64,000 bases of DNA, from the IMG/VR virus record IMGVR_UViG_3300020188_000808, positions 1-64,000 of that record; one strand, written 5' to 3'. The notes beneath the pieces are model-generated. The model was not told where the DNA came from, made no database searches, and worked only from the letters and a program-made list of their open reading frames with translations. Position numbers and translations under genes: made by a program. This document shows positions 1-64,000 of this stretch, one piece after another. The first letter of the stretch is position 1; every line of letters starts with the position of its first letter.

Positions 1-80
1 ACACTATACGCATCAATAGGCCTCACTACTATACTATAAGGGTCACTACTGAACAGTTCACTAGGGTTCTCACTACTATA
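1..80 (+). repeat. Short direct repeats TCACTACT
   Basis: TCACTACT at 23-30, 43-50 and 70-77; partial TCACTA at 58-63; non-coding. Confidence 0.6.
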
Positions 81-203
81 TAGAATCATGAGTTCTTTGT
101 GATTGAGCCCGTCATCTGGGTAGAGGTGACCGGTGGTGATCAGAGGAGGATCCAGGTGGTCAAAGCCAGATCTGAGGTCTAATGGTGTCGACCTGACTTT
201 CTC

Positions 204-282
204 CAATGATATCAAGAGGTTAGGTGGGGCCAGGGGCCTCTAGTATGGCCTTTCAAAAAAGTTCAATGATTTCAAGGGGTTA
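204..282 (+). promoter_or_regulatory. Two 19-bp direct repeats resembling IHF sites
   Basis: CAATGATATCAAGAGGTTA (204-222) and CAATGATTTCAAGGGGTTA (264-282); first matches WATCAANNNNTTR exactly, second has one mismatch. Confidence 0.5.
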
Positions 283-420
283 CAAGGGTGCGGAAATCAG
301 GTCGTGTAGGGTGAATTGAACTCCGGTATCAATGTTTCCAATTACGTTCCCGGCGGGTGGATCTATCTGCGATCCTCTATGTTGAACTTCCCTCTACCTC
401 CTTGCCCTTATTGTTCTTAT

Positions 421-449
421 AGTATATGGCCAAAGGCACCTAAAGTCAA
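421..449 (-). promoter_or_regulatory. Divergent sigma70-type promoter (leftward)
   Basis: Minus strand TTGACT-17-TATACT followed by the leader ATAAGAACAATAAGGGCA, identical to the forward leader at 5578-5595. Confidence 0.75.
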
Positions 450-494
450 CCAAAAAAACCCCTAAAATAAAATTATTTTTTGGTAAAATAATGG

Positions 495-523
495 TTGACA
501 TTTGGATTCAGAGATGGTATACT
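495..523 (+). promoter_or_regulatory. Early sigma70-type promoter
   Basis: TTGACA-17-TATACT with A/T-rich upstream tract. Confidence 0.85.
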
Positions 524-558
524 GTAAAGACAATAAGGAATTAGAGAGGGCATAGAAA

Positions 559-996
559 ATGAAATTAGCGATCCACACACAATACAAAGAGAACTATGGC
601 GCACATGACTGGGATGGCCAGGGTGAGTGTCCGCAGTATTGGAAGTTCAAAGGTGGAGAGACCTTTGTTATGGCCATCGAGGATCCCAATCTTAGACCTG
701 AGAACATTGATGATCTTAAGGCGTTGATTGAGTACTCAGACCACTATCAGGAGGAGTATGTCTTAGATTGGAGTTTCGTGGACGAGGGAGAGGCTGTGTG
801 TGAGGACTGGGAGACTCCCTGGACTATATACCGTGAGGCAGATGGGGCCTACTATGCGAGCCGTTGGGTGCCTGCAGAGGACTATTGGACTCCCGGCTAC
901 AAGGGCAAGGCTCAGAGCTATAAGATGGAGCTGGGTGGCGAGAGAAGCCACTATCAAGAGGAGTACGTCAAATTGGCTGAGCCTGAGATGGCTTAG
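559..996 (+). CDS. Hypothetical early phage protein
   Basis: ORF with own promoter and GAGGGCA RBS (546-552). Confidence 0.85.
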   Translation: MKLAIHTQYKENYGAHDWDGQGECPQYWKFKGGETFVMAIEDPNLRPENIDDLKALIEYSDHYQEEYVLDWSFVDEGEAVCEDWETPWTIYREADGAYYASRWVPAEDYWTPGYKGKAQSYKMELGGERSHYQEEYVKLAEPEMA

Positions 997-1029
997 ACGT
1001 GGACAGGTAGGGAGTGGAAACCCGGTTAG

Positions 1030-1089
1030 GCCTTAGACCTATATACAACTAAGGCGGGAGAGCTAGGCGCCCTCATAGAAAGGCCTAGC
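1030..1089 (+). ncRNA. Tandem hairpins; second displays GCCCUC in its loop
   Basis: GCCTTAG/CTAAGGC stem (1030-1055); GCTAGGC/GCCTAGC stem (1062-1089) with loop GCCCTCATAGAAAG. Confidence 0.55.
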
Positions 1090-1145
1090 ATTTATCTGTG
1101 GCATTTGTGCAACACCTGAGCCTTCGCCCATCGGGAGCGTAGTTT

Positions 1146-1174
1146 ATTATAACATATTTTGGACGAGATGTCAA
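1146..1174 (-). promoter_or_regulatory. Divergent antisense sigma70 promoter
   Basis: Minus strand perfect TTGACA-17-TATAAT; no downstream minus-strand gene evident. Confidence 0.8.
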
Positions 1175-1208
1175 CCAAAATAATTAGATTTTTTTTGGTA
1201 AAAAATGG

Positions 1209-1237
1209 TTGACCTTAGACTATTTTGGTGCTATAGT
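1209..1237 (+). promoter_or_regulatory. Early promoter
   Basis: TTGACC-17-TATAGT. Confidence 0.8.
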
Positions 1238-1273
1238 GTAACTATAAACTAAACAACGCAAAGAGGGCAAACT

Positions 1274-1537
1274 ATGCAAAACATTAAATTTCCGTTCGCA
1301 GTACAACTTGCAGGGGACAGCATTTGGGGCTATGAGGGTCCGCAAACTGTCTCAGTCTCAGACATCGCTGTGTACGAGGATGAGGACTACAAGATGATCG
1401 ACGTAGTACACGATACAACGTGGGAGATCTACACAGACAGTGGCTTTGAGGCCGCAATTAGCAAAGCACTTGGCTATGAGGTGCAATTTACAGAGCAAGG
1501 TATGCAACAAAACGGCATGGCCTCTATGGAAGCATAG
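1274..1537 (+). CDS. Hypothetical early protein
   Basis: ORF, promoter, GAGGGCA RBS. Confidence 0.85.
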   Translation: MQNIKFPFAVQLAGDSIWGYEGPQTVSVSDIAVYEDEDYKMIDVVHDTTWEIYTDSGFEAAISKALGYEVQFTEQGMQQNGMASMEA

Positions 1538-1551
1538 CATAAAAAAAATGG

Positions 1552-1580
1552 TTGACACTATAGCATTTTGGTGCTATAGT
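1552..1580 (+). promoter_or_regulatory. Early promoter
   Basis: TTGACA-17-TATAGT. Confidence 0.85.
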
Positions 1581-1603
1581 GTTAATATAATTAGGAGGGC
1601 AAT

Positions 1604-2260
1604 ATGAAAAAGACTATTATAGCAACAGCGATCTTGGCATGTTTGCATACGGCGGCCGCAGGGGCAGAGAAGCTGACATCATTCGATCACGCGGCAGAGC
1701 TAACAGATCAAGCCAAGACCATACTATTCCAAGAGCTGAACGATCAGAACGCAGAGAACCACACACATCCTGCGATCACTTGTCTAGCAGAGAACATCTA
1801 CTTTGAAGCACGAGGCGAGAGCTTTAAGGCCAAGATAGCAGTGGCCAACGTCACACGTAATAGAGTAGAGGACAGCAGATGGCCGAGTACCTACTGTGGT
1901 GTGGTTCAGCAGGGACCTGTGAGGGAATCATGGAAGACCAAGAAGATCAAGGACCTTCCGGACAACCAGCGAGTGTATTACCCACGAAAGCACAGATGTC
2001 AGTTCAGTTGGTACTGTGATGGGGTCAAAGATGTGATATGGGCCAACATGGAACGCACAGGAGAGACCATCGAAGGCAATGCTAGAGCTTGGAGAGAATC
2101 AGTACGTATTGCGATAGCCACACTGGCTCAGGGTGATTACATCATCAAGGACAACACTGGTGGGGCCACTCACTACTATAATCACAACCTAGTTGATCCG
2201 CATTGGGCAGACAGCTATAAAACCACAGCCGTTGTGGGCAATCATACGTTCAAAAAATAG
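1604..2260 (+). CDS. Cell wall hydrolase, SleB/Hydrolase_2 family, with signal peptide
   Basis: Motifs CLAENIYFEARGE, CQFSWYCDG, GATHYY, GNHTF; hydrophobic N-terminus. Confidence 0.9.
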   Translation: MKKTIIATAILACLHTAAAGAEKLTSFDHAAELTDQAKTILFQELNDQNAENHTHPAITCLAENIYFEARGESFKAKIAVANVTRNRVEDSRWPSTYCGVVQQGPVRESWKTKKIKDLPDNQRVYYPRKHRCQFSWYCDGVKDVIWANMERTGETIEGNARAWRESVRIAIATLAQGDYIIKDNTGGATHYYNHNLVDPHWADSYKTTAVVGNHTFKK

Positions 2261-2263
2261 GGG

Positions 2264-2292
2264 TTGACAATTGGATTGGATGATGCTATTAT
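2264..2292 (+). promoter_or_regulatory. Early promoter
   Basis: TTGACA-17-TATTAT. Confidence 0.8.
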
Positions 2293-2320
2293 ATAAACAC
2301 AATAAGGAAATGAGGGCACA

Positions 2321-2644
2321 ATGAAAATTTTAGACATAGAAACAGATGCAACATGGCAGAGTGGTTCAAGCCTCGCAGGCTATGTGACAACCACTTATGA
2401 GGATATCGTGGCCAAGTTTGGTGAGCCAACAGCCGCTGGTGATAAGACCACCGCAGAATGGACACTTGAATTCAAGGTTCTAGAGGACGATGCAGAGGAC
2501 GAGGACGATTGGGACTACGTCTACGCAACCATCTATGACTGGAAAGAATCAAGCACGCCTATGGGGCAGTACCGTTGGCACATTGGTGGGTTCGACAATC
2601 GAGCTGAAGAATGTGTGCAACAGGCCCTGGAAAATAATGGTTGA
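2321..2644 (+). CDS. Hypothetical early protein
   Basis: ORF, promoter, GAGGGCA RBS. Confidence 0.85.
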   Translation: MKILDIETDATWQSGSSLAGYVTTTYEDIVAKFGEPTAAGDKTTAEWTLEFKVLEDDAEDEDDWDYVYATIYDWKESSTPMGQYRWHIGGFDNRAEECVQQALENNG

Positions 2645-2669
2645 CATTTGGATAAAGAGGTGCTATTAT
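2641..2669 (+). promoter_or_regulatory. Early promoter
   Basis: TTGACA-17-TATTAT. Confidence 0.8.
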
Positions 2670-2695
2670 ATAAACATAATAAGGAGGGCAACTAG

Positions 2696-2902
2696 ATGGG
2701 CATGTATAATCTAATAGAAGACAACGTAAACAAGTTCTGGGACATAGCCAACGACAAGGCTGGAGAGTGCGAGAGCTTGGATGAATTCGTTGAAGCAATG
2801 ACTCCGCACGTGGATCTACTACAGGGTAGTTCCGAAGGAGAGTGCGTTGAGGAAGCAATCAGCGAGGCTTGGGGCGAATACTGGGCCAAATATAATATGT
2901 AA
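2696..2902 (+). CDS. Hypothetical acidic early protein
   Basis: ORF with AGGAGGGCA RBS. Confidence 0.8.
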   Translation: MGMYNLIEDNVNKFWDIANDKAGECESLDEFVEAMTPHVDLLQGSSEGECVEEAISEAWGEYWAKYNM

Positions 2903-2909
2903 TTAGGGG

Positions 2910-2938
2910 TTGACTTTTGGTTAACTTGGTGCTATTAT
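2910..2938 (+). promoter_or_regulatory. Early promoter
   Basis: TTGACT-17-TATTAT. Confidence 0.8.
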
Positions 2939-2968
2939 ATAAGAACAATAACAAACAAAGAGGGCAAA

Positions 2969-3169
2969 ATGAAAACAACGATTAACACAATTTCCGGACT
3001 ATTGATAGCAGTTGGACTGATGGCAATGGCAGGTTCAGCCAACGACTGTGATGGTGCTTGTATGGACACGGCCAACACCTTAGGTGAGATGCTAATGGTA
3101 GCAGGTGTAGGTTTTACCATGGTGCTGTTTGGTGCAATGGTCTTAATCAGCAACAGCCAGGAGCAATAG
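2969..3169 (+). CDS. Small membrane protein
   Basis: Two hydrophobic segments; GAGGGCA RBS. Confidence 0.8.
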   Translation: MKTTINTISGLLIAVGLMAMAGSANDCDGACMDTANTLGEMLMVAGVGFTMVLFGAMVLISNSQEQ

Positions 3170-3170
3170 G

Positions 3171-3335
3171 ATGTTGGAAGTAATTGGATTCATCGCTGTA
3201 GCATATCTTATCTTTAAATTCGCACCCGCAATCATCGAAGCAGGGTTCAAGTTCGCTGTGATCTGTTTGGGATTCGTAGCGTTCCTGTTCATCTGTGCAT
3301 GGATTTGGGGTAGCATTTTGGTAATGATTAATTAA
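3171..3335 (+). CDS. Small membrane protein (54 aa, not in ORF track)
   Basis: MLEVIGFIAVAYLIFKF...WGSILVMIN; AGGAG upstream; two hydrophobic segments. Confidence 0.7.
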   Translation: MLEVIGFIAVAYLIFKFAPAIIEAGFKFAVICLGFVAFLFICAWIWGSILVMIN

Positions 3336-3344
3336 AATAAATGG

Positions 3345-3373
3345 TTGACATTCAATTAAATTGAGTGTATACT
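3345..3373 (+). promoter_or_regulatory. Early promoter
   Basis: TTGACA-17-TATACT. Confidence 0.85.
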
Positions 3374-3404
3374 GTAAGTATAACAATTAGGAAACGAGGG
3401 CAAT

Positions 3405-3629
3405 ATGAAACTTAAAAACATTGGTTCAAATATGACAGAGATCGAAGTTAACGGCAAGAGCATCATGTTCAGCTATGAGACTCCGGTTGCAGGCTACTGT
3501 GAGCAGGGTGCGTTTAGAACAGACACCAAGTTCAGCGTAACCACTAGCAAACAGATCAACAAGTACCTAGGTGGCAAAGACGTAGGTAGGGTTGTACCCC
3601 AGGCTTGGATTGAAGGTTTGGTAGCCTAA
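3405..3629 (+). CDS. Hypothetical early protein
   Basis: ORF, GAGGGCA RBS. Confidence 0.85.
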   Translation: MKLKNIGSNMTEIEVNGKSIMFSYETPVAGYCEQGAFRTDTKFSVTTSKQINKYLGGKDVGRVVPQAWIEGLVA

Positions 3630-3823
3630 TGAAAACGATTTTGGTAGTCCTTTGTGCTATGAGCTTGACCGCTTGTGGTACAATGACTCCAAAAGATATG
3701 TTGAAGACCGCGAATGCGTTCCGAAATGTATCTAAGATTACCGCTCCAGGTGTAGAAGAAGAATTGGTTGTTATGACCAAAGACATCTTTGATCCTGCAA
3801 GGGGTGGTGGTTTCAACAAATAA
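3629..3823 (+). CDS. Putative lipoprotein
   Basis: Signal peptide with lipobox LTAC; TAATG coupling to the previous gene. Confidence 0.7.
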   Translation: MKTILVVLCAMSLTACGTMTPKDMLKTANAFRNVSKITAPGVEEELVVMTKDIFDPARGGGFNK

Positions 3824-3826
3824 TGG

Positions 3827-3855
3827 TTGACATACTCACCATTAGATGTTATTAT
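3827..3855 (+). promoter_or_regulatory. Early promoter
   Basis: TTGACA-17-TATTAT. Confidence 0.8.
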
Positions 3856-3893
3856 AACTTGAGTATGAATAGGCAAACAATAGGAGGCCAACA

Positions 3894-4223
3894 ATGAGTA
3901 CCACTAAACTGTACACGGTAGCCGGCACGTCAAACAACAACGGCAAAACAAAAGTAAGGTTCGCGAATGACTATGTGAGTAGATTCAAGATCCTTGTAAA
4001 GAATCAACACGAGGACATCAAAATCGTAGAACTGCCATCAGCAATGAACAAGGCAGATGTATGTAAGTTCTTGTCAACTCATGCAGAGTTCCAGACAGAA
4101 GCACAACAGTCTGCGATCAATGAGTTCGTTGTAAGAAACATCAAACTTGATGCGACTCCAACAGCACCGGCACAGCCTGTAGCTGAAGCAGAGACCATTG
4201 AGGTAGAGCTAGAGACTGCATAG
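3894..4223 (+). CDS. Hypothetical protein
   Basis: ORF with canonical AGGAGG RBS. Confidence 0.85.
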   Translation: MSTTKLYTVAGTSNNNGKTKVRFANDYVSRFKILVKNQHEDIKIVELPSAMNKADVCKFLSTHAEFQTEAQQSAINEFVVRNIKLDATPTAPAQPVAEAETIEVELETA

Positions 4224-4266
4224 TATTGCAGTCCAATAGGGGAGGCACTGACTAAGAGCCTTCCTT

Positions 4267-4359
4267 TGAAGAAGCTGGTTGTGAATGGTTAATACTAGTT
4301 CACGTTGCATTAAACCAGAGCCCGAACGTTGCGTACCAAGGCTCGGCCAGCTTACTTCA
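4267..4359 (+). ncRNA. Putative three-way-junction structured RNA
   Basis: Closing stem TGAAG-AAGCTGG/CCAGCTT-CTTCA with inner stems GTGAA-TGGT/ACTA-TTCAC and GAGCC/GGCTC; two more hairpins upstream (4214-4233, 4238-4266). Confidence 0.5.
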
Positions 4360-4377
4360 TAAATTTTCATTTAGAGG

Positions 4378-4406
4378 TTGACAACCGTCCTTGGTTGTGT
4401 TATAGT
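4378..4406 (+). promoter_or_regulatory. Promoter of tRNA pair
   Basis: TTGACA-17-TATAGT. Confidence 0.85.
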
Positions 4407-4456
4407 AAGACATCATAAGAAGATCAGAAGAGGATCAAATCAAATCATTTTAGTTA

Positions 4457-4533
4457 CTGCCCTTAGCTCAGCTGGATAGAGCAACAGCCTTCTAAGCTGT
4501 AGGTCGTAGGTTCGAATCCTACAGGGCAGGCCA
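4457..4533 (+). tRNA. tRNA-Arg(UCU)
   Basis: Acceptor CTGCCCT/AGGGCAG, anticodon loop CTTCTAA, T-loop TTCGAAT, encoded CCA. Confidence 0.95.
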
Positions 4534-4538
4534 ACAAT

Positions 4539-4626
4539 GCTCGCGTGATGGAATTGGTAGACATACCGGACTTAAAATCCGGAGGCTGTAATGGCCGTGG
4601 CGGTTCGAGTCCGCCCGCGAGTACCA
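4539..4626 (+). tRNA. tRNA-Leu(UAA)
   Basis: Acceptor GCTCGCG/CGCGAGT, anticodon loop CTTAAAA, long variable arm, GGTTCGAGTCC, encoded CCA. Confidence 0.95.
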
Positions 4627-4638
4627 AAGGTAAGTACC

Positions 4639-4679
4639 GCCCGGGGGAGCAACCGCCCTCATGTAAGACTTCCCCGGGC
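4639..4679 (+). ncRNA. GC-rich hairpin displaying GCCCUC
   Basis: GCCCGGGGGAG/CTTCCCCGGGC 11-bp stem; loop CAACCGCCCTCATGTAAGA; directly downstream of tRNA-Leu. Confidence 0.6.
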
Positions 4680-4694
4680 AGGGAAATAAAATGG

Positions 4695-4723
4695 TTGACA
4701 AGTGATCCAATTGGTGTTATAGT
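4695..4723 (+). promoter_or_regulatory. Early promoter
   Basis: TTGACA-17-TATAGT. Confidence 0.85.
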
Positions 4724-4756
4724 ATATGTATAGTTAGAACAAACGGAGGGCATCCA

Positions 4757-4945
4757 ATGATTAGAGTACACACAACAGGACTTGAAGGTGAACGTTTCCT
4801 CAAGCTAGATGAAGTCAACATCCACACACAGAAGATTGACTCTTACAACGGCGCACCATACATCTTGTTCGAGCACAAGGACTATCCAGGAGGAGCGTTG
4901 AGTGCTACATTCGATGGCACCTATTGGGACTGTGATTTAGATTAA
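4757..4945 (+). CDS. Hypothetical early protein
   Basis: ORF, GGAGGGCA RBS. Confidence 0.8.
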   Translation: MIRVHTTGLEGERFLKLDEVNIHTQKIDSYNGAPYILFEHKDYPGGALSATFDGTYWDCDLD

Positions 4946-4952
4946 TTAGGGG

Positions 4953-4981
4953 TTGACAACTGCACCTTTTGGTGCTATAGT
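4953..4981 (+). promoter_or_regulatory. Early promoter
   Basis: TTGACA-17-TATAGT. Confidence 0.85.
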
Positions 4982-5008
4982 ATAAACATAATAACAAATG
5001 AGGGCACT

Positions 5009-5281
5009 ATGAACAATCAATATGAAGTTACCAAGCAGAACGCAAAACTAGCCGACATTGGTCGTGCGATGATGGACTATTCAGAGTTCTACGGTGTTGC
5101 TAATGGACTGGGTCATCTCAAAGATGCTCAGCTGGCCACACTGAATCAGCTCACCCATGTAGGCGGAATGCTTACCAAAATTGGTGTGCTGTTTGGACCG
5201 CGAATGAGTGATCTAAGCGATAGCGACAGAGAATTAGTTGCAAAGTTCAGCAAAAAAGAACTTGACATTCAGAACGTTTGA
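5009..5281 (+). CDS. Hypothetical early protein
   Basis: ORF, GAGGGCA RBS. Confidence 0.85.
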   Translation: MNNQYEVTKQNAKLADIGRAMMDYSEFYGVANGLGHLKDAQLATLNQLTHVGGMLTKIGVLFGPRMSDLSDSDRELVAKFSKKELDIQNV

Positions 5282-5290
5282 TTGTATACT
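5262..5290 (+). promoter_or_regulatory. Early promoter
   Basis: TTGACA-17-TATACT. Confidence 0.8.
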
Positions 5291-5322
5291 GTAAGTATAA
5301 ACAATAAAGAAGAGAGGGCAAA

Positions 5323-5541
5323 ATGGCAACAGATTTGAAATCACACGCACAGGGCGTATCATTGACAAGGTTCGCTGGTGGTGTGGACCGCGGAGTATGC
5401 GTCCAGGTCACAACCAAGAAGCGTCAACCTGTAGGCACAGAGTTCTTTGACTCATTGCAATTGACACGAGCACAGGCCGCGGCATTGGCGGCTGACTTGA
5501 TGGACTTTGCTCAGGGCAGAGAAACAGAAGATTTTGAATAA
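5323..5541 (+). CDS. Hypothetical early protein
   Basis: ORF, GAGGGCA RBS. Confidence 0.85.
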   Translation: MATDLKSHAQGVSLTRFAGGVDRGVCVQVTTKKRQPVGTEFFDSLQLTRAQAAALAADLMDFAQGRETEDFE

Positions 5542-5548
5542 TTAGAGG

Positions 5549-5577
5549 TTGACAACTGTAGCATGTGATGCTATAGT
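5549..5577 (+). promoter_or_regulatory. Early promoter
   Basis: TTGACA-17-TATAGT. Confidence 0.85.
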
Positions 5578-5624
5578 ATAAGAACAATAAGGGCACACTA
5601 ACACACACAACTGAGAGGGTTAAC

Positions 5625-6629
5625 ATGACAACACAAATTGAAATTAAAAGCGGCACGTACAAGATCCGTGGCAAAGACGTAGAACTTGCGGGCATGGTCT
5701 TTCCAATGGTGGAAGAGTTCAAAGTAGGTAGCCAAGGTGGTTACGTAACAGTGGATGGATCAGCAATGGCTGGCTTCCCAGACCGTAACATCAAGATCAA
5801 AGTTAACAGCAGTGATGACTATGCTGTTACTAAAAAGAAGACAACTGTACGTGAAGAAACAGATGAAGAGACCATTGAGCGTCTTAGAGAACGTTTCCAG
5901 ATCCTAGAAGACATGACCAAAGCATGTAAGAAAGGCGATGTACGTGCAATGATCGTAACAGGCCCTCCAGGTGTGGGCAAGAGTTTTGGTGTAGAGAAAG
6001 TGCTAGGCAAGCATGACATGATCGCAACGTTAGGTGAACGACCTGCCAAGTATCAGGTAGTCAAGGGTGCTATGAGTGCAATTGGTCTCTACTGTAAACT
6101 GTTCAACTATGCAGACAAAGACAATGTACTAGTGTTTGATGACTGTGACTCAATCCTACAAGAAGACCTGAGTTTAAACATCTTAAAAGCCGCACTGGAT
6201 TCGAAAGCTTCAAGACGTATACATTGGAACACAGACAGTTTCAAGTTGCGTAACGAAGGTGTGCCGGATTCATTCGAGTTCAAAGGCTCATGCATATTCA
6301 TTACCAACATCAAGTTTGAAAACGTTAAGAGCAAGAAGATGAGAGATCACCTAGCGGCCATTGAAAGTAGATGCCACTATATCGATCTTACCATTGACAG
6401 CGAACGTGAGAAGATGTTGCGTATCAAACAAATCGTAGGTGATGGCATGTTAGCTAAACATGCACTAGATGAAGAAACACACGAACGAGTGGTAGACTTC
6501 ATCGACATCAACAAAAAGAATCTCCGAGAGCTTAGTCTAAGGACTGTGCTTAAGGTGGCCGATCTCGCTAAAGCCTTTCCAGACAACTGGGAAGCAATGG
6601 CTGAGAATACAGTACTGCAACGAGCCTAA
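5625..6629 (+). CDS. AAA+ family P-loop ATPase
   Basis: Walker A GPPGVGKS, Walker B LVFDDCD, sensor FITN, arginine-finger-like ESRC. Confidence 0.85.
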   Translation: MTTQIEIKSGTYKIRGKDVELAGMVFPMVEEFKVGSQGGYVTVDGSAMAGFPDRNIKIKVNSSDDYAVTKKKTTVREETDEETIERLRERFQILEDMTKACKKGDVRAMIVTGPPGVGKSFGVEKVLGKHDMIATLGERPAKYQVVKGAMSAIGLYCKLFNYADKDNVLVFDDCDSILQEDLSLNILKAALDSKASRRIHWNTDSFKLRNEGVPDSFEFKGSCIFITNIKFENVKSKKMRDHLAAIESRCHYIDLTIDSEREKMLRIKQIVGDGMLAKHALDEETHERVVDFIDINKKNLRELSLRTVLKVADLAKAFPDNWEAMAENTVLQRA

Positions 6630-6696
6630 TAGCCCTCAACCCTGGCTCTGTACTGTACCGAACCCCTGCTAGTGTGCCCTCGCTATGCAGGGGTTC
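6608..6696 (+). ncRNA. Two tandem hairpins each displaying (U)GCCCU(C)
   Basis: TACAGTAC..GAGCC/GGCTC..GTACTGTA with GCCCTC (6632-6637) in the loop; GAACCCCTGC-TAGTG/CGCTA-GCAGGGGTTC with loop TGCCCT (6675-6680). Confidence 0.65.
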
Positions 6697-6746
6697 ACCT
6701 TGACAAAAACTCCATAAAATAAATGAAAAAAACCTGCTGATTTTGG

Positions 6747-6775
6747 TTGACATATTGGATTGCAGACTGTATACT
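6747..6775 (+). promoter_or_regulatory. Early promoter
   Basis: TTGACA-17-TATACT. Confidence 0.85.
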
Positions 6776-6807
6776 GTAAGTATAAACAATAAAGAAGAGG
6801 GTACGCA

Positions 6808-7137
6808 ATGAGTTATATCACAGACAAATGGAACGCAGGTGAAGTACACTTCCAAGATGGCGCGGCTGGTTGGTTGTTTGATTCAGGTGAGTTCCGTCCG
6901 CTTATGGACGATGCTATGCGAGAACTACACTATGAAGGCCTGGTTGATGCAGACTGTGTAGAGATCACAGCGTTTGCCAGAGACTTGTACACAACCAAAT
7001 CAATTGCAGAGTACCGTGTAGCACAGAGTCAACGTAGTGCAGAACAGATTGCTGAAGAACGAAGCGAAGCTAGAGCCGCTATGGGCGAGGGTGTAGAGAT
7101 GGTAAACATCATAACAGGAGAACGATACACAACTTAG
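6808..7137 (+). CDS. Hypothetical early protein
   Basis: ORF, GAGGGTA RBS variant. Confidence 0.85.
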   Translation: MSYITDKWNAGEVHFQDGAAGWLFDSGEFRPLMDDAMRELHYEGLVDADCVEITAFARDLYTTKSIAEYRVAQSQRSAEQIAEERSEARAAMGEGVEMVNIITGERYTT

Positions 7138-7154
7138 AGTTGTGTATTTTTTGG

Positions 7155-7183
7155 TTGACCTTTGGCTCAACTGAATGTATTAT
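7155..7183 (+). promoter_or_regulatory. Early promoter
   Basis: TTGACC-17-TATTAT. Confidence 0.75.
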
Positions 7184-7214
7184 AATAGTATAAACTAAAC
7201 AAAGCGAGGGCAAT

Positions 7215-7598
7215 ATGCAAACAACAACACAAACAACAGACACAGAACTATTAGTAGACACAGCACGTAAGGCCGCTGAAGGTGCACAGGCCAAGTTCCT
7301 AGCAGAGTGGACAGCCAACACAGGTGGCAATGAGTATGGTGAGCCAATGTACTGTGGCTTTGCTTGGGTTACTATACACCCAGAGCACAAGGGCAACACT
7401 AGGTTGGGTAAGCTAGAACGTAGAGTAATAGAGAGCATGGGCTTTCGTAAGGACTGGACAGGCAAGGCTTATCAACTGTGGAACTGCACAGGCTATGCTG
7501 GTCAGAGCATGGACGTTAAAGAAGCAGGGGCACAGGCCTATGCTGAGGTACTGCGAGGTGCAGGGTTTAAAGCATACATGGGTAGCAGAGCAGACTAA
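7215..7598 (+). CDS. Hypothetical early protein
   Basis: ORF, GAGGGCA RBS. Confidence 0.85.
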   Translation: MQTTTQTTDTELLVDTARKAAEGAQAKFLAEWTANTGGNEYGEPMYCGFAWVTIHPEHKGNTRLGKLERRVIESMGFRKDWTGKAYQLWNCTGYAGQSMDVKEAGAQAYAEVLRGAGFKAYMGSRAD

Positions 7599-7609
7599 GG
7601 GAGGTCACA

Positions 7610-7729
7610 ATGTATACACTACACGTACCAGCAGGCACATATGCAGAGACTAGCCTACTACGGCTAGCAGTACTAGTCTTAGCACATAGGCTAGAGCACT
7701 TGTTCAAGGGTGAAGGCTTTAGAGATTAG
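7610..7729 (+). CDS. Small hypothetical protein (39 aa, not in ORF track)
   Basis: GGGAGGT RBS; MYTLHVPAGTYAETSLL...GEGFRD. Confidence 0.6.
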   Translation: MYTLHVPAGTYAETSLLRLAVLVLAHRLEHLFKGEGFRD

Positions 7730-7767
7730 TCCTAGCCTCTGAGGAGCGTGACACTCCATCAAGTCAC

Positions 7768-7802
7768 AGAAGGAGGATCGGAAACGGTTCTCCTTTTCTT
7801 TT
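7768..7802 (+). terminator. Intrinsic terminator ending the early region
   Basis: GGAGGATCG-GAAA-CGGTTCTCC stem followed by TTTTCTTTT. Confidence 0.8.
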
Positions 7803-7992
7803 GACCCCTGGAGGCATAAGAAAAAAATAAAAAATAATTTCGGCCGGGGGGCATATATATAATATTTTCAAACACTTACACAGCACATGCATGGTCTAAT
7901 TCCACCACCCAACTTTGAAAAGTACTTCACCTTATTTTTTTGTAATCTAATTTTTTACCCTGCAGGACCCATTTCGGAAAATAAATACATGT

Positions 7993-8178
7993 ATGCACAA
8001 GGACGTTCCCACACTAGAAGACCGTGTACTAGCTATCAAACTGCGTATAGCACAGTTCAAAGCTGAACACCCAGGGTTATACACTAGTCATACTACTGCA
8101 CACACTAGCAGTCATACGACTACTACTACTCGTACAGCTACTACTAGCATCAAGGACAAACTCAATAGCATACGCTAA
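7993..8178 (+). CDS. Small hypothetical protein, Thr-rich tail
   Basis: TAAATA 5 nt upstream of the ATG. Confidence 0.55.
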   Translation: MHKDVPTLEDRVLAIKLRIAQFKAEHPGLYTSHTTAHTSSHTTTTTRTATTSIKDKLNSIR

Positions 8179-8322
8179 GAGTGCCTCGCGTGTAGTACTA
8201 GTATAGTCGCTACACATGATTAACTCAATGTGTGTGTTGTTAAGTGTATACATAATGATACGCACACAGGTTTAAATACTACTAGTACACAGTCAGGGTA
8301 ATCTATTTAGGGGGCTAAGTCA

Positions 8323-8805
8323 ATTATCGATCCGTTCACAGCCATAGCGGCGGCTACCACTGCATTCAATACTGTTAAGAAGTTTGTACATGCAGGACAA
8401 GAACTAGAGAACACACTTGGTCAAATGGGCAAGTGGTATACTAGTGTGAGTGACTTTAGACATGCACAACAGCAGGCCAAGAACCCACCATTGTTTAAAA
8501 AACTGTTTGCCGCAGGTAGTGTAGAGGAAGAAGCACTAGCACTACTAGTACACGAAAAGAAAATAGCAGAACAAGAAAAAGAACTACAGCAGATGCTCAA
8601 CATGCGTTATGGCTGGGGCACATGGGATGAACTAGTACAGATGAGGCGTAAGATACGTGCCAAGCGAGAAGCTACTGTATACGCACAAGAACAACGTCAA
8701 CGAGCGTTTATTGAAGCTGTGACCATAGGGGCTATGATCATAGCGATGTGTGTTGTCATCGGCGGTATTGTATACGCTGTGGGTCTAGGGCAAGGACGCT
8801 GGTAA
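8323..8805 (+). CDS. Hypothetical membrane protein; probable ATT start
   Basis: Frame is open 34 codons upstream of the ATG at 8425 (IIDPFTAIAAATTAF...); AGGGGG before ATT at 8323; C-terminal TM helix. Confidence 0.75.
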   Translation: MIDPFTAIAAATTAFNTVKKFVHAGQELENTLGQMGKWYTSVSDFRHAQQQAKNPPLFKKLFAAGSVEEEALALLVHEKKIAEQEKELQQMLNMRYGWGTWDELVQMRRKIRAKREATVYAQEQRQRAFIEAVTIGAMIIAMCVVIGGIVYAVGLGQGRW

Positions 8806-9027
8806 ATGCTACATGCGTTCATGTTGATGGTGCTCATAGCTGATCAACCACAACCAAATCCAATGTATTTTCGTAGCATAGATGTATGCCAATACTATGC
8901 GGCACGTGTACCACGTCAATACGGCAATTATGGTAGCAAACACCTAGTACCTGCAGAGCATAGAATAACTGCTTACTGCAAGCCTGTGTACATTAATAGC
9001 AACACTAAGACCCTATACGATCACTAG
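8806..9027 (+). CDS. Hypothetical protein
   Basis: ORF abutting the previous stop; hydrophobic N-terminus. Confidence 0.75.
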   Translation: MLHAFMLMVLIADQPQPNPMYFRSIDVCQYYAARVPRQYGNYGSKHLVPAEHRITAYCKPVYINSNTKTLYDH

Positions 9028-9275
9028 GTTTAAACGCATTTAAACAGCGTTATACGCTTGTTTCCACGTCTGAGCAGTATGTGTACCCTAAAACACCTTA
9101 AGTGCAAAATAAGAGCCATTTAGGCTGGATTTAGGCACACTACAGACACCGTAAATGCATGGTAAAAAACACCCACGAAAGAGGTTTACATTGTGATTTA
9201 AGAGGTGGATAAAATTTTGCGTACTGCACTTCGTGCTCTAAAATTACCGCGATCGCCTAAAGGCTCTAAATGGCT

Positions 9276-9734
9276 TTACCGCTTCGCGGCTTTGTCTGCA
9301 CATGCAAACCAATGTGCAAGTTCTGGATGCTTGTCCTGGTTGGGTATTAGTTGTGTGGGCAATGGCGCATCTCCCAAACTGTTGAGCATGTCCTTGTAGA
9401 CCTGTGCATGATCACGCCATTCAGGATTGTTGGCTATCCAAAATATCACCCTGTCCAAGTATACGTCATAGTCTGGTGTTAGACTGTTTGGGGGAAGTGT
9501 TTGATCTTGTGTGTGACTCAGCTCTACAACTACACCGTAGTGTTCTTTGAGTTCGTCTATCCACTGTAGCTGATCCAAACTAGCTGTAACTGTTAGAGCA
9601 CTATGTACAAACTCAATGCGTACAGGATGTCCGTTGGTCTTTGTGGCTTCTTGAAAGTGCCATTCAACTTCTTGTTCTATGTCAGGCCATTCACTGCCAT
9701 AGTGTTTGAATCCATGTCCTTGTAGTCTAAGCAT
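9276..9734 (-). CDS. Hypothetical protein
   Basis: Start reassigned to the ATG 5 nt after TAAATA (9740-9745). Confidence 0.7.
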   Translation of the reverse strand: MLRLQGHGFKHYGSEWPDIEQEVEWHFQEATKTNGHPVRIEFVHSALTVTASLDQLQWIDELKEHYGVVVELSHTQDQTLPPNSLTPDYDVYLDRVIFWIANNPEWRDHAQVYKDMLNSLGDAPLPTQLIPNQDKHPELAHWFACADKAAKR

Positions 9735-9800
9735 ACTAGTATTTAAACTTCGTGGCAAAAACACCAAGTACTTGTGAAATTTTTTTTGATCAATTTTTTT

Positions 9801-10511
9801 TTACTCTACAATGGGAGTTTGGGTAAAATCGTATACTGGCACATACCAATGAGCATCATTAAAGAATTTTCCCTTGATGCGTAGTTCCATGCGTTTTTTA
9901 CTTTTTAGTACATAAATTTTAGCATGTGTTGGATCTGCAATGTTTAGAATATTCATTGTGGTTCCACTAGGATTAAAACAGCATTGTGTGCTATCGTAGT
10001 TGGGCATAGTACCTGCATCTATTCGAAACATAACCAACCTAATATTTAAATCTTTATTGTGCCGCCAAAACACACTAATGTAATAGTTGTCTTTGTCAAA
10101 CACTTTTTTAATCCACGGGTCCACAGTACTGTTCCAAAGTTCTTGACTATTTTCTTTTTGAAAGTTTTCATCAATTCGAAATTCAGTTTTTAAACTTTGT
10201 TTAATACTTGCTTCACTGCTGGTTCCAGTCCATGATCCACTAAGTCCTTTTACATCATAATGCACATGGTCGTGTACACGAACGTCTTCAGGATTGTTTC
10301 CATGACCTACCCACTTACCACCTTTCCATTCTAGTGCATCTGCAAGAGCATACTCCCATGCTTCTTTTGCAATTTGAAAAGGGCGACCCTTTTCTAGATC
10401 TTTGCGATTAGGACCAATTCTACTTTCTAATTCAATTTGTAAATTATCCAAAGTAGTTTGTTCTAGTAGGTCACGGATTTCATCCGCAGTCATAGGGATC
10501 ATTGAATACAT
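9801..10511 (-). CDS. Putative PD-(D/E)xK restriction-like endonuclease
   Basis: Pattern KEAWE...PEDV...YDVKGL resembles the type II REase catalytic motif. Confidence 0.45.
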   Translation of the reverse strand: MYSMIPMTADEIRDLLEQTTLDNLQIELESRIGPNRKDLEKGRPFQIAKEAWEYALADALEWKGGKWVGHGNNPEDVRVHDHVHYDVKGLSGSWTGTSSEASIKQSLKTEFRIDENFQKENSQELWNSTVDPWIKKVFDKDNYYISVFWRHNKDLNIRLVMFRIDAGTMPNYDSTQCCFNPSGTTMNILNIADPTHAKIYVLKSKKRMELRIKGKFFNDAHWYVPVYDFTQTPIVE

Positions 10512-10516
10512 TTAAA

Positions 10517-10861
10517 TTAGATCTTTCGTGTGCCGTCAAATACGCACACAAAGTACAAGCCATAGTCGCCTGTGTTGTGTACTCTATGAAAGTAACCATC
10601 TTGAATTAGTACCACGCTTCCAGGACCAACAGTCTCTAGTGTGCGTTCTCCGTTGGTTGAAATCAATTCCATTTCACCTACACCTTCTACAAAGTAGTAT
10701 ACTTCTTCTTGTCCTACGTGTGCATGTCCTGTAGTACTCTTACCTGCTGTAAGAAACGTACTGCTCAATGCTAGGTTACGTAGACTTGTATTGTCTTTGA
10801 CTATGTAGCGATCGTCTTCTTTTACAATTTCACCACCGATGTCTTTGATATGTACTTGCAT
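10517..10861 (-). CDS. Cupin-domain protein
   Basis: GHAH..QEEVYYFVEG and FHRVHN cupin motifs. Confidence 0.85.
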   Translation of the reverse strand: MQVHIKDIGGEIVKEDDRYIVKDNTSLRNLALSSTFLTAGKSTTGHAHVGQEEVYYFVEGVGEMELISTNGERTLETVGPGSVVLIQDGYFHRVHNTGDYGLYFVCVFDGTRKI

Positions 10862-10862
10862 A

Positions 10863-11627
10863 TTAACTCCCGTATAGCTGTTTGTTTAGTTCTACTAGTT
10901 TAGGTCCAATTTGTTTGTGTGTGTCTTTGTCATCGCTGTGTAGCTGATGTATTTTGAATCCGTCAGTTAGATCCAAATCATTTCCTGTGAGTATGCTGTT
11001 GACACACTTGTCTGATAGCGAGTCATGGTTGTCACGAATCATATGATTGTAGCGAGTGTCAATGCCTCGTCGGTACCATAAGTCTCTTTGTTCTAGTGTA
11101 ACGAATTCATTGTTGCTTAGTGTATTGGTCATATCACCGTGTACTCTAACCAATCCTTTAAAGTCAATGGGCATTTCAAAACCCGGTATCAACAACAGAC
11201 TACAACCTACAGTTGTTTGTACACCCTTTAACCATGCTACCTGTGTTTCAAATCTAAACTGATCAATGTCGTTGCGTTGTAGATTTACAGCATAACCTTG
11301 TACACTATCAATTACATCTTGATCGATGTGTTCTTTTGCGGCCATCTGTGACCAGTTGCCGATCATATAGTTTGATAGTTCTGGAAAGTCTTTGATGAAC
11401 CAATGACGATATAAACTTGTAGTAACTACTACAACTACATCATTGGCAGTTAGTGTTGGAATACATTCACGTAGCTTCATTAGTATCCAGTCATTGCTGG
11501 TACCTACCATACTGTGATTGACTAATCCGTCCACATGCAGTTTCTCTGCAAGTTGTCTTGTCCAAGTCCAATCTGTTTCGTAGTCTACTGTAAAGCTGTC
11601 GCCAAAGAAATAAATCTTTCTACTCAT
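10863..11627 (-). CDS. SGNH-hydrolase-like hypothetical protein
   Basis: N-terminal FFGDSF, GTSN, late NH. Confidence 0.55.
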   Translation of the reverse strand: MSRKIYFFGDSFTVDYETDWTWTRQLAEKLHVDGLVNHSMVGTSNDWILMKLRECIPTLTANDVVVVVTTSLYRHWFIKDFPELSNYMIGNWSQMAAKEHIDQDVIDSVQGYAVNLQRNDIDQFRFETQVAWLKGVQTTVGCSLLLIPGFEMPIDFKGLVRVHGDMTNTLSNNEFVTLEQRDLWYRRGIDTRYNHMIRDNHDSLSDKCVNSILTGNDLDLTDGFKIHQLHSDDKDTHKQIGPKLVELNKQLYGS

Positions 11628-13059
11628 CGTCATCACCTAGATTAGCAAGGAAGCTTCTAAGTTTAGTACTGTCTGTTTGTGCTCTTACTTTGCCTATTGG
11701 AGCACCTTCGTTGGGTTCTTTTGGTGTGTCTGGTTCTTTGTCTGTGGTAACATTAGTGTTACGTTTTAGACTGTCCATAATACTACTCTGCGGAGCCGCA
11801 CCATAACCACTGCCGTCATCATCCTCATCTAAGTTTCTAATACGCAAACAATCAATGTCAAACTCTAGATCAATCTTTGCACCTACACCACTTGATGAAC
11901 GTGTCTTCATTAGCTGTATTTGATATCTACCACGTTCACGCATAGCTCTACTTGTAAAGATACCAATCACGTTATCAGCAGTTTGAATCTTACTAAGTCC
12001 ACCACTGATGTGACTGTGATCAAATTCAATTTCTTCTACACTTGATCTATTCAACTGCGATGCTGTAACAAAAATACAACCCAGTTCCATTGCCAAGTTA
12101 CGTAGTTCTTCACTTACATATTTGTCTTTAACATACAAGTTCTCTGCACTAATCTTTTGTCCTATTGGCATAAGCAAATCCAAATAGTCAATCAATAGTA
12201 CGTCTACTTTGCGTCCTGTTTTAACTTCATACTCTTTGATATAACTTCTTACATCATTGGTTGTCTTACCACTTGGCATATACTTGACTTGTAATGCACC
12301 TGATTTCTTGCCCATCATCTTGACTTTCATTTCAACACCGTCAAGATCTTTAAATATTTCTCTGCTAGGTATCTCAGTCATCATACTGTCAATACGCATA
12401 CTTACTAGTGCTTCACTAAGTTCTAAACTTAGATACACAACATTCATACCTTGTGTTGCCCAGTTAACTCCTAGGTTAGCCAAGAACAAACTCTTACCTG
12501 CACCTGATCCACCTGCAAATATATTAAGCTCGCCTTTGTTAAAGCCACCAAACAGTTTCTTGTCTAGTGCTTCCCAGCCTGTGCTTACTTGTCCGTTGTT
12601 GTCTTTTAGTCCTAGCAGTCTACCTTTAGGATCTTTAAAGTAGTCAATACCTAAGTCTTTTTGTAATCCAATCTGTACTGCTTCTTTGACTAGACTCTCG
12701 CACTGACCATACTCACCTTTTTCAATCAAGTCAGCACTTGTTAAAATTGCTTTCTCTAATGCTTTGTGCCTACTAAATGTTTCAAAGTCATTCAATAACC
12801 AATCATAGTGTTGTTCATTAAGTCCTGTTGGAATTTTTAAATTAGTACCTGGACATGCACTATTAACAATTTGTTCTGTAGGAAGTGTGTTGTGTTCTGC
12901 AACAAAGTCTCTAATAAATGTAGCACCTGCTTGTAGATTACGGTCAAAACTTTCTGGATCAAAGATACCCTGACAACGCACAAATGTTTGTGCATCGCTT
13001 AACATAATTTCTAAATATGTTTTTTGGATATCAAATCCGTAATCAGTATTTTGTTTCAC
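11620..13059 (-). CDS. Replicative DnaB-like helicase (T4 gp41-like)
   Basis: GSGAGKS, LSLEL, IDYLDL, TASQLNRS, MKTRSS. Confidence 0.93.
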   Translation of the reverse strand: MKQNTDYGFDIQKTYLEIMLSDAQTFVRCQGIFDPESFDRNLQAGATFIRDFVAEHNTLPTEQIVNSACPGTNLKIPTGLNEQHYDWLLNDFETFSRHKALEKAILTSADLIEKGEYGQCESLVKEAVQIGLQKDLGIDYFKDPKGRLLGLKDNNGQVSTGWEALDKKLFGGFNKGELNIFAGGSGAGKSLFLANLGVNWATQGMNVVYLSLELSEALVSMRIDSMMTEIPSREIFKDLDGVEMKVKMMGKKSGALQVKYMPSGKTTNDVRSYIKEYEVKTGRKVDVLLIDYLDLLMPIGQKISAENLYVKDKYVSEELRNLAMELGCIFVTASQLNRSSVEEIEFDHSHISGGLSKIQTADNVIGIFTSRAMRERGRYQIQLMKTRSSSGVGAKIDLEFDIDCLRIRNLDEDDDGSGYGAAPQSSIMDSLKRNTNVTTDKEPDTPKEPNEGAPIGKVRAQTDSTKLRSFLANLGDDDE

Positions 13060-13074
13060 GCAGTTATTCCTTTG

Positions 13075-14085
13075 TTATGCTTTACTATTATACCACATTG
13101 TTGGATCAAAGTCAATCGTTCGTTTCTCCAATGCAAGTACTGCACCAATACAACTTCCAGGATCACCTGGGTTTGGCGGTACGTAAATTGAATTCCAATC
13201 TTGTTTGATTCTATTTACTGCATCTCTATTTAATGCACATCCGCCTGTGAGAATTAAATTTCGACTTTGAAGATTATTTTTACACCAAGTACTTTGACTT
13301 TTAATAATCAATTCAAATACAAACTGTGTTGCATTAGCAAGTCTTTTCATATCATATTCAGTGGTTAGGTCTGACTTGTACCAACTAGCACCACGGTGTA
13401 GATTGTGTTTAAACTTGACACCTGGTACACTACCATCTAATGGTCCATCAATGAATGTATCAACCATGTGATTGATCAATTCTAAATTTTCTGACGTAGC
13501 AATGTCATTACCCATTTGTGATACTAGATACTCATCTCTGTTTGCTACAAGGCCCATACGTTGTGTCATTGCACTATAGAACAATCCAATGCTGTGTGGA
13601 TATCCTTGACTGTAAACTTTTTTAAGTTTACGATTCTTATCACCATGCCAAATAGTAAATGTTTCAAACTCACCAATAGAGTCTAAACACATTACAACTG
13701 CATTCGGTTCTGCTTGTGTGTAGAATCCATATGCGGCATGACTAGTATGATGTTTAGCAAACCTAACAGGGCATTTGATGTCCCATTGTTTTAGATAGTT
13801 TGTGATATTGTTTTCCATAAGCACTTCACGTACTGTGCCTTGTCCTGCTCGCCATTGTCTAAATGATTTAAGGTATGGTAGTTCGTACCAAACAACTTTG
13901 TCTGGCTCGCCGTATAGTTTACGTGCCATTGCAATTTGTTCGTCACTGTGTTTAGGATCTCCTGGTACGTCACTAAAGTCTTTTGCAAGACTAGCCCACA
14001 GACATTGTAGATCGTCAAACGGTCCTTTCTCAAAGACTGCTAAACTAGCATCGTGACTGTTACCAACCATACCCCAAATAATCAT
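13075..14085 (-). CDS. Carbamoyltransferase (NodU/CmcH family), N-terminal Kae1-like domain only
   Basis: SHDASLA, HHTSHAA, DSIGEFET, GGCALN, NPGDPGS. Confidence 0.85.
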   Translation of the reverse strand: MIIWGMVGNSHDASLAVFEKGPFDDLQCLWASLAKDFSDVPGDPKHSDEQIAMARKLYGEPDKVVWYELPYLKSFRQWRAGQGTVREVLMENNITNYLKQWDIKCPVRFAKHHTSHAAYGFYTQAEPNAVVMCLDSIGEFETFTIWHGDKNRKLKKVYSQGYPHSIGLFYSAMTQRMGLVANRDEYLVSQMGNDIATSENLELINHMVDTFIDGPLDGSVPGVKFKHNLHRGASWYKSDLTTEYDMKRLANATQFVFELIIKSQSTWCKNNLQSRNLILTGGCALNRDAVNRIKQDWNSIYVPPNPGDPGSCIGAVLALEKRTIDFDPTMWYNSKA

Positions 14086-14670
14086 TTATCTTTTCTCCGA
14101 GATCTTATCTGCAAGTCCGTATGCAACTGCTTCTTCGGCACTCATAAAGTAATCACGATCCATGTCTTTCATAAAGTCTTCTCGTGTCTTGCCTGCTGAG
14201 TTGTGCTTAACATACAAGTCAGTTAGATTCTCTTTTAGGTATTGAATCTCTTTGTAACGTATTTCAATATCACTTGCCATACCCGAAGCACCGCCGCTTG
14301 GCTGATGAATCATTGTACGTGCATTTGGTAATAGGATACGCTTACCTGGTGTGCCTGCTTGTGCAAGGAATGATCCCATGCTACATGCTTGTCCTAATAC
14401 TATTGTGCTAACATCACTTTTAATATATTGCATAGTATCATAGATAGCCATGCCACTAGTAATAACACCGCCTGGGCTGTTAATATAAAAGTTAATTGTT
14501 TTTTCTGGTGCTTGACTTTCTAAGAAAAGCATTTGTGCTACTACAACGTTTGCACTATGATCGTCTACTGGACCATTTAACATTACAATTCTATCTTTTA
14601 GTAGTCGACTGTAAATGTCATATGCTCTTTCGCCTTTGCTTGTAGATTCTACTACCATTGGTACTAACAT
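14086..14670 (-). CDS. clpP: ATP-dependent Clp protease proteolytic subunit
   Basis: [35 protein letters not shown]. Confidence 0.97.
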
Positions 14671-15336
14671 CTATTCTTCTCCTTGGTTATGATTTGGCTC
14701 AACGTTCCATACGTTAAAGCTCATGCTTATTCGTTCAACATCGCTTTTAAATGGATACACACTATGCTTTAGTCCTGCATTAAACAATAGTATGTCTCCG
14801 GTCTTTGGTATTACTTTATGTGTTCCGTTAACGCCTAACACGTCAGAACCATAAAAGAATTCTAATTGCCCTGGGCAACGCATATTACTTCTTAAATTAT
14901 CATTTGCTTCTTCTGCAATTACTTCTGGCACATCAATATATAATATTGCACTAATCATTCCTGAGTGACTGTGCATAGGATTAAATTCATTTGCCTTTTG
15001 AAAGTTAATCCACGGTCCAGTGTTTAAATTAAAATTCATACTTGCAAAGTCAGGTGTTTCAGTTGATGGGTTAATCATATGTGTTTGTCTATGATCCCAA
15101 TCTGTTTGCATGTATGTAGCTAAATGCTTACTTACTAACTTCATAAACTCCTGTTGTTGATCAGGATCCATAATTGCTTGTAGTTGGTCATCAATGTTAC
15201 CTGCTAGATCACTGCCCACGTTTTCTTTTACATCACGTGTCCACGTTGCACACTTATGTAGCAATGTCATTAGTTCGCTACTCATAGTGCTACGATAGAT
15301 AGTAGGACCAAAAGGTCTAATTAATTCATAATCCAT
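14671..15336 (-). CDS. 2OG-Fe(II) oxygenase-like protein
   Basis: NPMHSH, LKHSVYPF, RISMSFN. Confidence 0.75.
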   Translation of the reverse strand: MDYELIRPFGPTIYRSTMSSELMTLLHKCATWTRDVKENVGSDLAGNIDDQLQAIMDPDQQQEFMKLVSKHLATYMQTDWDHRQTHMINPSTETPDFASMNFNLNTGPWINFQKANEFNPMHSHSGMISAILYIDVPEVIAEEANDNLRSNMRCPGQLEFFYGSDVLGVNGTHKVIPKTGDILLFNAGLKHSVYPFKSDVERISMSFNVWNVEPNHNQGEE

Positions 15337-15458
15337 TATTTGTAAATGAAAGGATCTTTCTTTTGAAGTTCCTTAATCCTCTGTTTAAATTTTCTATTCT
15401 TCTGCCATTTCTTGTACCATCTAATTGGAGATAGTAACTTGTCTTTTAACCAAACCAT
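15336..15458 (-). CDS. Small basic protein (40 aa, not in ORF track)
   Basis: MVWLKDK...KELQKKDPFIYK; fills the gap between primase and oxygenase; TAATG coupling. Confidence 0.6.
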   Translation of the reverse strand: MVWLKDKLLSPIRWYKKWQKNRKFKQRIKELQKKDPFIYK

Positions 15459-16429
15459 TTTTTACTCCTAAGTTTAATCTTTAATGATGAGCTTTCTGAA
15501 TGTGTTACAATTTGATGTAGTGTATATATTCTTCCATACTTTGTAATTGCATCGTTCACATCATTAATGTCTTGATCCCAGTCCGGCATACTAACACTCC
15601 AACCAAATTCTATTGCTTGATCAATTAGTTTATGTCCTGCTTCATCTCTATCTGGAACTAGTATTACTTGCTTATTTAACGACTTGATGAGTAGGTGCTG
15701 TTGATCTTTGACTTCGCTACCTAGTAGTGCTAGTCCTTCTATGCCAATAGCATCCATAGGTCCTTCAACTACAATAACAAACTGTCTACGATAGTCTTGT
15801 TGATCCATATTAAACACATAACCAGGCTGTTGCTCACTCATATATTTTGGAGCACCATCAGTAACTTTCCTTGCTGTGTATCCTACTATTTGATTGTTAA
15901 AATAAAACGGAACTATTAATCTATCTCTGTATCCAATCTTAGGTGTCCAATGAAAGTTGTAGTCTTCTAAGTACAACTGTCTTGACTTCATATACTCTAA
16001 TACTTTAATTAAATGAGCGTCAGTAGTATCAGTATATTCGCTTATTGGCTTTGCACCTTCTGGCAGTTCTACTGTCTTAAACTCTGGCATACGTGTTATT
16101 GCTTGTAGAGCTTCGTCGGATTCAAATTGTAATACTGCTAGGGATAGTTTATTAATAGCATCATCGCTAACGTTAATCCATTGCAAGAACTTTTTCATCT
16201 TGTAGGTAATACGTCTACCTTTATTCCAACTTGCTGTGTAGCCACAATTGAAACAATGATAGCTTACACCTTCTTCTGCATTTTGGATTAGTCCACCACG
16301 TTGTCTAGTATCAGCACCTGTACCATTGTGTACGCAACAAGGAGCATTGAAGCTGGTCCAACCACTTGGTGTAGTTTTACGCTTCGCAGGCAAGTGTGCT
16401 AATATAGTTTCGTGTACGATTCCGCTCAT
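15446..16429 (-). CDS. DNA primase (gp61-like)
   Basis: Zn motif CCVH...HCFNC; TOPRIM VVEGPMD, PDRDEAG. Confidence 0.9.
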   Translation of the reverse strand: MSGIVHETILAHLPAKRKTTPSGWTSFNAPCCVHNGTGADTRQRGGLIQNAEEGVSYHCFNCGYTASWNKGRRITYKMKKFLQWINVSDDAINKLSLAVLQFESDEALQAITRMPEFKTVELPEGAKPISEYTDTTDAHLIKVLEYMKSRQLYLEDYNFHWTPKIGYRDRLIVPFYFNNQIVGYTARKVTDGAPKYMSEQQPGYVFNMDQQDYRRQFVIVVEGPMDAIGIEGLALLGSEVKDQQHLLIKSLNKQVILVPDRDEAGHKLIDQAIEFGWSVSMPDWDQDINDVNDAITKYGRIYTLHQIVTHSESSSLKIKLRSKKWFG

Positions 16430-16464
16430 AGTATTATTATACTATAAGTCTAGATAAAAGTCAA

Positions 16465-17256
16465 CTAGTTTCTTACTAGAATTTTATCCAATGTACCCGA
16501 TCCCGGAGTAGTATATGCTATTCTTAAGTGTGAGTAAACTCCGTTAAAGTTTACATATTTTGGTTGTGTTTCGTTGGCTAAACTTACGGTTGCAATAGTA
16601 CCCCACGGTGTTCCATTAGTAACTTGGTTATCTAACGTGCCTTGTATTTCTATATCACCTGTAAAGTTTGTTGAGTAAACTGCCGCTGTGTGTAGTGCTG
16701 AATTACCATTACGTGTTGCTTCAGCAGTAATTGCTTCACTAACATAATTCCCTGTGCTTGGATTAGTTTCAGTAAACGTATCAATACTGTACGTTGCACT
16801 TGGTCCTGGAAATGCTTCTGAGCTAATCATTATAGTGCCTTTAACACCAAAGTGACTATCAGCATATGTTACTACGTTAGTATTGTCGCTGTCCTTAGTT
16901 AAGAATACATTATAACTTACATACTGTTGTTTAACATCTAACAAATCATTAGCAGTAATTAGTATAGAGAACTGACCTTTCTTTGACGGTGTACTTGTTT
17001 CTAGGATGGTACCAGTCTTCTCTAGAATTAATACATTGTTTTCATCGAATGCCATTAGCTTAGGTGTGTAAGTATTAAGTATGCTTACAGGTTTTTGATC
17101 TGAATTTTTAATCTCAAAAGATATTGTGTTATCAATACCTCGATATATTTGTAGGGTTCTCTGGTACACTGGTCTATACTCCGTTATGTTATTAGCCAAA
17201 TCCGCAACTAGGCCAACTCTATTACTTGCTAAATATCTGTATGTTAATTGGGACAT
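16465..17256 (-). CDS. Hypothetical late protein (possibly virion)
   Basis: Thr/Asn-rich ORF; TAAATA 5 nt upstream. Confidence 0.7.
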   Translation of the reverse strand: MSQLTYRYLASNRVGLVADLANNITEYRPVYQRTLQIYRGIDNTISFEIKNSDQKPVSILNTYTPKLMAFDENNVLILEKTGTILETSTPSKKGQFSILITANDLLDVKQQYVSYNVFLTKDSDNTNVVTYADSHFGVKGTIMISSEAFPGPSATYSIDTFTETNPSTGNYVSEAITAEATRNGNSALHTAAVYSTNFTGDIEIQGTLDNQVTNGTPWGTIATVSLANETQPKYVNFNGVYSHLRIAYTTPGSGTLDKILVRN

Positions 17257-17286
17257 ATACATATTTATTCAACTTAAAGAGAAACA

Positions 17287-17655
17287 ATGTTACTAAAAGA
17301 TATCGAAACTAACTTCCCGTTCTTAAGCATCGTACAGTATGGTGGCAACGAGTATGTTGGTATCATTAACAACCAGGATAATTATGTAACAAGCATGTAT
17401 GTTTATACCGCATTGAATACAGACGAATCAAAAAAAGCATTTCTCGATCTTGGAGAAGCATGGTGGTTTGAAAGTAATCGAACAATACCGATCAGTATCT
17501 TTCTACCGAAAGAGTTTCCTGCATTTAGACATTGTCTAATGACAATGAATACTAAAGATGTAAAAGTAACAGTAGGACCGGTTGTAAACTTAGGAAACTT
17601 AGCAATTAAAAGAGTAAAACGTAAGAGTGTTCAACTAGTACGTAAACCCAAATAA
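17287..17655 (+). CDS. Hypothetical protein
   Basis: Divergent ORF filling the gap. Confidence 0.75.
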   Translation: MLLKDIETNFPFLSIVQYGGNEYVGIINNQDNYVTSMYVYTALNTDESKKAFLDLGEAWWFESNRTIPISIFLPKEFPAFRHCLMTMNTKDVKVTVGPVVNLGNLAIKRVKRKSVQLVRKPK

Positions 17656-17657
17656 AT

Positions 17658-18377
17658 CTACTTGTAGCGTTTAGTTAAAAGTTTTGGTCTATAGTGCTGA
17701 GCCTTAAACAGGCTGTTATGTATGAATTGCGTAATCTTACTATGTGAGCTTCGATAATCGCCAACCGCCGTCTCCATTTCAAATGTTTCACGCTTAAAAG
17801 GAATAACTTGAGCTAAAGGCATTCCTCTCTCAAATGTAATTTCTTTGTCAATAGGTGCAGTAAAAATTGTATTGACGTGTAGTTCATGATAGATATCTGT
17901 ATCAACTACTCCATGCATTACTTCTAAGTTATCATTTTTTGAATATGTAGGAGTTATAATTAATGAACTATATCCAGGAGGAGTTCTTAACATCCAAGGA
18001 TTCATAAACTTAAATGCGCCTCTGTAACTATCTTTATGAAATGGATAGTTGTCCATTTGTTCTTCTGGATGAAGCTGTGCAGTAAACATACTTGAAACGT
18101 TAGGCGGAGTCGCATAACGTACTTCAGTACCTTGCATGTTTTTAACTTGTGTTACTTTATAATCACACCACAATGGAATAATATAACCCATACCTAGTAC
18201 GTCAAGTACAGCCGGACAACGTCTTAAGGTGCTTGACTCTCTACGATATTCTTTACTGTCATCTGTATTAGCTCTTTGATTTTTAAACCATTCAGGCCAA
18301 AACTTTGATGCAGGCAATACTGGTAATGTTTGTTCTAGTTCTTCGTACCCTGTGAAAAATTTAATCTTCGTTGTCAT
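17658..18377 (-). CDS. Hypothetical protein, paralog of 22931-23650
   Basis: Shared PEW(F/W)K, CPA(V/I)xD, GxIxPxWC, (N/S)PW, GxPxxQxIP motifs. Confidence 0.75.
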   Translation of the reverse strand: MTTKIKFFTGYEELEQTLPVLPASKFWPEWFKNQRANTDDSKEYRRESSTLRRCPAVLDVLGMGYIIPLWCDYKVTQVKNMQGTEVRYATPPNVSSMFTAQLHPEEQMDNYPFHKDSYRGAFKFMNPWMLRTPPGYSSLIITPTYSKNDNLEVMHGVVDTDIYHELHVNTIFTAPIDKEITFERGMPLAQVIPFKRETFEMETAVGDYRSSHSKITQFIHNSLFKAQHYRPKLLTKRYK

Positions 18378-18933
18378 GTTTAATCCTTTCGCACAATAAG
18401 TTCATGTGAACAATAATAGCATGTGCGTAAGCTACTGCGTGTGCTTTCTTAAAGTAGTATGCTCCATCAGTTGGCTTTGTCCACACTTCCTTGTGTATCT
18501 CTTCCCAACTCTTGTTCGCTAGATGTCTCTTCGCTGGTCTTATTATCGCTAGTGTCGCCGCCAATTCTAATACCGAGCTGGGCTTCAAGACTTTTAATAG
18601 ACTGCTGTGCCCGTTTAGATGAAAGACTTTTTCGCTGAAGTCTTCGTGTTCCAGAAGTTGCCATAGTGGTTTCCTTTCCATTAGTTCGTTTAGATGTTCT
18701 TCGTTTTTTACTTCGTCATAGATTGATACATTTAAAAAGTCTAATTTAAAGTATCCTCTTTCTTCTGCTGTGTCGTGATCAACTGTGCTTAATAAGTCAA
18801 TAGGATTATGTGGAATCTCAGTTGCGTAAATTCCTGTGTTATGCTTTTTACCTGTGTTTAACTTTGCTACACGATGTTTTAATTTATCGAGTATAATTTG
18901 TCTGTCTGCAAAGTCAATATCAATATCTGGCAT
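18361..18933 (-). CDS. Miniature DNA polymerase III alpha (DnaE)-like protein
   Basis: PDIDIDF, HNTGIY, FKLDFL, AIIRP, FKKAHAVAY in 190 aa. Confidence 0.8.
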   Translation of the reverse strand: MPDIDIDFADRQIILDKLKHRVAKLNTGKKHNTGIYATEIPHNPIDLLSTVDHDTAEERGYFKLDFLNVSIYDEVKNEEHLNELMERKPLWQLLEHEDFSEKVFHLNGHSSLLKVLKPSSVLELAATLAIIRPAKRHLANKSWEEIHKEVWTKPTDGAYYFKKAHAVAYAHAIIVHMNLLCERIKHDNED

Positions 18934-18936
18934 ATA

Positions 18937-19626
18937 TTATAATCCTGCTTTCTTTACAATTTCTTTTACTAGTTCAACATCTACTGGACTTCTTTTAAAT
19001 CGTGTACTCCAATGACTTGGATCAAGAATAGCATATACAATTTGTAATTGTTCATCATTCATTTTAGACACCATCTCTTTACCAGACTTGCAATTTAATA
19101 TCAACCACGGACTTACTTTGCCGTCTACTATATCTTGACATACTCTATTTAAACTTACATAGTTAAAGTAGTCTTGCCACCTAGCTTCGTTGTCGTCACC
19201 CCATTCCATCATGTTTTTAACACTACGTTCAAGAGCAGTTTCAACACCTTCCTTACGAATAAGATCAAGTGCATACTTTTCATATAGTTCTTCTCTACAC
19301 CAATGGTCTAGTTTAACTCCGCTTGTAACTACATAGTCAATATACTTCTCTGGGTATAACGGTCTTACGTTACTAACAAAGCTACCAAATTTTACAAATG
19401 CATTGTAGTACTGACTATTGCAAAACTGTTCATATGTTTTAACACCATCAAAGCGTTGACATAGTTTATAAAATCTATTAAACGTTAAGTACCCTAGTTG
19501 TACACGTTTCTCGTCTTTTTGTAAAGCTCTACGTTTCTTTTCACACATATGTACTGCAAGAGTTTTTTCTCTTGTGTACGATACTTTACAGTATGGACAT
19601 TCAAATCCTTCGTTAGACTTTGACAT
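18937..19626 (-). CDS. Hypothetical protein with N-terminal Zn-finger
   Basis: CPYC...HMC; start reassigned to MSKSNEG. Confidence 0.75.
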   Translation of the reverse strand: MSKSNEGFECPYCKVSYTREKTLAVHMCEKKRRALQKDEKRVQLGYLTFNRFYKLCQRFDGVKTYEQFCNSQYYNAFVKFGSFVSNVRPLYPEKYIDYVVTSGVKLDHWCREELYEKYALDLIRKEGVETALERSVKNMMEWGDDNEARWQDYFNYVSLNRVCQDIVDGKVSPWLILNCKSGKEMVSKMNDEQLQIVYAILDPSHWSTRFKRSPVDVELVKEIVKKAGL

Positions 19627-20080
19627 CTTTTTTATCCATCCCGTGTTGCTCGGCAAGCTCTTTAAGTTCTTTTGTTGTAGATATTCTAGCAAGTAATTCT
19701 ACCTCGTCTATTTTCATATTAGGAAACATTTCTTTAAGAAACTTAACAGCCTTGTTATCAGAGCCTTTTTGTTTTAATCCTAACCATTGATGGTGTCTGC
19801 TTTTACGTGTTGCGTTATGTGTTGCACACAACAGTTGCCATTGTAGCTGTGGATGTCTTGTTCCTAGTACATTCCAATTCTTGTTATAATATTCATTAGT
19901 GGCAATAACTGCCCATTCTTTTGCGTCTTGTGATCCGCTTACACTACTTGCATAACGATTAAGCAACCAAAAGTTTAATTCTTTACGCTCTTCTTCAGTC
20001 CATTCTTTATATGCACCTTTGGCATCCATATCCAAAGCCATAAAGATCTCACTTAAAGGTAGTTTATTTTTCTGTTTCAT
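19613..20080 (-). CDS. Putative clamp-loader small subunit (gp62-like)
   Basis: FWLLNRYAS...NEYYN...LQWQLL...HQWL pattern resembles gp62; size and replication context fit. Confidence 0.5.
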   Translation of the reverse strand: MKQKNKLPLSEIFMALDMDAKGAYKEWTEEERKELNFWLLNRYASSVSGSQDAKEWAVIATNEYYNKNWNVLGTRHPQLQWQLLCATHNATRKSRHHQWLGLKQKGSDNKAVKFLKEMFPNMKIDEVELLARISTTKELKELAEQHGMDKKDVKV

Positions 20081-20330
20081 TACGTATAGTATACCATATT
20101 ATAAGTGCTTTGTCAAGTTGTTTTTTGAGTGTATAATTTGTTTTGGCGCAATCAACCATATCCAAATATTCTTCAAAGTCCAGGCGTCCTTCATGCTTTT
20201 TGATTGCGTCAGAATCACCACCAATAATCCAACGAGGAATCTTATTGTGTGGAGGGTCACGATAACGAGCGTAGACAATACCATCGCTACGCTCATATAT
20301 CAGTGCTTCACCTGGAAGCATCTTAGTCAA
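20064..20330 (-). CDS. Hypothetical protein
   Basis: ORF in operon. Confidence 0.75.
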   Translation of the reverse strand: MTKMLPGEALIYERSDGIVYARYRDPPHNKIPRWIIGGDSDAIKKHEGRLDFEEYLDMVDCAKTNYTLKKQLDKALIIWYTIRNETEK

Positions 20331-20332
20331 GA

Positions 20333-20518
20333 TTATTTCTTCTTGGGTTTTACTTTTACTGTGCCTGCTGTATTCTTAGGTTTTGTACTCTTAGGCTTTG
20401 GCTTTGGCACTGGCTTCTTTTGTTCTGCCGCAACAATCTCACCAACCTCAGTAGGGTTAGGCATAATTGATTTAGTTATTTTACTTGTTGTCTTTTTAAT
20501 TGAATCCCACATTCCCAT
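20333..20518 (-). CDS. Small Lys/Pro-rich protein
   Basis: AGGAG RBS; in operon. Confidence 0.65.
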   Translation of the reverse strand: MGMWDSIKKTTSKITKSIMPNPTEVGEIVAAEQKKPVPKPKPKSTKPKNTAGTVKVKPKKK

Positions 20519-20529
20519 AATATATCTCC

Positions 20530-20880
20530 TTATTTTTTTACAGTTGAGCCGCTAGTACGACGAACAATGTCATCGTGATTAAATTCTGCCCAGTATAGTT
20601 CAAAAGCGACTCCGTCTTCTAAACCTTCAAACTGGTGAATCTTTCCTGGCTTCACTTGTGTAAAGTCTCCAGCTTCAAGAATAGTTTCATCAACTAGTCC
20701 TTGATCATCTTGCCAAACACGAACAAGCATCTTGCCCGATTCAACAAAGAATCCGTTCCATTTATATTGATGTTCATGTTCTGAACATTTGTATCCTGCT
20801 TTATATTCGATACGATGAAATTCTAATACACCGTTCGCATGGATCAATTCTGTTTGACCCCAAATTTTGCCTGCTTTCAT
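20530..20880 (-). CDS. Cupin (sugar isomerase-like)
   Basis: KIWG, CSEHEH, IHQF. Confidence 0.8.
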   Translation of the reverse strand: MKAGKIWGQTELIHANGVLEFHRIEYKAGYKCSEHEHQYKWNGFFVESGKMLVRVWQDDQGLVDETILEAGDFTQVKPGKIHQFEGLEDGVAFELYWAEFNHDDIVRRTSGSTVKK

Positions 20881-20889
20881 AATTATCTC

Positions 20890-21660
20890 CTAATCAACGA
20901 ATTTAAATAATTTCTCTTGTACATGTGCATCAATGTTTACATACCGTCTAATAGTATTTGGATTATCACGCGGAGTTACTCCATGTAAACTATTCACTGT
21001 GTTTAAAAACATAACCATAGTGTTACGCTTGTAAGGTACATGTTCAACTACTTCAATATCGTCTGCTACTGCTTCACGTCCTGTTATTCTACGCCATTGC
21101 TTGCCTGCTACATTTCTATATACATTTAGTCCGCCATCAGTATTTTTATCTTCAGGCTTCTTAAAATAAAATAGACATGCAAACAATTCTTTACTTTGAT
21201 CAACATGTGGAGTTCTAATTTGTATGTTATCTATTGCATTCATAACAAACTGCATTTCCATTCTTATTGATCCGCTCTTAGGAGCACGTCTTGGTGCAAC
21301 ATCACTACGTATATACTTGGTGTATAAACCTTCAGGGCAAAACTGTCCCGGTGGGTAGTGTTGTTCAAGACCTGGTCTAAATACTCTAATAACTTCGTCT
21401 TTAAATTCTCTACTAGTTGCATATGCACTAAATTCTTGCCATGCTTGACTTACTACTGCGGATTTATCAAAGTCATGATCTAAATAACGTGCAGTTCCAA
21501 AGCCGGTTGTTTCGCCTTTAGAAATAAATGTTTCTGGATACTCTGCTTCTAACTTTTCATACAAGTCCCAAGGTAGCACTTCCTCAATTACAACATAAGG
21601 AAAAGGATCCATTCTTAAGTTTTCTGGTTTAAAGTTTTGTAATACACTATATTGGTTCAT
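20890..21660 (-). CDS. 2OG-Fe(II) oxygenase
   Basis: PFPY, PHVD, SLHGV, RRYVN. Confidence 0.8.
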   Translation of the reverse strand: MNQYSVLQNFKPENLRMDPFPYVVIEEVLPWDLYEKLEAEYPETFISKGETTGFGTARYLDHDFDKSAVVSQAWQEFSAYATSREFKDEVIRVFRPGLEQHYPPGQFCPEGLYTKYIRSDVAPRRAPKSGSIRMEMQFVMNAIDNIQIRTPHVDQSKELFACLFYFKKPEDKNTDGGLNVYRNVAGKQWRRITGREAVADDIEVVEHVPYKRNTMVMFLNTVNSLHGVTPRDNPNTIRRYVNIDAHVQEKLFKFVD

Positions 21661-22376
21661 TTGTAACGGTTCGCAATCTCATCGCTAGATATATTATCAC
21701 CTGCATACAAGTGTTGCTGTGGCATCTCAAATTCTGCATCAGTTTTGCGTTTCATAATAGCAACAACCATAGGATCTCTTTCCCATTGATCTAATCCAAA
21801 CTTACCTCTGTAACCTTTGTCACGTGATAACTTTTGTCCTAGCTTTTCAATGTGAGCACCGTCACTAGTGCCAATCCATACACCATGCATTTCATAATCG
21901 TTTTGATGTGCTAGACAGAAAAATAAGTTAGGATGAAAGCTATAAAAGCCGTGATCAACCCAACGATAAAAAGGAAGCACATGGATCATATATCCACCTA
22001 CTTTGGTCATGTCGTGTATGTTTTTAAATACTGTGTACTGATTGAATACATGTTCGCCTGTGCCGTTGTTAGTTACTAGGTCAAACTGCTCAGTAAAATT
22101 ATATGCTTGTTTGCAATCCAAATTAAGATCCATTGCAATAGCATCTTTTTCTGTGTTAACATCAATAGCAAGATATCTTCCAAAGCCTAATGCTTCAAAG
22201 TATTCTTTAGTTGTGTTAGCATGTTTATGAATACCACGTGCATTAAAAATTTTAGCTCGTGACTTATTATTCTTTAAACGTTGATTACCCATCTCACAGA
22301 CTGTAGGAGTTTTGTTTGCTTTGATATCGTCGTATACGGAATCAATAGCTTCTGTAATTAAATTAGTAAAGCTCAT
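21657..22376 (-). CDS. SAM-dependent methyltransferase-like protein
   Basis: EMGNQ, FDLVTNNGTGEHVFNQ, GGYMIH. Confidence 0.75.
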   Translation of the reverse strand: MSFTNLITEAIDSVYDDIKANKTPTVCEMGNQRLKNNKSRAKIFNARGIHKHANTTKEYFEALGFGRYLAIDVNTEKDAIAMDLNLDCKQAYNFTEQFDLVTNNGTGEHVFNQYTVFKNIHDMTKVGGYMIHVLPFYRWVDHGFYSFHPNLFFCLAHQNDYEMHGVWIGTSDGAHIEKLGQKLSRDKGYRGKFGLDQWERDPMVVAIMKRKTDAEFEMPQQHLYAGDNISSDEIANRYK

Positions 22377-22377
22377 A

Positions 22378-22944
22378 TTATTTTCCTAACACTACTATGT
22401 ATTTGTTATTTTCATGTACGCCACCACGCTTGTCTGTTCTTGTTTTCTCAAAGAACTCATGATGTATAATTTTTACGCCTGGCATATTAGTTTCAATCTT
22501 TTCTTTCCACCAACCTGGAGTTTCTACAATTAAATGTGCATTACGTCCGTCTGGCAAAAATTTCTTAGCAGGGCTAGTTGCAATAATAAGGAATGCATTT
22601 TTCTGAAACAAGTTGTGAATATCTTTTAATACGTCATCTAAAAAGAAAGGTTCGATATGTTCTAATACATCTGTACTAATAAGCATATCAGCTGGCTTTT
22701 TATTATCAGGAATGTTAAAATCTGGCATTCCCGGATCCCATCCAATTGCATTAATTTCTGGATAGGCTTCTTTAAGTGCTAGTACAACACCGCCTTTGCC
22801 ACATCCATAATCTAAAATAGATTCTGGTTTAAATTCCTTAATCCATTTTTCAATTGCTTTCAATCCTTTAGCATCACCAAAACTTGCTTTTTCATCATGT
22901 AGTTGTGCTAACTGACGAGCGTACTCTTCACTAATTGTTTTCAT
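22378..22944 (-). CDS. Class I SAM-dependent methyltransferase
   Basis: ILDYGCGKG, STDVLEHI. Confidence 0.88.
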   Translation of the reverse strand: MKTISEEYARQLAQLHDEKASFGDAKGLKAIEKWIKEFKPESILDYGCGKGGVVLALKEAYPEINAIGWDPGMPDFNIPDNKKPADMLISTDVLEHIEPFFLDDVLKDIHNLFQKNAFLIIATSPAKKFLPDGRNAHLIVETPGWWKEKIETNMPGVKIIHHEFFEKTRTDKRGGVHENNKYIVVLGK

Positions 22945-23650
22945 CTAACTTCCTTTGCTTACTTATATTGCGTATGGTTTTTAAATAACTCCCTACTGAG
23001 GAAATATTAACTGTATTTAAATTATTCATAGTTTCAGCGTCTACTAAGTGGACATTAAGATCAATAGGTTTTTCACTCATTGGAATTAATTGTAACCAAG
23101 GATCACCAACTTGAATCTTAACTTCACTGTTATACGGTACCATAATATTATTTAATACACTATGTTGATACTTATACTCTGTAATACCCGGAACTCCCCA
23201 ATACGCTAATGGATTCTTAGTATGCCAGTCTGTTTTAATCCATACCCACTTTACACCTGTAGTCTCTTTAATAAACCAAGGTGATCCTAACTTAACATGT
23301 GCAAGTCCGGGTTTATGAAAATCAAAGTCACGTTCGTCATGCGGTATTGCAGGAATAAAATCAGGAAAGACTCTTACTTCCTTTTCTCCATGTTCGTTTA
23401 CCCGCATGTGTAGTTCACACCAACTAGGGAAAATAATACCTGCTTTTAATATGTCATTAATTGCAGGACATTGTTTCATTGAACTTATCGGTAAGTCGTT
23501 ATAGTAGGCTTGGTGTGTGGGTCTACTTGCTGGTAACCCTTTCCACCATTCAGGAATATACTTCTTAGCCAACTGCGGTTTACATTGATCATACGCATAT
23601 TGTTGGTTTGTGTATACGTCTACTTTAATACTTTTAGATAAGAATCCCAT
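22931..23650 (-). CDS. Hypothetical protein, paralog of 17658-18377
   Basis: PEWWK, CPAIND, SPW, QLIP. Confidence 0.75.
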   Translation of the reverse strand: MGFLSKSIKVDVYTNQQYAYDQCKPQLAKKYIPEWWKGLPASRPTHQAYYNDLPISSMKQCPAINDILKAGIIFPSWCELHMRVNEHGEKEVRVFPDFIPAIPHDERDFDFHKPGLAHVKLGSPWFIKETTGVKWVWIKTDWHTKNPLAYWGVPGITEYKYQHSVLNNIMVPYNSEVKIQVGDPWLQLIPMSEKPIDLNVHLVDAETMNNLNTVNISSVGSYLKTIRNISKQRKLDENN

Positions 23651-24140
23651 AATCAATTACTTCACTTTGTCTACTAATGTCTTTTACAAACCATGCACAT
23701 TGTGGGTTATCACCGTCAGTTAAAGGTACACCTAATAGTTGTCCATTTTTCATTTTAGGGAAATACCATTTTACATCATTGTAAAAATTGGTAATTTTTA
23801 CTTCACCCCAATTCATCATTGTACTAGTTAACGGATTAAACAAGAAGGCTTCAAAGCCTCTATCGTTTAAACTTGTTAATGGTAGTACTTCAATATCTCC
23901 AGCACCGCCACTGTCACCAACTGCTAGATGCCAATCGATAGGCATAGTAATTTCTTTGCCTCCAATTTCCATTACCATAGCAGGTGAGTTAAATGACTCC
24001 AAAAAAATCAAAGGAACATAAAAGAAGTCAGGTTCTTTTGGATTACTATTATCCAAAACCGCAAATCTAATATCGTCAGTTAATTCGTCAGGTAGATGCT
24101 CGAGTTTATAACATTCGTTATCTAATGTTAATATTCTCAT
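23634..24140 (-). CDS. Hypothetical protein
   Basis: ORF downstream of uvsW with AGGA RBS. Confidence 0.8.
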   Translation of the reverse strand: MRILTLDNECYKLEHLPDELTDDIRFAVLDNSNPKEPDFFYVPLIFLESFNSPAMVMEIGGKEITMPIDWHLAVGDSGGAGDIEVLPLTSLNDRGFEAFLFNPLTSTMMNWGEVKITNFYNDVKWYFPKMKNGQLLGVPLTDGDNPQCAWFVKDISRQSEVIDYGILI

Positions 24141-24162
24141 TTATTTTCCTTTGTTTTCATAA

Positions 24163-25626
24163 TTAATTCCAATCCACTTTCTCTATAGTAAATGGATACT
24201 GTGCTTCTTTGTAAAACTTCTTTCTTGATGTTAAATGCCTTTTTGCGTATTTACATGTGCTAGTTATATCCCAAATTTGCACAAAGTCTTTATCTTCTGC
24301 CTTACGAACACCTCTGCCTATACTTTGAATTACTCTTACAAAAGACTTGCCAGGCTCAATAAGAACAAGGTTAAAGATCCTAGGGATATTAATACCAACA
24401 GCGGCAACCCCGTACGTTGCAATAATAACCTTATTAGTTGCTTCTTTAACTTCGTCATACTGTTCCTTTCTATCTTTTAATTTCATATCACCTTTAACAA
24501 ACACGCTATCAGGAATAATTTCCTGTAACATTTCTCCTGCACTAATTCTATCAACTAGAATAAGTGTATTGCCTGATTGTGAAACTGTGTTTAATAATTT
24601 GCCTATGTATTTTATTCTTTCTGCATCTGTTACTAGAAACTTTAATTCTTCTGGATAGCCTGCAAAACTTTTAATGTCAATCATTTGTACAATGTTAACA
24701 TGACAGTTTGATAGTACGCCCTTGTCTTGTAATTCTTTTGCACTAATGTTGCCAATGACTGGCCCTATACTTGCTAAGATACTTTGAAACTCAAACTGTT
24801 CTTTAGGTACTGTTCCAGTTAAGCCCCAACGTATAGGTGCATGTTTTAAATTTTGTGTAAGTAATTTTTTAAGCACTTCTGCTTTTGCTTGGTGTACTTC
24901 GTCAATAATAATTGTTTGTACGCCATCTAAAAATTCTGCAAGTGTTAGTACATCGTCATAGTTTTTACTTTTCTTATCTAGTATGTTTAGACTTTGCCAA
25001 GTACAAATAGTATGTGTCTTGCCTAATTCTTTTCTATCACCAAAGTAAACACCTACGTCTAATCCGCAGTTAACATAATCTTCTTCTGTTTGTGTAACAA
25101 GACTCTTGTTAGGAACAATAACCAACGTCCGACCTAACTTTTCCATTAGGTGTGATAGTGTTGCAGTAATAATTGTTTTACCTGCTCCAGTTGCAACTTC
25201 TTGTAATGCTTGTGGATTATTTAAAAATCCGTTAACAGTTTCAACTTGATAATCACGTAGAATAATTTCTTCGCCTGCGGCCATATGTCCTTCAGGCCAA
25301 CATACACCTTGGTCTGCCCAATAGCGTTCATTAATTGCTGTAAATGTTAAATCGTGTTTTGCTCTGTTGTCTACAATCTCAGATATTTCAACACCTTGCT
25401 CTACAAGACTGTTAACAATAGTATCTAAATGGTTAACATATCCTGTACCACCAATACCAAAGAACGCAACAGTTCCGTCCCAACGTCCTAGTTTATATTG
25501 AGGCAAGTAACGTGCATAAGGAACTTGAAACTTTAACTTGTTAGCAATCTTTCTGCGATTTTCAACAGGCAAGTTTTCAACTTTTACGTTTACTTCATCT
25601 TGAATTACAATTCTACAACTTGTCAT
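24163..25626 (-). CDS. uvsW: UvsW-like SF2 helicase
   Basis: LRDYQ, ATGAGKT, DEVH, GLTGT, QSIGRGVR. Confidence 0.92.
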   Translation of the reverse strand: MTSCRIVIQDEVNVKVENLPVENRRKIANKLKFQVPYARYLPQYKLGRWDGTVAFFGIGGTGYVNHLDTIVNSLVEQGVEISEIVDNRAKHDLTFTAINERYWADQGVCWPEGHMAAGEEIILRDYQVETVNGFLNNPQALQEVATGAGKTIITATLSHLMEKLGRTLVIVPNKSLVTQTEEDYVNCGLDVGVYFGDRKELGKTHTICTWQSLNILDKKSKNYDDVLTLAEFLDGVQTIIIDEVHQAKAEVLKKLLTQNLKHAPIRWGLTGTVPKEQFEFQSILASIGPVIGNISAKELQDKGVLSNCHVNIVQMIDIKSFAGYPEELKFLVTDAERIKYIGKLLNTVSQSGNTLILVDRISAGEMLQEIIPDSVFVKGDMKLKDRKEQYDEVKEATNKVIIATYGVAAVGINIPRIFNLVLIEPGKSFVRVIQSIGRGVRKAEDKDFVQIWDITSTCKYAKRHLTSRKKFYKEAQYPFTIEKVDWN

Positions 25627-26927
25627 ATATTCTCTACTTTAACTTGCCATCTATTATAAGGTGCTACTATTGATCCAACATCATATGTCATTGTTAGATC
25701 AATTCCGCATATCCATTCATTAATAAGGTTCAAAGGTTGCCTTGTTATAGACAACGATGTTATTGGTTTCCAATTACTTTTAAATAACGGCTTAGGAACT
25801 TTATTACTACTAATATACACTACTTTAGTTTTATTGTCAACATAATTATTTAATCCCTTATCATGGACGAATTGGTTAAATTCCTTAGCATAATCTAATT
25901 CTTTGTTGTCCAATCTAAACATAACACTCATTTGTTCTTTTGGAATAAAATTTACAAATGAATTGTGTAATTCAATTATATTATCTAAACAAGTTTGTGT
26001 ATCTAACACTACCAATAACGGAAACCTATCTAGTTGTTGTAATGCAGAACAAAGTTGATCTCTGTTCCATGTATCACTGTTAACACAAATTTGAAGATTA
26101 CTTCTATTAGCAATCTTAACTGCTAGTGTATCACAGTTATTAATTCTAAAACTTTCTGTGACATCAACGTCATCAAAGTATTCGAGACCATAAAGACCTT
26201 TACGGTCAAAATATTGATAGAGGTTGTTAACATTTGGTTGTCCTAGATCTTTTGTACATTCAGTAATGCCAAGTTCGTTGTAATTAATAAATTTATAATC
26301 TTTAATGCCAGGGAGGAATTTGTGAACATTAGTATCCATAACTTTAAGCTCATTGTATATTTCTTGAACTTCGTTAGAAATATCAAACTTAGCAGGAAAC
26401 TTATTAGCAATATTTACAACCTTCCAAACATATTTTTCAGTTAACGGAAAGAAGTGTTTGTGTTTTTCATAGAAATAATCTTTGTTATTACCGTTTTTTA
26501 ATTCTTCTAATCTATTAATAACTTTTTTATTAAACGGAAATCTAATAACAAGCATTTGCTGTTTTACATTATCATATGTAACTTCTTGTATTTTAACCCA
26601 ATGCGAACTGTCTATCTCTCTTAACGGAGTTCTTAAATTATCTAAATGGTTCTTAAGTTCAATGTTATGCTTTGTAAACTGTGGTGCGTAGTACTCTACT
26701 AATAGCTTTTTAACAAGCTCGTGTTGCTTAGGCGTGAGTGCAGTACCTCTAAAACATTGTTTAGCAATACTAAACATAATCTTATGGTTGTCGTCATGCA
26801 ACGTAAATGAGTGTAAGTCTGCTAACTCTTTGTTACGACTAAACTTAAAGTTACTGATGCCAGCAACTAGTTCTAAGCAGTCTTCAACGGTAAGGTCAGC
26901 AATGTCGATTGGTTCTTTTCTAAGCAT
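25623..26927 (-). CDS. Hypothetical protein
   Basis: 434-aa ORF; TTGACT-17-TATAAT upstream. Confidence 0.8.
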   Translation of the reverse strand: MLRKEPIDIADLTVEDCLELVAGISNFKFSRNKELADLHSFTLHDDNHKIMFSIAKQCFRGTALTPKQHELVKKLLVEYYAPQFTKHNIELKNHLDNLRTPLREIDSSHWVKIQEVTYDNVKQQMLVIRFPFNKKVINRLEELKNGNNKDYFYEKHKHFFPLTEKYVWKVVNIANKFPAKFDISNEVQEIYNELKVMDTNVHKFLPGIKDYKFINYNELGITECTKDLGQPNVNNLYQYFDRKGLYGLEYFDDVDVTESFRINNCDTLAVKIANRSNLQICVNSDTWNRDQLCSALQQLDRFPLLVVLDTQTCLDNIIELHNSFVNFIPKEQMSVMFRLDNKELDYAKEFNQFVHDKGLNNYVDNKTKVVYISSNKVPKPLFKSNWKPITSLSITRQPLNLINEWICGIDLTMTYDVGSIVAPYNRWQVKVENI

Positions 26928-26944
26928 GTGTATATTATACTTGA

Positions 26945-27796
26945 TTATAGTTCAGAAGTCAAGTTCTTTAATGGTAACCCTTGAGCTATTTCATCCAAAG
27001 TCCATTCAGTGTGAGCGTAATCGTTTAGCCATTGTGTTCTATCTGGCATTACGGGCTGTTCAATATCATGTAAGAAATCAATGTCATTGCCTACAGGATA
27101 AGCAAGACTGTGGGTACTAACAAAAGCAGGCACACCCTCGATGATACTATGTATACCCGGGTTGCTCGAATAACTGATAGTAGCCCATACATTATTAAAT
27201 CCCATATCAAAATCATCATAGGTGTCTTTGACATGTTGTGGATCTTGTCTGTATACGTTTTTAAATTCTTTTTCTATATGCGGTAATGGACGTCTTGGGT
27301 GTGGTCGAAATATAATAGGACGGTCTGTGTGTTTACGTACTTCACTAATAGTTTGCATTAGCCAATTACTCATGCTTGGCATACCTTGCCATTGTAAACT
27401 CTTATCATGCTGTCCGCATATTAAAATGTACTCGCCGTCGGTGCGCCAAGGTTTTAGTAATAGCCCAAGAGCATTGCTACGAGCATTATTATTACCACTA
27501 TCCCCAAAATAAGCATCACGATTGATTCCATTGAGACCTACTTTCCACGTTACGCCTCTATTTATTCCACCAACTTCTAATGCTATTACAGGTTTGTTTA
27601 TTGCTTGGAAGTGTTCCCAAACTTTTTGGTTTCCAGCCATTCGACCAAACCAAAGCACACTCCATATAACAGCAACATCGCAATCCCACTCATTAAAACT
27701 AACGGTATGGCCACTATTGTGCAAACTAGTTGCAAAAGAGTCAAACACCGGTTTACTATTAAGTGCGCCATAGTCTGTAAATAAACTAAACTTCAT
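26945..27796 (-). CDS. Putative glycosyltransferase (capsule-synthesis/KpsS-like)
   Basis: QHDKS, FRPHP, SSNPG..IIEGVP. Confidence 0.65.
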   Translation of the reverse strand: MKFSLFTDYGALNSKPVFDSFATSLHNSGHTVSFNEWDCDVAVIWSVLWFGRMAGNQKVWEHFQAINKPVIALEVGGINRGVTWKVGLNGINRDAYFGDSGNNNARSNALGLLLKPWRTDGEYILICGQHDKSLQWQGMPSMSNWLMQTISEVRKHTDRPIIFRPHPRRPLPHIEKEFKNVYRQDPQHVKDTYDDFDMGFNNVWATISYSSNPGIHSIIEGVPAFVSTHSLAYPVGNDIDFLHDIEQPVMPDRTQWLNDYAHTEWTLDEIAQGLPLKNLTSEL

Positions 27797-28601
27797 TCCA
27801 ATAAGACTCGCTTCGAGGTTCTAGTAAGTCTTTCTTTCTACTTCGACCTTCTGATTTTCTTACACCTTTTAAGTGATCAAACCATGCTCCAAGTTCGCAG
27901 TTGATTAGTGGATGCCCTTCGCCATTTATAAGATGGCCACTGAAGTCTTTAATATTAGGGTATTGTATTCTAATCTTTTTTAATACTTGATCAAATACAT
28001 AGCTGTCATGCCACTCTTCCATTTTAAAGATTCCATCATCTGCTTCTTCATAAACTCTTTCAAACTCTTTTAAAAATGCATCGCATCCAGGAGTTCTAAG
28101 TGTAAGTCCGTACCAACCACATTCAGGCCATTTTTTGTTTCTACCTAAGTAGTGTAGCCATTGTGATGCAGGTACTAAGTTTCTAAATTGTCCGTAAGTA
28201 ATAGGACTGTGTACAAATGTGTCGCCGTCAATCCAAACTAAGATATCTGTATCAGGATCTTTAGCGGCTTCAAATACTGCGTATGTTTTGTTTGCAAAAC
28301 GTACTGCGTCCCATTTAAATTCTTTGTGATGATCTCTTGGACGTCTAGCAGGCCACGGACATTTGCCGTGTGCTTTTGGATCGTCTTTATGACGTTCTTT
28401 AAATGCATTAAGTTTTGGTAATGCTTGTTTAGCATCAACAACTTGAATATTTGCACCTGGCGGAACAACAGGAATACAATCCTCTGCATACACTCGTAAG
28501 TGTACAGCTGGGTGTACATTTTTAGCCCAACTATCAATAAGACGTTGTCCATATTGTTCTAGTCCTGGTTGGTGAAATGTAGTTATACAGGTTATTCTCA
28601 T
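27786..28601 (-). CDS. Putative nucleotide-diphospho-sugar transferase (GT-A)
   Basis: WDAVRFANK, WIDGD (DxD), HDS, HLKG. Confidence 0.65.
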   Translation of the reverse strand: MRITCITTFHQPGLEQYGQRLIDSWAKNVHPAVHLRVYAEDCIPVVPPGANIQVVDAKQALPKLNAFKERHKDDPKAHGKCPWPARRPRDHHKEFKWDAVRFANKTYAVFEAAKDPDTDILVWIDGDTFVHSPITYGQFRNLVPASQWLHYLGRNKKWPECGWYGLTLRTPGCDAFLKEFERVYEEADDGIFKMEEWHDSYVFDQVLKKIRIQYPNIKDFSGHLINGEGHPLINCELGAWFDHLKGVRKSEGRSRKKDLLEPRSESYWNEV

Positions 28602-29527
28602 TTTACGTATTTCCTCATCCATTCCCATGCTTCGCCGCTACGTAAGTCTGCAAAACTCCAATGGCATTGTGCAATTTTTCTAACCCACTGTTCTCTATCA
28701 AAAGGTCTTAATTTTTGTAATGCATCTATTCTTTGAAAGCATACTTCTTGTACTTGACTTGCTTGCCAATCTTCACATATAACTGGAACACCCTCTATGA
28801 TACTAGCTACGCCTGGACTACTATTGTACACAATAGAACAATGTGCAGTTGCTAAGTCTTGTGTGATGTCTTTTGCAAAACTAATTCTAATATTATTACC
28901 TACAATATTTTTTACATACTCAGGTGCTTTTTTATCTCCAGGGTGTGGTCTGATAACAATAGGCTTATTAGTATACTGTCTAATTTCTGCAATTTTAGTA
29001 TTAGCCCATGTTACAACATCTTTACCCTTCATACTCCAGCCGCCATTACGTTGTAAGCACAATAAAATATTTTCTCTATCGTTATAGTTCCAAGGTTTCA
29101 ATTTAACACCTAGGTCACGTTGAATCTTTTCCCATTGCGTGTCACCGTATTCATCGTTGCAATACTCTGCGGTATTAGCAAATACTCCGTCAAAACTATA
29201 TCTTAAATAATGATGAGGTTCGTTTGTTTTTGCTTTAAACAAAAATAAATTAGCATCTGCTGTAATAAATCTTTTGTTAGCTGTGTTACTAGCAATACTT
29301 CTACGTAAATTGATATGCGGTACTGCTTGACTGTTTTCGTGCATCCAACCTTGCATTACTGCTACATCGCATTGCATTACATCAAAGCCGTCATATACTA
29401 ATCCATTGTCACCACTTACTCTAACTCCGGATATAAAATTTTTAATAATATCTATTTTATGATTAGGCTTATTTGCTTTAAGTGATTTCCCTGGAGGAAT
29501 AACTTTAGTGTATCCTATAACTCTCAT
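28598..29527 (-). CDS. Putative glycosyltransferase (capsule-synthesis/KpsS-like)
   Basis: IRPHP, YNSSPG..IIEGVP. Confidence 0.65.
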   Translation of the reverse strand: MRVIGYTKVIPPGKSLKANKPNHKIDIIKNFISGVRVSGDNGLVYDGFDVMQCDVAVMQGWMHENSQAVPHINLRRSIASNTANKRFITADANLFLFKAKTNEPHHYLRYSFDGVFANTAEYCNDEYGDTQWEKIQRDLGVKLKPWNYNDRENILLCLQRNGGWSMKGKDVVTWANTKIAEIRQYTNKPIVIRPHPGDKKAPEYVKNIVGNNIRISFAKDITQDLATAHCSIVYNSSPGVASIIEGVPVICEDWQASQVQEVCFQRIDALQKLRPFDREQWVRKIAQCHWSFADLRSGEAWEWMRKYVK

Positions 29528-30531
29528 TTTACTATGCTCCAGGCATATCCACTTAACATTTCGTCGTATGTAAATTGATTGTTGGCTAGGTATCTACACA
29601 AATAAGTTAACTGTTTCCTTCCTGGATGTTCTGCAAATTCAATTCTTTTTAAACTAGTTTCGCAAATGTCTTGAGCACAATTTGGTCCTAACACTACAGC
29701 AGGTTTGCCGTATATCATTGCTTCAAGTGCGGCAATACTATTATATGTTACTAGACAATGTACGTCATCTGCAAGTGCTTGTTCCATTGTATTAACACTA
29801 ACACGATCTTCTCTACTTGGCTTCTTACGTAGTTGTACTGGTCTTGAAGTGTTCTTTCTAATGGTAGCAATAGTTTGATCAATCCATTGTTCTAGATCTT
29901 GATCAAAGTATTTCATTACCTTTTCACTAGGAGGAACAACTAAAATCTTACGTCCTGGTGTTGCATCTTTAAACGGAATTGCTAATGAATTCCAACGGCC
30001 GCCTCCATACCATTTATCCGATTCTGGTTTCTCTCTATCAGGCATGTGTAAATTTTGTAATGCATTTTTTACAATTCTATGATAAGTTTTTTTACCGTTT
30101 GGATTACGTGTACTTGGGTTGTTGCCTACATACCCTGTATCCATAAAGTAAAAATCTCTACCTCGCTCGATGCACATCTTAATTAGTTTTTGTTTGCCTA
30201 GTCCTCTAACTAATAATGGAGTGTCGTCGTCCCAATCAACATCGTCGGCACGAATATACTTACCGCCACTACCTAATGCCATGCCCATTACAAAAGAATC
30301 AATAAGTCCAAATGACCCTTTGACTTTCTTTTCTACTTTTTTAATTCCACTGTCTACACAAATTAACGGAGGGTTTTTTACTTCTTGGAAAACTTCTGCA
30401 ACGGCTTCAACTGCAAATCTCTGTTCTCCTAATGCAACGCTGTGTAAGATCTTATCGATCATTTCTTTTAAATGCGGTCTAATCACTCGTGTATCCCATT
30501 CGCCTATATTTTGTTCCATGTCATGTTCCAT
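29524..30531 (-). CDS. Putative glycosyltransferase (capsule-synthesis/KpsS-like)
   Basis: DTGY, LRKKP, YNSIAALEAMIYGKP. Confidence 0.6.
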   Translation of the reverse strand: MEHDMEQNIGEWDTRVIRPHLKEMIDKILHSVALGEQRFAVEAVAEVFQEVKNPPLICVDSGIKKVEKKVKGSFGLIDSFVMGMALGSGGKYIRADDVDWDDDTPLLVRGLGKQKLIKMCIERGRDFYFMDTGYVGNNPSTRNPNGKKTYHRIVKNALQNLHMPDREKPESDKWYGGGRWNSLAIPFKDATPGRKILVVPPSEKVMKYFDQDLEQWIDQTIATIRKNTSRPVQLRKKPSREDRVSVNTMEQALADDVHCLVTYNSIAALEAMIYGKPAVVLGPNCAQDICETSLKRIEFAEHPGRKQLTYLCRYLANNQFTYDEMLSGYAWSIVK

Positions 30532-30532
30532 G

Positions 30533-31210
30533 TTATCTGTCCATCATTTGAAATAAATTGTCTTTCCATAATTGAGCAAATTCACAGTTTCTGTAATTTT
30601 CAAACCACGGGCCTCCTTCTGTATAATGAATAAGTTTAGGCTTTTCAATATCATTATACACTCCTACTAGGTAGTTCCAAGTATGATCTAGTTCACCAAT
30701 CTCTTCGTCTTTGAGCCAACTAAATCTATGAAAGTGTGCACCATTAAGTTCTGGCTCATTTACCATGTCTTGTGTTACTATAGCATTACTTGGATGTCCG
30801 CAGTTCCATAGTACCATTGAACTCCAATTCTTACGTGGATAGACTGTTTGTTTTTGTCCGTCCATCTTTGTATCTTCTGTTACTTTATAATCGTGTTGCA
30901 CACACATAACAGCATACTTGTCGTCTGCTTGATCAAATAACTCTTGTATGTCTGTAGTAAGGATCATATCACAATCCATAAACACAGCCCAGCCTTTAAA
31001 GTTTGCAAGTTCTGGTACTAAGAATCGTGTAAATGTAAATTCAGTACTTGCTAGTTTATCAACAGGACGATTATACCACCCTGCACTTCGTAGTTCGCTT
31101 TGTCTTAATGGTTGCACATTTACATTAGAACTATGTTGTTCAATACTGTGCTTACATACTTGATAAGCAATGTCTTCTCTTGGATCGTATCCTACAAATA
31201 CTTTATTCAT
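30533..31210 (-). CDS. Glycosyltransferase (GT-A, GT8-like)
   Basis: STEFTFTRFLVP, FMDCD, YPRKNWSS, HYTEGGPW. Confidence 0.85.
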   Translation of the reverse strand: MNKVFVGYDPREDIAYQVCKHSIEQHSSNVNVQPLRQSELRSAGWYNRPVDKLASTEFTFTRFLVPELANFKGWAVFMDCDMILTTDIQELFDQADDKYAVMCVQHDYKVTEDTKMDGQKQTVYPRKNWSSMVLWNCGHPSNAIVTQDMVNEPELNGAHFHRFSWLKDEEIGELDHTWNYLVGVYNDIEKPKLIHYTEGGPWFENYRNCEFAQLWKDNLFQMMDR

Positions 31211-31881
31211 TGTTTAGTTTTCCTTACGTATACTGCCGACCTATCAATAGTATGTATCTCGAGAGAGTCTCCAAACGCCTCATGAAAGGCTTTTTTACTG
31301 CCGCGCCAACTATGATAGTCGTCCAATACCATATACCCACCTACATTTAAACGTGGCCATAGTGTTAATATTTCTTGTAGTGTGCTTTCATACCAATCAG
31401 TATCCAACCGTAGTAATGCAATACTTTTGGGTATATTGTTTGGGTCTAATAGTGTTTGTTCACAAGGACCTTTAATAAAATTGCATTGATGTGGAGGAAT
31501 ATATTTAAATACGTTTTCACTAACTTCTCCAATTTCTGCTCTACACCACTGATCAAATCCGTTCTTTGCTTTTCGGCTAAATCTTGCATGTGACACAGCG
31601 TTTAGTTCATTTACTTTATGATCATGTACAGTTGGCTCAGTCATACCTTCAAATGTATCAAACAGCCAAAAGTTTCTTTTTGTTTTATCATTAGCTAACC
31701 AAGCACTAATAATTTGTCCGCCTTTCCACACTCCACACTCAACAATATCACCTGGAATATTATTAGCATCAAGGTCTCTTACAGCCCGTATAGTTTGCGT
31801 TATACGTTTTCCGCTTGTCATTGTATACGGAGCAACTTCTTCTACTATACGAAGCTCTTTTTTAGTTGGAATAAACTCCAT
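31207..31881 (-). CDS. TylF/MycF-family sugar O-methyltransferase
   Basis: GDIVECGVWKGG, FDTFEG, LRLDTDWYES, DDY. Confidence 0.9.
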   Translation of the reverse strand: MEFIPTKKELRIVEEVAPYTMTSGKRITQTIRAVRDLDANNIPGDIVECGVWKGGQIISAWLANDKTKRNFWLFDTFEGMTEPTVHDHKVNELNAVSHARFSRKAKNGFDQWCRAEIGEVSENVFKYIPPHQCNFIKGPCEQTLLDPNNIPKSIALLRLDTDWYESTLQEILTLWPRLNVGGYMVLDDYHSWRGSKKAFHEAFGDSLEIHTIDRSAVYVRKTKQ

Positions 31882-32645
31882 TAGCGCCTTTCTATATCTT
31901 CTTCAACACATTGTTCGCCGCATTGTATTTCTAATATATGTGCATTTTCAGTTCCTGGGTTACTTGGTAAATGCCAAACTTCTTTATTAATTTCATATGG
32001 TCTACTCGATGGCGTTAGGTAAGCAATCTCAGTGCGGCCGTCCCATTCAGTTACCATTTTAACTTCGCCTTCTAATATATTCCATTGTTCACTACGTTTA
32101 AAATGTTTTTGATTACTTAGTGCTTTCCCTGGATAAATTACAAGCTCTTTTACTTTGTAACCTTTTTCTGGTTTGTCATCAAGTACACGCCAGTAGCCCC
32201 AGTCACGTTGTGTCTTTTGTGTTTTCCACTCGTCTAGTATCCAACTACTACTGTTAGCTTTGTTTTCGCCGCCAATTCCAAATGCAAATTCTACACTCGG
32301 ATGATCACCGTATGTAGCATACTCAGGAGTTGTAGTGTTTGTTCTATCGCCACCGTTAGCAAATATAATTTTGCCTGTGGTAGTTGACATAGTAAGAAAT
32401 ATTGCACCACATGCACTATCATCGCTGTCATCAAAACTGATAACTTTATCTACAATAGCTAGTTCTTTAATGATAGCAAGACGTTCTTTAAAAGGCATAA
32501 ATGGCCGACCCTTTTTTCGAGTCAGCCATTCATCTGAATTTAATCCAACAATTAGTTTATCACCTAATTGTTTTGCGGCCTTAAAATAGTTAATGTGTCC
32601 TGAATGTAGTGGATCAAAGCCACCTGTTACTAGTACGTGTCTCAT
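31881..32645 (-). CDS. Nucleotidyl(cytidylyl)transferase fused to a cupin
   Basis: GGFDPLHSGH, FANGGDR, NSSS; C-terminal RDWG...SNQKH..RSEQW cupin. Confidence 0.88.
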   Translation of the reverse strand: MRHVLVTGGFDPLHSGHINYFKAAKQLGDKLIVGLNSDEWLTRKKGRPFMPFKERLAIIKELAIVDKVISFDDSDDSACGAIFLTMSTTTGKIIFANGGDRTNTTTPEYATYGDHPSVEFAFGIGGENKANSSSWILDEWKTQKTQRDWGYWRVLDDKPEKGYKVKELVIYPGKALSNQKHFKRSEQWNILEGEVKMVTEWDGRTEIAYLTPSSRPYEINKEVWHLPSNPGTENAHILEIQCGEQCVEEDIERR

Positions 32646-32660
32646 ACTAGTATTTAAACT

Positions 32661-33245
32661 TTAACGATTTAAAGTTTGTATATATTGGTTTACATTTTCA
32701 GGTGTTGACATTTCGTAAGGATCATTATCTGTTCCTTCGTTGTTATAGCCTTCTTCAATAAAACTTTCGCTAACAATCATGTTCTCAACATACATAGCAT
32801 ATCTCCATGATCTATTTGCAAAGCCTTTATCTCTTTTATTACAAAGCATACCAATAGCATGTGTAAAGTCTGCATTACCATCTGCTAGTAATTTAACTTT
32901 AGTACAACCTAATTCTTTTGCCCAAGCATTCATTACAAATGCATCGTTAACGCTTACACAATAAACTTCATCGACACCTTCTGCTTTAAATTGTTCGTAC
33001 ATTTTTTCGTATGCTGGTAGTTGTTCTGAACTACAGGTTGGCGTAAACGCTCCTGGTAATCCAAAGATAACAACTTTTTTATTTCCAAAAAGTTCTTGGC
33101 TAGTTTTCTTAACCCATGCACCACCTAATGCACAGCCGCCATCATCACCAACTTCATCACCTTCTCGTAATACAAAGTTGATATCGCCTGGAAGTGTGTC
33201 CCACTTCTCAATCGCTTTTCTTTCCCCTGGTAATTGATAATTCAT
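32661..33245 (-). CDS. Peroxiredoxin (Prx5-like)
   Basis: LPGAFTPTCS, VNDAFVM, RSWRY. Confidence 0.93.
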   Translation of the reverse strand: MNYQLPGERKAIEKWDTLPGDINFVLREGDEVGDDGGCALGGAWVKKTSQELFGNKKVVIFGLPGAFTPTCSSEQLPAYEKMYEQFKAEGVDEVYCVSVNDAFVMNAWAKELGCTKVKLLADGNADFTHAIGMLCNKRDKGFANRSWRYAMYVENMIVSESFIEEGYNNEGTDNDPYEMSTPENVNQYIQTLNR

Positions 33246-33267
33246 ATTCGTATTTTAGTCCTGTGTG

Positions 33268-33723
33268 TTATATACTAGCATCTTCCATGCCAGCTACTCT
33301 TAGTTTTACAATATTAGTAAGTTGCCATTGTTTTTGGTCTAGGCCCTTACAAACTCCTAGCCATTTGTTACGCATTAGTGCAAACTCATTGATAATCTTT
33401 TCGTAGTCAACAACGTCAGCTTCACCGTCTACATATTTTTCAACGTCTCGACTTGACAATGCTCGCGGGTAACTTTCAAGATATTTCTTAAAGAACGAAC
33501 TACGTAACCTACGCAATTCGATGTTTAGGTATTCTAATATTGCTTCAAGTTCTTGTAGTTGATTAAATCGTTGTTCAACAACACCCGGCATCTCAGCTGA
33601 TGCACGTTCAACATTGCCTTTAATCTTACATTCCTTTCTAGCTTCTACTAATTGATCTTCATAGTAGTTGATAGCATTAGGAATGTTACTAATGTCTCGA
33701 GCTATATCAGAATACCATCCCAT
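33268..33723 (-). CDS. uvsY: Recombination mediator UvsY-like
   Basis: Helical protein with YVDGE motif next to uvsX and gp32. Confidence 0.7.
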   Translation of the reverse strand: MGWYSDIARDISNIPNAINYYEDQLVEARKECKIKGNVERASAEMPGVVEQRFNQLQELEAILEYLNIELRRLRSSFFKKYLESYPRALSSRDVEKYVDGEADVVDYEKIINEFALMRNKWLGVCKGLDQKQWQLTNIVKLRVAGMEDASI

Positions 33724-33956
33724 CAGTAATCGTCCTCGTTATCGTACGAATCTTCGTCAACGTCTTCTTCTAAATAATAACCAATAGCTTTATCTAAGTT
33801 GCTGTCAGATCCTAATGCTTCTCTAAATGCTTCATCACTAGTACCTAGATCAGCACATAAATCAACAAACTTTTCAGCAACAGTTTCAATGTGCTTTTTG
33901 TCTAAATATTCTTTAAACACTTGCCACACTTCTATAATATTTGAACCTGTATCCAA
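33723..33956 (-). CDS. Small acidic hypothetical protein
   Basis: AGGAG RBS, TTG start. Confidence 0.75.
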   Translation of the reverse strand: MDTGSNIIEVWQVFKEYLDKKHIETVAEKFVDLCADLGTSDEAFREALGSDSNLDKAIGYYLEEDVDEDSYDNEDDY

Positions 33957-33985
33957 TGTAATCTCCTTAGTTAATACTGCTATAG

Positions 33986-35083
33986 TTATTCAGTTGGTTG
34001 TGTTTCGACTTCAGTTTTGACTTCAGTTTCGACTACTGATTCTTCAACCATGTCTACTGCTTCTGCAATGTTATTCCAGTCCATCATAATTGTGTCAAGA
34101 GCGTCACCGCCTGCTTCCCACACTTTACGATATTCTTTTACTTCATTACCTTTAGAATCAGTGTACTTTAGTCTATTTCCGTCTTTGACAAGTAATCCTT
34201 TTTTCTCAAACAAGTCAACCAATCCACTGTAAGGATTCATACCTGTTTCATAAGGAATCTTAACTTGTACGCCTTCGAACGGTTTTGCATAACGAGTTTT
34301 CATTACTTTACAACCTGCTCTAATACCACGCACTTCGCTAATTTTATTACCGTCAAGGTCTTCTTTTAGCTTTAGTTTTTTCATTGCAACAACAATACTT
34401 GATGCATAGATAAAACCTTGTCCACCACTGATCTTGTCATCTGGGTCAAACATATCCTGTGATGCATATGTATGATTAGTACAAACTAATCCTACGTTAC
34501 AACTACCAATCATGTTAACAGTATTACGTACAAGTGATGTTAGTGCTTTAGGCTTACGACCCATATCACCTTTCATATCACCTTTGTTAAACTGATCAAC
34601 ATCTGTAGGTGTTAGCAACATACCCAAACTATCAACTACAAACAAAATCTTAGGACGTTCTTCCTCTGGCATTGCTTTGTAGTCAATCATAAACGTACTA
34701 ATAGTTTTAGCAACGTCATCAATCATTGACATGTTAAGTTTTAGTAGTTTGTCTTCTGATGTATCTACATCAAGAGCTTTCAACCAACTTTCATCAAGTG
34801 CGTTCTCTGAGTCAATTAGAACTACAAAGATACCTTGATCTTGTGCCGCCTTTACAATATTACCTGCACAGATATATGATTTACCTGCACCAGATTCTCC
34901 TGCAAAAACAGTTACCTTACCTAGTGGAACACCTTTGTGGAAGTCGCCACTAATAAGATAGTTTAAGGCATAGTTACCTGTACTAATCCAATCCGTAGGG
35001 TCATTAAACCCACTACTCATGCCTGTGATTGATTTAGTTAAGTTTTTACGAAACTTAGAAACGTCAAATGCTTTATTAGCCAT
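33986..35083 (-). CDS. uvsX: RecA-like recombinase UvsX
   Basis: GESGAGKS, IDSENA, VDSLGML, NHTY, SGGQG. Confidence 0.93.
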   Translation of the reverse strand: MANKAFDVSKFRKNLTKSITGMSSGFNDPTDWISTGNYALNYLISGDFHKGVPLGKVTVFAGESGAGKSYICAGNIVKAAQDQGIFVVLIDSENALDESWLKALDVDTSEDKLLKLNMSMIDDVAKTISTFMIDYKAMPEEERPKILFVVDSLGMLLTPTDVDQFNKGDMKGDMGRKPKALTSLVRNTVNMIGSCNVGLVCTNHTYASQDMFDPDDKISGGQGFIYASSIVVAMKKLKLKEDLDGNKISEVRGIRAGCKVMKTRYAKPFEGVQVKIPYETGMNPYSGLVDLFEKKGLLVKDGNRLKYTDSKGNEVKEYRKVWEAGGDALDTIMMDWNNIAEAVDMVEESVVETEVKTEVETQPTE

Positions 35084-35111
35084 TGTATCTCCTTATCAGA
35101 TTGTCTGAATA

Positions 35112-35136
35112 GGGTGTAGCATAAACTACTACACCC
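35112..35136 (-). terminator. Intergenic hairpin after gp32 (weak terminator or stabiliser)
   Basis: GGGTGTAG/CTACACCC 8-bp stem, poor U-tract. Confidence 0.4.
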
Positions 35137-35149
35137 ACTCAGTATTAAA

Positions 35150-36115
35150 CTAGCTTTGGCGGCTTCTGATCATCGCTAGGATGTCTTCTGCTTTGTTGCC
35201 ATCGCCTGCCGCTTCAGTTGCCGTAGGTGCTACTGCATCAGCTACTGGAGCCTCTGCTGGTGCTACTGCTGGTGCCGCCGCTGGAGTTGGTGTAGTTGCT
35301 TTAACTGGATCACCAGTTGCCGCTCTTACGCCTGCTGGTCTAAAGTATTGACCAAATGCTTCCATGTCGTATGCTTCACCATCTACTGATGCTTCAAACA
35401 TTTTCTTGATAACTTCAACTGCTACTGCTTCAGGTTTCTTAGGCAAGTAGTCTGTCATGTTAAACAAGCCGTGGTCTTCGATAGCCTTATACTCAGCTTC
35501 ATCTAACGGACGCTCTCTACGAGCCCAGTTTGATGTTGAGTAATCAGCATATCCACCTTTGGATGTTTTAGCGATTCTAAAGTCTACACCTGCTGTGTAG
35601 TCTGTAGGTAGTTCGTTCATATCTGGATCCATTAATGCTCCCTTAATAATTTGGAAGATTTGTGGACCAATAATGAAACGTCTGATTGGGTTTTCAGGTG
35701 TTGTATCCTCTGAAAGTGGATTATCAGTTACGAAGCCTTGGAATACGTATGAACGCTTTTTCCAATACTTACGACCCATATCCTCTAACTTTGGATCTTT
35801 AAACCAGCCACGTACTTCTGAAAGTACTGGACAAGTTTCCCCATACATTTCCATACATGGTACTTGTACCTGTACTGGACGAGAGTCTGTCTCGCCTTTA
35901 ATTCCAGCAAATGGAAGTTTGATCATCAAACGTTCTTGCCAGAAAAATGTATTATTTTCGTCACCATCAGGTAAGAAACGAACTGTTGCAGTCTGTCCTT
36001 CCTTCAAATTCCAAAATGGGTAAATTGCGTTATCGCCGCCGCTGTTGTTATTAGAACCACCTGTGCGTGACTCTTGTTCTTTAAGTTTAGCTCTGATCTC
36101 TGCTAATGTTGCCAT
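35150..36115 (-). CDS. Single-stranded DNA-binding protein (gp32-like)
   Basis: VRFLP, C...CPV, WKKRSY, G.DF.I, YADYSTS. Confidence 0.88.
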   Translation of the reverse strand: MATLAEIRAKLKEQESRTGGSNNNSGGDNAIYPFWNLKEGQTATVRFLPDGDENNTFFWQERLMIKLPFAGIKGETDSRPVQVQVPCMEMYGETCPVLSEVRGWFKDPKLEDMGRKYWKKRSYVFQGFVTDNPLSEDTTPENPIRRFIIGPQIFQIIKGALMDPDMNELPTDYTAGVDFRIAKTSKGGYADYSTSNWARRERPLDEAEYKAIEDHGLFNMTDYLPKKPEAVAVEVIKKMFEASVDGEAYDMEAFGQYFRPAGVRAATGDPVKATTPTPAAAPAVAPAEAPVADAVAPTATEAAGDGNKAEDILAMIRSRQS

Positions 36116-36251
36116 AGTTATTGCCTCCTATATGTTAAGCCTATGTGCTTTAATGCGGAACATTCCGCTGTGCCTGTTTGTAGTAGCACATGTTATATAC
36201 TACTACAGTTACTTAGTAAAGTCAACCACTAGGTTGCCAAAAAAGTGATTC

Positions 36252-38084
36252 TTAGTTATTAATGCCTGCTAGTGATTTGATTCTTTCCATCTCACCATCT
36301 TTTCCTTGCACTAATCTTGCAATCATCTTCTCAGCTACTGGTACGCTTTCTTCACCAAATTCTTTTTCACATGCAGTTACTACTGCCTGCTCGCCTTTTG
36401 GAAAGTTGTTAGTTGTGTAGTCATAATAACTTTTAACTAGCTCTTCTAACTTCTCACCTGCTGTTCTTGTATCTTGTTCTTCTCCGTCCATGTCGTCCGG
36501 AGTATCAGCTTTCATCATTTGACCTTTACTATTGATTTTGACATCCATAGTATCGTCATCTTCATATTTGTCAGCATCTTTTTCTAATGATGCTTTACGC
36601 TTCATTAGTTCTTTTTTAAGTTCTGGATCTTTTGATGTCTCCGGATCTATTTGTAAATCTTGTAATGCTTTTTGTTTAGCATCGTAGTCATCTTTGTCTT
36701 TAGTTGGTGTATACTGTGATTCTGTTTCAAGATCACCTGTATCAATTTTTGTTAATATACTTGGATTTTTTCCTTTTAAGTATTTCATTACTAATGGACG
36801 GACACATGTATCTGCATCTTTTTGTCCAACTTTTTTGAACATGTCTAGTAGCATTGGGTCATCTATAATGCCCTTCATGCTTTCGATTGCATTCGTGCCG
36901 TTTATTCCGGCAGGAAAATGTTGAGCCATTAAGCCATTAATTTGTTTAACCGCGGCCGCTTGTGCTTCTTCGTCACCGTCAATTAATGCATTGTCTTCCT
37001 CTCCTACGATTGAATCTAACGCCCTTTCAAATTCCATTTCTGGAGTTTGTACTTCTGAAACTTCTACTTCTGCCTCTACTTCAGTTTCTGTAACAAAGTC
37101 TTCTGGCGATACTTCTTTTGCCGTTGTTACTTCACTTACTAACCTGTATACATATGGAAATACATCTTTTAATTCTTCGTTAAAAGATCTAATAGTTAAT
37201 TGGTCAATCCAATTTTCTGCAACGTCTTCTGGAACATTTTCATTTACTACTGGAGTAAAGTTTTCAAATGCTTCTTTGTAATACGCACTACGTTGTAGTT
37301 TCATTACTTCTGTTTTAATATTTTCTAGTCTTACATCTACGGCTTCCATATAACCTTTTAAGCCTTCTGCCATTACGCTTGAACGGTTCATGTAAGTTTT
37401 AAACTTGCGTAGTTTGTTTAATTCTGTTGACATCTCAACAATATGTTTACCAAACTCGTCGTATTGATTTCCGCCTTCGGCAACATGTCTTGCCATTGCT
37501 CTTGCACCATTTAAATGTCTGAACGGATATTTAAATCTTTCGCCAGCTTCACTTTCAATATACATACTGTGTACATTTTGTGTTCTTGATCCAGGAACTT
37601 CTAAGTTTACTGGTTTGGTGTGTTTAAGTACTAAGCGAGCAGTATCGATATTTTCGAAACTTGTTCTACTCGTACCGTACATGTTTGACTCACTCATTTG
37701 TGTTTCTCCGGCAGTTTTTGTTAAGTGTGCGTAATCTCGTTTATCAAGATTACTTTTAGTAATATCTCTTGTATCAAAGTTTAGCATATGTTTTTTAGAA
37801 AAAATTCTAATTTCTTTTAAAAAGTTATACCAATTGTTTTTTTCAGCTTCTCCAGCTTCAGCCATAAAGTCTTGATTATATAATACAGTAATGCCTGATT
37901 TTTCATCTAGTGTAATACTAACTTTTCCAAGTACATTATTGCCTTCTTTATAGTCAAAGTCAAAATACTTTGCTAATTTAGGCTCGTCTGTTACTGTACC
38001 CATTTCATCACCAATTGTTACAGATGGAAATCTGCCTCTAATTTTAGCGAATAGTTTTTCTGACACTGGTTCTAAGTTGCTCAT
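36252..38084 (-). CDS. Large acidic hypothetical late protein
   Basis: 610 aa; TAAATA-N5-ATG; adjacent to terminase. Confidence 0.8.
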   Translation of the reverse strand: MSNLEPVSEKLFAKIRGRFPSVTIGDEMGTVTDEPKLAKYFDFDYKEGNNVLGKVSITLDEKSGITVLYNQDFMAEAGEAEKNNWYNFLKEIRIFSKKHMLNFDTRDITKSNLDKRDYAHLTKTAGETQMSESNMYGTSRTSFENIDTARLVLKHTKPVNLEVPGSRTQNVHSMYIESEAGERFKYPFRHLNGARAMARHVAEGGNQYDEFGKHIVEMSTELNKLRKFKTYMNRSSVMAEGLKGYMEAVDVRLENIKTEVMKLQRSAYYKEAFENFTPVVNENVPEDVAENWIDQLTIRSFNEELKDVFPYVYRLVSEVTTAKEVSPEDFVTETEVEAEVEVSEVQTPEMEFERALDSIVGEEDNALIDGDEEAQAAAVKQINGLMAQHFPAGINGTNAIESMKGIIDDPMLLDMFKKVGQKDADTCVRPLVMKYLKGKNPSILTKIDTGDLETESQYTPTKDKDDYDAKQKALQDLQIDPETSKDPELKKELMKRKASLEKDADKYEDDDTMDVKINSKGQMMKADTPDDMDGEEQDTRTAGEKLEELVKSYYDYTTNNFPKGEQAVVTACEKEFGEESVPVAEKMIARLVQGKDGEMERIKSLAGINN

Positions 38085-38092
38085 GTTAATAT

Positions 38093-39682
38093 TTATCTCA
38101 TATTAGTCGAAACGAATATAGGCATGGGCGGTTCGTAATCTTCGGCCGCTTCTGCTTGATTAAACGATTCGTACACTCTTGGATCCCAGTCTTTTAATAC
38201 TGCAATTATACGCATACTTAGTAGTGTTGCACTAACTAAATCGTCCGTTTCTCCGGGTTTTGCTTTATAACTACTACCACTTGCTACAAATCCTTTAAGC
38301 TCTGATAGTAATACTTTACTGTTTACTTCTAGTTTATCGTTCTCAATCATAGTCTTTAAACGACTACAAGCACTAATTTTTGTACTGTGTGTTGTGTTAA
38401 ATCCTTTACGGAACTTGCGTACATGTCCTTTACGCATAGGCTCACTTGTAAGTAGCCCTGGTATATTCTCTTCTCCAAGATCTCTAATAACAATTAATGC
38501 ACCTTCTCCAATACTATTGTTCTCTACACTCCAATATATATTTGATCCGTTGTTATTACAACATTCTTTAATGTAATCACATATATCTTTTAAAACTCTA
38601 ATTTGTCCTGGTATAGCAGTTTCATTGTGTCTCCACTCTGCTACTTGCTTATAGCTTGGTACTTCAAATACTTGTATTGCGGCAAAGTCGCCACCTGTAC
38701 CCATACTAGGATCAAGTGCAACAACGTAACTATTGTCCCCTGTTGGTTTTTTATACCAACGTGTTTGGCCCATGTTAAGTATTGGATCTTTGCCTTCCAT
38801 TGATGCTAACTTAATACTATTAATAAGTGTTTCATCATAGATTAAAAATTCGCAACCATACTCACGGCGAAACTTTTCTTCACCAATACGACCAATTTCA
38901 TTCTTCCTCCATTCTTCATCTCTGTCAGGATGTTCGTCCCAACTACATGTAAATCCATGAAAGCCATTCTTACCAATATCTGATTCGTTACCGTGTTCGT
39001 CAAACTTATCTGCAGACTCTTTCCAAATAATAGCAAACGTATCTTCGTCTGAGTTAGGTGTACTTGTAATAATAGCTCTACCACCTGTTGCTAGTGTAGG
39101 TGATATTGATGTCCAAAATTCTTCTGCAATATTAGGATTAACAAATGCAAACTCGTCACAGTATAGTAATGATATGGACATACCACGTCCTGTGTTTCCT
39201 GTTGTAGTAGCACTTACAATACGTGAACCGTTTTCAAATTCCATACTACCTTTGTTGTAGTTTGTTACTCCTGCTCTAATATGATCAGCACACATTTCGT
39301 ACACGTATCTAATACGTTGCATAATTTCCTGTGCGCCTGTGTATTTGTGTGCGGCAATTAGAATAGTTTGATCTGGATGGAACATAGCATACCAACACAA
39401 GTAAATTGCGGCAGTAGTAGTTTTACCAGTTTGTCTTGGTAACATATTAATATTAAAACGGAAGTCGTGATAACTCTGTAGTAACCGTTCTTGATATGCA
39501 AACGGATCAAATAATAATTTACCTTTTACAGGGTGCTGAATGAATGCAAACTTCTTAGCAAAGTACAAGTATCCATCTTTTGGATCCATGCATCTGCGTA
39601 GGTCTTCAATCTGCGCCTCAGTATATGTATCTCTGGTATGTGCCTTTTTTGTTAAGACACCATCTAAACTCTTTGTTGCCAT
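38093..39682 (-). CDS. Terminase large subunit (gp17-like)
   Basis: PRQTGKT, YCDEFAF, ITSTPN, nuclease ALDPS...DDLV. Confidence 0.95.
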   Translation of the reverse strand: MATKSLDGVLTKKAHTRDTYTEAQIEDLRRCMDPKDGYLYFAKKFAFIQHPVKGKLLFDPFAYQERLLQSYHDFRFNINMLPRQTGKTTTAAIYLCWYAMFHPDQTILIAAHKYTGAQEIMQRIRYVYEMCADHIRAGVTNYNKGSMEFENGSRIVSATTTGNTGRGMSISLLYCDEFAFVNPNIAEEFWTSISPTLATGGRAIITSTPNSDEDTFAIIWKESADKFDEHGNESDIGKNGFHGFTCSWDEHPDRDEEWRKNEIGRIGEEKFRREYGCEFLIYDETLINSIKLASMEGKDPILNMGQTRWYKKPTGDNSYVVALDPSMGTGGDFAAIQVFEVPSYKQVAEWRHNETAIPGQIRVLKDICDYIKECCNNNGSNIYWSVENNSIGEGALIVIRDLGEENIPGLLTSEPMRKGHVRKFRKGFNTTHSTKISACSRLKTMIENDKLEVNSKVLLSELKGFVASGSSYKAKPGETDDLVSATLLSMRIIAVLKDWDPRVYESFNQAEAAEDYEPPMPIFVSTNMR

Positions 39683-39696
39683 ACTATTATTTACTC

Positions 39697-39723
39697 AAAA
39701 AAATACCCGCCGGAGCGGGTATT
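39697..39723 (-). terminator. Intrinsic terminator
   Basis: Minus strand AATACCCGC-TCCG-GCGGGTATT followed by a T-run. Confidence 0.85.
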
Positions 39724-39753
39724 GAGTTTGACGTTTTAACTTTATTATTATTC

Positions 39754-40335
39754 TTAACTACAGCCGCAACTTGAACAAGCCATTAGCTTCTTCTTGGTAT
39801 TTTTACCACATTCTGGACATTTACCTTCGCCCATTAGTTCGGCATATTTGTTTTTTAGTTCTTCTTTAATCTCATCTTCAAGTGACATTGGATTGTCACC
39901 TCCAGCTGTTGCTGGGTAAGAACCTTTTTGTTTGTTAAGTCCACCACTTAAATCTTTAGTCATGTACTTAGTATCTTGGTGTTGCTCATCTGGGCTATTG
40001 TCATAATCTTCTGCTTCAACACTATCATTACAACTACTTGCACCAATATGTTGCTTGCCACAAATCTTGCATGGTGCTTTTTGCATTCCAGGTTTAAGAT
40101 CATCCATGTCGCTTGGTGGTCCCATAGGCTCGTCTAATCCTTTAATTGCCGCCATTGATTTCTCAATGTCACCACGCATACCTAAACTTGGTGCCGGTGC
40201 TGGATTAATATCTTTATCGCCTAATACCTTAAACAGTTCGCCTACTTCTTGTGGACTATCACCTGTTAATGAAATATTCATTGATGCCGCTTCGTTAAGT
40301 GCATCAATTTTTTTATAAATGTCTTCTAGTTTCAT
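39754..40335 (-). CDS. Hypothetical protein with Cys clusters
   Basis: Start at MKLEDIY after GGAG; CKIC, CPEC...CSSCGCS. Confidence 0.7.
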   Translation of the reverse strand: MKLEDIYKKIDALNEAASMNISLTGDSPQEVGELFKVLGDKDINPAPAPSLGMRGDIEKSMAAIKGLDEPMGPPSDMDDLKPGMQKAPCKICGKQHIGASSCNDSVEAEDYDNSPDEQHQDTKYMTKDLSGGLNKQKGSYPATAGGDNPMSLEDEIKEELKNKYAELMGEGKCPECGKNTKKKLMACSSCGCS

Positions 40336-40336
40336 G

Positions 40337-40903
40337 TTATTTGCTCCCCATAGGGCTAGTGTTACCTGGTTCGCCCATATCTTGAATTTGTTCTTTGTTA
40401 ACTGCAACAGATCCAATTGGATCGTTTTCTCTTTCTTTACGTGCTTGTTCTAACTCTGCTAATAGTCCCATAATTCTTTCGCCTGTTACTGTCTTGTGAA
40501 CTGCTGGATCTGATTCTGGTAAATCGCTTCCTAAATTTGGCTCGTAAACTTTATTGTATTCTGCATCTTGATACTGTTCTTGTGGAGCATCTAAATTTCT
40601 TACAATTAAATGTGACTCTGGTAGTCCGCATGTTTGTGTTAGGTATTCTGCTACTACTGGTGCAATAGTTGGATATGCTAATTCAGCTTCGCAATAGTTA
40701 ACTTCTGTATTTTGTAATTGAGGAAAATCTAATGGACGTTCTGTAATTGGTGTACGTTTGCAATCAGTCATGTTAATAACGCCAAACTTCTGTAGTGCAG
40801 TTTCCATGGTGTCCATGCACCCTTCAGGTAGCTCTCCGGCAATACCAATTTTAAATTTATAAGTCTTTTTAGACTCTGTTAAATAATCTGCAAATGTCTT
40901 CAT
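40337..40903 (-). CDS. Hypothetical late protein
   Basis: MKTFADYLTE N-terminus, a style common in head-associated proteins of T4-like phages; TAAATA upstream. Confidence 0.75.
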   Translation of the reverse strand: MKTFADYLTESKKTYKFKIGIAGELPEGCMDTMETALQKFGVINMTDCKRTPITERPLDFPQLQNTEVNYCEAELAYPTIAPVVAEYLTQTCGLPESHLIVRNLDAPQEQYQDAEYNKVYEPNLGSDLPESDPAVHKTVTGERIMGLLAELEQARKERENDPIGSVAVNKEQIQDMGEPGNTSPMGSK

Positions 40904-40920
40904 ATCAGTTCCTTATATGT

Positions 40921-41409
40921 TTATTTATCCATGTTTTTCAATTTTTCAAGCAAACTATTACGGTCTGTTACTACGTAACCTTCGCCATTTACAAGTCCTG
41001 AATCTTCAAATCCACTGTCTTTGTCTTGCTTTTCTTTTTTAAGTTGCAAGTCGATCATTTTTAATTTTTTATCTAGTTTCGCAACTTTGGCATCGAGAGC
41101 CGTTTTAAGCATTCCTCCAGCCACTTCAAATACTCTGCCACTATACCTTGCCTCCACGTTCATGCCTAAATCCATTAAGTCGTCATATGCTGTAGTAGCT
41201 TTTAGTGCAATCTCGTTGAGTTCTTTATCTGCTAATTCTCCTAGACCTTTTACAGCTGGTAATGCCGCAGTAATCTTATCAAGCTCTGCAATGTCTCTAA
41301 AGTCTTCGTCAGTACTTGCTTTAACTACATTGTTAGACTTTGACTTTTCTTCTTGAATAATCTCTTGGCTTTCAGGCAAATTGAGTAATTCTTCTAGTTT
41401 TTTAGTCAT
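40921..41409 (-). CDS. Putative terminase small subunit (gp16-like)
   Basis: GRVFEVAGGMLK resembles the gp16 R-x-(F/Y)-EV motif; size and proximity to gp17. Confidence 0.55.
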   Translation of the reverse strand: MTKKLEELLNLPESQEIIQEEKSKSNNVVKASTDEDFRDIAELDKITAALPAVKGLGELADKELNEIALKATTAYDDLMDLGMNVEARYSGRVFEVAGGMLKTALDAKVAKLDKKLKMIDLQLKKEKQDKDSGFEDSGLVNGEGYVVTDRNSLLEKLKNMDK

Positions 41410-41443
41410 TTTGGTTTTCCATTATATACTACTATTATTTATC

Positions 41444-41881
41444 CTATTTTCTCTTGCCTGAGTGGAAAATGTCTTTTTCGGTTATAACCCTAAAGAATAT
41501 TTTCTTCTGTTTACACCATGCTCTTGCGGCTTCCCATTTAGCAACATTTTGGATATACTGTGCTTGACGCCATTTATCACGTCCAACATTCTCTTTCATA
41601 GTTTGGTTATCAGGCTTAACTTCAATTAGTTCAACATGTGGTCTACCATTTTTATCGCTGTACTGTATTAAGAAGTCTGGAACATAAACTGTGTGCTTGC
41701 CTGTTAATGGATTTCTATATGGAATTTTAACACTCTCACTTGCCCATTTACTAACACTAGGACTTTCGTCACAGAATTTCATAAATGCAAATTCCCAACT
41801 ACTTCTATACAATGGTGTTTTTGTACCTAAGTATTTTTCAGGAAACTTTAATGAATAGCGACCTTGAGCAAACTTACCCAT
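41444..41881 (-). CDS. Head completion nuclease (gp4-like)
   Basis: YRSSWE, YVPDF, IEVKP, KWEAA, ITE. Confidence 0.9.
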   Translation of the reverse strand: MGKFAQGRYSLKFPEKYLGTKTPLYRSSWEFAFMKFCDESPSVSKWASESVKIPYRNPLTGKHTVYVPDFLIQYSDKNGRPHVELIEVKPDNQTMKENVGRDKWRQAQYIQNVAKWEAARAWCKQKKIFFRVITEKDIFHSGKRK

Positions 41882-41885
41882 AGCA

Positions 41886-42272
41886 TTATACCACTATGTT
41901 TCTAGTTTCTAGTTTATTAGTTGCTTGGTCCACTTTATAACCTAGTGTACTAATTTTTGCTCTATTATAATTTAAAATTTCTGTAATTACAGTACTCAAC
42001 TGTATATCATCAAACCCTCCTAGAGTGTCTAATAATTCAAATATTTTTACATTGTCTATCTTTGCTTGTTGCATAACAATAGTAGCAACACTAGTTGAAC
42101 TAACTTCATCAAACCCTCTTTTAGCAAAGAACCCAACTGTTGCATCAACTTCATTGCTTGAAAATTCAAACGGTTTTGTATAATATTGATCAAAGAATTG
42201 TTTTACTGATGTAGCACTATCTCCTGTTTTTGCAGGAAGGTTACCGTATAAGTTTGTTGGCGTTGATGGCAT
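41886..42272 (-). CDS. Hypothetical protein
   Basis: ORF in the tail operon. Confidence 0.75.
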   Translation of the reverse strand: MPSTPTNLYGNLPAKTGDSATSVKQFFDQYYTKPFEFSSNEVDATVGFFAKRGFDEVSSTSVATIVMQQAKIDNVKIFELLDTLGGFDDIQLSTVITEILNYNRAKISTLGYKVDQATNKLETRNIVV

Positions 42273-42281
42273 AATTTATTC

Positions 42282-43640
42282 CTATGTAAAGTCTAGGCTT
42301 GATCCGTTAGCATTTGCAATAGCCGCCGATCGTGCTTTAACTTTGTTTGCTTCACTTTGTGCATTGTATGCCGCAGTTATCATTTGCGGTATTGGACTGC
42401 CTCCATTGTTAATATGACTTTTCTTAAATGCTGTTGCTTTAGCTAATGAATCAGCCGCTCCTTTATTACCACTTAAGAAGTTAGTAACACTACTTAGTGG
42501 GTTTGGTATTTTTCCAGAAGCAATGCCGGCTAATCCAGCCACTCCTGCAACTGTAGCAATAGTACTAAAGTCTCCACCTAGTCCACTTGATTTAGGAAAT
42601 GCAACGTTTGCAACGCCACTAACATCAATACCTGTAGCTTTGCCAATTTGGTCTTTTAAGATACCAAATCCTTCTTGGCGTAATCCATCTGATCCTAAAT
42701 TTTTAGCATTTTGTGTAATGCTAGTTGCTTTTAATACTGTTCCTAAAAAGTTTGCCGGACTACTAAATGCCGCGCCGCTACTAATGTCTCCAAAGACATC
42801 TGCTATGCCTCCTGCAATGCCGCCAATGCCAAACACACTTGATGTTCCTCCACCTGCTAATGAATTAGGACTTGGTGTTTGATCATAATGTCCACTAGCA
42901 CTACCAAAGCTCTTAGGAGCAATGCCGTCTTTAACTGGACCTCTAGCATACCATACAGTTTCGTATTGAACTGTCATTGAATTTTGTACTGTATCACTTG
43001 AACTGTTATCTAAACTATCATGTTCCCAAGCACTAATTATTGGATTAACTAAAGTAAAACAAGTATAACGCTTTCTTGACATTTGATAAATTTGAATACT
43101 TTCAAAGAACGGTTTGAAACTATCATTGTCCATTCCGTATCTATAACTATTTGACAATTCACCTTGGTACGTATTACCTCTGTTGTAGGCCGCGTTTGAA
43201 GTGTTAGGATTAGAACTACCATCTACACTTGCATAGTTTCCATCTTTAAAATAATATCTATAATATGCTTCCCACATAGCAGTTGTCTGACCATAGTTAT
43301 CATCGTGGAATGTAACATTAATTGGATCGTAATCTAATCTTGTTTGTAAATTTCTTTTTTGGTTGTATTGATGTTTTAGCGTTGTTGCAATTTGATACTT
43401 AGGTAAGTCAACTTGTTTAACAAGCATATTAATTTCTTGTGTTTTTAATTGAGGAATTAATGCTACAGCTTCTGGATTTAAATTAAATGTTACATGATAA
43501 AGAAATTTAGATTTAGGACTTAATCTATGTGCATCATCAACATAAAGTCTTGCCGCGTGAGCCGCATCGCCTAGGTTTCCTTTAGGACTCAATGCTCCGC
43601 TTATTAAGTTGTTTAAAAAACCGTTAAGTTTATTTGCCAT
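42282..43640 (-). CDS. Tail-tube-like baseplate junction protein (gp54/gp48-like)
   Basis: VDLP...YDPINVTFHDD...FTLVNP tube-fold pattern; next to gp19. Confidence 0.55.
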   Translation of the reverse strand: MANKLNGFLNNLISGALSPKGNLGDAAHAARLYVDDAHRLSPKSKFLYHVTFNLNPEAVALIPQLKTQEINMLVKQVDLPKYQIATTLKHQYNQKRNLQTRLDYDPINVTFHDDNYGQTTAMWEAYYRYYFKDGNYASVDGSSNPNTSNAAYNRGNTYQGELSNSYRYGMDNDSFKPFFESIQIYQMSRKRYTCFTLVNPIISAWEHDSLDNSSSDTVQNSMTVQYETVWYARGPVKDGIAPKSFGSASGHYDQTPSPNSLAGGGTSSVFGIGGIAGGIADVFGDISSGAAFSSPANFLGTVLKATSITQNAKNLGSDGLRQEGFGILKDQIGKATGIDVSGVANVAFPKSSGLGGDFSTIATVAGVAGLAGIASGKIPNPLSSVTNFLSGNKGAADSLAKATAFKKSHINNGGSPIPQMITAAYNAQSEANKVKARSAAIANANGSSLDFT

Positions 43641-43700
43641 TTTTACGTATTCCTCATACTCTTATACTAATATTTATCTAATATAATTAAGTGCGTAGAT

Positions 43701-43738
43701 AAAAAAAAAGGATGCCTAATTAAAGACACCCTTTTTAT
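43701..43738 (-). terminator. Intrinsic terminator after the tail tube gene
   Basis: Minus strand AGGGTGTCT...AGGCATCCT followed by a T-run. Confidence 0.75.
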
Positions 43739-43765
43739 ATACTTCAGGAAATATTGTTATTGTTA

Positions 43766-44395
43766 TTAACTAGCGCCGCCGCCTGTAATAGCTGTGTTAA
43801 CTGTACGTCCGATTGCTGTTCCTATGCCTGTTCCTTGTGGGCTTTGGATAGCGTTGTCATAACGTATCGCTAGTGCAACAGTTACTGGATCGTTAGTAGA
43901 GTAAGACAAGCTATTGTAGTTTGCTGACTCTAAGTAACAACCATACAATTCAAATGTCTCTAGTACACTTGCTGTATTAGCACCGTTACCACCGTCTAAT
44001 ATTTCAATTCTTGTAACGAATTTGTAATCGCTACCTGACGCCGCCGAACTTTGTTCAAAGAAGTCAAATTGTTTCTGTAGTTGCTCGCCAACAAGTTTTT
44101 GTACGTTGTTTGAAACATCTTCACGTAGGTTAAGTGTAATTGGTTCCCAAGTGTGTTTACCTGCTAGGTATACACGTGAGTTATACACATCTACTGTAAT
44201 TTGTTCAAAACTTACGTTAGGTCTTGTTACGTCTACAACCTGTTTAGTTAGTTCTGTTGTTGGTGTTGATACTCCAAAATTTTCAAGACTCACTCTAAAG
44301 CGGTATTGTAGTTTCGGCATCAACAAACCTTGGTTACTAGCTGAAGAGCTAGAATCCAAAGGTACTGTAATTTTGCTTAGTGTTGAAATTGCCAT
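43766..44395 (-). CDS. Tail tube protein (gp19-like)
   Basis: YRFRV, RP, YLAGKHTWEP, YDNA; follows the sheath gene. Confidence 0.85.
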   Translation of the reverse strand: MAISTLSKITVPLDSSSSASNQGLLMPKLQYRFRVSLENFGVSTPTTELTKQVVDVTRPNVSFEQITVDVYNSRVYLAGKHTWEPITLNLREDVSNNVQKLVGEQLQKQFDFFEQSSAASGSDYKFVTRIEILDGGNGANTASVLETFELYGCYLESANYNSLSYSTNDPVTVALAIRYDNAIQSPQGTGIGTAIGRTVNTAITGGGAS

Positions 44396-44428
44396 TATAA
44401 TATCTCCTGCTTATTAGTATTTATCATA

Positions 44429-47400
44429 TTAAAGTCCTGCTATCTCACCAGTGTTTTTAAGTCTTAATGGAATGTAAATAAACTCCACAGCTTTCACTGG
44501 TTCAATTGCTATATCTAAGTAAAGCTCATTTCTATCAATTCTAGTTGGTGTGTTGTTTGATTCATCACACACTACTAAGAAGTCATATAATGCTCTTTGA
44601 CCTACTAACTCTAATAGTAAACTATCTGCTTGTGCTTTAATCTCATCACGTGTGATTTTGTCATTTGGCTCAAAGATATAAGGTTTAGCAAGTTTGTTAA
44701 ACTGTGAACGTAAGTAAATTACTAGTCTTGCAACGTTGATTCTGTCTAAAGCACTAGCATTTTTAGCTCTTGTCTTTTGACCAAAGTTAACAAGTCCTGC
44801 ACCACTTAAGAACGTTACAGGGTTAATAGCATTGCTGTACAATGTATCACGCTGTCCTTCGTTAAGTGCTACGCTTTGGAATTCACCTTCGCTTGTAATG
44901 TATCCTGCACTTGAAGCATTTGTAATTCCACCACGTCTTGTTCCTGCTGGAGCAAACCATGGAAACGATACTTGATCGCTTAGTGCCATTGTGCGTAAGA
45001 TACCATGTGAAGCTGGAACAACTACGTTGTTACCTGCGTTATCACTTGTGAATAAACTTGGATAAAACACACCTAAGTATTCATCGTATGTTACAAGTCC
45101 ATCGTCATTGTCTTCAACTGCACCTTTTACGTTAGTTGCATATTCGTTCAATGAAGTTGCATCTGGTGTTAATCTAAACGGTAAGTCACCTACAACAAAT
45201 GCACTAATGCCTCTATCATAGTTAAGTGTTTTCATTTCACCAATTAGCTCTGAGTAACCAGGTGTTGCCATCAAGTTAAAGATTCTTGAATTATCATCTC
45301 TAATATCAGCATTGCTGTTAACCATTGCTTGTAATGCTTGTACTACAACTTTACGTTGAGCTTTTCTACCAAAAGAGCCTGCACCATTTTCTTGGTTAGC
45401 TGATTCAGTTACCCATCTGTTAGTTGCGTATGCACTCATTGACTCGTCGTTGTTAAATCTAATATTAAGTCCTGTAGTATCAATGTAGTTACGTACATAT
45501 TTCTTAACGTTAAATCCTGAACGTCTAGTATTCCAAAGCAACATACCTTTTGGATATAGTGCCGGATCTGGAGCGTCAAAGTCTAAGAAGTTACTTACTA
45601 GTAATTCAGCAATAGTTCCTGCTGTATCACCTTTAACACCTGAAATGCCATAACGTGCATCAGCAAACAAAATACCGTCTTCAGTAGTTTGGTCGCCTGT
45701 ATCAAGTGCAATGAACTTCAATGAAGTGCCATTGTATTTGTAAATCTTAGGATAATTTTCTAAGTCTGCTGTACTAATCCAAATGTCGCCATTTTTAAGA
45801 TCAGTTCCATCTGATTGCTTAGTTGGCTCAGTAGCTGAAACAATTGGTCCTGCTGGATCTGTTTTATCACCACTTACTGCATTATAAAAAGGTGCAGTTG
45901 AATCTTGATAACCTACCCATGTAGTACCGTTATGAATCATTAAGTCTACTTCGTCAACAATACTGTTGTACCATAATGCACCATCAGTTGTTAATGCTGT
46001 TGGAGCCAATGTACTTGCAGTATATGTTAAGTATTTCCAGTTACTAGCAACCATATCGTATGCATTGCCTGCGGCATCTGTATACAAGTTTGGTGTTGCT
46101 GTTGCCGCATTTGAGCCATTGTAAGCTACAAATCCTGCTAAAGCTAATCCGCTGTTAGTATCTGTAATGTGGATGTCACCACCGTCATTGTGTTCAATAA
46201 CAATTCTGTTTGAAGCATCAACACTTGCTACAACGTTAGTTAATCCTGCGGAGTTAATTGCTCCTGCAACATCATCTGCATCATCTGCATTACCGTTTGT
46301 TGTAACACTTACTGTAACTGCCGCACTTAGTACAGCACTTGCTGGACTAGTTTCTGCAATATCAAAAGCATAAGTTCCAGTTACTAGTTGTGTTGTGATA
46401 ATATCTGAAATAATTTTAGTATTACCAGTTGCTTGTCTTCTGTGAATCTTAAAGTCACCAATTGGATCAGTTGCTTCATCATTATTAGTTTTGATGTAAA
46501 CTGCGCCTACAGGTAAGTTTTTACCGCCGCCTGCTTTATCTAATGCAAACAACGCCGCTTCAGGTGTTGCATACATTGGAGCTGACTTAGTTTCCCACAA
46601 GCTAGTTGTGCCGTTCCACATTTTAACTTTCCAGTTAGCACCTAAATTAGGTTGTGTAGTTTTAACCCAGATACTTCCTGTTGGACGTGGACTTGTGTCA
46701 GTTGACTTATATTCAGGTACACTAGTATGCGGAGCAATACTTAACTTCGGTGCTTTAAAAGTAGCCGCTGTTAAACCAATCTCTGCTAATAGTGTTGAAG
46801 CGTTAGTTGCTAATACAACGTCTACGCCTGTTGAATAAATCTCTAATTTGTTGTTAACTACTGCTGAAGTAACTCCAGCAATACCTGCTGAACCAATAGC
46901 ACTTACAACATCACTTAATGCTGTTCCGCCACTAGTTACTACAGTTCCGTTAATGCTCATCGAAGCACCGTTAGTAATTGTTGCGTTGGAAACCGTACCA
47001 GTAACAGTTGCCCATGAACTAATCCATGCTGTAGTTCCTACTTGTACCCATGTACCATCGGATTTTTTGTAGTATAACTTGTTAAGTGTTGTAGTTGCAA
47101 CGATAGCGTAGTCACCAATTGCGCCAACAGAAGTTTTTGGTGCGCCGCCTGTTACTTTAGTTGTATCTGTAATCACTGTTGGAATTTTGTTAGTAAAGCT
47201 CTGTCCGCCAGTAACACTAGCCGATGCGCCGTTCCATTCAAAAATACCAAACACACTATTTGCTGTATCAAACCAATAAGTGCCGTCTGCTGGATTAGCC
47301 GCTGGTGCTGTAGCAGATGCCATTAGTTCTTTAGTGTTTAATGATGCTCTAGTTACATAAGCTCTGTTAGCTACTCCTAAGTATGAGTAGGCCGCTTGTA

Positions 47401-47680
47401 ACCCGTATTCGTTTAATTCACTACCGTGTAGTGCATTGTTGTTTGTGTCCGTATAGAAAGTTGGATCTCCAAACAAGTCTGTTAATTCTCTTTGTGAGGT
47501 AACCAAATATGGTTTGCCTGCATTTGCCGCTGTTGTACCTGCGGCTGTTCCTGTTCCAGCACCGTTCGTTTTGTCTTGTGCGGAAACAACAAAAATCATT
47601 GGTACTGTACCTGGCTCAGCTGGTGTATAGAAACTTTCGTCTATAACGCTGACCTGTACTCCTGGTGATACTAAAGCCAT
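44429..47680 (-). CDS. Tail sheath protein (gp18-like), enlarged
   Basis: LVSPGV, WFAPAGTRRG, INPV, DRINVARL, FEPND, CDESNN, EFIYI. Confidence 0.95.
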   Translation of the reverse strand: MALVSPGVQVSVIDESFYTPAEPGTVPMIFVVSAQDKTNGAGTGTAAGTTAANAGKPYLVTSQRELTDLFGDPTFYTDTNNNALHGSELNEYGLQAAYSYLGVANRAYVTRASLNTKELMASATAPAANPADGTYWFDTANSVFGIFEWNGASASVTGGQSFTNKIPTVITDTTKVTGGAPKTSVGAIGDYAIVATTTLNKLYYKKSDGTWVQVGTTAWISSWATVTGTVSNATITNGASMSINGTVVTSGGTALSDVVSAIGSAGIAGVTSAVVNNKLEIYSTGVDVVLATNASTLLAEIGLTAATFKAPKLSIAPHTSVPEYKSTDTSPRPTGSIWVKTTQPNLGANWKVKMWNGTTSLWETKSAPMYATPEAALFALDKAGGGKNLPVGAVYIKTNNDEATDPIGDFKIHRRQATGNTKIISDIITTQLVTGTYAFDIAETSPASAVLSAAVTVSVTTNGNADDADDVAGAINSAGLTNVVASVDASNRIVIEHNDGGDIHITDTNSGLALAGFVAYNGSNAATATPNLYTDAAGNAYDMVASNWKYLTYTASTLAPTALTTDGALWYNSIVDEVDLMIHNGTTWVGYQDSTAPFYNAVSGDKTDPAGPIVSATEPTKQSDGTDLKNGDIWISTADLENYPKIYKYNGTSLKFIALDTGDQTTEDGILFADARYGISGVKGDTAGTIAELLVSNFLDFDAPDPALYPKGMLLWNTRRSGFNVKKYVRNYIDTTGLNIRFNNDESMSAYATNRWVTESANQENGAGSFGRKAQRKVVVQALQAMVNSNADIRDDNSRIFNLMATPGYSELIGEMKTLNYDRGISAFVVGDLPFRLTPDATSLNEYATNVKGAVEDNDDGLVTYDEYLGVFYPSLFTSDNAGNNVVVPASHGILRTMALSDQVSFPWFAPAGTRRGGITNASSAGYITSEGEFQSVALNEGQRDTLYSNAINPVTFLSGAGLVNFGQKTRAKNASALDRINVARLVIYLRSQFNKLAKPYIFEPNDKITRDEIKAQADSLLLELVGQRALYDFLVVCDESNNTPTRIDRNELYLDIAIEPVKAVEFIYIPLRLKNTGEIAGL

Positions 47681-47790
47681 TTTATTTTCTCCTGTTGATA
47701 TAGCATGTTACTATTATTTATACCATTTTGCTAAAATAGGTGTATAATCAACCGAGAAAAAGGGACCAAAAAGGGCAGGTAAATACATAT

Positions 47791-48129
47791 ATGAGACCTT
47801 TATGTAAATGCGGCACTAAACCTGTAGCTATAAACTACTACAAAAACGGAAAACCCTTTTATAGAAGTAAATGCGAGTCATGTACTAGACACGGCAAGCC
47901 TATACACGGTGCTTCTAAATGGAAACAATCAGGGTATGAAAAGAAAACAGAATGTGACAAGTGTGGGTTTAAAAGCAAACACCCGGAGCAGTTTTCAGTG
48001 TACTACATTGACGGTGATCTTAATAATATAAGGTTTAGTAATCTAAAAACAATATGTGCTAATTGCACTAAAATTATTTACAAAGAAGGATTTAGATGGA
48101 AGCAAGGTGATCTGCGACCTGACTTCTAA
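47791..48129 (+). CDS. Degenerate HNH-like Zn-binding protein
   Basis: CDKCG...YYIDGD.NN...NL.TICANC; TAAATA-N5-ATG at 47791. Confidence 0.65.
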   Translation: MRPLCKCGTKPVAINYYKNGKPFYRSKCESCTRHGKPIHGASKWKQSGYEKKTECDKCGFKSKHPEQFSVYYIDGDLNNIRFSNLKTICANCTKIIYKEGFRWKQGDLRPDF

Positions 48130-48685
48130 GCTCAGCAATAGTACCGTTGTTTTCTAATGTTTGTGAAAATTTAGTATGAGCCCAAGCCCATTCGCTAGGA
48201 TGAATATCAGTAGGCTCTGTATCAAACTCAAGATACTCTGTAAACCATTTAGGATCTTCTCCACGTTTTACACGCCATACATGTCCGCCTACTTCATGTA
48301 GCATTTTTGCTTCATTAGGAAAACGTGTATCCGGTAATACCCAATTAATATCTGGATTGTCAGTAATTTTTTGTTTTACTAGAGATACCCAAATACCATC
48401 ATAGAATCCGTTACGCATACATTCTGTACCAAATTCTTGTAATACTAGTCTAGGAGTAATTGTACGTCCAGTTTCTTTTGACCAAAACTCGTCTACTTTC
48501 TCACGCCATTCTCTAGATTCGATTGTTTTACCATCAAGCATATCTCTGCTCCACCCAAACATAACGCCTACGCTATCTTTAAGTTTATCTGCAAATGATA
48601 TTTTTTGGAAATTATGCTCACTAATTAAATAGTCAGCAATAGTATCTTTACCACTACCAATTAAACCACATACACCAATAATCAC
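48092..48685 (-). CDS. Deoxynucleoside monophosphate kinase (gp1-like)
   Basis: GLIGSGKDT, SFADKLKD, RLVLQEFGTE, DTRFPNE. Confidence 0.92.
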   Translation of the reverse strand: MIIGVCGLIGSGKDTIADYLISEHNFQKISFADKLKDSVGVMFGWSRDMLDGKTIESREWREKVDEFWSKETGRTITPRLVLQEFGTECMRNGFYDGIWVSLVKQKITDNPDINWVLPDTRFPNEAKMLHEVGGHVWRVKRGEDPKWFTEYLEFDTEPTDIHPSEWAWAHTKFSQTLENNGTIAELRSQVADHLASI

Positions 48686-48747
48686 AGGTTAACTCCTTAT
48701 AAATTAAAACTATTATACAATAGATTTATCAGGAAGTCAAGTGTTTA

Positions 48748-49503
48748 TTAGCCGATTGTGAATCCGTAGCCTACGCCGCCTGCTACTTGCATTCTTAGTT
48801 CTTCTTCTAGCTTTTCCATTTCAGCTTGTGCTTCGGCTTTTAGTGCATCGCCATTTAGAGTTGAACCTCCTTGTGGACCTGCAATAGTAGCAAACTTTGA
48901 ACGTGCTTCGCCTAGCATATACTTACAACTTGCAAGGGTATAATCTTTAATCCATTGCTTTGCAAGATAGTCATTAAGTAATTCACTATCTGGTCTGTGA
49001 TTGTAAACATATAGCAGTAATGTTTCTTCTGCTCTTGGGCGTTGTAGTAGTGTTAATTTTTTAGTTGTAGTATTCCAATTAAATTCAATAAAGCTACCAA
49101 ACATTCGTCCTACTAATTCTTGGTATTGACTGAACATATCGTATGTTGCTAGTCCGCCCATGTTTGAACTTGATAACAAATAAGTGTTTGTGTATGCCAT
49201 GTTAAATGGTTCAAATAATGTGCCACCATCTCCGCCACCTGAACGTGAACCAATTGAACGTCTAAATAATTTTCTCACCTCAACTACTTCTTGCGGTAGT
49301 GTATATTCATTTTGATCAAGTATAGTAGGCATAAAAAGATATGACTCTTCTACTGAGTTATCACTACGCTGTCTAAATTTGCCAAAGGCTTTTTCTAGTG
49401 CAGTTTCATAATGAATAGGGTCAAGTTCAACATCGATCATACCACCGCCTAACATAGCGTTTACGTAATCGAATACCTCTTGTTTTTGTGTGCTTAATGC
49501 CAT
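48748..49503 (-). CDS. Neck protein (gp13-like)
   Basis: LGGGMIDVEL, WIKDY, SKF..IAGPQG..LNG. Confidence 0.8.
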   Translation of the reverse strand: MALSTQKQEVFDYVNAMLGGGMIDVELDPIHYETALEKAFGKFRQRSDNSVEESYLFMPTILDQNEYTLPQEVVEVRKLFRRSIGSRSGGGDGGTLFEPFNMAYTNTYLLSSSNMGGLATYDMFSQYQELVGRMFGSFIEFNWNTTTKKLTLLQRPRAEETLLLYVYNHRPDSELLNDYLAKQWIKDYTLASCKYMLGEARSKFATIAGPQGGSTLNGDALKAEAQAEMEKLEEELRMQVAGGVGYGFTIG

Positions 49504-49549
49504 TTCTTGTTCTCCACTAGTATTTATGCTAACGATAAATACTTATACT

Positions 49550-50707
49550 ATGCCAAGACTCAGTTTATACAAACCCGAAAAGGGCAACGATTACGATTTC
49601 TTAGACAAAACAATCACCGAAATGTTTACAGTTGGTGGTACAGATGTCTTTGTACACAAGTATCTAGGCCCTTCAAATCCAGACGAAGCAGACGCTACGC
49701 CTGCACAACCTCGCTATGATGCTGTTAAAGAAACTAACATACAGGATATGTTATTCTTAGAAAATAGAGATCGCAAATACGATCCAGACATTTATACAAT
49801 ACGTGGCATTTACAATATTCAAGATATTGATTTTGATATGAGTCAATTTGGTCTATTTTTACAAAACGATACATTGTTTATGACAATTCCAATCAACTAT
49901 AGTGTTAGAACACTAGGGCGTAAAATTATGCCAGGAGATGTTATTGAACTTCCGCATTTAAAAGACGAATATGCACTTAATGATTATACTGTAGCACTAA
50001 AACGTTTCTATGTTGTAGAAGACGTAAACAGAGCCGCTGAAGGATTTACACAAACTTGGTATCCACATTTATACAGAATTAAATTAAAACAAATTGTTGA
50101 TTCACAAGAGTTTAAAGAAATACTTGATTTACCTTCAGAAGAAGGAAGTACAAACACACTACGTGATGTTCTTAGTACATACGAAAAAGAGATGCAAATT
50201 AATAATGCAGTAGTTGCACAAGCAGAAGCTGATGCACCTAAGTCAGGATACGATACTACAAACTTATACACGTTAGCTGTAAACAAAGACGGCAAGCCTG
50301 ATCTAGTTACAGTTGATATGAATGATTTGGATTCTAGTTCACAAGAATTATTAGCTGACAGAATTAATCAAACTCCAGAACGTACAGGATATCAAGGTTA
50401 CTTACTTGGCGATGGTATTCCACCTAACGGAGAAGCGTTTGGACATGGGGCAAGTTTCCCTACAAATTCAATTGAAGGAGATTATTTCCTAAGGACAGAT
50501 TTTATGCCTAATAGATTATTTAGACAAGACGGAAGTCGATGGGTCAAACAAGAAGATAATGTACGTATGACATTGACAAATACAGATTCACGTGCTACAC
50601 AAAAAGGTACTTTTGTTAACAATACTACTAGTAATATTATTGGTGGCGAAACTGTAACAGAAAGACAACCATTGAGTAAAGCACTCAAACCAAAGGCAGA
50701 TAATTAA
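49550..50707 (+). CDS. Putative neck protein (gp14-like) with extension
   Basis: LFLENRDRKY, SQFGL, PGDVIELP; between gp13-like and gp15-like genes. Confidence 0.6.
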   Translation: MPRLSLYKPEKGNDYDFLDKTITEMFTVGGTDVFVHKYLGPSNPDEADATPAQPRYDAVKETNIQDMLFLENRDRKYDPDIYTIRGIYNIQDIDFDMSQFGLFLQNDTLFMTIPINYSVRTLGRKIMPGDVIELPHLKDEYALNDYTVALKRFYVVEDVNRAAEGFTQTWYPHLYRIKLKQIVDSQEFKEILDLPSEEGSTNTLRDVLSTYEKEMQINNAVVAQAEADAPKSGYDTTNLYTLAVNKDGKPDLVTVDMNDLDSSSQELLADRINQTPERTGYQGYLLGDGIPPNGEAFGHGASFPTNSIEGDYFLRTDFMPNRLFRQDGSRWVKQEDNVRMTLTNTDSRATQKGTFVNNTTSNIIGGETVTERQPLSKALKPKADN

Positions 50708-52125
50708 TGCAACACTTCTATGATGGACAAATAAGAAGATACATTACTCAAATGGTAAGACTACTGAGTAATTTTTCTTATGCTGATAGCAAAGGTAACT
50801 TAACACAAATTCCAGTCATGTATGGAGACATTACAAGACAAGTTGGTGCTATTATAAAAGACAATAGTGAAAATAAAATACCAAGTGCGCCACGCATTGG
50901 GGTGTATGTTACTGGCATGGAAATGGATCGTACAAGAACTGCTGACGCAACCTATACAGGTAAGGTGCATCTTAGAGAACGTACTTATGATGAAAACAGT
51001 AACGAGTATTTAAATACTCAAGGTTCAAACTATACTGTTGAACGATTAATGCCAACACCTTATATGTTGAATATTAATTGCGATATTTGGTCAACTAACA
51101 CAGAACAAAAATTACAGATTTTAGAACAGATATTAATGTTGTTTAATCCAAGTTTAGAAATACAAACTACAGACAACTATGTAGATTGGACTTCGTTATC
51201 AGTTGTTAATTTAGAAAATATTAATTTTAGTTCAAGAAGTATTCCTATGGGAGTTGACACTGAAATTGATGTTGCTACACTAGGATTTCAAACACCTATT
51301 TTTATTAGTCCTCCTGCTAAGGTTAAGAAGTTAGGAGTTATTACAAATGTTATAATGAGTATCTTTGATGAAACTAAAGGAACTATTGACTTAGGACAGT
51401 CAATGCCAGAACTTAATGCATACGATGATAGCTGGGGCAACTCTATTAAAAACAAAGATGCAGATGGTAGAATACATCTTCAAGTTACAACAGCGTCAGG
51501 CTATGATGCTATTGTTACTAACACTATTGTTCAACTTGGTAAAAATGGAATTAGTGGAGAAATTAATTGGAGAGAAGTACTTGAATCTGAACCTGGTGAG
51601 TATGCCGCAGGATTAAGTAAAATATATTTAAATAGAATTGACTTGGCCGCACCGGTTGTAGGTACATTTGCACTTAACAACTTAGACGAAACACAAATTA
51701 TTGTTAATTGGGACGAAGATACTATTCCAACTAATACAGTATTAGGATTACCAAATAGTCCACAAAAAGGAACTATTGATGCAATTATTGATCCGACTAG
51801 AGTTAACCCAGTTAACTTAAAAGTAGCTGGCACTAGAATACTTTTATTAGGTGATATTGGTGCTACAGCAAACACAGATGGTGCCGATGCTTGGAAAGAC
51901 TCTAGTGGTAATGACACACTAGTTGCTAGTGAAAACGACATTATCGAATGGAGTGGAACACAATGGCAAATAGTATTTGACTCAAGCACAAAAAATAACC
52001 CAGCAACTGATGTTACATACACAACCAATTTAACTTCAGGTATCCAATACAAATGGGATGGTACAGAATGGACACTATCCTTTGAAGGCGAATATCGAAA
52101 AGGAAGCTGGCGCTTAGTACTCTAA
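50707..52125 (+). CDS. Tail sheath stabilizer/terminator (gp15-like) with C-terminal extension
   Basis: HFYDGQIRRY, PVMYG, PTPY, QILEQIL..FNP. Confidence 0.75.
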   Translation: MQHFYDGQIRRYITQMVRLLSNFSYADSKGNLTQIPVMYGDITRQVGAIIKDNSENKIPSAPRIGVYVTGMEMDRTRTADATYTGKVHLRERTYDENSNEYLNTQGSNYTVERLMPTPYMLNINCDIWSTNTEQKLQILEQILMLFNPSLEIQTTDNYVDWTSLSVVNLENINFSSRSIPMGVDTEIDVATLGFQTPIFISPPAKVKKLGVITNVIMSIFDETKGTIDLGQSMPELNAYDDSWGNSIKNKDADGRIHLQVTTASGYDAIVTNTIVQLGKNGISGEINWREVLESEPGEYAAGLSKIYLNRIDLAAPVVGTFALNNLDETQIIVNWDEDTIPTNTVLGLPNSPQKGTIDAIIDPTRVNPVNLKVAGTRILLLGDIGATANTDGADAWKDSSGNDTLVASENDIIEWSGTQWQIVFDSSTKNNPATDVTYTTNLTSGIQYKWDGTEWTLSFEGEYRKGSWRLVL

Positions 52126-52137
52126 ATAAGTACTTGT

Positions 52138-52584
52138 ATGGAACAAATTATTTGTAGTGGTGCATTATTCTATTCGTTGACAACACAACGTTTCTTATTC
52201 TTACATCGCACACAATCAAAACAAAACAATGTTTGGGGTCTTGTTGGCGGAACCAACGAAGATAAAGAAATCCCTTATAAAGCTCTACTACGTGAAGTTG
52301 AAGAAGAACTTGGTAGTGTTCCAAAAATTATCAAATCAATACCGTTAGAAACGTTTGTAAGTAACGATGATAAATTTCAATTTCATACTTACTTGTGTGT
52401 TGTAAAGGATGAATTTCTCCCTGTTCTAAATGATGAACATAATGGATATGCATGGGTTAGTTTTCAAAATTGGCCAAAGCCGTTGCATATGGGATTGCGT
52501 AACACACTCCAAAATAAACAAAACTTAACAAAACTTCAAACAGTATTTCAACTAGTATCATTATTACAAGAATCGGAAAGTTAA
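52138..52584 (+). CDS. NUDIX hydrolase
   Basis: GGTNEDKE...ALLREVEEELG Nudix box. Confidence 0.88.
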   Translation: MEQIICSGALFYSLTTQRFLFLHRTQSKQNNVWGLVGGTNEDKEIPYKALLREVEEELGSVPKIIKSIPLETFVSNDDKFQFHTYLCVVKDEFLPVLNDEHNGYAWVSFQNWPKPLHMGLRNTLQNKQNLTKLQTVFQLVSLLQESES

Positions 52585-53841
52585 ATGATTAAAGTTTACG
52601 GCGACATAATGTTAGACCGATGGATTTTGGGTAATACAAATAGAATAAGTCCAGAAGCACCTGTACCTGTTTTACTTGAAGAAGCCCAACAATATAGCAT
52701 TGGTGGGGCAGGAAATTTGGCTCTTAATATTAAATCTATCAATGGAGACGTTGCATTATATGGTAGTATCGGTCAAGACGATGACGGATATAAACTACTT
52801 GAAATGATTGGTAACACAAAAATTGAAGCAAACATTGCATCTGATCATGCTGTCACAACAACTAAAACTAGACTAGTTGGACAAGGTGGGCAACACATTA
52901 TGCGTTGGGACCGTGAAGAAACATATATAGGTACAAGTAGTTTACATAGACTACTTGATTCACTAACTGCTGACGATATTGTTTGTGTAAGTGATTATGC
53001 AAAAGGTACAGTACGTGAGCAAACAGTAGAAAAACTATTAAAACGTAAATGCAAAGTTTTAGTAGATCCTAAACAACATCCTAGTTATTACACAAATGCG
53101 TACCTGGTTAAACCAAACATGAAAGAATATGTAGAATGGTTTGGCGAATTTGATATTAGAGATGCTCAACAAAATTTGCAAACATATGGTTGGGAATGGC
53201 TTGTTGTAACTGATGGTGCTAACGGTATGCATATAATTAATGCACAAGAAAGTTGGCATTGTAAAGAAGAAGTGAGAGAAGTTGCTGACGTAACAGGTGC
53301 TGGTGATACTGTACTTGCTATCATTGCATATGGTATTGAACAAGGAAGAGATGTAGTTGAATCATGTAAATTAGCATGTTATGGGGCGGCACGTATTGTT
53401 GAAAAACGTGGTGTTGCTGTTGTAACCAAAAACGATTTATCAACTGGAATTGTATGGACTAACGGAGTGTTTGATATACTACATATAGGCCATTTAAAGC
53501 TACTAAGACACGCACACACGCTTGGAAAGCGCCTCGTGGTGGGCATTAATAGCGATGCAAGTGTAAAGCGTTTAAAAGGCGAAACTAGACCCATTAACGA
53601 TGAACAAACCCGTAAAGCCGCTTTGTTAGAATTAGGGTTTATTGATGAGGTAATTATATTTGATGAAGATACTCCATTAGAAACTTTACAAAATGTCTTG
53701 CCCAATATAATTGTTAAAGGCGGAGATTATACAGTTGACACAGTAGTAGGAAACCATTTAGCTGATGTAGTTATATTTCCAACTATTGCCGGTGCGAGTA
53801 CAACTAAACTTATAGACAAAATGAACGAGGTTGCAGAATGA
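52585..53841 (+). CDS. hldE: Bifunctional heptose-7-phosphate kinase / heptose-1-phosphate adenylyltransferase
   Basis: RISPEAPVPV, SDYAKG, DVTGAGDT; NGVFDILHIGH, KGGDY, STT. Confidence 0.92.
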   Translation: MIKVYGDIMLDRWILGNTNRISPEAPVPVLLEEAQQYSIGGAGNLALNIKSINGDVALYGSIGQDDDGYKLLEMIGNTKIEANIASDHAVTTTKTRLVGQGGQHIMRWDREETYIGTSSLHRLLDSLTADDIVCVSDYAKGTVREQTVEKLLKRKCKVLVDPKQHPSYYTNAYLVKPNMKEYVEWFGEFDIRDAQQNLQTYGWEWLVVTDGANGMHIINAQESWHCKEEVREVADVTGAGDTVLAIIAYGIEQGRDVVESCKLACYGAARIVEKRGVAVVTKNDLSTGIVWTNGVFDILHIGHLKLLRHAHTLGKRLVVGINSDASVKRLKGETRPINDEQTRKAALLELGFIDEVIIFDEDTPLETLQNVLPNIIVKGGDYTVDTVVGNHLADVVIFPTIAGASTTKLIDKMNEVAE

Positions 53842-54656
53842 ATATTTTAATTACAGGACATGAAGGTTTTATTGGTAAACATCTTGGATCGTACTTACAA
53901 CATAAAGGACACAATGTTGAAGGGTTTGAATGGAAGCCTAATGTTATTCCTGATCCTGAACCATATGATAGGGTAATCCATTTAGGTGCTATTAGTAGCA
54001 CTACTGAACGAGACATTGAAAAAATTATGGAACAAAACTATGAGTTTTCAATGCGTTTGTTACAACTATGTGATCAAAAAGGAACATCAATGATGTATGC
54101 TAGTACTGCTGGTGTATATGGTGATACGTTTGTAGAAAATTCTAAACTACAACCACAGAGTGCATATGCATGGAGCAAATATTTGTTTGATAGATTTGTA
54201 ATGCAAGTTCCAGAGTTTATGATTAATGTACAAGGTTTTAGATTCTTTAATGTATATGGACCAGGTGAAGAACACAAAGGTGACCAACAAAGTGTATTTG
54301 GCAAGTTTGAAAAACAAGCCAAAGAAACAGGAGTTATCAAAGTGTTTGAAGGCAGTGATAAAATTGAAAGAGATTTTATTCATGTTGGCGATGTATGTGA
54401 AATTATCGAAAAGTTTATTGATGTTGACAATACAGATATATGGAATGTTGGTACAGGTACACCTCGTTCATTTATGGATATTGCTGAACTGTATGCCAAA
54501 AAGTATAATGCTAAAATTGAAGAAATTCCTATGCCAGAAGAGCTTAAAGGACAATACCAGTATTACACCTGTTCAGACAATAACAAGTTAATTAATAGTA
54601 TAGGTGTTCATAATTTTAGAACAATTGAGGAGTATGTAAATGCCAGCAAGACATAG
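53838..54656 (+). CDS. hldD: ADP-L-glycero-D-manno-heptose 6-epimerase
   Basis: GHEGFIG, HLGAISST, YAWSK, FNVYGPGEEHKG, YQYYT. Confidence 0.88.
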   Translation: MNILITGHEGFIGKHLGSYLQHKGHNVEGFEWKPNVIPDPEPYDRVIHLGAISSTTERDIEKIMEQNYEFSMRLLQLCDQKGTSMMYASTAGVYGDTFVENSKLQPQSAYAWSKYLFDRFVMQVPEFMINVQGFRFFNVYGPGEEHKGDQQSVFGKFEKQAKETGVIKVFEGSDKIERDFIHVGDVCEIIEKFIDVDNTDIWNVGTGTPRSFMDIAELYAKKYNAKIEEIPMPEELKGQYQYYTCSDNNKLINSIGVHNFRTIEEYVNASKT

Positions 54657-55053
54657 TGGTAAAGTAGATAAAGGTTGGGGATATGAATTAATTTGGGCAA
54701 CCAATGATTTATATTGTGGAAAAATTATGGTTTTTGAAAAGGTTGGTGCAAAGTTTAGTATGCACTTTCATAAAGAAAAAGATGAATCATGGTTTGTAAA
54801 TGCTGGATCATTTAAATTGCGTTATATTGATACGCAAACAGCTACAGTTATGGAAAAGATTTTAGGTCCAGGAGACACATGGAGAAATCCACCATTGATG
54901 CCGCACCAATTAGAAGCACTTGAAGCGGGTAGTAGTATTACTGAAGTAAGTACACCCGATTCTATTGAAGATAATTTTAGAATTATTCCAGGTGATAGTC
55001 AAGGTGTTATAGTACAACCAGAGGCTACTTCAGATGCAAATCCACAAGGCTAA
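54640..55053 (+). CDS. Cupin (sugar isomerase-like)
   Basis: KGWGYE, SMHFH..KDESW, PHQL, EVST. Confidence 0.8.
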   Translation: MPARHSGKVDKGWGYELIWATNDLYCGKIMVFEKVGAKFSMHFHKEKDESWFVNAGSFKLRYIDTQTATVMEKILGPGDTWRNPPLMPHQLEALEAGSSITEVSTPDSIEDNFRIIPGDSQGVIVQPEATSDANPQG

Positions 55054-55621
55054 TTTAGATTTAAATTTATCTCAGTTAAAACATAATTGCAGTTTTGTTT
55101 ATCAACAAATTATAAACGAAATTGCAATACCTAACCTAAGTCTTGAAACACAACATACTTCAATACCTACCGCAGTAAGTCAGTATTATAATTTATTTAC
55201 AAGTATTATGCCTGGGATGTTTGAACTACAACGTTCAATAAGAGAAGAATTTAAAAACATCGAGCATGACACTAGTTTAGAATATTGGATCGTTGGTTGG
55301 TTAAACTATTGGCCTAATAAAGGTCGTACACTAGAATGGCACGGTCATGAATACGGAGATAATGATAATTGTTTCCACGGATACTTAGGTGTACACAGTG
55401 AGCCTTCACAAACATTATATCGCAATATAGGCGAAGAAGAAATTACTAGCGTTGAAAACAAAAATGGTCAATTAGTTATTACTAATAGCAAAGGCGTTGA
55501 ACATATGACTAGTGATTGGGAACAAGATGATCCTCGTATTACTATTGCATTTAATATACAACCTAGAGAAACTGTGTTACAAGAAATAGGTAATAAACTT
55601 AATTACTATGTCAGTCTTTAG
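55034..55621 (+). CDS. 2OG-Fe(II) oxygenase-like protein
   Basis: WHGH, VEH, RITIAFN. Confidence 0.6.
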   Translation: MQIHKANLDLNLSQLKHNCSFVYQQIINEIAIPNLSLETQHTSIPTAVSQYYNLFTSIMPGMFELQRSIREEFKNIEHDTSLEYWIVGWLNYWPNKGRTLEWHGHEYGDNDNCFHGYLGVHSEPSQTLYRNIGEEEITSVENKNGQLVITNSKGVEHMTSDWEQDDPRITIAFNIQPRETVLQEIGNKLNYYVSL

Positions 55622-56183
55622 AGAATTATTTTCTATTCCTATATTGGAACATAGTGTTCCAGAACGCATTGCAAATGAAGTTGAACAGTTTGTAGTGCCA
55701 AGACTGTCTTTAATTCCAAGACCTGATAACAATGCTCCCCACGCTACTGATTACTTTGAAGATAAAAAAGTAGTACATCTAATCAACGATGTGCCTGAAT
55801 TATTTGGTGAGATACAAGATTGTGTTAATAGATTTCAACAACAATCTAGTATTAAACATTTACATGACGTTAATCAATACACTTGGTGGACACAAGACTA
55901 TCACGAAGGCGATATACATACTGAACACGAACATGGTATGAATAAGATATCAGGAGTGTATTGGGTAAGAGCTAATGAAAACGCTGGTGGGTTATGTTTT
56001 AGAAATCCTAATCCATATGTTGAATATGCACATAACGAAAACTCACAGTACGGCCGCCGACAATTCGAATTCCAACCTATAAAGGGCAAGTTATTACTTT
56101 TCCCTTCTTACTTAAAACATGCAGTAATGCCTAGTAGTAAAAACGTTGTTCGAACTACTATAGCATTTAACGTAGTACGTTAA
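55608..56183 (+). CDS. 2OG-Fe(II) oxygenase-like protein
   Basis: HEH, SGVYW, FPSYLKHAV, RTTIAFN. Confidence 0.8.
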   Translation: MSVFRELFSIPILEHSVPERIANEVEQFVVPRLSLIPRPDNNAPHATDYFEDKKVVHLINDVPELFGEIQDCVNRFQQQSSIKHLHDVNQYTWWTQDYHEGDIHTEHEHGMNKISGVYWVRANENAGGLCFRNPNPYVEYAHNENSQYGRRQFEFQPIKGKLLLFPSYLKHAVMPSSKNVVRTTIAFNVVR

Positions 56184-59100
56184 GCCTGAGCTTCACCCCA
56201 TCTTAGAATAATGTTCGCTTTAGTATCTGTACCACCTGTTTTATAAACGTTGATTGCTAATACGTCTGGACCATTTGGATAAGTTCCTCTACCACCTAGT
56301 GTGGTATTAGTTAACTCTTTCAATGAGCTTAGAGATAATGAACTTGATTGTCCTGGTGTTGCAATAAAGGAGAATACAGTTTCACCTGGCTGTGCATAAG
56401 GTGGTTGTCCAAATAAGAACCCTACCGTATCACCTGCTGTTATCGTTGCATTTGAACTCTGTGTAAACGTTACTCTGTAATATGTTGTTGAACCAAATGA
56501 TAGTTCTTGCACACCAGCAACCGCAGTACCCGCTGAGAACTTAGAGTCTTCAACAATGTCGCCTGCAATAGCGCCTGTTGCGTTCCAGGTTGTTTCTGTA
56601 AAGAACAAGTAGTTAGAACCAGTTAAATCTCCACCAATTCTAAATGTTACTGTTGGATCAGCATTTTGTACTAGAATATTTTGATTAAATCTTAAACGTA
56701 CTCTACCGTACCATGGTTCTTGATAAACTTCTTCAATAGTTCTTGGATTACTTGTATAGTCGTTACTACCTGATGCAGTAACCTGCACACCTGTTGTAAC
56801 TTCGCCATTTAAAGCGGCAAACTCTGCTGTTGACAAATACTGATATCTACTATTTCTATTACCGTATAAGAATTCAGCAGTTTGTGTCATTGGACCTTGT
56901 ACTGTTGCACTTCTAATAACCTGTGTAGCACCAGTTGACCATACAACAGAACCGCCCGGAGCAACTTGAGCAAAGCTCGGTTGTCCACCAGCCGCCGCAC
57001 CAGTTAGTGCAGACCAACCAACATCATTTGGATTAATTGGATAGTTTTGTGGATTCAAAATTCCTTCAACAACAATACCGCCAGTAATTGGATTATTTGA
57101 ACTGTCATATCCGTCTGATGTAATTTCAATACCTTCTAGTAGCAACTGAGCTCTGTTTAGTAGTTCTCTTTCACCTAAGTCACCAACAATAGCGTTACTA
57201 ACACTAGGTGCTAGTCTTAACATAAACACAGTATTTCTTAATGTACTAATATCGTTACCTGCAGAAGCGTATGAGAAAATATAACCACGGTCTTCATCAA
57301 ATCCACCGTCTGTTAGGAACGCTGAACCCCAGTGTGATATGATTGGAGTAATTGTATTACTAATCAAAATTACACCAGTTCGCTCGTCATGTGGTACAGC
57401 ACCACCTGCTGTATAAGTTCTTGTTGCACCTGCCGCAAAGTTTGTTAGTGGAGCACTTCTAGTACACCCTGTTAGGGTATCACCTGTTACACCAGTATAA
57501 GATATCATTTCGTTATCAATAATAACTGTACCAGTTGTTGGGAAGAATGAAGATGTAATTAATGGAATTGTATTTTGTGTTGCATCCATTGCCGTCGCTA
57601 GCCTATCATTTGGACCTTCGTTAGTAACTTCATAACGCACAGGCATGTTACCAGTACGCATAAATGCTTCTGTGTTAATGTTTGAGTTACGCATTCTGTG
57701 ATAGAAAATAAAGTTACCATCATCACCACGTAGCATGTAGTCAATAAATCCAGCACCGTACCAACTGTACTGAATACCAATCATCTGCATCTTACTGATG
57801 TCCATGATATATCCACTACTTCCTAGACCGTCTAGTGTGTCTTTGTTAAAGTCAGCTTGTTTAGTTTTCTTATCACTAATCAAACATAATTTCACACCAG
57901 TAGCATTTGAATTACCTCTAAAGTCAGGTGTTACTGTCATAGCATTATCTGCTGTAATCTGTGAAACAACGTGTGTCATTCCTTTAATAACAATTCTATC
58001 ACCAGCTTTTAACTGATCTCTAAATCTTGTTCCTGACCCTGTACATGTGTTTGAATCAACATTAATTGCAACAGTACCTGCTAACTGTAGTGTAGCAGTT
58101 CTTTGTACTGCACTAAAGTTTGTTCCATCGTACTCCATAAAGATTCCGTTTTGATCATCAAATGCACCTGAACGCACAGTTGCACCGTGCCAGTTAAGTA
58201 ATGATACTTGGGCTCTTGTACTTAATACTGGTGTTAATGAAGCAGGAGCAATTTGCGAAATAACTTTAAATGTTCTTTCACTTACAATACTTGCTACTGT
58301 GTAATTTCCATTATATCCTGGAGTTTCAATACCAATTAATCTAATTTGTCCACCAACTTGTAGTCCATGGTCAACGTCATCTGTTGTAACTGTAATGAAA
58401 GTACCTGCTAGTAGATCGTCTGCTGTTACATCTAATAGATCGTAACTTGGAGCAAACAACGCACCAGTGGTATACATAATACCTTTACCTGACTGGTATC
58501 TAATATATTTTTTACTCTGTCTAATTGCTTGAGCACCGTGTTGCGGTCCTCCTGTTCCAAGCATAACTCCACCATCATATGGTCTGTGTACAAAGAAACT
58601 ATCTGGTCTTGGATAAAGCGTTGCACTAATATCACCTGTTTGTGTAATAGTACCTGGAGCTCTACACTGATATCTTAAACTTGTTGTAGTTGGAACCTGT
58701 TGTGCAAAGAACGGTCCTTCTAATAGTGTATGATTGTTAACGCCATCGTCTGAGTTAACTGTAACAATAAATGCATCTCCTGGAATCAATCCATGTGCTG
58801 ATGCAAATGAAACTTCTGTAGTTGCCAACGCCGCAAATCCAATTAATGTTCTAGCTGGTATTTGAGCAGTTATTAATTCTGACATAGTTACTGTTGCATA
58901 CGTTACTGTTGTATCTCCTGCAACTGCTGTTCCTACAATACTTGCGTCAACAATACTACCGTCTGTTGCTACTTCAGCAATAGTAATTGTTGCATCGTTA
59001 GTTGGTGATGTACCTCCTAACTCTGTACCTGCTACTTTAATTTTATTACCAGCTACATAAGATTCACCATCAACTGTAATTATTGGATTACTATAACTGC

Positions 59101-62100
59101 TACTAGTTCTTTGAATAGTAAATTCTGCATTTGAACCAAAGTTTCCTAATGGTGTTGGACCAACATCAACATATGATCCTACTCCACTTGGTCCTGTACC
59201 TGCGGTAGATACTGAAGCAATTGAACCTTCTCCGGTTCTTGTTCCGCTATTATCTGTAGTAAGAATATTAATTGTTAAATCGTTTGCTGGGCTTTCGCCA
59301 CCTAGTTGTGTACCCGGAACACGTATGTTTTGATCTGGAAAGTATCCAGTTCCTGGAGTATTAACTACTGCTGAATATACTTGGTTACTAATTGTAATAT
59401 CAAATGTTGCAGTACTACCAGATAATGTTGTTATCTGTCCTGCTGATTGTGATATATCTTGGTATACAACCTCATCATTACCTGTTCCTGAAATACTTAC
59501 AGTTAGGATCTCTCCGCCACTGTCAATAGTTAGTACAGTAATTGTTGCATCGTTTGCTGGAGTTGCACCACCTAGTTCGGTACCTGCTACTACAAATGTT
59601 TCGCCAACTAAGTAACCGCCGCCTGCATTAGTAATGTTTACTCCATAAACTGTTGCAGTTTTTGTAACACTGAAGTCTGCACCAACACCTGCTCCTGCTG
59701 GATATGTATACGTTACACTTGGATATGTTTCGTTAGCATTTGGTCCTGTACCAGTAATAGTAAATCCGGTAATAACACCAGAATTTACAGATGTTACTTC
59801 TATGAGTGCATCGTTAGTTGGACTACTTCCACCTGGGAATGTGTCTCCTATAATAAACATTCTGTCGCCAACTGCAAATCCCTGCGTAGGAGCCGCTGAT
59901 GTACCTGTATGTGTAATACTTAAAATTGTTCCTGCGCCATCTACTGATGTAATTGTAATAGTAATATCGTTGGTTGGTGATGTACCGCCAACGTTAGAAC
60001 CTAGTATTGTAAGTGTTGAACCTTGAGCATAACTATCTCCAGCTGTTGAACCTAATACAACAGTATAAGTTGTGTCAGCGTTTTGAGTAACATTAAATGT
60101 TGCTCCAGTACCAAAGACATTAAATCCTGATACAATATTAGTAAATGTTGCACTATTAACAGCCGTACCTGTAACTGAAACTCCTGTAATTTCACCACTA
60201 CCACCAACGCTGTCGATAGTAACTGTTGCATCGTTTCCTGGACTTGCGCCACCTAAATCAGAACCAAGAACTAGTAAAGTTTCACCTTGTGTGTATCCTG
60301 ATCCTGCACCAGGAGCGGTAACTGTATATACATTTCCTGTAAACCCTATGTTAATTTCAGCTCCAGTACCAATTGAACTTGTAGTAAATGGTACAGCGGA
60401 ATAGTTTGCTACAGCATCGCCACCAATTCCTGAATCAGTGAATGTTAAAATTGCACCAGCGCCATCTACTGAATCAACAGTAATATCTAAATCGTTTGTT
60501 GGACTTGCTCCGCCAAACACAGTACCTGGAATTCTAATAACTGATCCAACTGTGTATCCAGCATCAAGTGAGCCTGCATTTTTTGTAGTTGTGTAAATGT
60601 TATTTGTTAATACAACGTCCCAAGCCGCACCAGTTCCGCCAATTTGGGTTTCTGGAGGTAAATCAGTGTATGTTGGATTATCTGTAACTGCTGTATAAGT
60701 TCCAGCACTACTAGTAACATCAAGAATTAATCCAGTACCTAAGCCGTTAAGATTAGTACCTGTTACATTTGTAAATACTGCATTACCATCAAACGCTGAA
60801 CCTGTAAAGCTAAATGTTAAAATTGCACCACTACCGTCAACTGTATCAACTGTAATTCTAAGATCATTAGTATTTGATATACCACCTAATTGTTGTCCGT
60901 CAACAATTAATACATCGCCTGCTTCAAAATTAATACCTGCGGTTTGTAGTGAAACAGTATATTGTCCTAAAGTAGGATTTCCTCTATCAATATTAAATGT
61001 TGCGCCTGATCCCAATGATGTATAATTAGTACCAGTTATTCCTGTGTAACTAACTGTATTTCCTACAATGTTTGCTGTAGTATTTCCATCAAAGTTAAGT
61101 GTATTTCCTACAATAGTAGTAACATGAATCGCTGTTCCGTCACCTCTATCAATTGCTTCACCTTGTACAATACCTGTTGCATCAACAACATCAATAGCAT
61201 TAGAGCCTGCTGGAAAATCTCCGCTAACGTCTAAAGTATTTAATGTACCACCGTTTTCAAATCCTACTCCGCCACCAGTTAAACTTGTAACCTGAGCGCC
61301 AACTGCAATGCCTGCTCCGGTAGCAACCGTTGCAACAACAAAAGTCCAATCAGCACCACCGCCGTTTCCTAATGATGCATCTGAAATAGTAATAATATCT
61401 CCTGGAGCATTATTTCGTCCTGGATTTTCAATTGCTGTAACTGTCGCGGCACCTGTGCCGTCAACAACAATAGTATATGTACCTACAATTAAATCCGCCG
61501 CAATACTATCGGAACTACCTGTGCTTACTGAATATGTTCCTGCTAAACGTGAAGCATCAGCCGCTCCATATGTACCAACAGTTGATACTTGTCCGCTTTC
61601 GTTAACCACTGGAGAACCAACTTCTGGAGCAACACCAGACCATGTAATAATATTTGCACCTTCTGCCGCCGTTAATGGGTTGACAAATGTTCCTTCAGCA
61701 CCTTGTGATAAGATACTAAACTGTGGTTGGCCAATTGCCGCACCTGTATAAAATCCAGCTTGTCTTAATTGTGTGTAGAATGTTGATAATACTTCACCGT
61801 TAGTAACACCAACTTTTGATTTTGCAAAAAATGTAAATGTATTATCTGTTGGAACAGTTGAAACTACAAATGATCCTTCTGCTCTACTTGCTCCAGCAAC
61901 ACTATTTTCTAATGCTTTAATTGTAATAGGAGTACCTGCCGTAATACCATGTGGTCCAACTGTTGTTACAGTAATTTTACTTTGGCCAATACCATCAGTT
62001 CCAACTGATGCATCTGTTACAACTGATGATACTTGTGTATCAGTACCTGGTACTTCGTAAATACTTGGATATCCTCTTTGCATAGCAATCGCTTGCCATT

Positions 62101-63889
62101 TAGTGGGCTGTAACCCGTATTCAAAGTCAGCATCAAGCATAGATACTGAGTTACTAACACGCATACGTTCAATAGCATCTGTACCAAAGTCATGTGGTCT
62201 AGTAATAACATCACCTTGATCAATAAAGATTTGAATATCATCTGTATCGTAAAATTGTTTAACTTCTTCTTTGATTGGTAATACATTTAATCCGTTTTCA
62301 ATAACGTTTGTAATAACACCAAATAGTTCTGTTACTCTTTGACTAACATTTAATTCACTAATTTGTAAAATAGTATTTTGTGAAATTGCACCTGCACCAA
62401 CTTGTTCTGTTGGGTATAGTGTATTTGAAAAAATGTAATTGTTAATTACATCTCTAGCAAAATGTTTTGCTAAAATTTCTGGCATTCTATCGCCGTCAAT
62501 TTGTGGCGTAGTTTGTACCCAATACTTACTAGCATTGTAATGTGTTTTTGTATTTCCAGAATATTTAATATCGTGTGTAATTCCTTCAATATTAAATCCC
62601 ATATCTCTTTCACACTTAGCAGTATTGTATGTATAGTTGTACCATACATCTGAAATTGCATTAGCTGTTGCTGATACAAATATGTGATCTGAAGTATCAG
62701 ATGAAATACCAACATTAATTGTAACTGTGTCTGTAGTAGAACTTTCAATTAAAATTGGTTTATTATAAGTTGGATCTGTTCCTGTATCATTAGGCACACC
62801 ACTTGCTCTTGGATATGCATGTTCAGTAGCATGATTATCTTTAGCACAAGTAAATGTTAAACCACCAGGAGCAATTCTAATATAATCTCCTCTATAAAAC
62901 GTATGACTAGGAATTGTTAAAACCATTTGGCCACTTGCTGGACTAAATGTTGCCGCAGTTGGAGTAAATCTTGTACTTGCCGCAACTTTACCTGCAATCC
63001 AAGCAACAGTTTCTTTCTTTAAAAACTCTAAGTTTGCTTCTAATAGTGCTACTGCTTTTGGAGAATAAACTCTATTATCTGTATCTTTCTTTAGGTATAC
63101 TGTAGTAACTGTACCAGTTCTTTCAAGGAACTTTGGAAAGTCTTCTTCAATACCTTTAGTTAACTGTGAAGTATCATCTGTTTGGAATGCAGTTGACGCA
63201 CCTAAATCAGGGTCACTAAAGTTATATAAAATTTCGTTGTTTGTTGAATCTGTAATCAACAATAAATCGTTTGCAGGAACACGAGTTTGAATTTTAACAC
63301 TTGAAATTTGTGATCTCTGTAGTGGAGGAATAACATCTAAGCCGCCTGCAATAACAGTTGTAATGATTCCCATTAGTTCTGTTATTCTTGCATCAGTACC
63401 TGTTTCATAGTTACTGCCGTTGTCATAAACTTGCACTTGTGCTGGTGGTTCTGATTGTAAACTTGTGTAAGGAACTTGTGGTAGAATGTAGTTATTAATT
63501 AAACTAACAACAAAGTTCTTAGCCGCAATTTCAGGAGCTCTATCACCATCAATCTGCGGAGTTGAATTAATCCAATACTTACTTGCTAAGAAACGTGCTT
63601 GATAATTTCCGCCATAACGCAAATCCCAAAGTACGCCGGTTGCTCCGTCTGTACCTTCTAAATTGTATCGTGTATCTCGTCTACATAGTACATCATTGTA
63701 TGTGTAGTTGTACCATATTGATCCTGGATTACCTGTATTTGCCGCAACTTGTGCAGTAAGCCATGCTGACAGTTCTTCAACAATAAAGTTAATGTTTGAT
63801 TTTATTAGACTGTATGCATACGGAAATCTATTTTCACTAATAGGAATTCCTGGTTGAAATATATACGAGTCAATTTTTTTCTTTGCCAT
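56180..63889 (-). CDS. Very large repetitive virion structural/fibre protein (2569 aa)
   Basis: Gly/Thr-rich; eight GGxSPxND-type repeats; duplicated YNYTYN..C.RD module. Confidence 0.8.
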   Translation of the reverse strand: MAKKKIDSYIFQPGIPISENRFPYAYSLIKSNINFIVEELSAWLTAQVAANTGNPGSIWYNYTYNDVLCRRDTRYNLEGTDGATGVLWDLRYGGNYQARFLASKYWINSTPQIDGDRAPEIAAKNFVVSLINNYILPQVPYTSLQSEPPAQVQVYDNGSNYETGTDARITELMGIITTVIAGGLDVIPPLQRSQISSVKIQTRVPANDLLLITDSTNNEILYNFSDPDLGASTAFQTDDTSQLTKGIEEDFPKFLERTGTVTTVYLKKDTDNRVYSPKAVALLEANLEFLKKETVAWIAGKVAASTRFTPTAATFSPASGQMVLTIPSHTFYRGDYIRIAPGGLTFTCAKDNHATEHAYPRASGVPNDTGTDPTYNKPILIESSTTDTVTINVGISSDTSDHIFVSATANAISDVWYNYTYNTAKCERDMGFNIEGITHDIKYSGNTKTHYNASKYWVQTTPQIDGDRMPEILAKHFARDVINNYIFSNTLYPTEQVGAGAISQNTILQISELNVSQRVTELFGVITNVIENGLNVLPIKEEVKQFYDTDDIQIFIDQGDVITRPHDFGTDAIERMRVSNSVSMLDADFEYGLQPTKWQAIAMQRGYPSIYEVPGTDTQVSSVVTDASVGTDGIGQSKITVTTVGPHGITAGTPITIKALENSVAGASRAEGSFVVSTVPTDNTFTFFAKSKVGVTNGEVLSTFYTQLRQAGFYTGAAIGQPQFSILSQGAEGTFVNPLTAAEGANIITWSGVAPEVGSPVVNESGQVSTVGTYGAADASRLAGTYSVSTGSSDSIAADLIVGTYTIVVDGTGAATVTAIENPGRNNAPGDIITISDASLGNGGGADWTFVVATVATGAGIAVGAQVTSLTGGGVGFENGGTLNTLDVSGDFPAGSNAIDVVDATGIVQGEAIDRGDGTAIHVTTIVGNTLNFDGNTTANIVGNTVSYTGITGTNYTSLGSGATFNIDRGNPTLGQYTVSLQTAGINFEAGDVLIVDGQQLGGISNTNDLRITVDTVDGSGAILTFSFTGSAFDGNAVFTNVTGTNLNGLGTGLILDVTSSAGTYTAVTDNPTYTDLPPETQIGGTGAAWDVVLTNNIYTTTKNAGSLDAGYTVGSVIRIPGTVFGGASPTNDLDITVDSVDGAGAILTFTDSGIGGDAVANYSAVPFTTSSIGTGAEINIGFTGNVYTVTAPGAGSGYTQGETLLVLGSDLGGASPGNDATVTIDSVGGSGEITGVSVTGTAVNSATFTNIVSGFNVFGTGATFNVTQNADTTYTVVLGSTAGDSYAQGSTLTILGSNVGGTSPTNDITITITSVDGAGTILSITHTGTSAAPTQGFAVGDRMFIIGDTFPGGSSPTNDALIEVTSVNSGVITGFTITGTGPNANETYPSVTYTYPAGAGVGADFSVTKTATVYGVNITNAGGGYLVGETFVVAGTELGGATPANDATITVLTIDSGGEILTVSISGTGNDEVVYQDISQSAGQITTLSGSTATFDITISNQVYSAVVNTPGTGYFPDQNIRVPGTQLGGESPANDLTINILTTDNSGTRTGEGSIASVSTAGTGPSGVGSYVDVGPTPLGNFGSNAEFTIQRTSSSYSNPIITVDGESYVAGNKIKVAGTELGGTSPTNDATITIAEVATDGSIVDASIVGTAVAGDTTVTYATVTMSELITAQIPARTLIGFAALATTEVSFASAHGLIPGDAFIVTVNSDDGVNNHTLLEGPFFAQQVPTTTSLRYQCRAPGTITQTGDISATLYPRPDSFFVHRPYDGGVMLGTGGPQHGAQAIRQSKKYIRYQSGKGIMYTTGALFAPSYDLLDVTADDLLAGTFITVTTDDVDHGLQVGGQIRLIGIETPGYNGNYTVASIVSERTFKVISQIAPASLTPVLSTRAQVSLLNWHGATVRSGAFDDQNGIFMEYDGTNFSAVQRTATLQLAGTVAINVDSNTCTGSGTRFRDQLKAGDRIVIKGMTHVVSQITADNAMTVTPDFRGNSNATGVKLCLISDKKTKQADFNKDTLDGLGSSGYIMDISKMQMIGIQYSWYGAGFIDYMLRGDDGNFIFYHRMRNSNINTEAFMRTGNMPVRYEVTNEGPNDRLATAMDATQNTIPLITSSFFPTTGTVIIDNEMISYTGVTGDTLTGCTRSAPLTNFAAGATRTYTAGGAVPHDERTGVILISNTITPIISHWGSAFLTDGGFDEDRGYIFSYASAGNDISTLRNTVFMLRLAPSVSNAIVGDLGERELLNRAQLLLEGIEITSDGYDSSNNPITGGIVVEGILNPQNYPINPNDVGWSALTGAAAGGQPSFAQVAPGGSVVWSTGATQVIRSATVQGPMTQTAEFLYGNRNSRYQYLSTAEFAALNGEVTTGVQVTASGSNDYTSNPRTIEEVYQEPWYGRVRLRFNQNILVQNADPTVTFRIGGDLTGSNYLFFTETTWNATGAIAGDIVEDSKFSAGTAVAGVQELSFGSTTYYRVTFTQSSNATITAGDTVGFLFGQPPYAQPGETVFSFIATPGQSSSLSLSSLKELTNTTLGGRGTYPNGPDVLAINVYKTGGTDTKANIILRWGEAQA

Positions 63890-63897
63890 CTGTTTTC

Positions 63898-63999
63898 CTA
63901 CATTCCGAAAGCAACAGCCATTGCTGATGCCCTACTGTCTACATATTTTTTGTTAGTAACTGTTGTAGCTGTTGTTGGGTTTGCTTGTACTTGTGCCGA
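63898..63999 (-). CDS. 3' end of a virion fibre-type protein (partial)
   Basis: ...TVTNKKYVDSRASAMAVAFGM*; KKYVD-type motif; runs off the window. Confidence 0.6.
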   Translation of the reverse strand, partial: SAQVQANPTTATTVTNKKYVDSRASAMAVAFGM

Positions 64000-64000
64000 A

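What the first reader, a model, noticed from the sequence alone, without database searches (positions are those of the whole stretch)
6608..6696. AAA+ ATPase 3' hairpin complementary to its own 5' leader
Seen: TAGTGTGCCCT (6670-6680) is the exact 11-nt complement of AGGGCACACTA (5590-5600) in this gene's 5' UTR. TGCCCTCGCT (6675-6684) complements AGCGAGGGCA (7203-7212) in the leader of gene 7215. The first hairpin encloses the ATPase stop codon, so terminating ribosomes could remodel it. Inference: 5'-3' looping or target-specific feedback.
Basis: partly seen in the sequence, partly recalled or inferred. Interest (0 to 1): 0.6.

Follow-up and report, generated by a model that had tools for sequence, protein, structure and literature searches.

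The report
Anti-ribosome-site hairpins after phage ATPase gene
Two RNA hairpins just after an early ATPase gene of an uncultured giant phage display, in their loops, the exact complement of the ribosome-binding sequence used by that phage's early genes, and this match changes in step in related phages, which points to a built-in RNA switch on early protein synthesis.

Summary
Alone they are chance-level: 11-nt inverted repeats within 1.2 kb occur 59 times in the window against about 66 in shuffles. The 11-nt duplex is not conserved in homologues and has a pairing probability of 0.02 in a fold of the whole mRNA.

The core of the idea holds up. Both hairpins (6608-6657, which encloses the stop codon, and 6660-6696) expose GCCCUC/UGCCCUC. 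That is the complement of GAGGGCA, the ribosome-binding motif of 11 early genes in the window. None of 42 non-early genes has this motif.

In 231 related IMG/VR loci the loop motif tracks each phage's own leader:
- UGCCCUC with GAGGGCA
- UCGCUCC with GGAGCGA
- UUGCUCCUCC with GGAGGAGCAA
- UUUCGCUCCUAA with UUAGGAGCGAAA
- in one clade, a 13-nt loop complement to an element found only in the ATPase leader

Stems covary, and the first anti-site usually abuts the stop codon.

The best reading is a 3'-end anti-ribosome-site element, like icaR in S. aureus. It would pair with the ATPase leader and, where early leaders are homogenised, with the whole early class, and would limit translation. The sign of the effect and the choice between cis and trans action are inferred, not shown. 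I rate it a new variant of a known kind.

The parts
5549..5577 (+). Early sigma-70-type promoter of the ATPase gene (TTGACA, 17-nt spacer, TATAGT, with extended TG)
   Evidence: 11 of 12 match. It is one of about 16 near-consensus early promoters in 1-7.2 kb.
5590..5600 (+). It sits at the position of the normal cassette ribosome site and is followed by an inserted spacer and the true ribosome site.
   Evidence: The 6-nt core is complementary to the loop UGCCCU. The 5-nt extension is not conserved in homologues.
5615..5620 (+). Shine-Dalgarno GAGGGT of the ATPase gene (ATG at 5625)
   Evidence: It pairs with UGCCCUC through one G-U. Duplex energy with the hairpin loops is about -13 kcal/mol.
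5625..6629 (+). P-loop ATPase ORF (334 aa), a homologue of T4-type NrdC.10 and PHROG 1250. Function unknown.
   Evidence: The Pfam AAA_16 and AAA matches are below their cut-offs. Walker A is GPPGVGKS.
6608..6657 (+). Hairpin 1. The 5' arm is the last codons of the ATPase. The loop 6627-6643 holds the TAA stop (6627-6629) and the anti-ribosome-site GCCCUC (6632-6637).
   Evidence: A stop-enclosing hairpin with compensated synonymous changes is visible in the homologues. The first GCCCTY lies within -1..+5 nt of the stop in 25 of 41 distinct loci.
6660..6696 (+). Hairpin 2: 15 pairs with one bulge and the hexaloop UGCCCU (6675-6680). The invariant 10-mer UGUGCCCUCG runs 6673-6682. No U-run follows in this contig.
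   Evidence: The apical 5-pair stem covaries across 33 distinct copies. In some close relatives the same hairpin is followed by a T-run.
6797..6802 (+). Shine-Dalgarno GAGGGT of the next early gene (ATG 6808), 120 nt downstream of the hairpin 2 loop
   Evidence: Duplex energy with the hairpin 2 loop region is -19.7 kcal/mol.
7203..7212 (+).
   Evidence: the conserved 7-mer GAGGGCA plus 3 further bases.
1054..1099 (+). Another hairpin with GCCCUC in its loop (core stem 1062-1068/1083-1089, motif 1069-1074), after ORF 559-996
4637..4682 (+). Another hairpin with GCCCUC in its apical region (4655-4660), directly after tRNA-Arg and tRNA-Leu
546..7212 (+). The target class: 11 early-gene ribosome sites GAGGGC at 546, 1263, 1595, 2312, 2684, 2960, 3396, 4746, 5000, 5314 and 7206. 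Each lies inside a repeated promoter-leader cassette.
   Evidence: None of 42 non-early genes in 9-64 kb has AGGGC in its ribosome site.

Best explanation
The two hairpins are anti-ribosome-binding-site elements at the 3' end of the ATPase message. Each presents, in a loop held open by a sequence-variable stem, the complement (UGCCCUC / GCCCUC) of the extended Shine-Dalgarno GAGGGCA.

GAGGGCA is private to this phage's early promoter-leader cassettes. Loop-to-leader pairing of 6-8 nt here, and up to 13 nt in relatives, would occlude the ribosome site of the ATPase mRNA itself. Because all early leaders in this clade are near-identical, it could also occlude the sites of other early mRNAs. The expected result is less initiation and probably faster decay.

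Hairpin 1 has its 5' arm in the last codons and its anti-site right after the stop codon. A terminating ribosome must therefore melt and cover it, which ties the availability of the anti-site to ongoing translation.

Shown by sequence comparison:
- the hairpins exist and their stems covary;
- the loop motif is complementary to the ribosome-site motif;
- the two motifs co-vary across clades;
- the motif is confined to the transcribed strand;
- the first anti-site abuts the stop codon;
- the targeted motif is restricted to early genes.

Inferred:
- that the duplex forms in vivo;
- that its effect is repression;
- whether it acts within one molecule, between molecules, or both.
For: (1) Window. 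4 of 5 GCCCTC on the + strand lie in intergenic hairpin loops. All 11 GAGGGC are early ribosome sites. Neither motif occurs elsewhere in the 64 kb on either strand. None of 42 non-early genes has AGGGC in its ribosome site.

(2) Across 99 distinct loci, 309 of 647 promoter-anchored ribosome-site windows have a perfect complement of at least 7 nt in the post-stop region of their own locus. Controls give 44 (sense), 26 (reversed), 30 (complement only) and 55 (shuffled).

(3) Clade-level covariation.
- GAGGGCA-type loci: 34 of 37 carry UGCCCUC after the stop and 0 carry UCGCUCC.
- GGAGCGA-type loci: 19 of 19 carry UCGCUCC and 0 carry UGCCCUC.
- A complement of at least 8 nt to the locus's own ribosome sites is found in 35 of 42 and 19 of 21 loci. 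Against ribosome sites of the other type the figures are 4.4% and 7.7%.
- Further matched pairs: L096 UUUCGCUCCUAA with UUAGGAGCGAAA; L110 and L118 UUGCUCCUCC with GGAGGAGCAA; L127 ACUCUCUCC with GGAGAGAGU; L135 GUUACUCCU with AGGAGUAAC; L148 UUGCUCCUU with AAGGAGCAA.

(4) Clade D. The leader element CAUUCCACGCAAA occurs once per locus, in the ATPase leader. Its 12-13-nt complement also occurs once, in the hairpin after the ATPase stop. In two loci it lies at +400 or +1100 nt instead. L175 covaries, with CCCACGCGA against UCGCGUGGG.

(5) The stem of the apical mini-hairpin covaries while the loop is invariant.

(6) The first anti-site lies -1..+5 nt from the stop in 25 of 41 A-type loci, and 0-9 nt from it in 21 of 35 B-type loci.

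(7) Precedent. The icaR 3'UTR motif UCCCCUG pairs with its own SD, blocks initiation and triggers RNase III (PMC3868564). Anti-SD-like 8-mers hundreds of nt from the ribosome site pair with it, repress translation and destabilise mRNA in B. subtilis (PMC12697547).
Against: - There are no experimental data and no transcript ends; the phage is uncultured.
- A nested thermodynamic fold keeps both hairpins closed and pairs the leader elsewhere. Loop-to-leader kissing is not modelled by that tool.
- A 6-8-nt duplex is short.
- The hairpin after the tRNA genes (4637-4682) follows no ORF, so coupling to termination cannot be general.
- The conserved U-G and G-C closing pairs of hairpin 2 are not explained by target pairing.
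- Homologues in cultured phages lack the feature.
- Many clade-D loci keep the leader element but show no complement within 120 nt of the stop.
- The sign of the effect is unknown.
Confidence: 0.55

Rival explanations
1. Class-wide trans regulator. The multi-hairpin 3' region is processed into a stable RNA whose 2-5 anti-site loops titrate the ribosome sites of all early mRNAs. It would act as a timer that shuts off the early class, functionally like T4 RegB but RNA-based. This is a sub-variant of the best explanation and differs only in target range.
For: There are 2-5 motif-bearing hairpins in tandem per A-type locus (117 in 48 loci). The motif is shared by 11 early leaders and absent from 42 non-early genes. 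Anti-site hairpins also follow another ORF and the tRNA pair. S. aureus RNAIII and Rsa C-rich loops act in this way (cited in PMC3868564).
Against: No independent promoter lies upstream of the hairpins. There is no evidence for processing or accumulation. In clade D the complement matches only the ATPase leader.
Confidence: 0.25
2. One reading: an 11-nt 5'-3' duplex (5590-5600 with 6670-6680) loops the ATPase mRNA, and a 10-nt duplex targets gene 7215 specifically.
For: Both exact matches exist. Given the 6-nt core, a 5-nt extension at one of 16 sites has a nominal probability of about 0.03. Duplex energy is -21 kcal/mol if hairpin 2 is opened.
Against: The extension is absent from all homologues, and the 5590 core itself is absent from the closest relatives. 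Forming the duplex requires melting the 15-pair hairpin 2, and its pairing probability is 0.02. 11-nt inverted repeats are at chance frequency in the window.
Confidence: 0.05
3. The hairpins are only structural 3'-end elements (terminators, or barriers to exonucleases). The loop complementarity would then be a by-product of recombination among promoter-stem-loop cassettes (PeSL-type shuffling) or of terminal inverted repeats of a mobile gene cassette.
For: The early region is built of repeated promoter-leader cassettes like PeSLs (PMC4122927). In some relatives the last hairpin has a T-run. In clade D a 13-bp inverted repeat flanks the gene. A reverse-oriented cassette copy lies at 403-449.
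Against: Only 12 of 117 motif hairpins are followed by a T-run, and hairpin 2 here has none. The complement sits in the loop while the stems vary. It is strand-specific. It is maintained with different sequences in at least 6 groups. Neither recombination by-products nor transposon ends predict these features.
Confidence: 0.1
4. The loops are binding sites for a phage or host RNA-binding protein (a CsrB-like sponge, a boxB-like antitermination site or a nuclease site), and the complementarity to ribosome sites is incidental.
For: Arrays of hairpins with an invariant loop and conserved closing pairs (UG..CG) resemble protein-recognition hairpins.
Against: The loop sequence differs completely between clades, yet each time equals the complement of that clade's leader motif. 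A protein model needs that coincidence repeated at least 6 times.
Confidence: 0.07

Closest known systems
icaR mRNA 5'-3' UTR pairing in Staphylococcus aureus (PMC3868564)
   Same: A pyrimidine-rich anti-SD motif in the 3' untranslated region is complementary to the Shine-Dalgarno region of the same mRNA. In icaR this blocks initiation and promotes decay, and the authors leave cis or trans action open.
   Different: - Here the setting is a phage.
- The anti-site is displayed in hairpin loops and occurs in 2-5 copies.
- The first copy abuts the stop codon, whereas in icaR it lies 260 nt downstream.
- The target motif is shared by a whole class of early genes.
- No experimental proof exists.
C-rich loop regulatory RNAs (RNAIII, RsaE; UCCC motif)
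   Same: Hairpin loops expose a C-rich sequence that pairs with the SD of target mRNAs. Several loops occur per RNA.
   Different: Those are independently transcribed sRNAs of a bacterium. Here no separate promoter is seen, and the loops also match the non-16S 3' extension (GCA, CGA, CAA) of the phage's own leaders.
Long-range RBS masking opened by translation in RNA phage MS2 (Min Jou interaction). This item rests on my own knowledge.
   Same: A distant complementary segment masks a ribosome site, and ribosomes translating through one partner relieve the masking.
   Different: In MS2 the masking partner lies inside the upstream coat gene and serves to couple two genes. Here the partner lies at or after the stop codon of the same gene.
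PeSL cassettes (promoter-early stem-loop) of T4-type phages (PMC2839356, PMC4122927)
   Same: Repeated units of a sigma-70-like early promoter, SD and start codon flank small variable ORFs, and some have a stem-loop just upstream.
   Different: PeSL stem-loops are described as terminators with conserved stems. In the text passages read, nothing is said of loops complementary to the SD. In this window most cassettes have no stem-loop at all, with stop-to-promoter gaps of 4-18 nt.
T4 RegB endoribonuclease. This item rests on my own knowledge.
   Same: A phage device aimed specifically at the Shine-Dalgarno sequences of early mRNAs, to end early expression.
   Different: RegB is a protein nuclease that cuts GGAG. 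Here the proposed effector is RNA, and specificity comes from base pairing.

Membership tests
3'UTR anti-SD / 5'-3' UTR pairing element (icaR type) | An anti-SD sequence lies downstream of the stop codon on the same transcript | tested here: met
   GCCCUC at 6632-6637 and UGCCCU at 6675-6680 lie 3-51 nt after the stop and before the next promoter at 6747. Transcript ends are inferred.
3'UTR anti-SD / 5'-3' UTR pairing element (icaR type) | Complementarity to the gene's own ribosome-binding region, maintained in evolution | tested here: met
   A 6-8-nt core is present in most A-type homologues. Clade D has a 12-13-nt complement to a leader element unique to the gene, with a covarying variant.
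3'UTR anti-SD / 5'-3' UTR pairing element (icaR type) | The duplex forms and inhibits initiation or triggers decay | not testable with these tools
Kissing interactions are not modelled.
Intrinsic (Rho-independent) terminator | A G+C-rich hairpin immediately followed by a U-run | tested here: not met
   Neither hairpin is listed by the terminator scan. The sequence after hairpin 2 is ACCTTGACAAAAAC. Only 12 of 117 motif hairpins in relatives have a T-run.
PeSL (promoter-early stem-loop) cassette | A conserved early promoter + SD + start cassette repeated through a variable region | tested here: met
   About 16 near-consensus promoters with near-identical leaders lie in 1-7.2 kb.
PeSL (promoter-early stem-loop) cassette | A stem-loop directly upstream of each cassette promoter, acting as terminator | tested here: not met
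   Most stop-to-promoter gaps are 4-18 nt with no hairpin. Hairpins are found at only about 5 gaps.
Independent trans-acting sRNA with C-rich loops (RNAIII/Rsa type) | Its own promoter and terminator define a separate small transcript | tested here: not met
   No promoter-like site is found on the + strand between 5549 and 6747, and there is no U-run terminator.
Independent trans-acting sRNA with C-rich loops (RNAIII/Rsa type) | C-rich loops complementary to the SD of targets | tested here: met
CsrB/RsmZ-type protein sponge | Multiple hairpin loops with GGA motifs | tested here: not met
   The loops are CCCUC, CGCUCC or CU-rich and are never GGA.
Any curated RNA family (Rfam 15) | A covariance-model match | tested here: not met
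   Only the two tRNAs reach the gathering score in the window. Nothing relevant appears at E <= 1 in 6560-6760.

The most novel reading that the evidence does not exclude
A lineage of uncultured giant phages gives its early genes a private, extended Shine-Dalgarno 'address' (GAGGGCA, GGAGCGA and so on) and encodes matching multi-loop anti-address RNAs at the 3' ends of early messages. These RNAs would switch off the whole early class by RNA-RNA pairing. Release of the first loop would be gated by ribosomes terminating on the ATPase gene. The result would be an RNA-only, class-specific translational timer that co-evolves with its address.
Probability: 0.25. Interest if true: 0.8.

Novelty: new variant of a known kind. 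Interest (0 to 1): 0.66.

Why it matters
Phages must turn early genes off on schedule. The known devices are proteins, such as nucleases, repressors and sigma modifiers.

Here the comparative signal points to an RNA-only device. An anti-ribosome-site loop is placed at the stop codon and 3' end of an early message. It is matched to a leader motif that only early genes carry, and it co-evolves with that motif across many phage groups.

This would extend the rare bacterial 5'-3' UTR pairing mechanism (icaR) to viruses. It would explain why the early Shine-Dalgarno sequences carry conserved bases that do not pair with 16S rRNA. It would also give a compact, portable part (leader plus matching hairpin) for setting translation yield per transcript. 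The natural compensatory changes offer a ready-made test set.

Tried and rejected
- Nucleotide search of cultured phages found no match. The phage is known only from IMG/VR; the window equals the first 64 kb of a 267.8-kb contig.
- RNAalifold on a MAFFT alignment of hairpin 1 gave no structure, because indels misalign the 3' arms. Per-sequence folds gave only a modest excess of coding-arm/post-stop pairs over shuffles, 15.5 against 9.7.
- The fifth GCCCTC (5962, Walker A codons GGC CCT CCA) pairs with the SD in the minimum-energy fold. However, that codon choice is no commoner in the GAGGGCA clade than in clades with other leaders, so I do not count it as part of the element.
- ATPase homologues in cultured phages have no leader/3' complement: Vibrio phage D479, Yersinia fHe-Yen9-01, Aeromonas phage 25, Acinetobacter ZZ1, Cronobacter S13 and Agrobacterium Atu_ph07. 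PA5oct has an 8-nt match (AGUAGCAU/AUGCUACU) unique to the leader and the post-stop hairpin stem. On its own this is weak, with p about 0.07.
- Longest-common-substring scores against mononucleotide shuffles had little dynamic range, so I replaced them with counts and cross-clade controls.
- The covariation count was made on hairpins pre-selected for at least 4 flanking pairs (33 of 200 TGCCCT sites, about 4 expected by chance). Its percentage of paired positions is therefore biased upward.
- Rfam gave nothing.
- No protein fold, complex prediction or large protein search was needed.
Full report
**Context**

The window is identical to the first 64 kb of IMGVR_UViG_3300020188_000808, a 267.8-kb viral contig, and window and contig coordinates coincide. 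It has no nucleotide match among cultured phages. By terminase (53% identity) and by the ATPase (47%), its nearest cultured relatives are the PA5oct-like giant Pseudomonas phages. Helicases, terminase, tail sheath and tail tube genes fill 9-56 kb.

Positions 1-7.3 kb on the + strand form an early region with these features:
- About 16 near-consensus sigma-70 promoters (TTGACA-17-TATAxT, mostly with an extended TG).
- Each promoter is followed by a near-identical short leader and a small ORF.
- Two tRNA genes lie at 4457-4626.
- Most stop codons lie only 4-18 nt before the next promoter.

ORF 5625-6629 is a P-loop ATPase homologous to T4-type NrdC.10 and PHROG 1250. Its function is unknown, and its Pfam AAA matches are below threshold.

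**The observation**

The region folds into two hairpins, and the 151-nt region has z = -4.7 against shuffles.
- Hairpin 1 (6608-6657) takes its 5' arm from the last ATPase codons. Its 17-nt loop holds the TAA stop and GCCCUC.
- Hairpin 2 (6660-6696) has 15 pairs and the hexaloop UGCCCU.

The 11-nt match by itself is not significant:
- The window holds 59 exact 11-nt inverted repeats within 1.2 kb, against 65.7 +/- 9.6 in shuffles.
- Five of the eleven bases are in the stem of hairpin 2.
- The duplex has a probability of about 0.02 in the partition function of the full mRNA.

**What the matches are made of**

GCCCTC occurs five times on the + strand of the whole window. Four copies are in intergenic hairpin loops (1069, 4655, 6632, 6676), and one is in the Walker A codons. 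The complement GAGGGC occurs eleven times, all between 546 and 7206, and every copy is the Shine-Dalgarno of an early ORF. Neither motif occurs anywhere else on either strand. None of 42 replication or structural genes has AGGGC in its ribosome site; they use AAGGA/AGGAG types.

- The first has five extra bases at 5590, where the ATPase leader carries a displaced copy of the cassette ribosome site.
- The second has three extra bases at 7203.

**Homologues**

Three scans of IMG/VR gave 231 loci with relatives of the ATPase at 46-100% identity, of which 155 have distinct post-stop regions.

In homologous loci the longest complement between the ATPase leader and the 3' region is 6-8 nt, which is the core. 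The 5590 element reads GGCAAT in the closest relatives.

The core is strikingly conserved and co-varies:
- **Clade A (GAGGGCA leaders).** The 190 nt after the stop hold on average 2.4 hairpins with GCCCU(C) in the loop, 117 in 48 loci.
- **Clade B.** The early leaders read AAGGAGCGA, and the two post-stop hairpins have loops GAUUCGCUCCC, in which UCGCUCC is the exact complement.
- **Further groups.** L096 has a 12-nt match (UUUCGCUCCUAA with UUAGGAGCGAAA). L110 and L118 have 10 nt (UUGCUCCUCC with GGAGGAGCAA). L127, L132 and L151 have CU-repeat loops against GGAGAGAG-type leaders. L135 has GUUACUCCU with AGGAGUAAC, while its relative L148 has UUGCUCCUU with AAGGAGCAA.

The matched bases include the 3' extension of the Shine-Dalgarno (GCA, CGA, CAA, UAAC), which is not complementary to the 16S rRNA tail.

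The numbers are:

| Measure | Own locus | Controls |
|---|---|---|
| Ribosome-site windows with a perfect complement of at least 7 nt in the post-stop region (of 647) | 309 | 44 sense, 26 reversed, 30 complement-only, 55 shuffled |
| A-type loci with a complement of at least 8 nt to a ribosome-site set | 35 of 42 | 4.4% against B-type sets |
| B-type loci with a complement of at least 8 nt to a ribosome-site set | 19 of 21 | 7.7% against A-type sets |

**Clade D gives the cleanest case for 5'-3' pairing of one gene**

In clade D the early leaders are not homogenised. The element CAUUCCACGCAAA, immediately 5' of the ribosome site, occurs once per locus, in the ATPase leader. Its 12-13-nt complement also occurs once:
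- In eight distinct loci it lies in a hairpin 20-30 nt after the ATPase stop and before a canonical terminator.
- In two loci it lies 400 or 1100 nt further downstream.

L175 carries the covarying pair CCCACGCGA / UCGCGUGGG. Other clade-D loci keep the leader element but show no complement within 120 nt of the stop.

**Structure and position**

- The apical mini-hairpin NNN-UG[UGCCCU]CG-NNN keeps an invariant 10-mer while its three outer pairs change with compensation: GC, AU, UA and CG types, with 42 double-changed cells against 9.5 in shuffles. The set was pre-selected for pairing, so the percentage of paired positions is inflated.
- In hairpin 1, synonymous changes in the last codons are matched by changes in the 3' arm; this is visible. 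An alignment-based test failed.
- The first anti-site lies -1 to +5 nt from the stop codon in 25 of 41 A-type loci, and 0-9 nt from it in 21 of 35 B-type loci. That is inside the footprint of a terminating ribosome.
- Only 12 of 117 motif hairpins are followed by a T-run, and hairpin 2 here has none. These are therefore not simply terminators.

**Interpretation**

The following features all argue for an RNA-RNA interaction between 3' loops and 5' ribosome sites:
- the strand specificity;
- the placement of the motif in loops;
- the variable stems;
- the repeated re-matching of the loop to the leader in groups with quite different motifs.

They argue against a protein site, a DNA site or a recombination by-product.

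The closest established mechanism is the icaR mRNA of S. aureus. Its 3'UTR motif UCCCCUG pairs with its own Shine-Dalgarno, blocks the initiation complex and creates an RNase III substrate (PMC3868564). A 2025 preprint shows that anti-SD-like 8-mers placed hundreds of nucleotides from the ribosome site pair with it, inhibit initiation and destabilise mRNA, and that such sequences are normally depleted from genes (PMC12697547). A conserved, loop-displayed anti-site is therefore very likely to be repressive.

I infer that the element limits translation of the ATPase message. In clades with homogenised early leaders it could also act on other early messages. Ribosomes finishing the ORF would transiently melt and mask the first anti-site. 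Whether this gives negative feedback, a lock on messages that have lost their ribosomes, or a class-wide shut-off by stable 3' fragments cannot be decided from sequence.

The promoter-leader repeats resemble PeSL cassettes of T4-type phages (PMC4122927). The passages of that paper I read do not mention anti-SD loops, and most cassettes here lack a stem-loop.

**Verdict**

The sequence observation is confirmed. The specific 11-nt and 10-nt duplexes are chance extensions. The underlying idea is supported by strong comparative evidence and generalises to a family of anti-ribosome-site hairpins in uncultured giant phages. I rate this a new variant of a known kind. My literature searches found no description of it in phages.

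Noticed in passing
window 1146-1174 (- strand): A perfect 12/12 sigma-70 promoter points leftwards into the end of ORF 559-996. On that strand the hairpin 1062-1089 would display GAGGGC, the sense ribosome-site motif, in its loop. It could be an antisense transcript or an inverted cassette.
   Followed up: no
window 403-449 (- strand): A reverse-oriented early cassette. The promoter is at 449-421, and 403-421 is the exact 19-nt reverse complement of the ATPase leader at 5577-5595.
   Followed up: partly
window 4378-4682: tRNA-Arg(TCT) and tRNA-Leu(TAA) sit under an early promoter and are followed directly by a hairpin with GCCCUC in its apical region. This places an anti-site element on a transcript with no ORF.
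   Followed up: partly
L044, L046, L025 leaders; window 5590-5609: Several clade-A leaders are 'dual'. An AGGGCA(A)CAC element lies near the transcript start, and a separate downstream ribosome site GAGGG(A/T) lacks the CA. This suggests that AGGGCA has a role distinct from ribosome binding.
   Followed up: partly
L155-L203 (clade D), about 18-30 nt before the ATPase ATG: The leader element (A/T)TCCACGCAAAGGAA is almost invariant in about 45 loci, yet only about 10 of them have its complement within 120 nt of the stop. The element may also have another partner or bind a protein.
   Followed up: partly
L233 (Pseudomonas phage PA5oct) 1110-1117 and 2285-2303: AGUAGCAU lies between the SD and the AUG of the ATPase homologue. 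It recurs only in the post-stop hairpin, whose 5' arm copies the site and whose 3' arm is its complement (8 nt). This is weak statistically, but the phage is cultured.
   Followed up: partly
L110, L111, L118, L127, L132, L151 post-stop loops: The first hairpin after the ATPase stop has a 18-24-nt loop made almost wholly of CU repeats (for example CUCUCUCCUCC). These would offer several overlapping registers against GGAGAGAG-type leaders.
   Followed up: partly
window 4224-4377: A 155-nt structured gap after ORF 3894-4223 holds several strong hairpins that lack the GCCCUC motif. Their function is unknown.
   Followed up: no
window 56180-63889 (- strand): A single 2569-aa ORF runs to the end of the window. 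It was not examined.
   Followed up: no
window 5961-5970: In the minimum-energy fold of the ATPase mRNA, the true ribosome site (5611-5621) pairs with the Walker A codons GGCCCTCC. Codon usage across clades suggests this is incidental.
   Followed up: yes

What the first reader, a model, noticed from the sequence alone, without database searches (positions are those of the whole stretch)
18361..18933. 190-aa minimal C-family (DnaE-like) polymerase
Seen: the DnaE motifs occur in order and include all three catalytic Asp positions (PDIDIDF, HNTGIY, KLDFL, IRP, FKKAHAVAY). The intervening regions are collapsed, and the PHP, clamp-binding and OB domains are absent. The ORF is intact and its neighbours are not obvious DnaE pieces. 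Established: DnaE exceeds 1000 aa, and T4-type phages normally use a family B polymerase. Inference: a stand-alone mini-polymerase or nucleotidyltransferase, or a subunit of a split replicase with the adjacent Zn-finger and gp62-like proteins.
Basis: partly seen in the sequence, partly recalled or inferred. Interest (0 to 1): 0.7.

Follow-up and report, generated by a model that had tools for sequence, protein, structure and literature searches.

The report
Half of a split mini-Pol III
This intact 190-residue jumbo-phage gene is the catalytic-aspartate half of a two-gene, stripped-down relative of the bacterial replicase DnaE; the family was described by sequence analysis in 2021 but I found no report that it has been tested at the bench.

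Summary
Window 18361-18933 (minus strand) is an intact 190-aa ORF with DnaE core motifs in order. D3/D5/D65 correspond to E. coli D401/D403/D555.

The ORF is not a complete enzyme. The strand and GRGS nucleotide-binding motif that finish the Pol-beta-like palm lie in a separate 173-aa ORF at 230285-230806 of the same 267.8-kb record. That ORF stops at the residue matching E. coli N393. The target starts at the residue matching M399.

Both halves are conserved, co-occurring and separate in about 96 cultured jumbo phages and in thousands of metagenomic clusters. dN/dS is 0.10-0.18. A complex prediction scored 0.92 against a best control of 0.23. Rare metagenomic relatives carry the halves fused in one 375-aa chain.

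The genome also has a full family B polymerase. No PHP, HhH or DnaQ match was found in the 75% of it that is held.

Iyer et al. 2021 (Viruses 13:63) already described this split minimal Pol III alpha of "group 2.2" jumbo phages, so it is known, and I found no report of bench work.

It is a subunit of a split enzyme, but the required partner is distant, not adjacent.

The parts
18361..18933 (-). C-terminal half of the split minimal Pol III alpha (190 aa, P0001): second and third palm strands with the Asp triad, plus a reduced fingers module
18910..18930 (-). PDIDIDF (res 2-8). D3, D5 and D7 correspond to E. coli D401, D403 and D405. They are conserved in 83, 83 and 82 of 84 diverse homologs.
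   Evidence: E. coli catalytic residues from PMC8485763
18832..18843 (-). HNTG (res 31-34), matched by motif to E. coli H511-AG-G514. H31 is conserved in 82/84 and G34 in 83/84. The ~82 E. coli residues between D405 and H511 (the thumb region) have no counterpart.
18739..18747 (-). K63-L-D65 of KLDFL = E. coli K553-F-D555 (third catalytic Asp). K63 and D65 are invariant in 84/84.
18535..18540 (-). R132-P133 of IRPAK = E. coli R639-P640 (start of fingers). Invariant in 84/84.
18439..18453 (-). FKKAH (res 161-165) = E. coli FNKSH 756-760. H165 corresponds to the proposed steric-gate H760 and is conserved in 83/84.
18937..19626 (-). Upstream neighbour, a C2H2-like Zn-finger protein (phrog_11058). 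Its stop lies 3 nt before the target's ATG. Same phyletic spread as the mini-Pol III halves. Function unknown; a candidate accessory factor only.
19613..20080 (-). 155-aa protein (phrog_11758). Atlas features point to T4 gp62-type clamp-loader small subunit (PF16790). This is a lead only.
17287..17655 (+). Convergent small ORF (phrog_11637). It is the conserved downstream neighbour of the C half in Phosso, PA5oct, Atu_ph07, 121Q, G006 and the fused-gene contig.
15446..16429 (-). Toprim DNA primase, part of the conserved replication block that holds the C half
11620..13059 (-). DnaB-like replicative helicase of the same block

Best explanation
The ORF is the C-terminal, metal- and template-binding half of a two-polypeptide minimal C-family (Pol III alpha-like) polymerase found in one clade of T4-related jumbo phages.

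Its partner is a 173-aa protein encoded at 230285-230806 (minus strand) of the same viral record, outside the window. By comparison with a relative, that is about 120 kb away on the full genome.

Shown or directly computed:
- The N half supplies a 66-residue N-terminal extension, the palm region matching E. coli alpha 270-393, and the invariant GVGRGS nucleotide-binding motif.
- The C half supplies the strand with D3/D5/D7, the strand with K63/D65, and a shortened fingers module with R132-P133 and the FKK[S/A]H helix.
- The break falls in the loop between E. coli N393 and M399. The catalytic beta-sheet and active site therefore exist only in the heterodimer.
- PHP, thumb, about 88 residues of fingers, the beta-binding domain and the OB domain are all absent.

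Inferred:
- The heterodimer is an active enzyme that uses dNTPs, because the steric-gate His is kept.
- It is a weakly processive DNA polymerase that works beside the phage's family B replicase.
- Its place in the primase-helicase gene block suggests primer extension or gap filling at the fork, perhaps with further DNA-binding helpers.
For: Two halves in one genome, exactly collinear with DnaE:

The split site is conserved. Every N half examined ends ...EFLx-stop and every C half starts within 15 residues of DxDxD.

Co-occurrence:
- 96 and 97 phage records with near-identical genus counts.
- A fused query gives 186 places in 96 records, and no record has one place covering 80% of it.
- 4 of 4 cultured phages tested hold both halves, as does IMG/VR record G006.

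Complex prediction: ipSAE 0.92 in all three runs, best of 3 controls 0.23. That mark was reached by 51 of 78 solved complexes and 2 of 108 mismatched pairs. The runs share at least 98% of contacts and the partner's pLDDT is at least 91. N residues 134-147 touch C residues 2-9.

Fusion evidence: three independent metagenomic clusters of 375-376 aa carry N half, a 9-residue linker and C half in one chain. The fused gene sits at the C-half locus.

Selection and conservation:
- dN/dS 0.10-0.18 against 30 relatives.
- Catalytic and nucleotide-contact residues are invariant or nearly so.
- At least 7956 and 7990 90%-identity clusters of constant length.

Genome context: a full PolB with exonuclease domain and no PHP, HHH_6 or RNase_T match.

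Literature: the same conclusion was reached from sequence analysis by Iyer et al. 2021 (PMC7824862).
Against: - I found no biochemical data for any member, so activity, substrate and heterodimer formation are all inferred.
- The complex score may partly reflect the model's memory of single-chain DnaE structures (caveat stated).
- The thumb, the beta-binding domain and the distal fingers hold the DNA duplex in DnaE. Their absence makes a free-standing template-directed polymerase hard to picture.
- The record is only 75% complete, so the absence of other Pol III parts is not proven for this genome.
- Pfam alone does not place the C half in a DnaE family (13.4 bits against a cut-off of 22).
Confidence: 0.8

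Rival explanations
1. The 190-aa protein is a stand-alone mini-polymerase or nucleotidyltransferase that needs no partner.
For: All three acidic residues and the fingers motifs are in this one chain. It folds confidently alone in silico, pLDDT 96.4.
Against: - It lacks the first palm strand and the G-S motif, which in E. coli DnaE lie at 361-364, upstream of the point where this ORF begins.
- Those elements sit in a co-occurring, equally conserved partner gene.
- The predicted interface runs through the active site.
- Natural fusions join the two halves.
Confidence: 0.03
2. The heterodimer is active but is not a templated DNA polymerase. It could be a terminal transferase, a DNA-end or protein nucleotidylating enzyme, or a maker of a nucleotide signal, as in other Pol-beta-fold enzymes.
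For: - The thumb, clamp-binding and distal-finger DNA-holding parts are lost.
- No exonuclease partner was found in the held part of the genome.
- The phage already has a complete PolB.
Against: - The fingers elements that in Pol III alpha face the incoming dNTP are kept under strong constraint. These include the proposed steric-gate His (H165 83/84; R132-P133 84/84).
- The gene sits in the primase/helicase/clamp-loader block in every lineage looked at except Xoo-sp13, where its immediate neighbours were not examined.
Confidence: 0.13
3. The C half also forms a stable complex with the adjacent Zn-finger protein and/or the gp62-like protein. These would supply the missing DNA or clamp contacts.
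For: - The Zn-finger protein has the same phyletic spread: 93 phage records with matching genus counts.
- It lies just upstream of the C half in this window, PA5oct, 121Q, Phosso, Atu_ph07 and G006.
- Its stop codon is 3 nt from the target's ATG here.
- The 155-aa neighbour resembles clamp-loader small subunits by Atlas features.
Against: - In Xoo-sp13 the Zn-finger gene is 10 kb from the C half.
- Shared synteny in a conserved replication block is weak evidence of binding.
Confidence: 0.15
4. The ORF is a decaying remnant or a non-catalytic structural leftover of a captured dnaE gene.
For: It is much shorter than any cellular DnaE. One paper called the N half of phage CBB 'truncated'.
Against: - dN/dS is 0.10-0.18.
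- Length is constant over thousands of clusters.
- Catalytic residues are invariant or nearly so.
- The break point is the same in phages as far apart as 25-50% identity.
Confidence: 0.02
5. The two halves are joined into one chain after translation by a split intein, as in cyanobacterial dnaE-n/dnaE-c.
For: Separately encoded dnaE halves joined by a natural split intein are known in cyanobacteria (my own knowledge, not checked here).
Against: - The N half stops at the equivalent of E. coli N393 and the C half begins at M399, so there is no room for intein halves.
- Pfam finds no intein or Hint domain in either half.
- The residue after the initiator Met is Pro, not Cys, Ser or Thr.
Confidence: 0.01

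Closest known systems
Split minimal DNA polymerase III alpha of 'group 2.2' jumbo phages (Iyer, Anantharaman, Krishnan, Burroughs, Aravind 2021, Viruses 13:63; PHROG families 11778 and 11127)
   Same: [quoted passage not shown]
   Different: Nothing essential. This copy comes from an uncultured, very abundant clade known from metagenome assemblies, only 50% identical to its closest cultured-phage match.

In the passages of that paper I read I did not see:
- rare single-chain fused forms that nest inside split forms;
- N-to-C spacing that ranges from 14 to 224 kb between lineages.
Bacterial DnaE / PolC (full-length C-family replicases, e.g. E. coli alpha, 1160 aa)
   Same: A homologous Pol-beta-like palm with the same GRGS motif, the Asp triad (D401/D403/D555 equivalents), K553, R639-P640 and the FNKSH helix with the steric-gate His.
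   Different: It is two chains instead of one. It has no PHP domain, no thumb (about 82 residues missing), about 88 residues of fingers missing, and nothing after the equivalent of E. coli ~785, so no distal fingers, beta-binding or OB domain. The N half carries a 66-residue N-terminal extension with no DnaE match.
Cyanobacterial split dnaE joined by a natural split intein
   Same: A C-family polymerase encoded by two distant genes.
   Different: There are no intein halves here. The break lies inside the palm before the DxD strand, not in the fingers. The products must stay as two chains.
Full-length DnaE-type polymerases of 'group 3.2' jumbo phages (phage G, c-st)
   Same: A phage-borne C-family polymerase.
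   Different: Those are host-like, single-chain, carry a PHP domain and are the phage's only replicase. This one is minimal, split and accompanies a PolB.

Membership tests
Split minimal Pol III alpha of group 2.2 jumbo phages (C half, phrog_11778) | Full-length match to the C-half family | tested here: met
   phrog_11778 E 8.8e-58, residues 3-183 on profile 8-194 of 197. 37-51% identity to the PA5oct, Phosso, Atu_ph07 and 121Q copies.
Split minimal Pol III alpha of group 2.2 jumbo phages (C half, phrog_11778) | A separate N-terminal (NTP-binding) half encoded elsewhere in the same genome | tested here: met
   173-aa ORF at G000:C1:230285-230806(-). PF07733 E 1.6e-10; phrog_11127 E 5.4e-43. 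It ends where the C half begins.
Split minimal Pol III alpha of group 2.2 jumbo phages (C half, phrog_11778) | Accompanied by a family B polymerase and by no other Pol III domains | tested here: met
   889-aa PolB with exonuclease domain. No PHP, HHH_6 or RNase_T match. The record is 75% complete, so absence is not absolute.
Split minimal Pol III alpha of group 2.2 jumbo phages (C half, phrog_11778) | The two halves reconstitute one catalytic module | tested here: met
   In silico only. ipSAE 0.92 against a best control of 0.23; that mark was reached by 51 of 78 solved complexes and 2 of 108 mismatched pairs; runs agree on at least 98% of contacts; partner pLDDT at least 91. Natural single-chain fusions exist. 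Not shown biochemically.
Split minimal Pol III alpha of group 2.2 jumbo phages (C half, phrog_11778) | Polymerase activity | not testable with these tools
   I found no published assay. Only conservation of catalytic residues and purifying selection are available.
Cellular DnaE/PolC (full-length C-family replicase) | N-terminal PHP domain | tested here: not met
   No PF02811 match in either protein or anywhere in the held genome.
Cellular DnaE/PolC (full-length C-family replicase) | Palm with G-S motif and Asp triad in one polypeptide | tested here: not met
   GRGS is in the N-half gene and the Asp triad is in this gene.
Cellular DnaE/PolC (full-length C-family replicase) | Thumb, complete fingers, beta-clamp-binding and OB domains | tested here: not met
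   190 residues span E. coli 400-784. About 82 residues are missing between D405 and H511, about 88 between R639 and F756, and everything after ~785. No HHH_6 match. No conserved C-terminal tail.
Cellular DnaE/PolC (full-length C-family replicase) | Score above Pfam gathering cut-off for a DnaE domain | tested here: not met
   For the C half only PF17657 at 13.4 bits against a cut-off of 22. The N half does pass PF07733, 41.5 against 23.9.
Intein-split DnaE (cyanobacterial type) | Split-intein halves at the break and a Cys/Ser/Thr first extein residue | tested here: not met
   No spare sequence at the break. No intein domain. Residue 2 is Pro.

The most novel reading that the evidence does not exclude
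The two-chain mini-Pol III is an obligate heterodimer whose active site forms only on assembly. It serves as the fork's primer-extension polymerase: it takes over from the neighbouring primase and hands off to the family B replicase, in the way DnaE is said to serve PolC in Bacillus or Pol alpha serves the eukaryotic replicases. DNA grip would come from a phage-specific helper such as the co-distributed Zn-finger protein. It would then be the smallest known C-family polymerase core and a bench model for how this family was built up from a bare Pol-beta-like palm.
Probability: 0.25. Interest if true: 0.7.

Novelty: already known. Interest (0 to 1): 0.4.

Why it matters
C-family polymerases are the bacterial replicases, and all characterised members I know of exceed 1000 residues. 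A conserved core of 173 + 190 residues, split through its own catalytic sheet, would be the minimal form of this enzyme class. It would also be a natural two-piece system for studying how the palm, fingers and accessory domains contribute to catalysis, fidelity and DNA grip. It raises the question of why an abundant clade of T4-like jumbo phages keeps a second polymerase beside PolB.

The idea is already in print (Iyer et al. 2021), so the value of this window is confirmation, not discovery.
- the scale of the family, about 8000 or more 90%-identity clusters for each half;
- the strength of purifying selection;
- a passing heterodimer prediction;
- rare secondary re-fusions of the two halves.

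Tried and rejected
- **Fused-form model.** An alignment of the fused form with both halves (A4) put the N halves against the wrong part of the fused sequence (10-13% identity). I did not use it, so no model of a whole single-chain form was made.
- **N half alone.** AlphaFold gave a poor model (pLDDT 67.8, residues 1-75 below 50). Only residues 67-173 could be mapped.
- **Co-occurrence in long IMG/VR records.** The N half was absent from five records that hold the C half. The C half was absent from four of five records that hold the N half. These absences say nothing: with the 120-kb spacing seen in G006, the partner falls beyond the end of every one of those partial records.
- **More fused forms.** None were found in IMG/VR or in cultured phages.
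- **Co-expression data.** The PA5oct RNA-seq paper has no held supplement, so co-expression of the two halves could not be checked.
- **Clamp-binding tail.** No conserved C-terminal tail was seen.
- **Literature.** Searches for any biochemical study found none.
- **Rejected readings.** Stand-alone enzyme, pseudogene and intein-spliced product; the reasons are under the rival explanations.
- **Not run.** Complex prediction with the Zn-finger and gp62-like neighbours, because only one job was allowed and it went to the N half.

Full report
**1. The observation**

Window 18361-18933 holds an intact 190-codon ORF on the minus strand. An AGGA lies 9 nt upstream of the ATG, and the upstream gene's stop is 3 nt away.

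Pfam alone barely sees it: DNA_pol3_finger at 13.4 bits, below the cut-off. Other evidence is much stronger:
- PHROGs places it end to end in phrog_11778, 'DNA polymerase', E 8.8e-58, with a weaker match to the full-length DnaE-type family phrog_405.
- A profile of eight family members finds DnaE chains as its best PDB hits, with four collinear blocks on M. tuberculosis DnaE1.
- An AlphaFold model built on 84 diverse homologs is very confident (pLDDT 96.4, pTM 0.89).
- Foldseek returns C-family polymerases as the first 15 hits.

**2. Residue mapping onto E. coli DnaE**

I fetched E. coli dnaE and indexed its motifs.
- hhalign puts residues 51-135 on E. coli 541-642. So K63-L-D65 = K553-F-D555 and R132-P133 = R639-P640.
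- By motif identity, P2-D3-I-D5-I-D7-F = P400-D401-F-D403-V-D405-F.
- H31..G34 = H511..G514.
- F161-K-K-A-H165 = F756-N-K-S759-H760.

D401, D403 and D555 are the active-site residues of E. coli alpha, and H760 is the proposed steric gate against ribonucleotides (PMC8485763).

Compared with E. coli alpha, the C half lacks:
- about 82 residues between D405 and H511 (the thumb region);
- about 88 residues of the fingers;
- everything beyond about residue 785.

**3. The missing piece of the active site**

The ORF starts exactly at the DxD strand. The preceding strand and the G-S nucleotide-binding motif of DnaE's palm (E. coli G361-R-G-S364) are not in it.

A search of the window's own genome found a second DnaE piece. 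That genome is an IMG/VR record of 267,783 bases, 75% complete. The piece is a 173-aa ORF at 230285-230806, minus strand.
- It passes Pfam DNA_pol3_alpha, E 1.6e-10, profile positions 16-94.
- It is phrog_11127, E 5.4e-43.
- It aligns to Taq DnaE 385-454 and E. coli 328-392.
- It contains an invariant GVGRGS.
- It ends ...REFLR-stop, the equivalent of E. coli E389-R-F-L-N393. The target begins at the equivalent of M399.

The two ORFs are therefore the two halves of one minimal palm-plus-fingers module, cut in the loop before the catalytic DxD strand.

**4. Evidence that the two halves work together**

(a) *Co-occurrence.* tblastn finds the C half in 96 and the N half in 97 phage records, with near-identical genus counts. 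A fused query gives 186 places in 96 records and never one place covering 80% of it. All four cultured phages checked have both halves, and so does IMG/VR record G006.

(b) *Conserved break point.* The break is the same in lineages only 25-50% identical. Spacing between the halves differs widely:

| Phage or record | N-to-C spacing |
|---|---|
| Xoo-sp13 | 14 kb |
| 121Q | 31 kb |
| PA5oct | 43.6 kb |
| G006 | 120 kb |
| Atu_ph07 | 182 kb |
| Phosso | 224 kb |

(c) *Complex prediction.* The score was 0.92 in all three runs against a best control of 0.23. That mark was reached by 51 of 78 solved complexes and 2 of 108 mismatched pairs. The runs agree on at least 98% of contacts and the partner's pLDDT is at least 91. 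N residues 134-147, which include GVGRGS, touch C residues 2-9, the Asp strand. The N half's last helix packs on the FKKAH helix. The tool warns that such a pass can come from memory of solved relatives, and here the relatives are single-chain DnaE structures. It shows likeness, not binding.

(d) *Folding alone versus together.* The N half alone folds poorly in silico (pLDDT 67.8) but reaches pLDDT 92 in the complex. The two predictions used different methods, so this is only suggestive.

(e) *Natural fusions.* Three 90%-identity clusters of 375-376 aa, from ENA and Logan assemblies, carry N half, a 9-residue linker and C half in one chain. The fused gene lies at the C-half locus, next to the usual convergent small ORF. 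In a maximum-likelihood tree of C halves, the fused forms are one clade (100/100) nested several starred nodes deep among split forms. The fusion therefore looks secondary. This is a 'Rosetta stone' link between the halves.

**5. Is it functional?**

The family is large and uniform.
- At least 7956 clusters for the C half and 7990 for the N half were found, and both searches were capped at 8000 candidates. Lengths among the 120 closest clusters of each are 184-200 and 171-176 aa.
- There are 406 representatives at 50% identity. The full-length ones are 183-219 aa.
- Over 84 diverse C halves: D3 83/84, D5 83/84, D7 82/84, K63 84/84, D65 84/84, R132 and P133 84/84, H31 82/84, G34 83/84, H165 83/84.
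- Nei-Gojobori dN/dS against 30 IMG/VR relatives is 0.10-0.18. One further pair gave 0.058 at a saturated dS of 3.0.

Keeping the steric-gate His and its Ser/Ala neighbour argues for dNTP use. That step is inference.

**6. Genome context**

The C half sits in a replication block that recurs in Phosso, Atu_ph07, PA5oct, 121Q and G006. The gene order is:
1. a gp62-like 155-aa protein (Atlas lead to PF16790);
2. a Zn-finger protein (phrog_11058);
3. the C half;
4. a convergent small ORF;
5. a virion structural protein;
6. the primase;
7. the DnaB-like helicase.

The N half has its own conserved neighbours, a small phrog_14844 protein and a GroES-like protein.

The genome encodes an 889-aa family B polymerase with an exonuclease domain. 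No PHP, HHH_6 or DnaQ-type match was found in the 75% held.

**7. Comparison with what is known**

Iyer et al. 2021 (PMC7824862) describe exactly this. [quoted passage not shown] They suggest it may help the PolB enzyme on one strand or in repair.

[quoted passage not shown] I found no biochemical work.

The feature is thus a member of a known, computationally defined family. It is not a member of cellular DnaE/PolC, because the PHP domain, thumb, clamp-binding part, OB domain and single chain are all tested here and not met. It is not an intein-split DnaE.

**8. Verdict**

It is a subunit of a split enzyme, but it is not stand-alone, and its obligatory partner is a distant gene rather than the neighbours.
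- The Zn-finger neighbour remains an untested candidate helper. It has the same phyletic spread but is not always adjacent.
- Mechanism: the heterodimer rebuilds a Pol-beta-like palm with reduced fingers and most likely adds dNTPs to a primer. Its role at the fork, such as primer extension or gap filling beside PolB, is inferred from context only.
- Novelty: already known.
- Interest is moderate. The enzyme is remarkable and apparently uncharacterised, but it is not a new finding.

Noticed in passing
L010:1066-2193 (ENA metagenome contig); proteins P0218, P0273, P0274: Rare single-chain (375-376 aa) versions of the mini-Pol III, with both halves joined by a 9-residue linker. They form one clade nested inside split forms, so they look like a secondary re-fusion. 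None was found in cultured phages or in IMG/VR.
   Followed up: yes
window 17658-18377 (-): A 239-aa DUF6065 gene (PF19541, E 2.9e-9; phrog_7084) lies between the C half and the convergent ORF and overlaps the C half's 3' end by 17 nt. It is absent from that position in the 71%-identical relative G006 (L178), so it looks like a lineage-specific insertion.
   Followed up: partly
window 13075-15336 (-): Three genes sit between the DnaB-like helicase and the primase: a carbamoyltransferase-N-like protein (13075-14085), a ClpP protease (14086-14670, E 4e-78) and a 2OG-Fe(II) oxygenase (14671-15336). In PA5oct and 121Q the helicase and primase genes are adjacent.
   Followed up: no
window 18937-19626 (-): A C2H2-like Zn-finger protein of unknown function (phrog_11058). 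It has the same distribution as the mini-Pol III halves (93 phage records, all full length). It usually lies just upstream of the C half, but is 10 kb away in Xoo-sp13.
   Followed up: partly
window 19613-20080 (-): A 155-aa protein with no Pfam hit. Its Atlas features resemble clusters carrying PF16790 (phage clamp-loader A subunit, T4 gp62 type): score 0.93, 69 of 100 hits.
   Followed up: partly
L007:3992-4567 (Agrobacterium phage Atu_ph07, NC_042013.1 gp074): The RefSeq CDS for the C half starts 27 codons late (locus position 4073) and so leaves out the catalytic DIDID motif. The open frame with an ATG begins at 3992.
   Followed up: yes
G000:C1:228788-232027 (L004), outside the window: The N half is followed by a phrog_14844 protein, a GroES-like co-chaperonin and a MazG-like pyrophosphatase. 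The order N half - small protein - chaperonin recurs in PA5oct and 121Q.
   Followed up: partly
whole record G000 compared with G006 and G001: If the 120-kb N-to-C spacing of relative G006 holds here, the full genome is about 332 kb. That agrees with CheckV's 75% completeness for the 267.8-kb record.
   Followed up: partly
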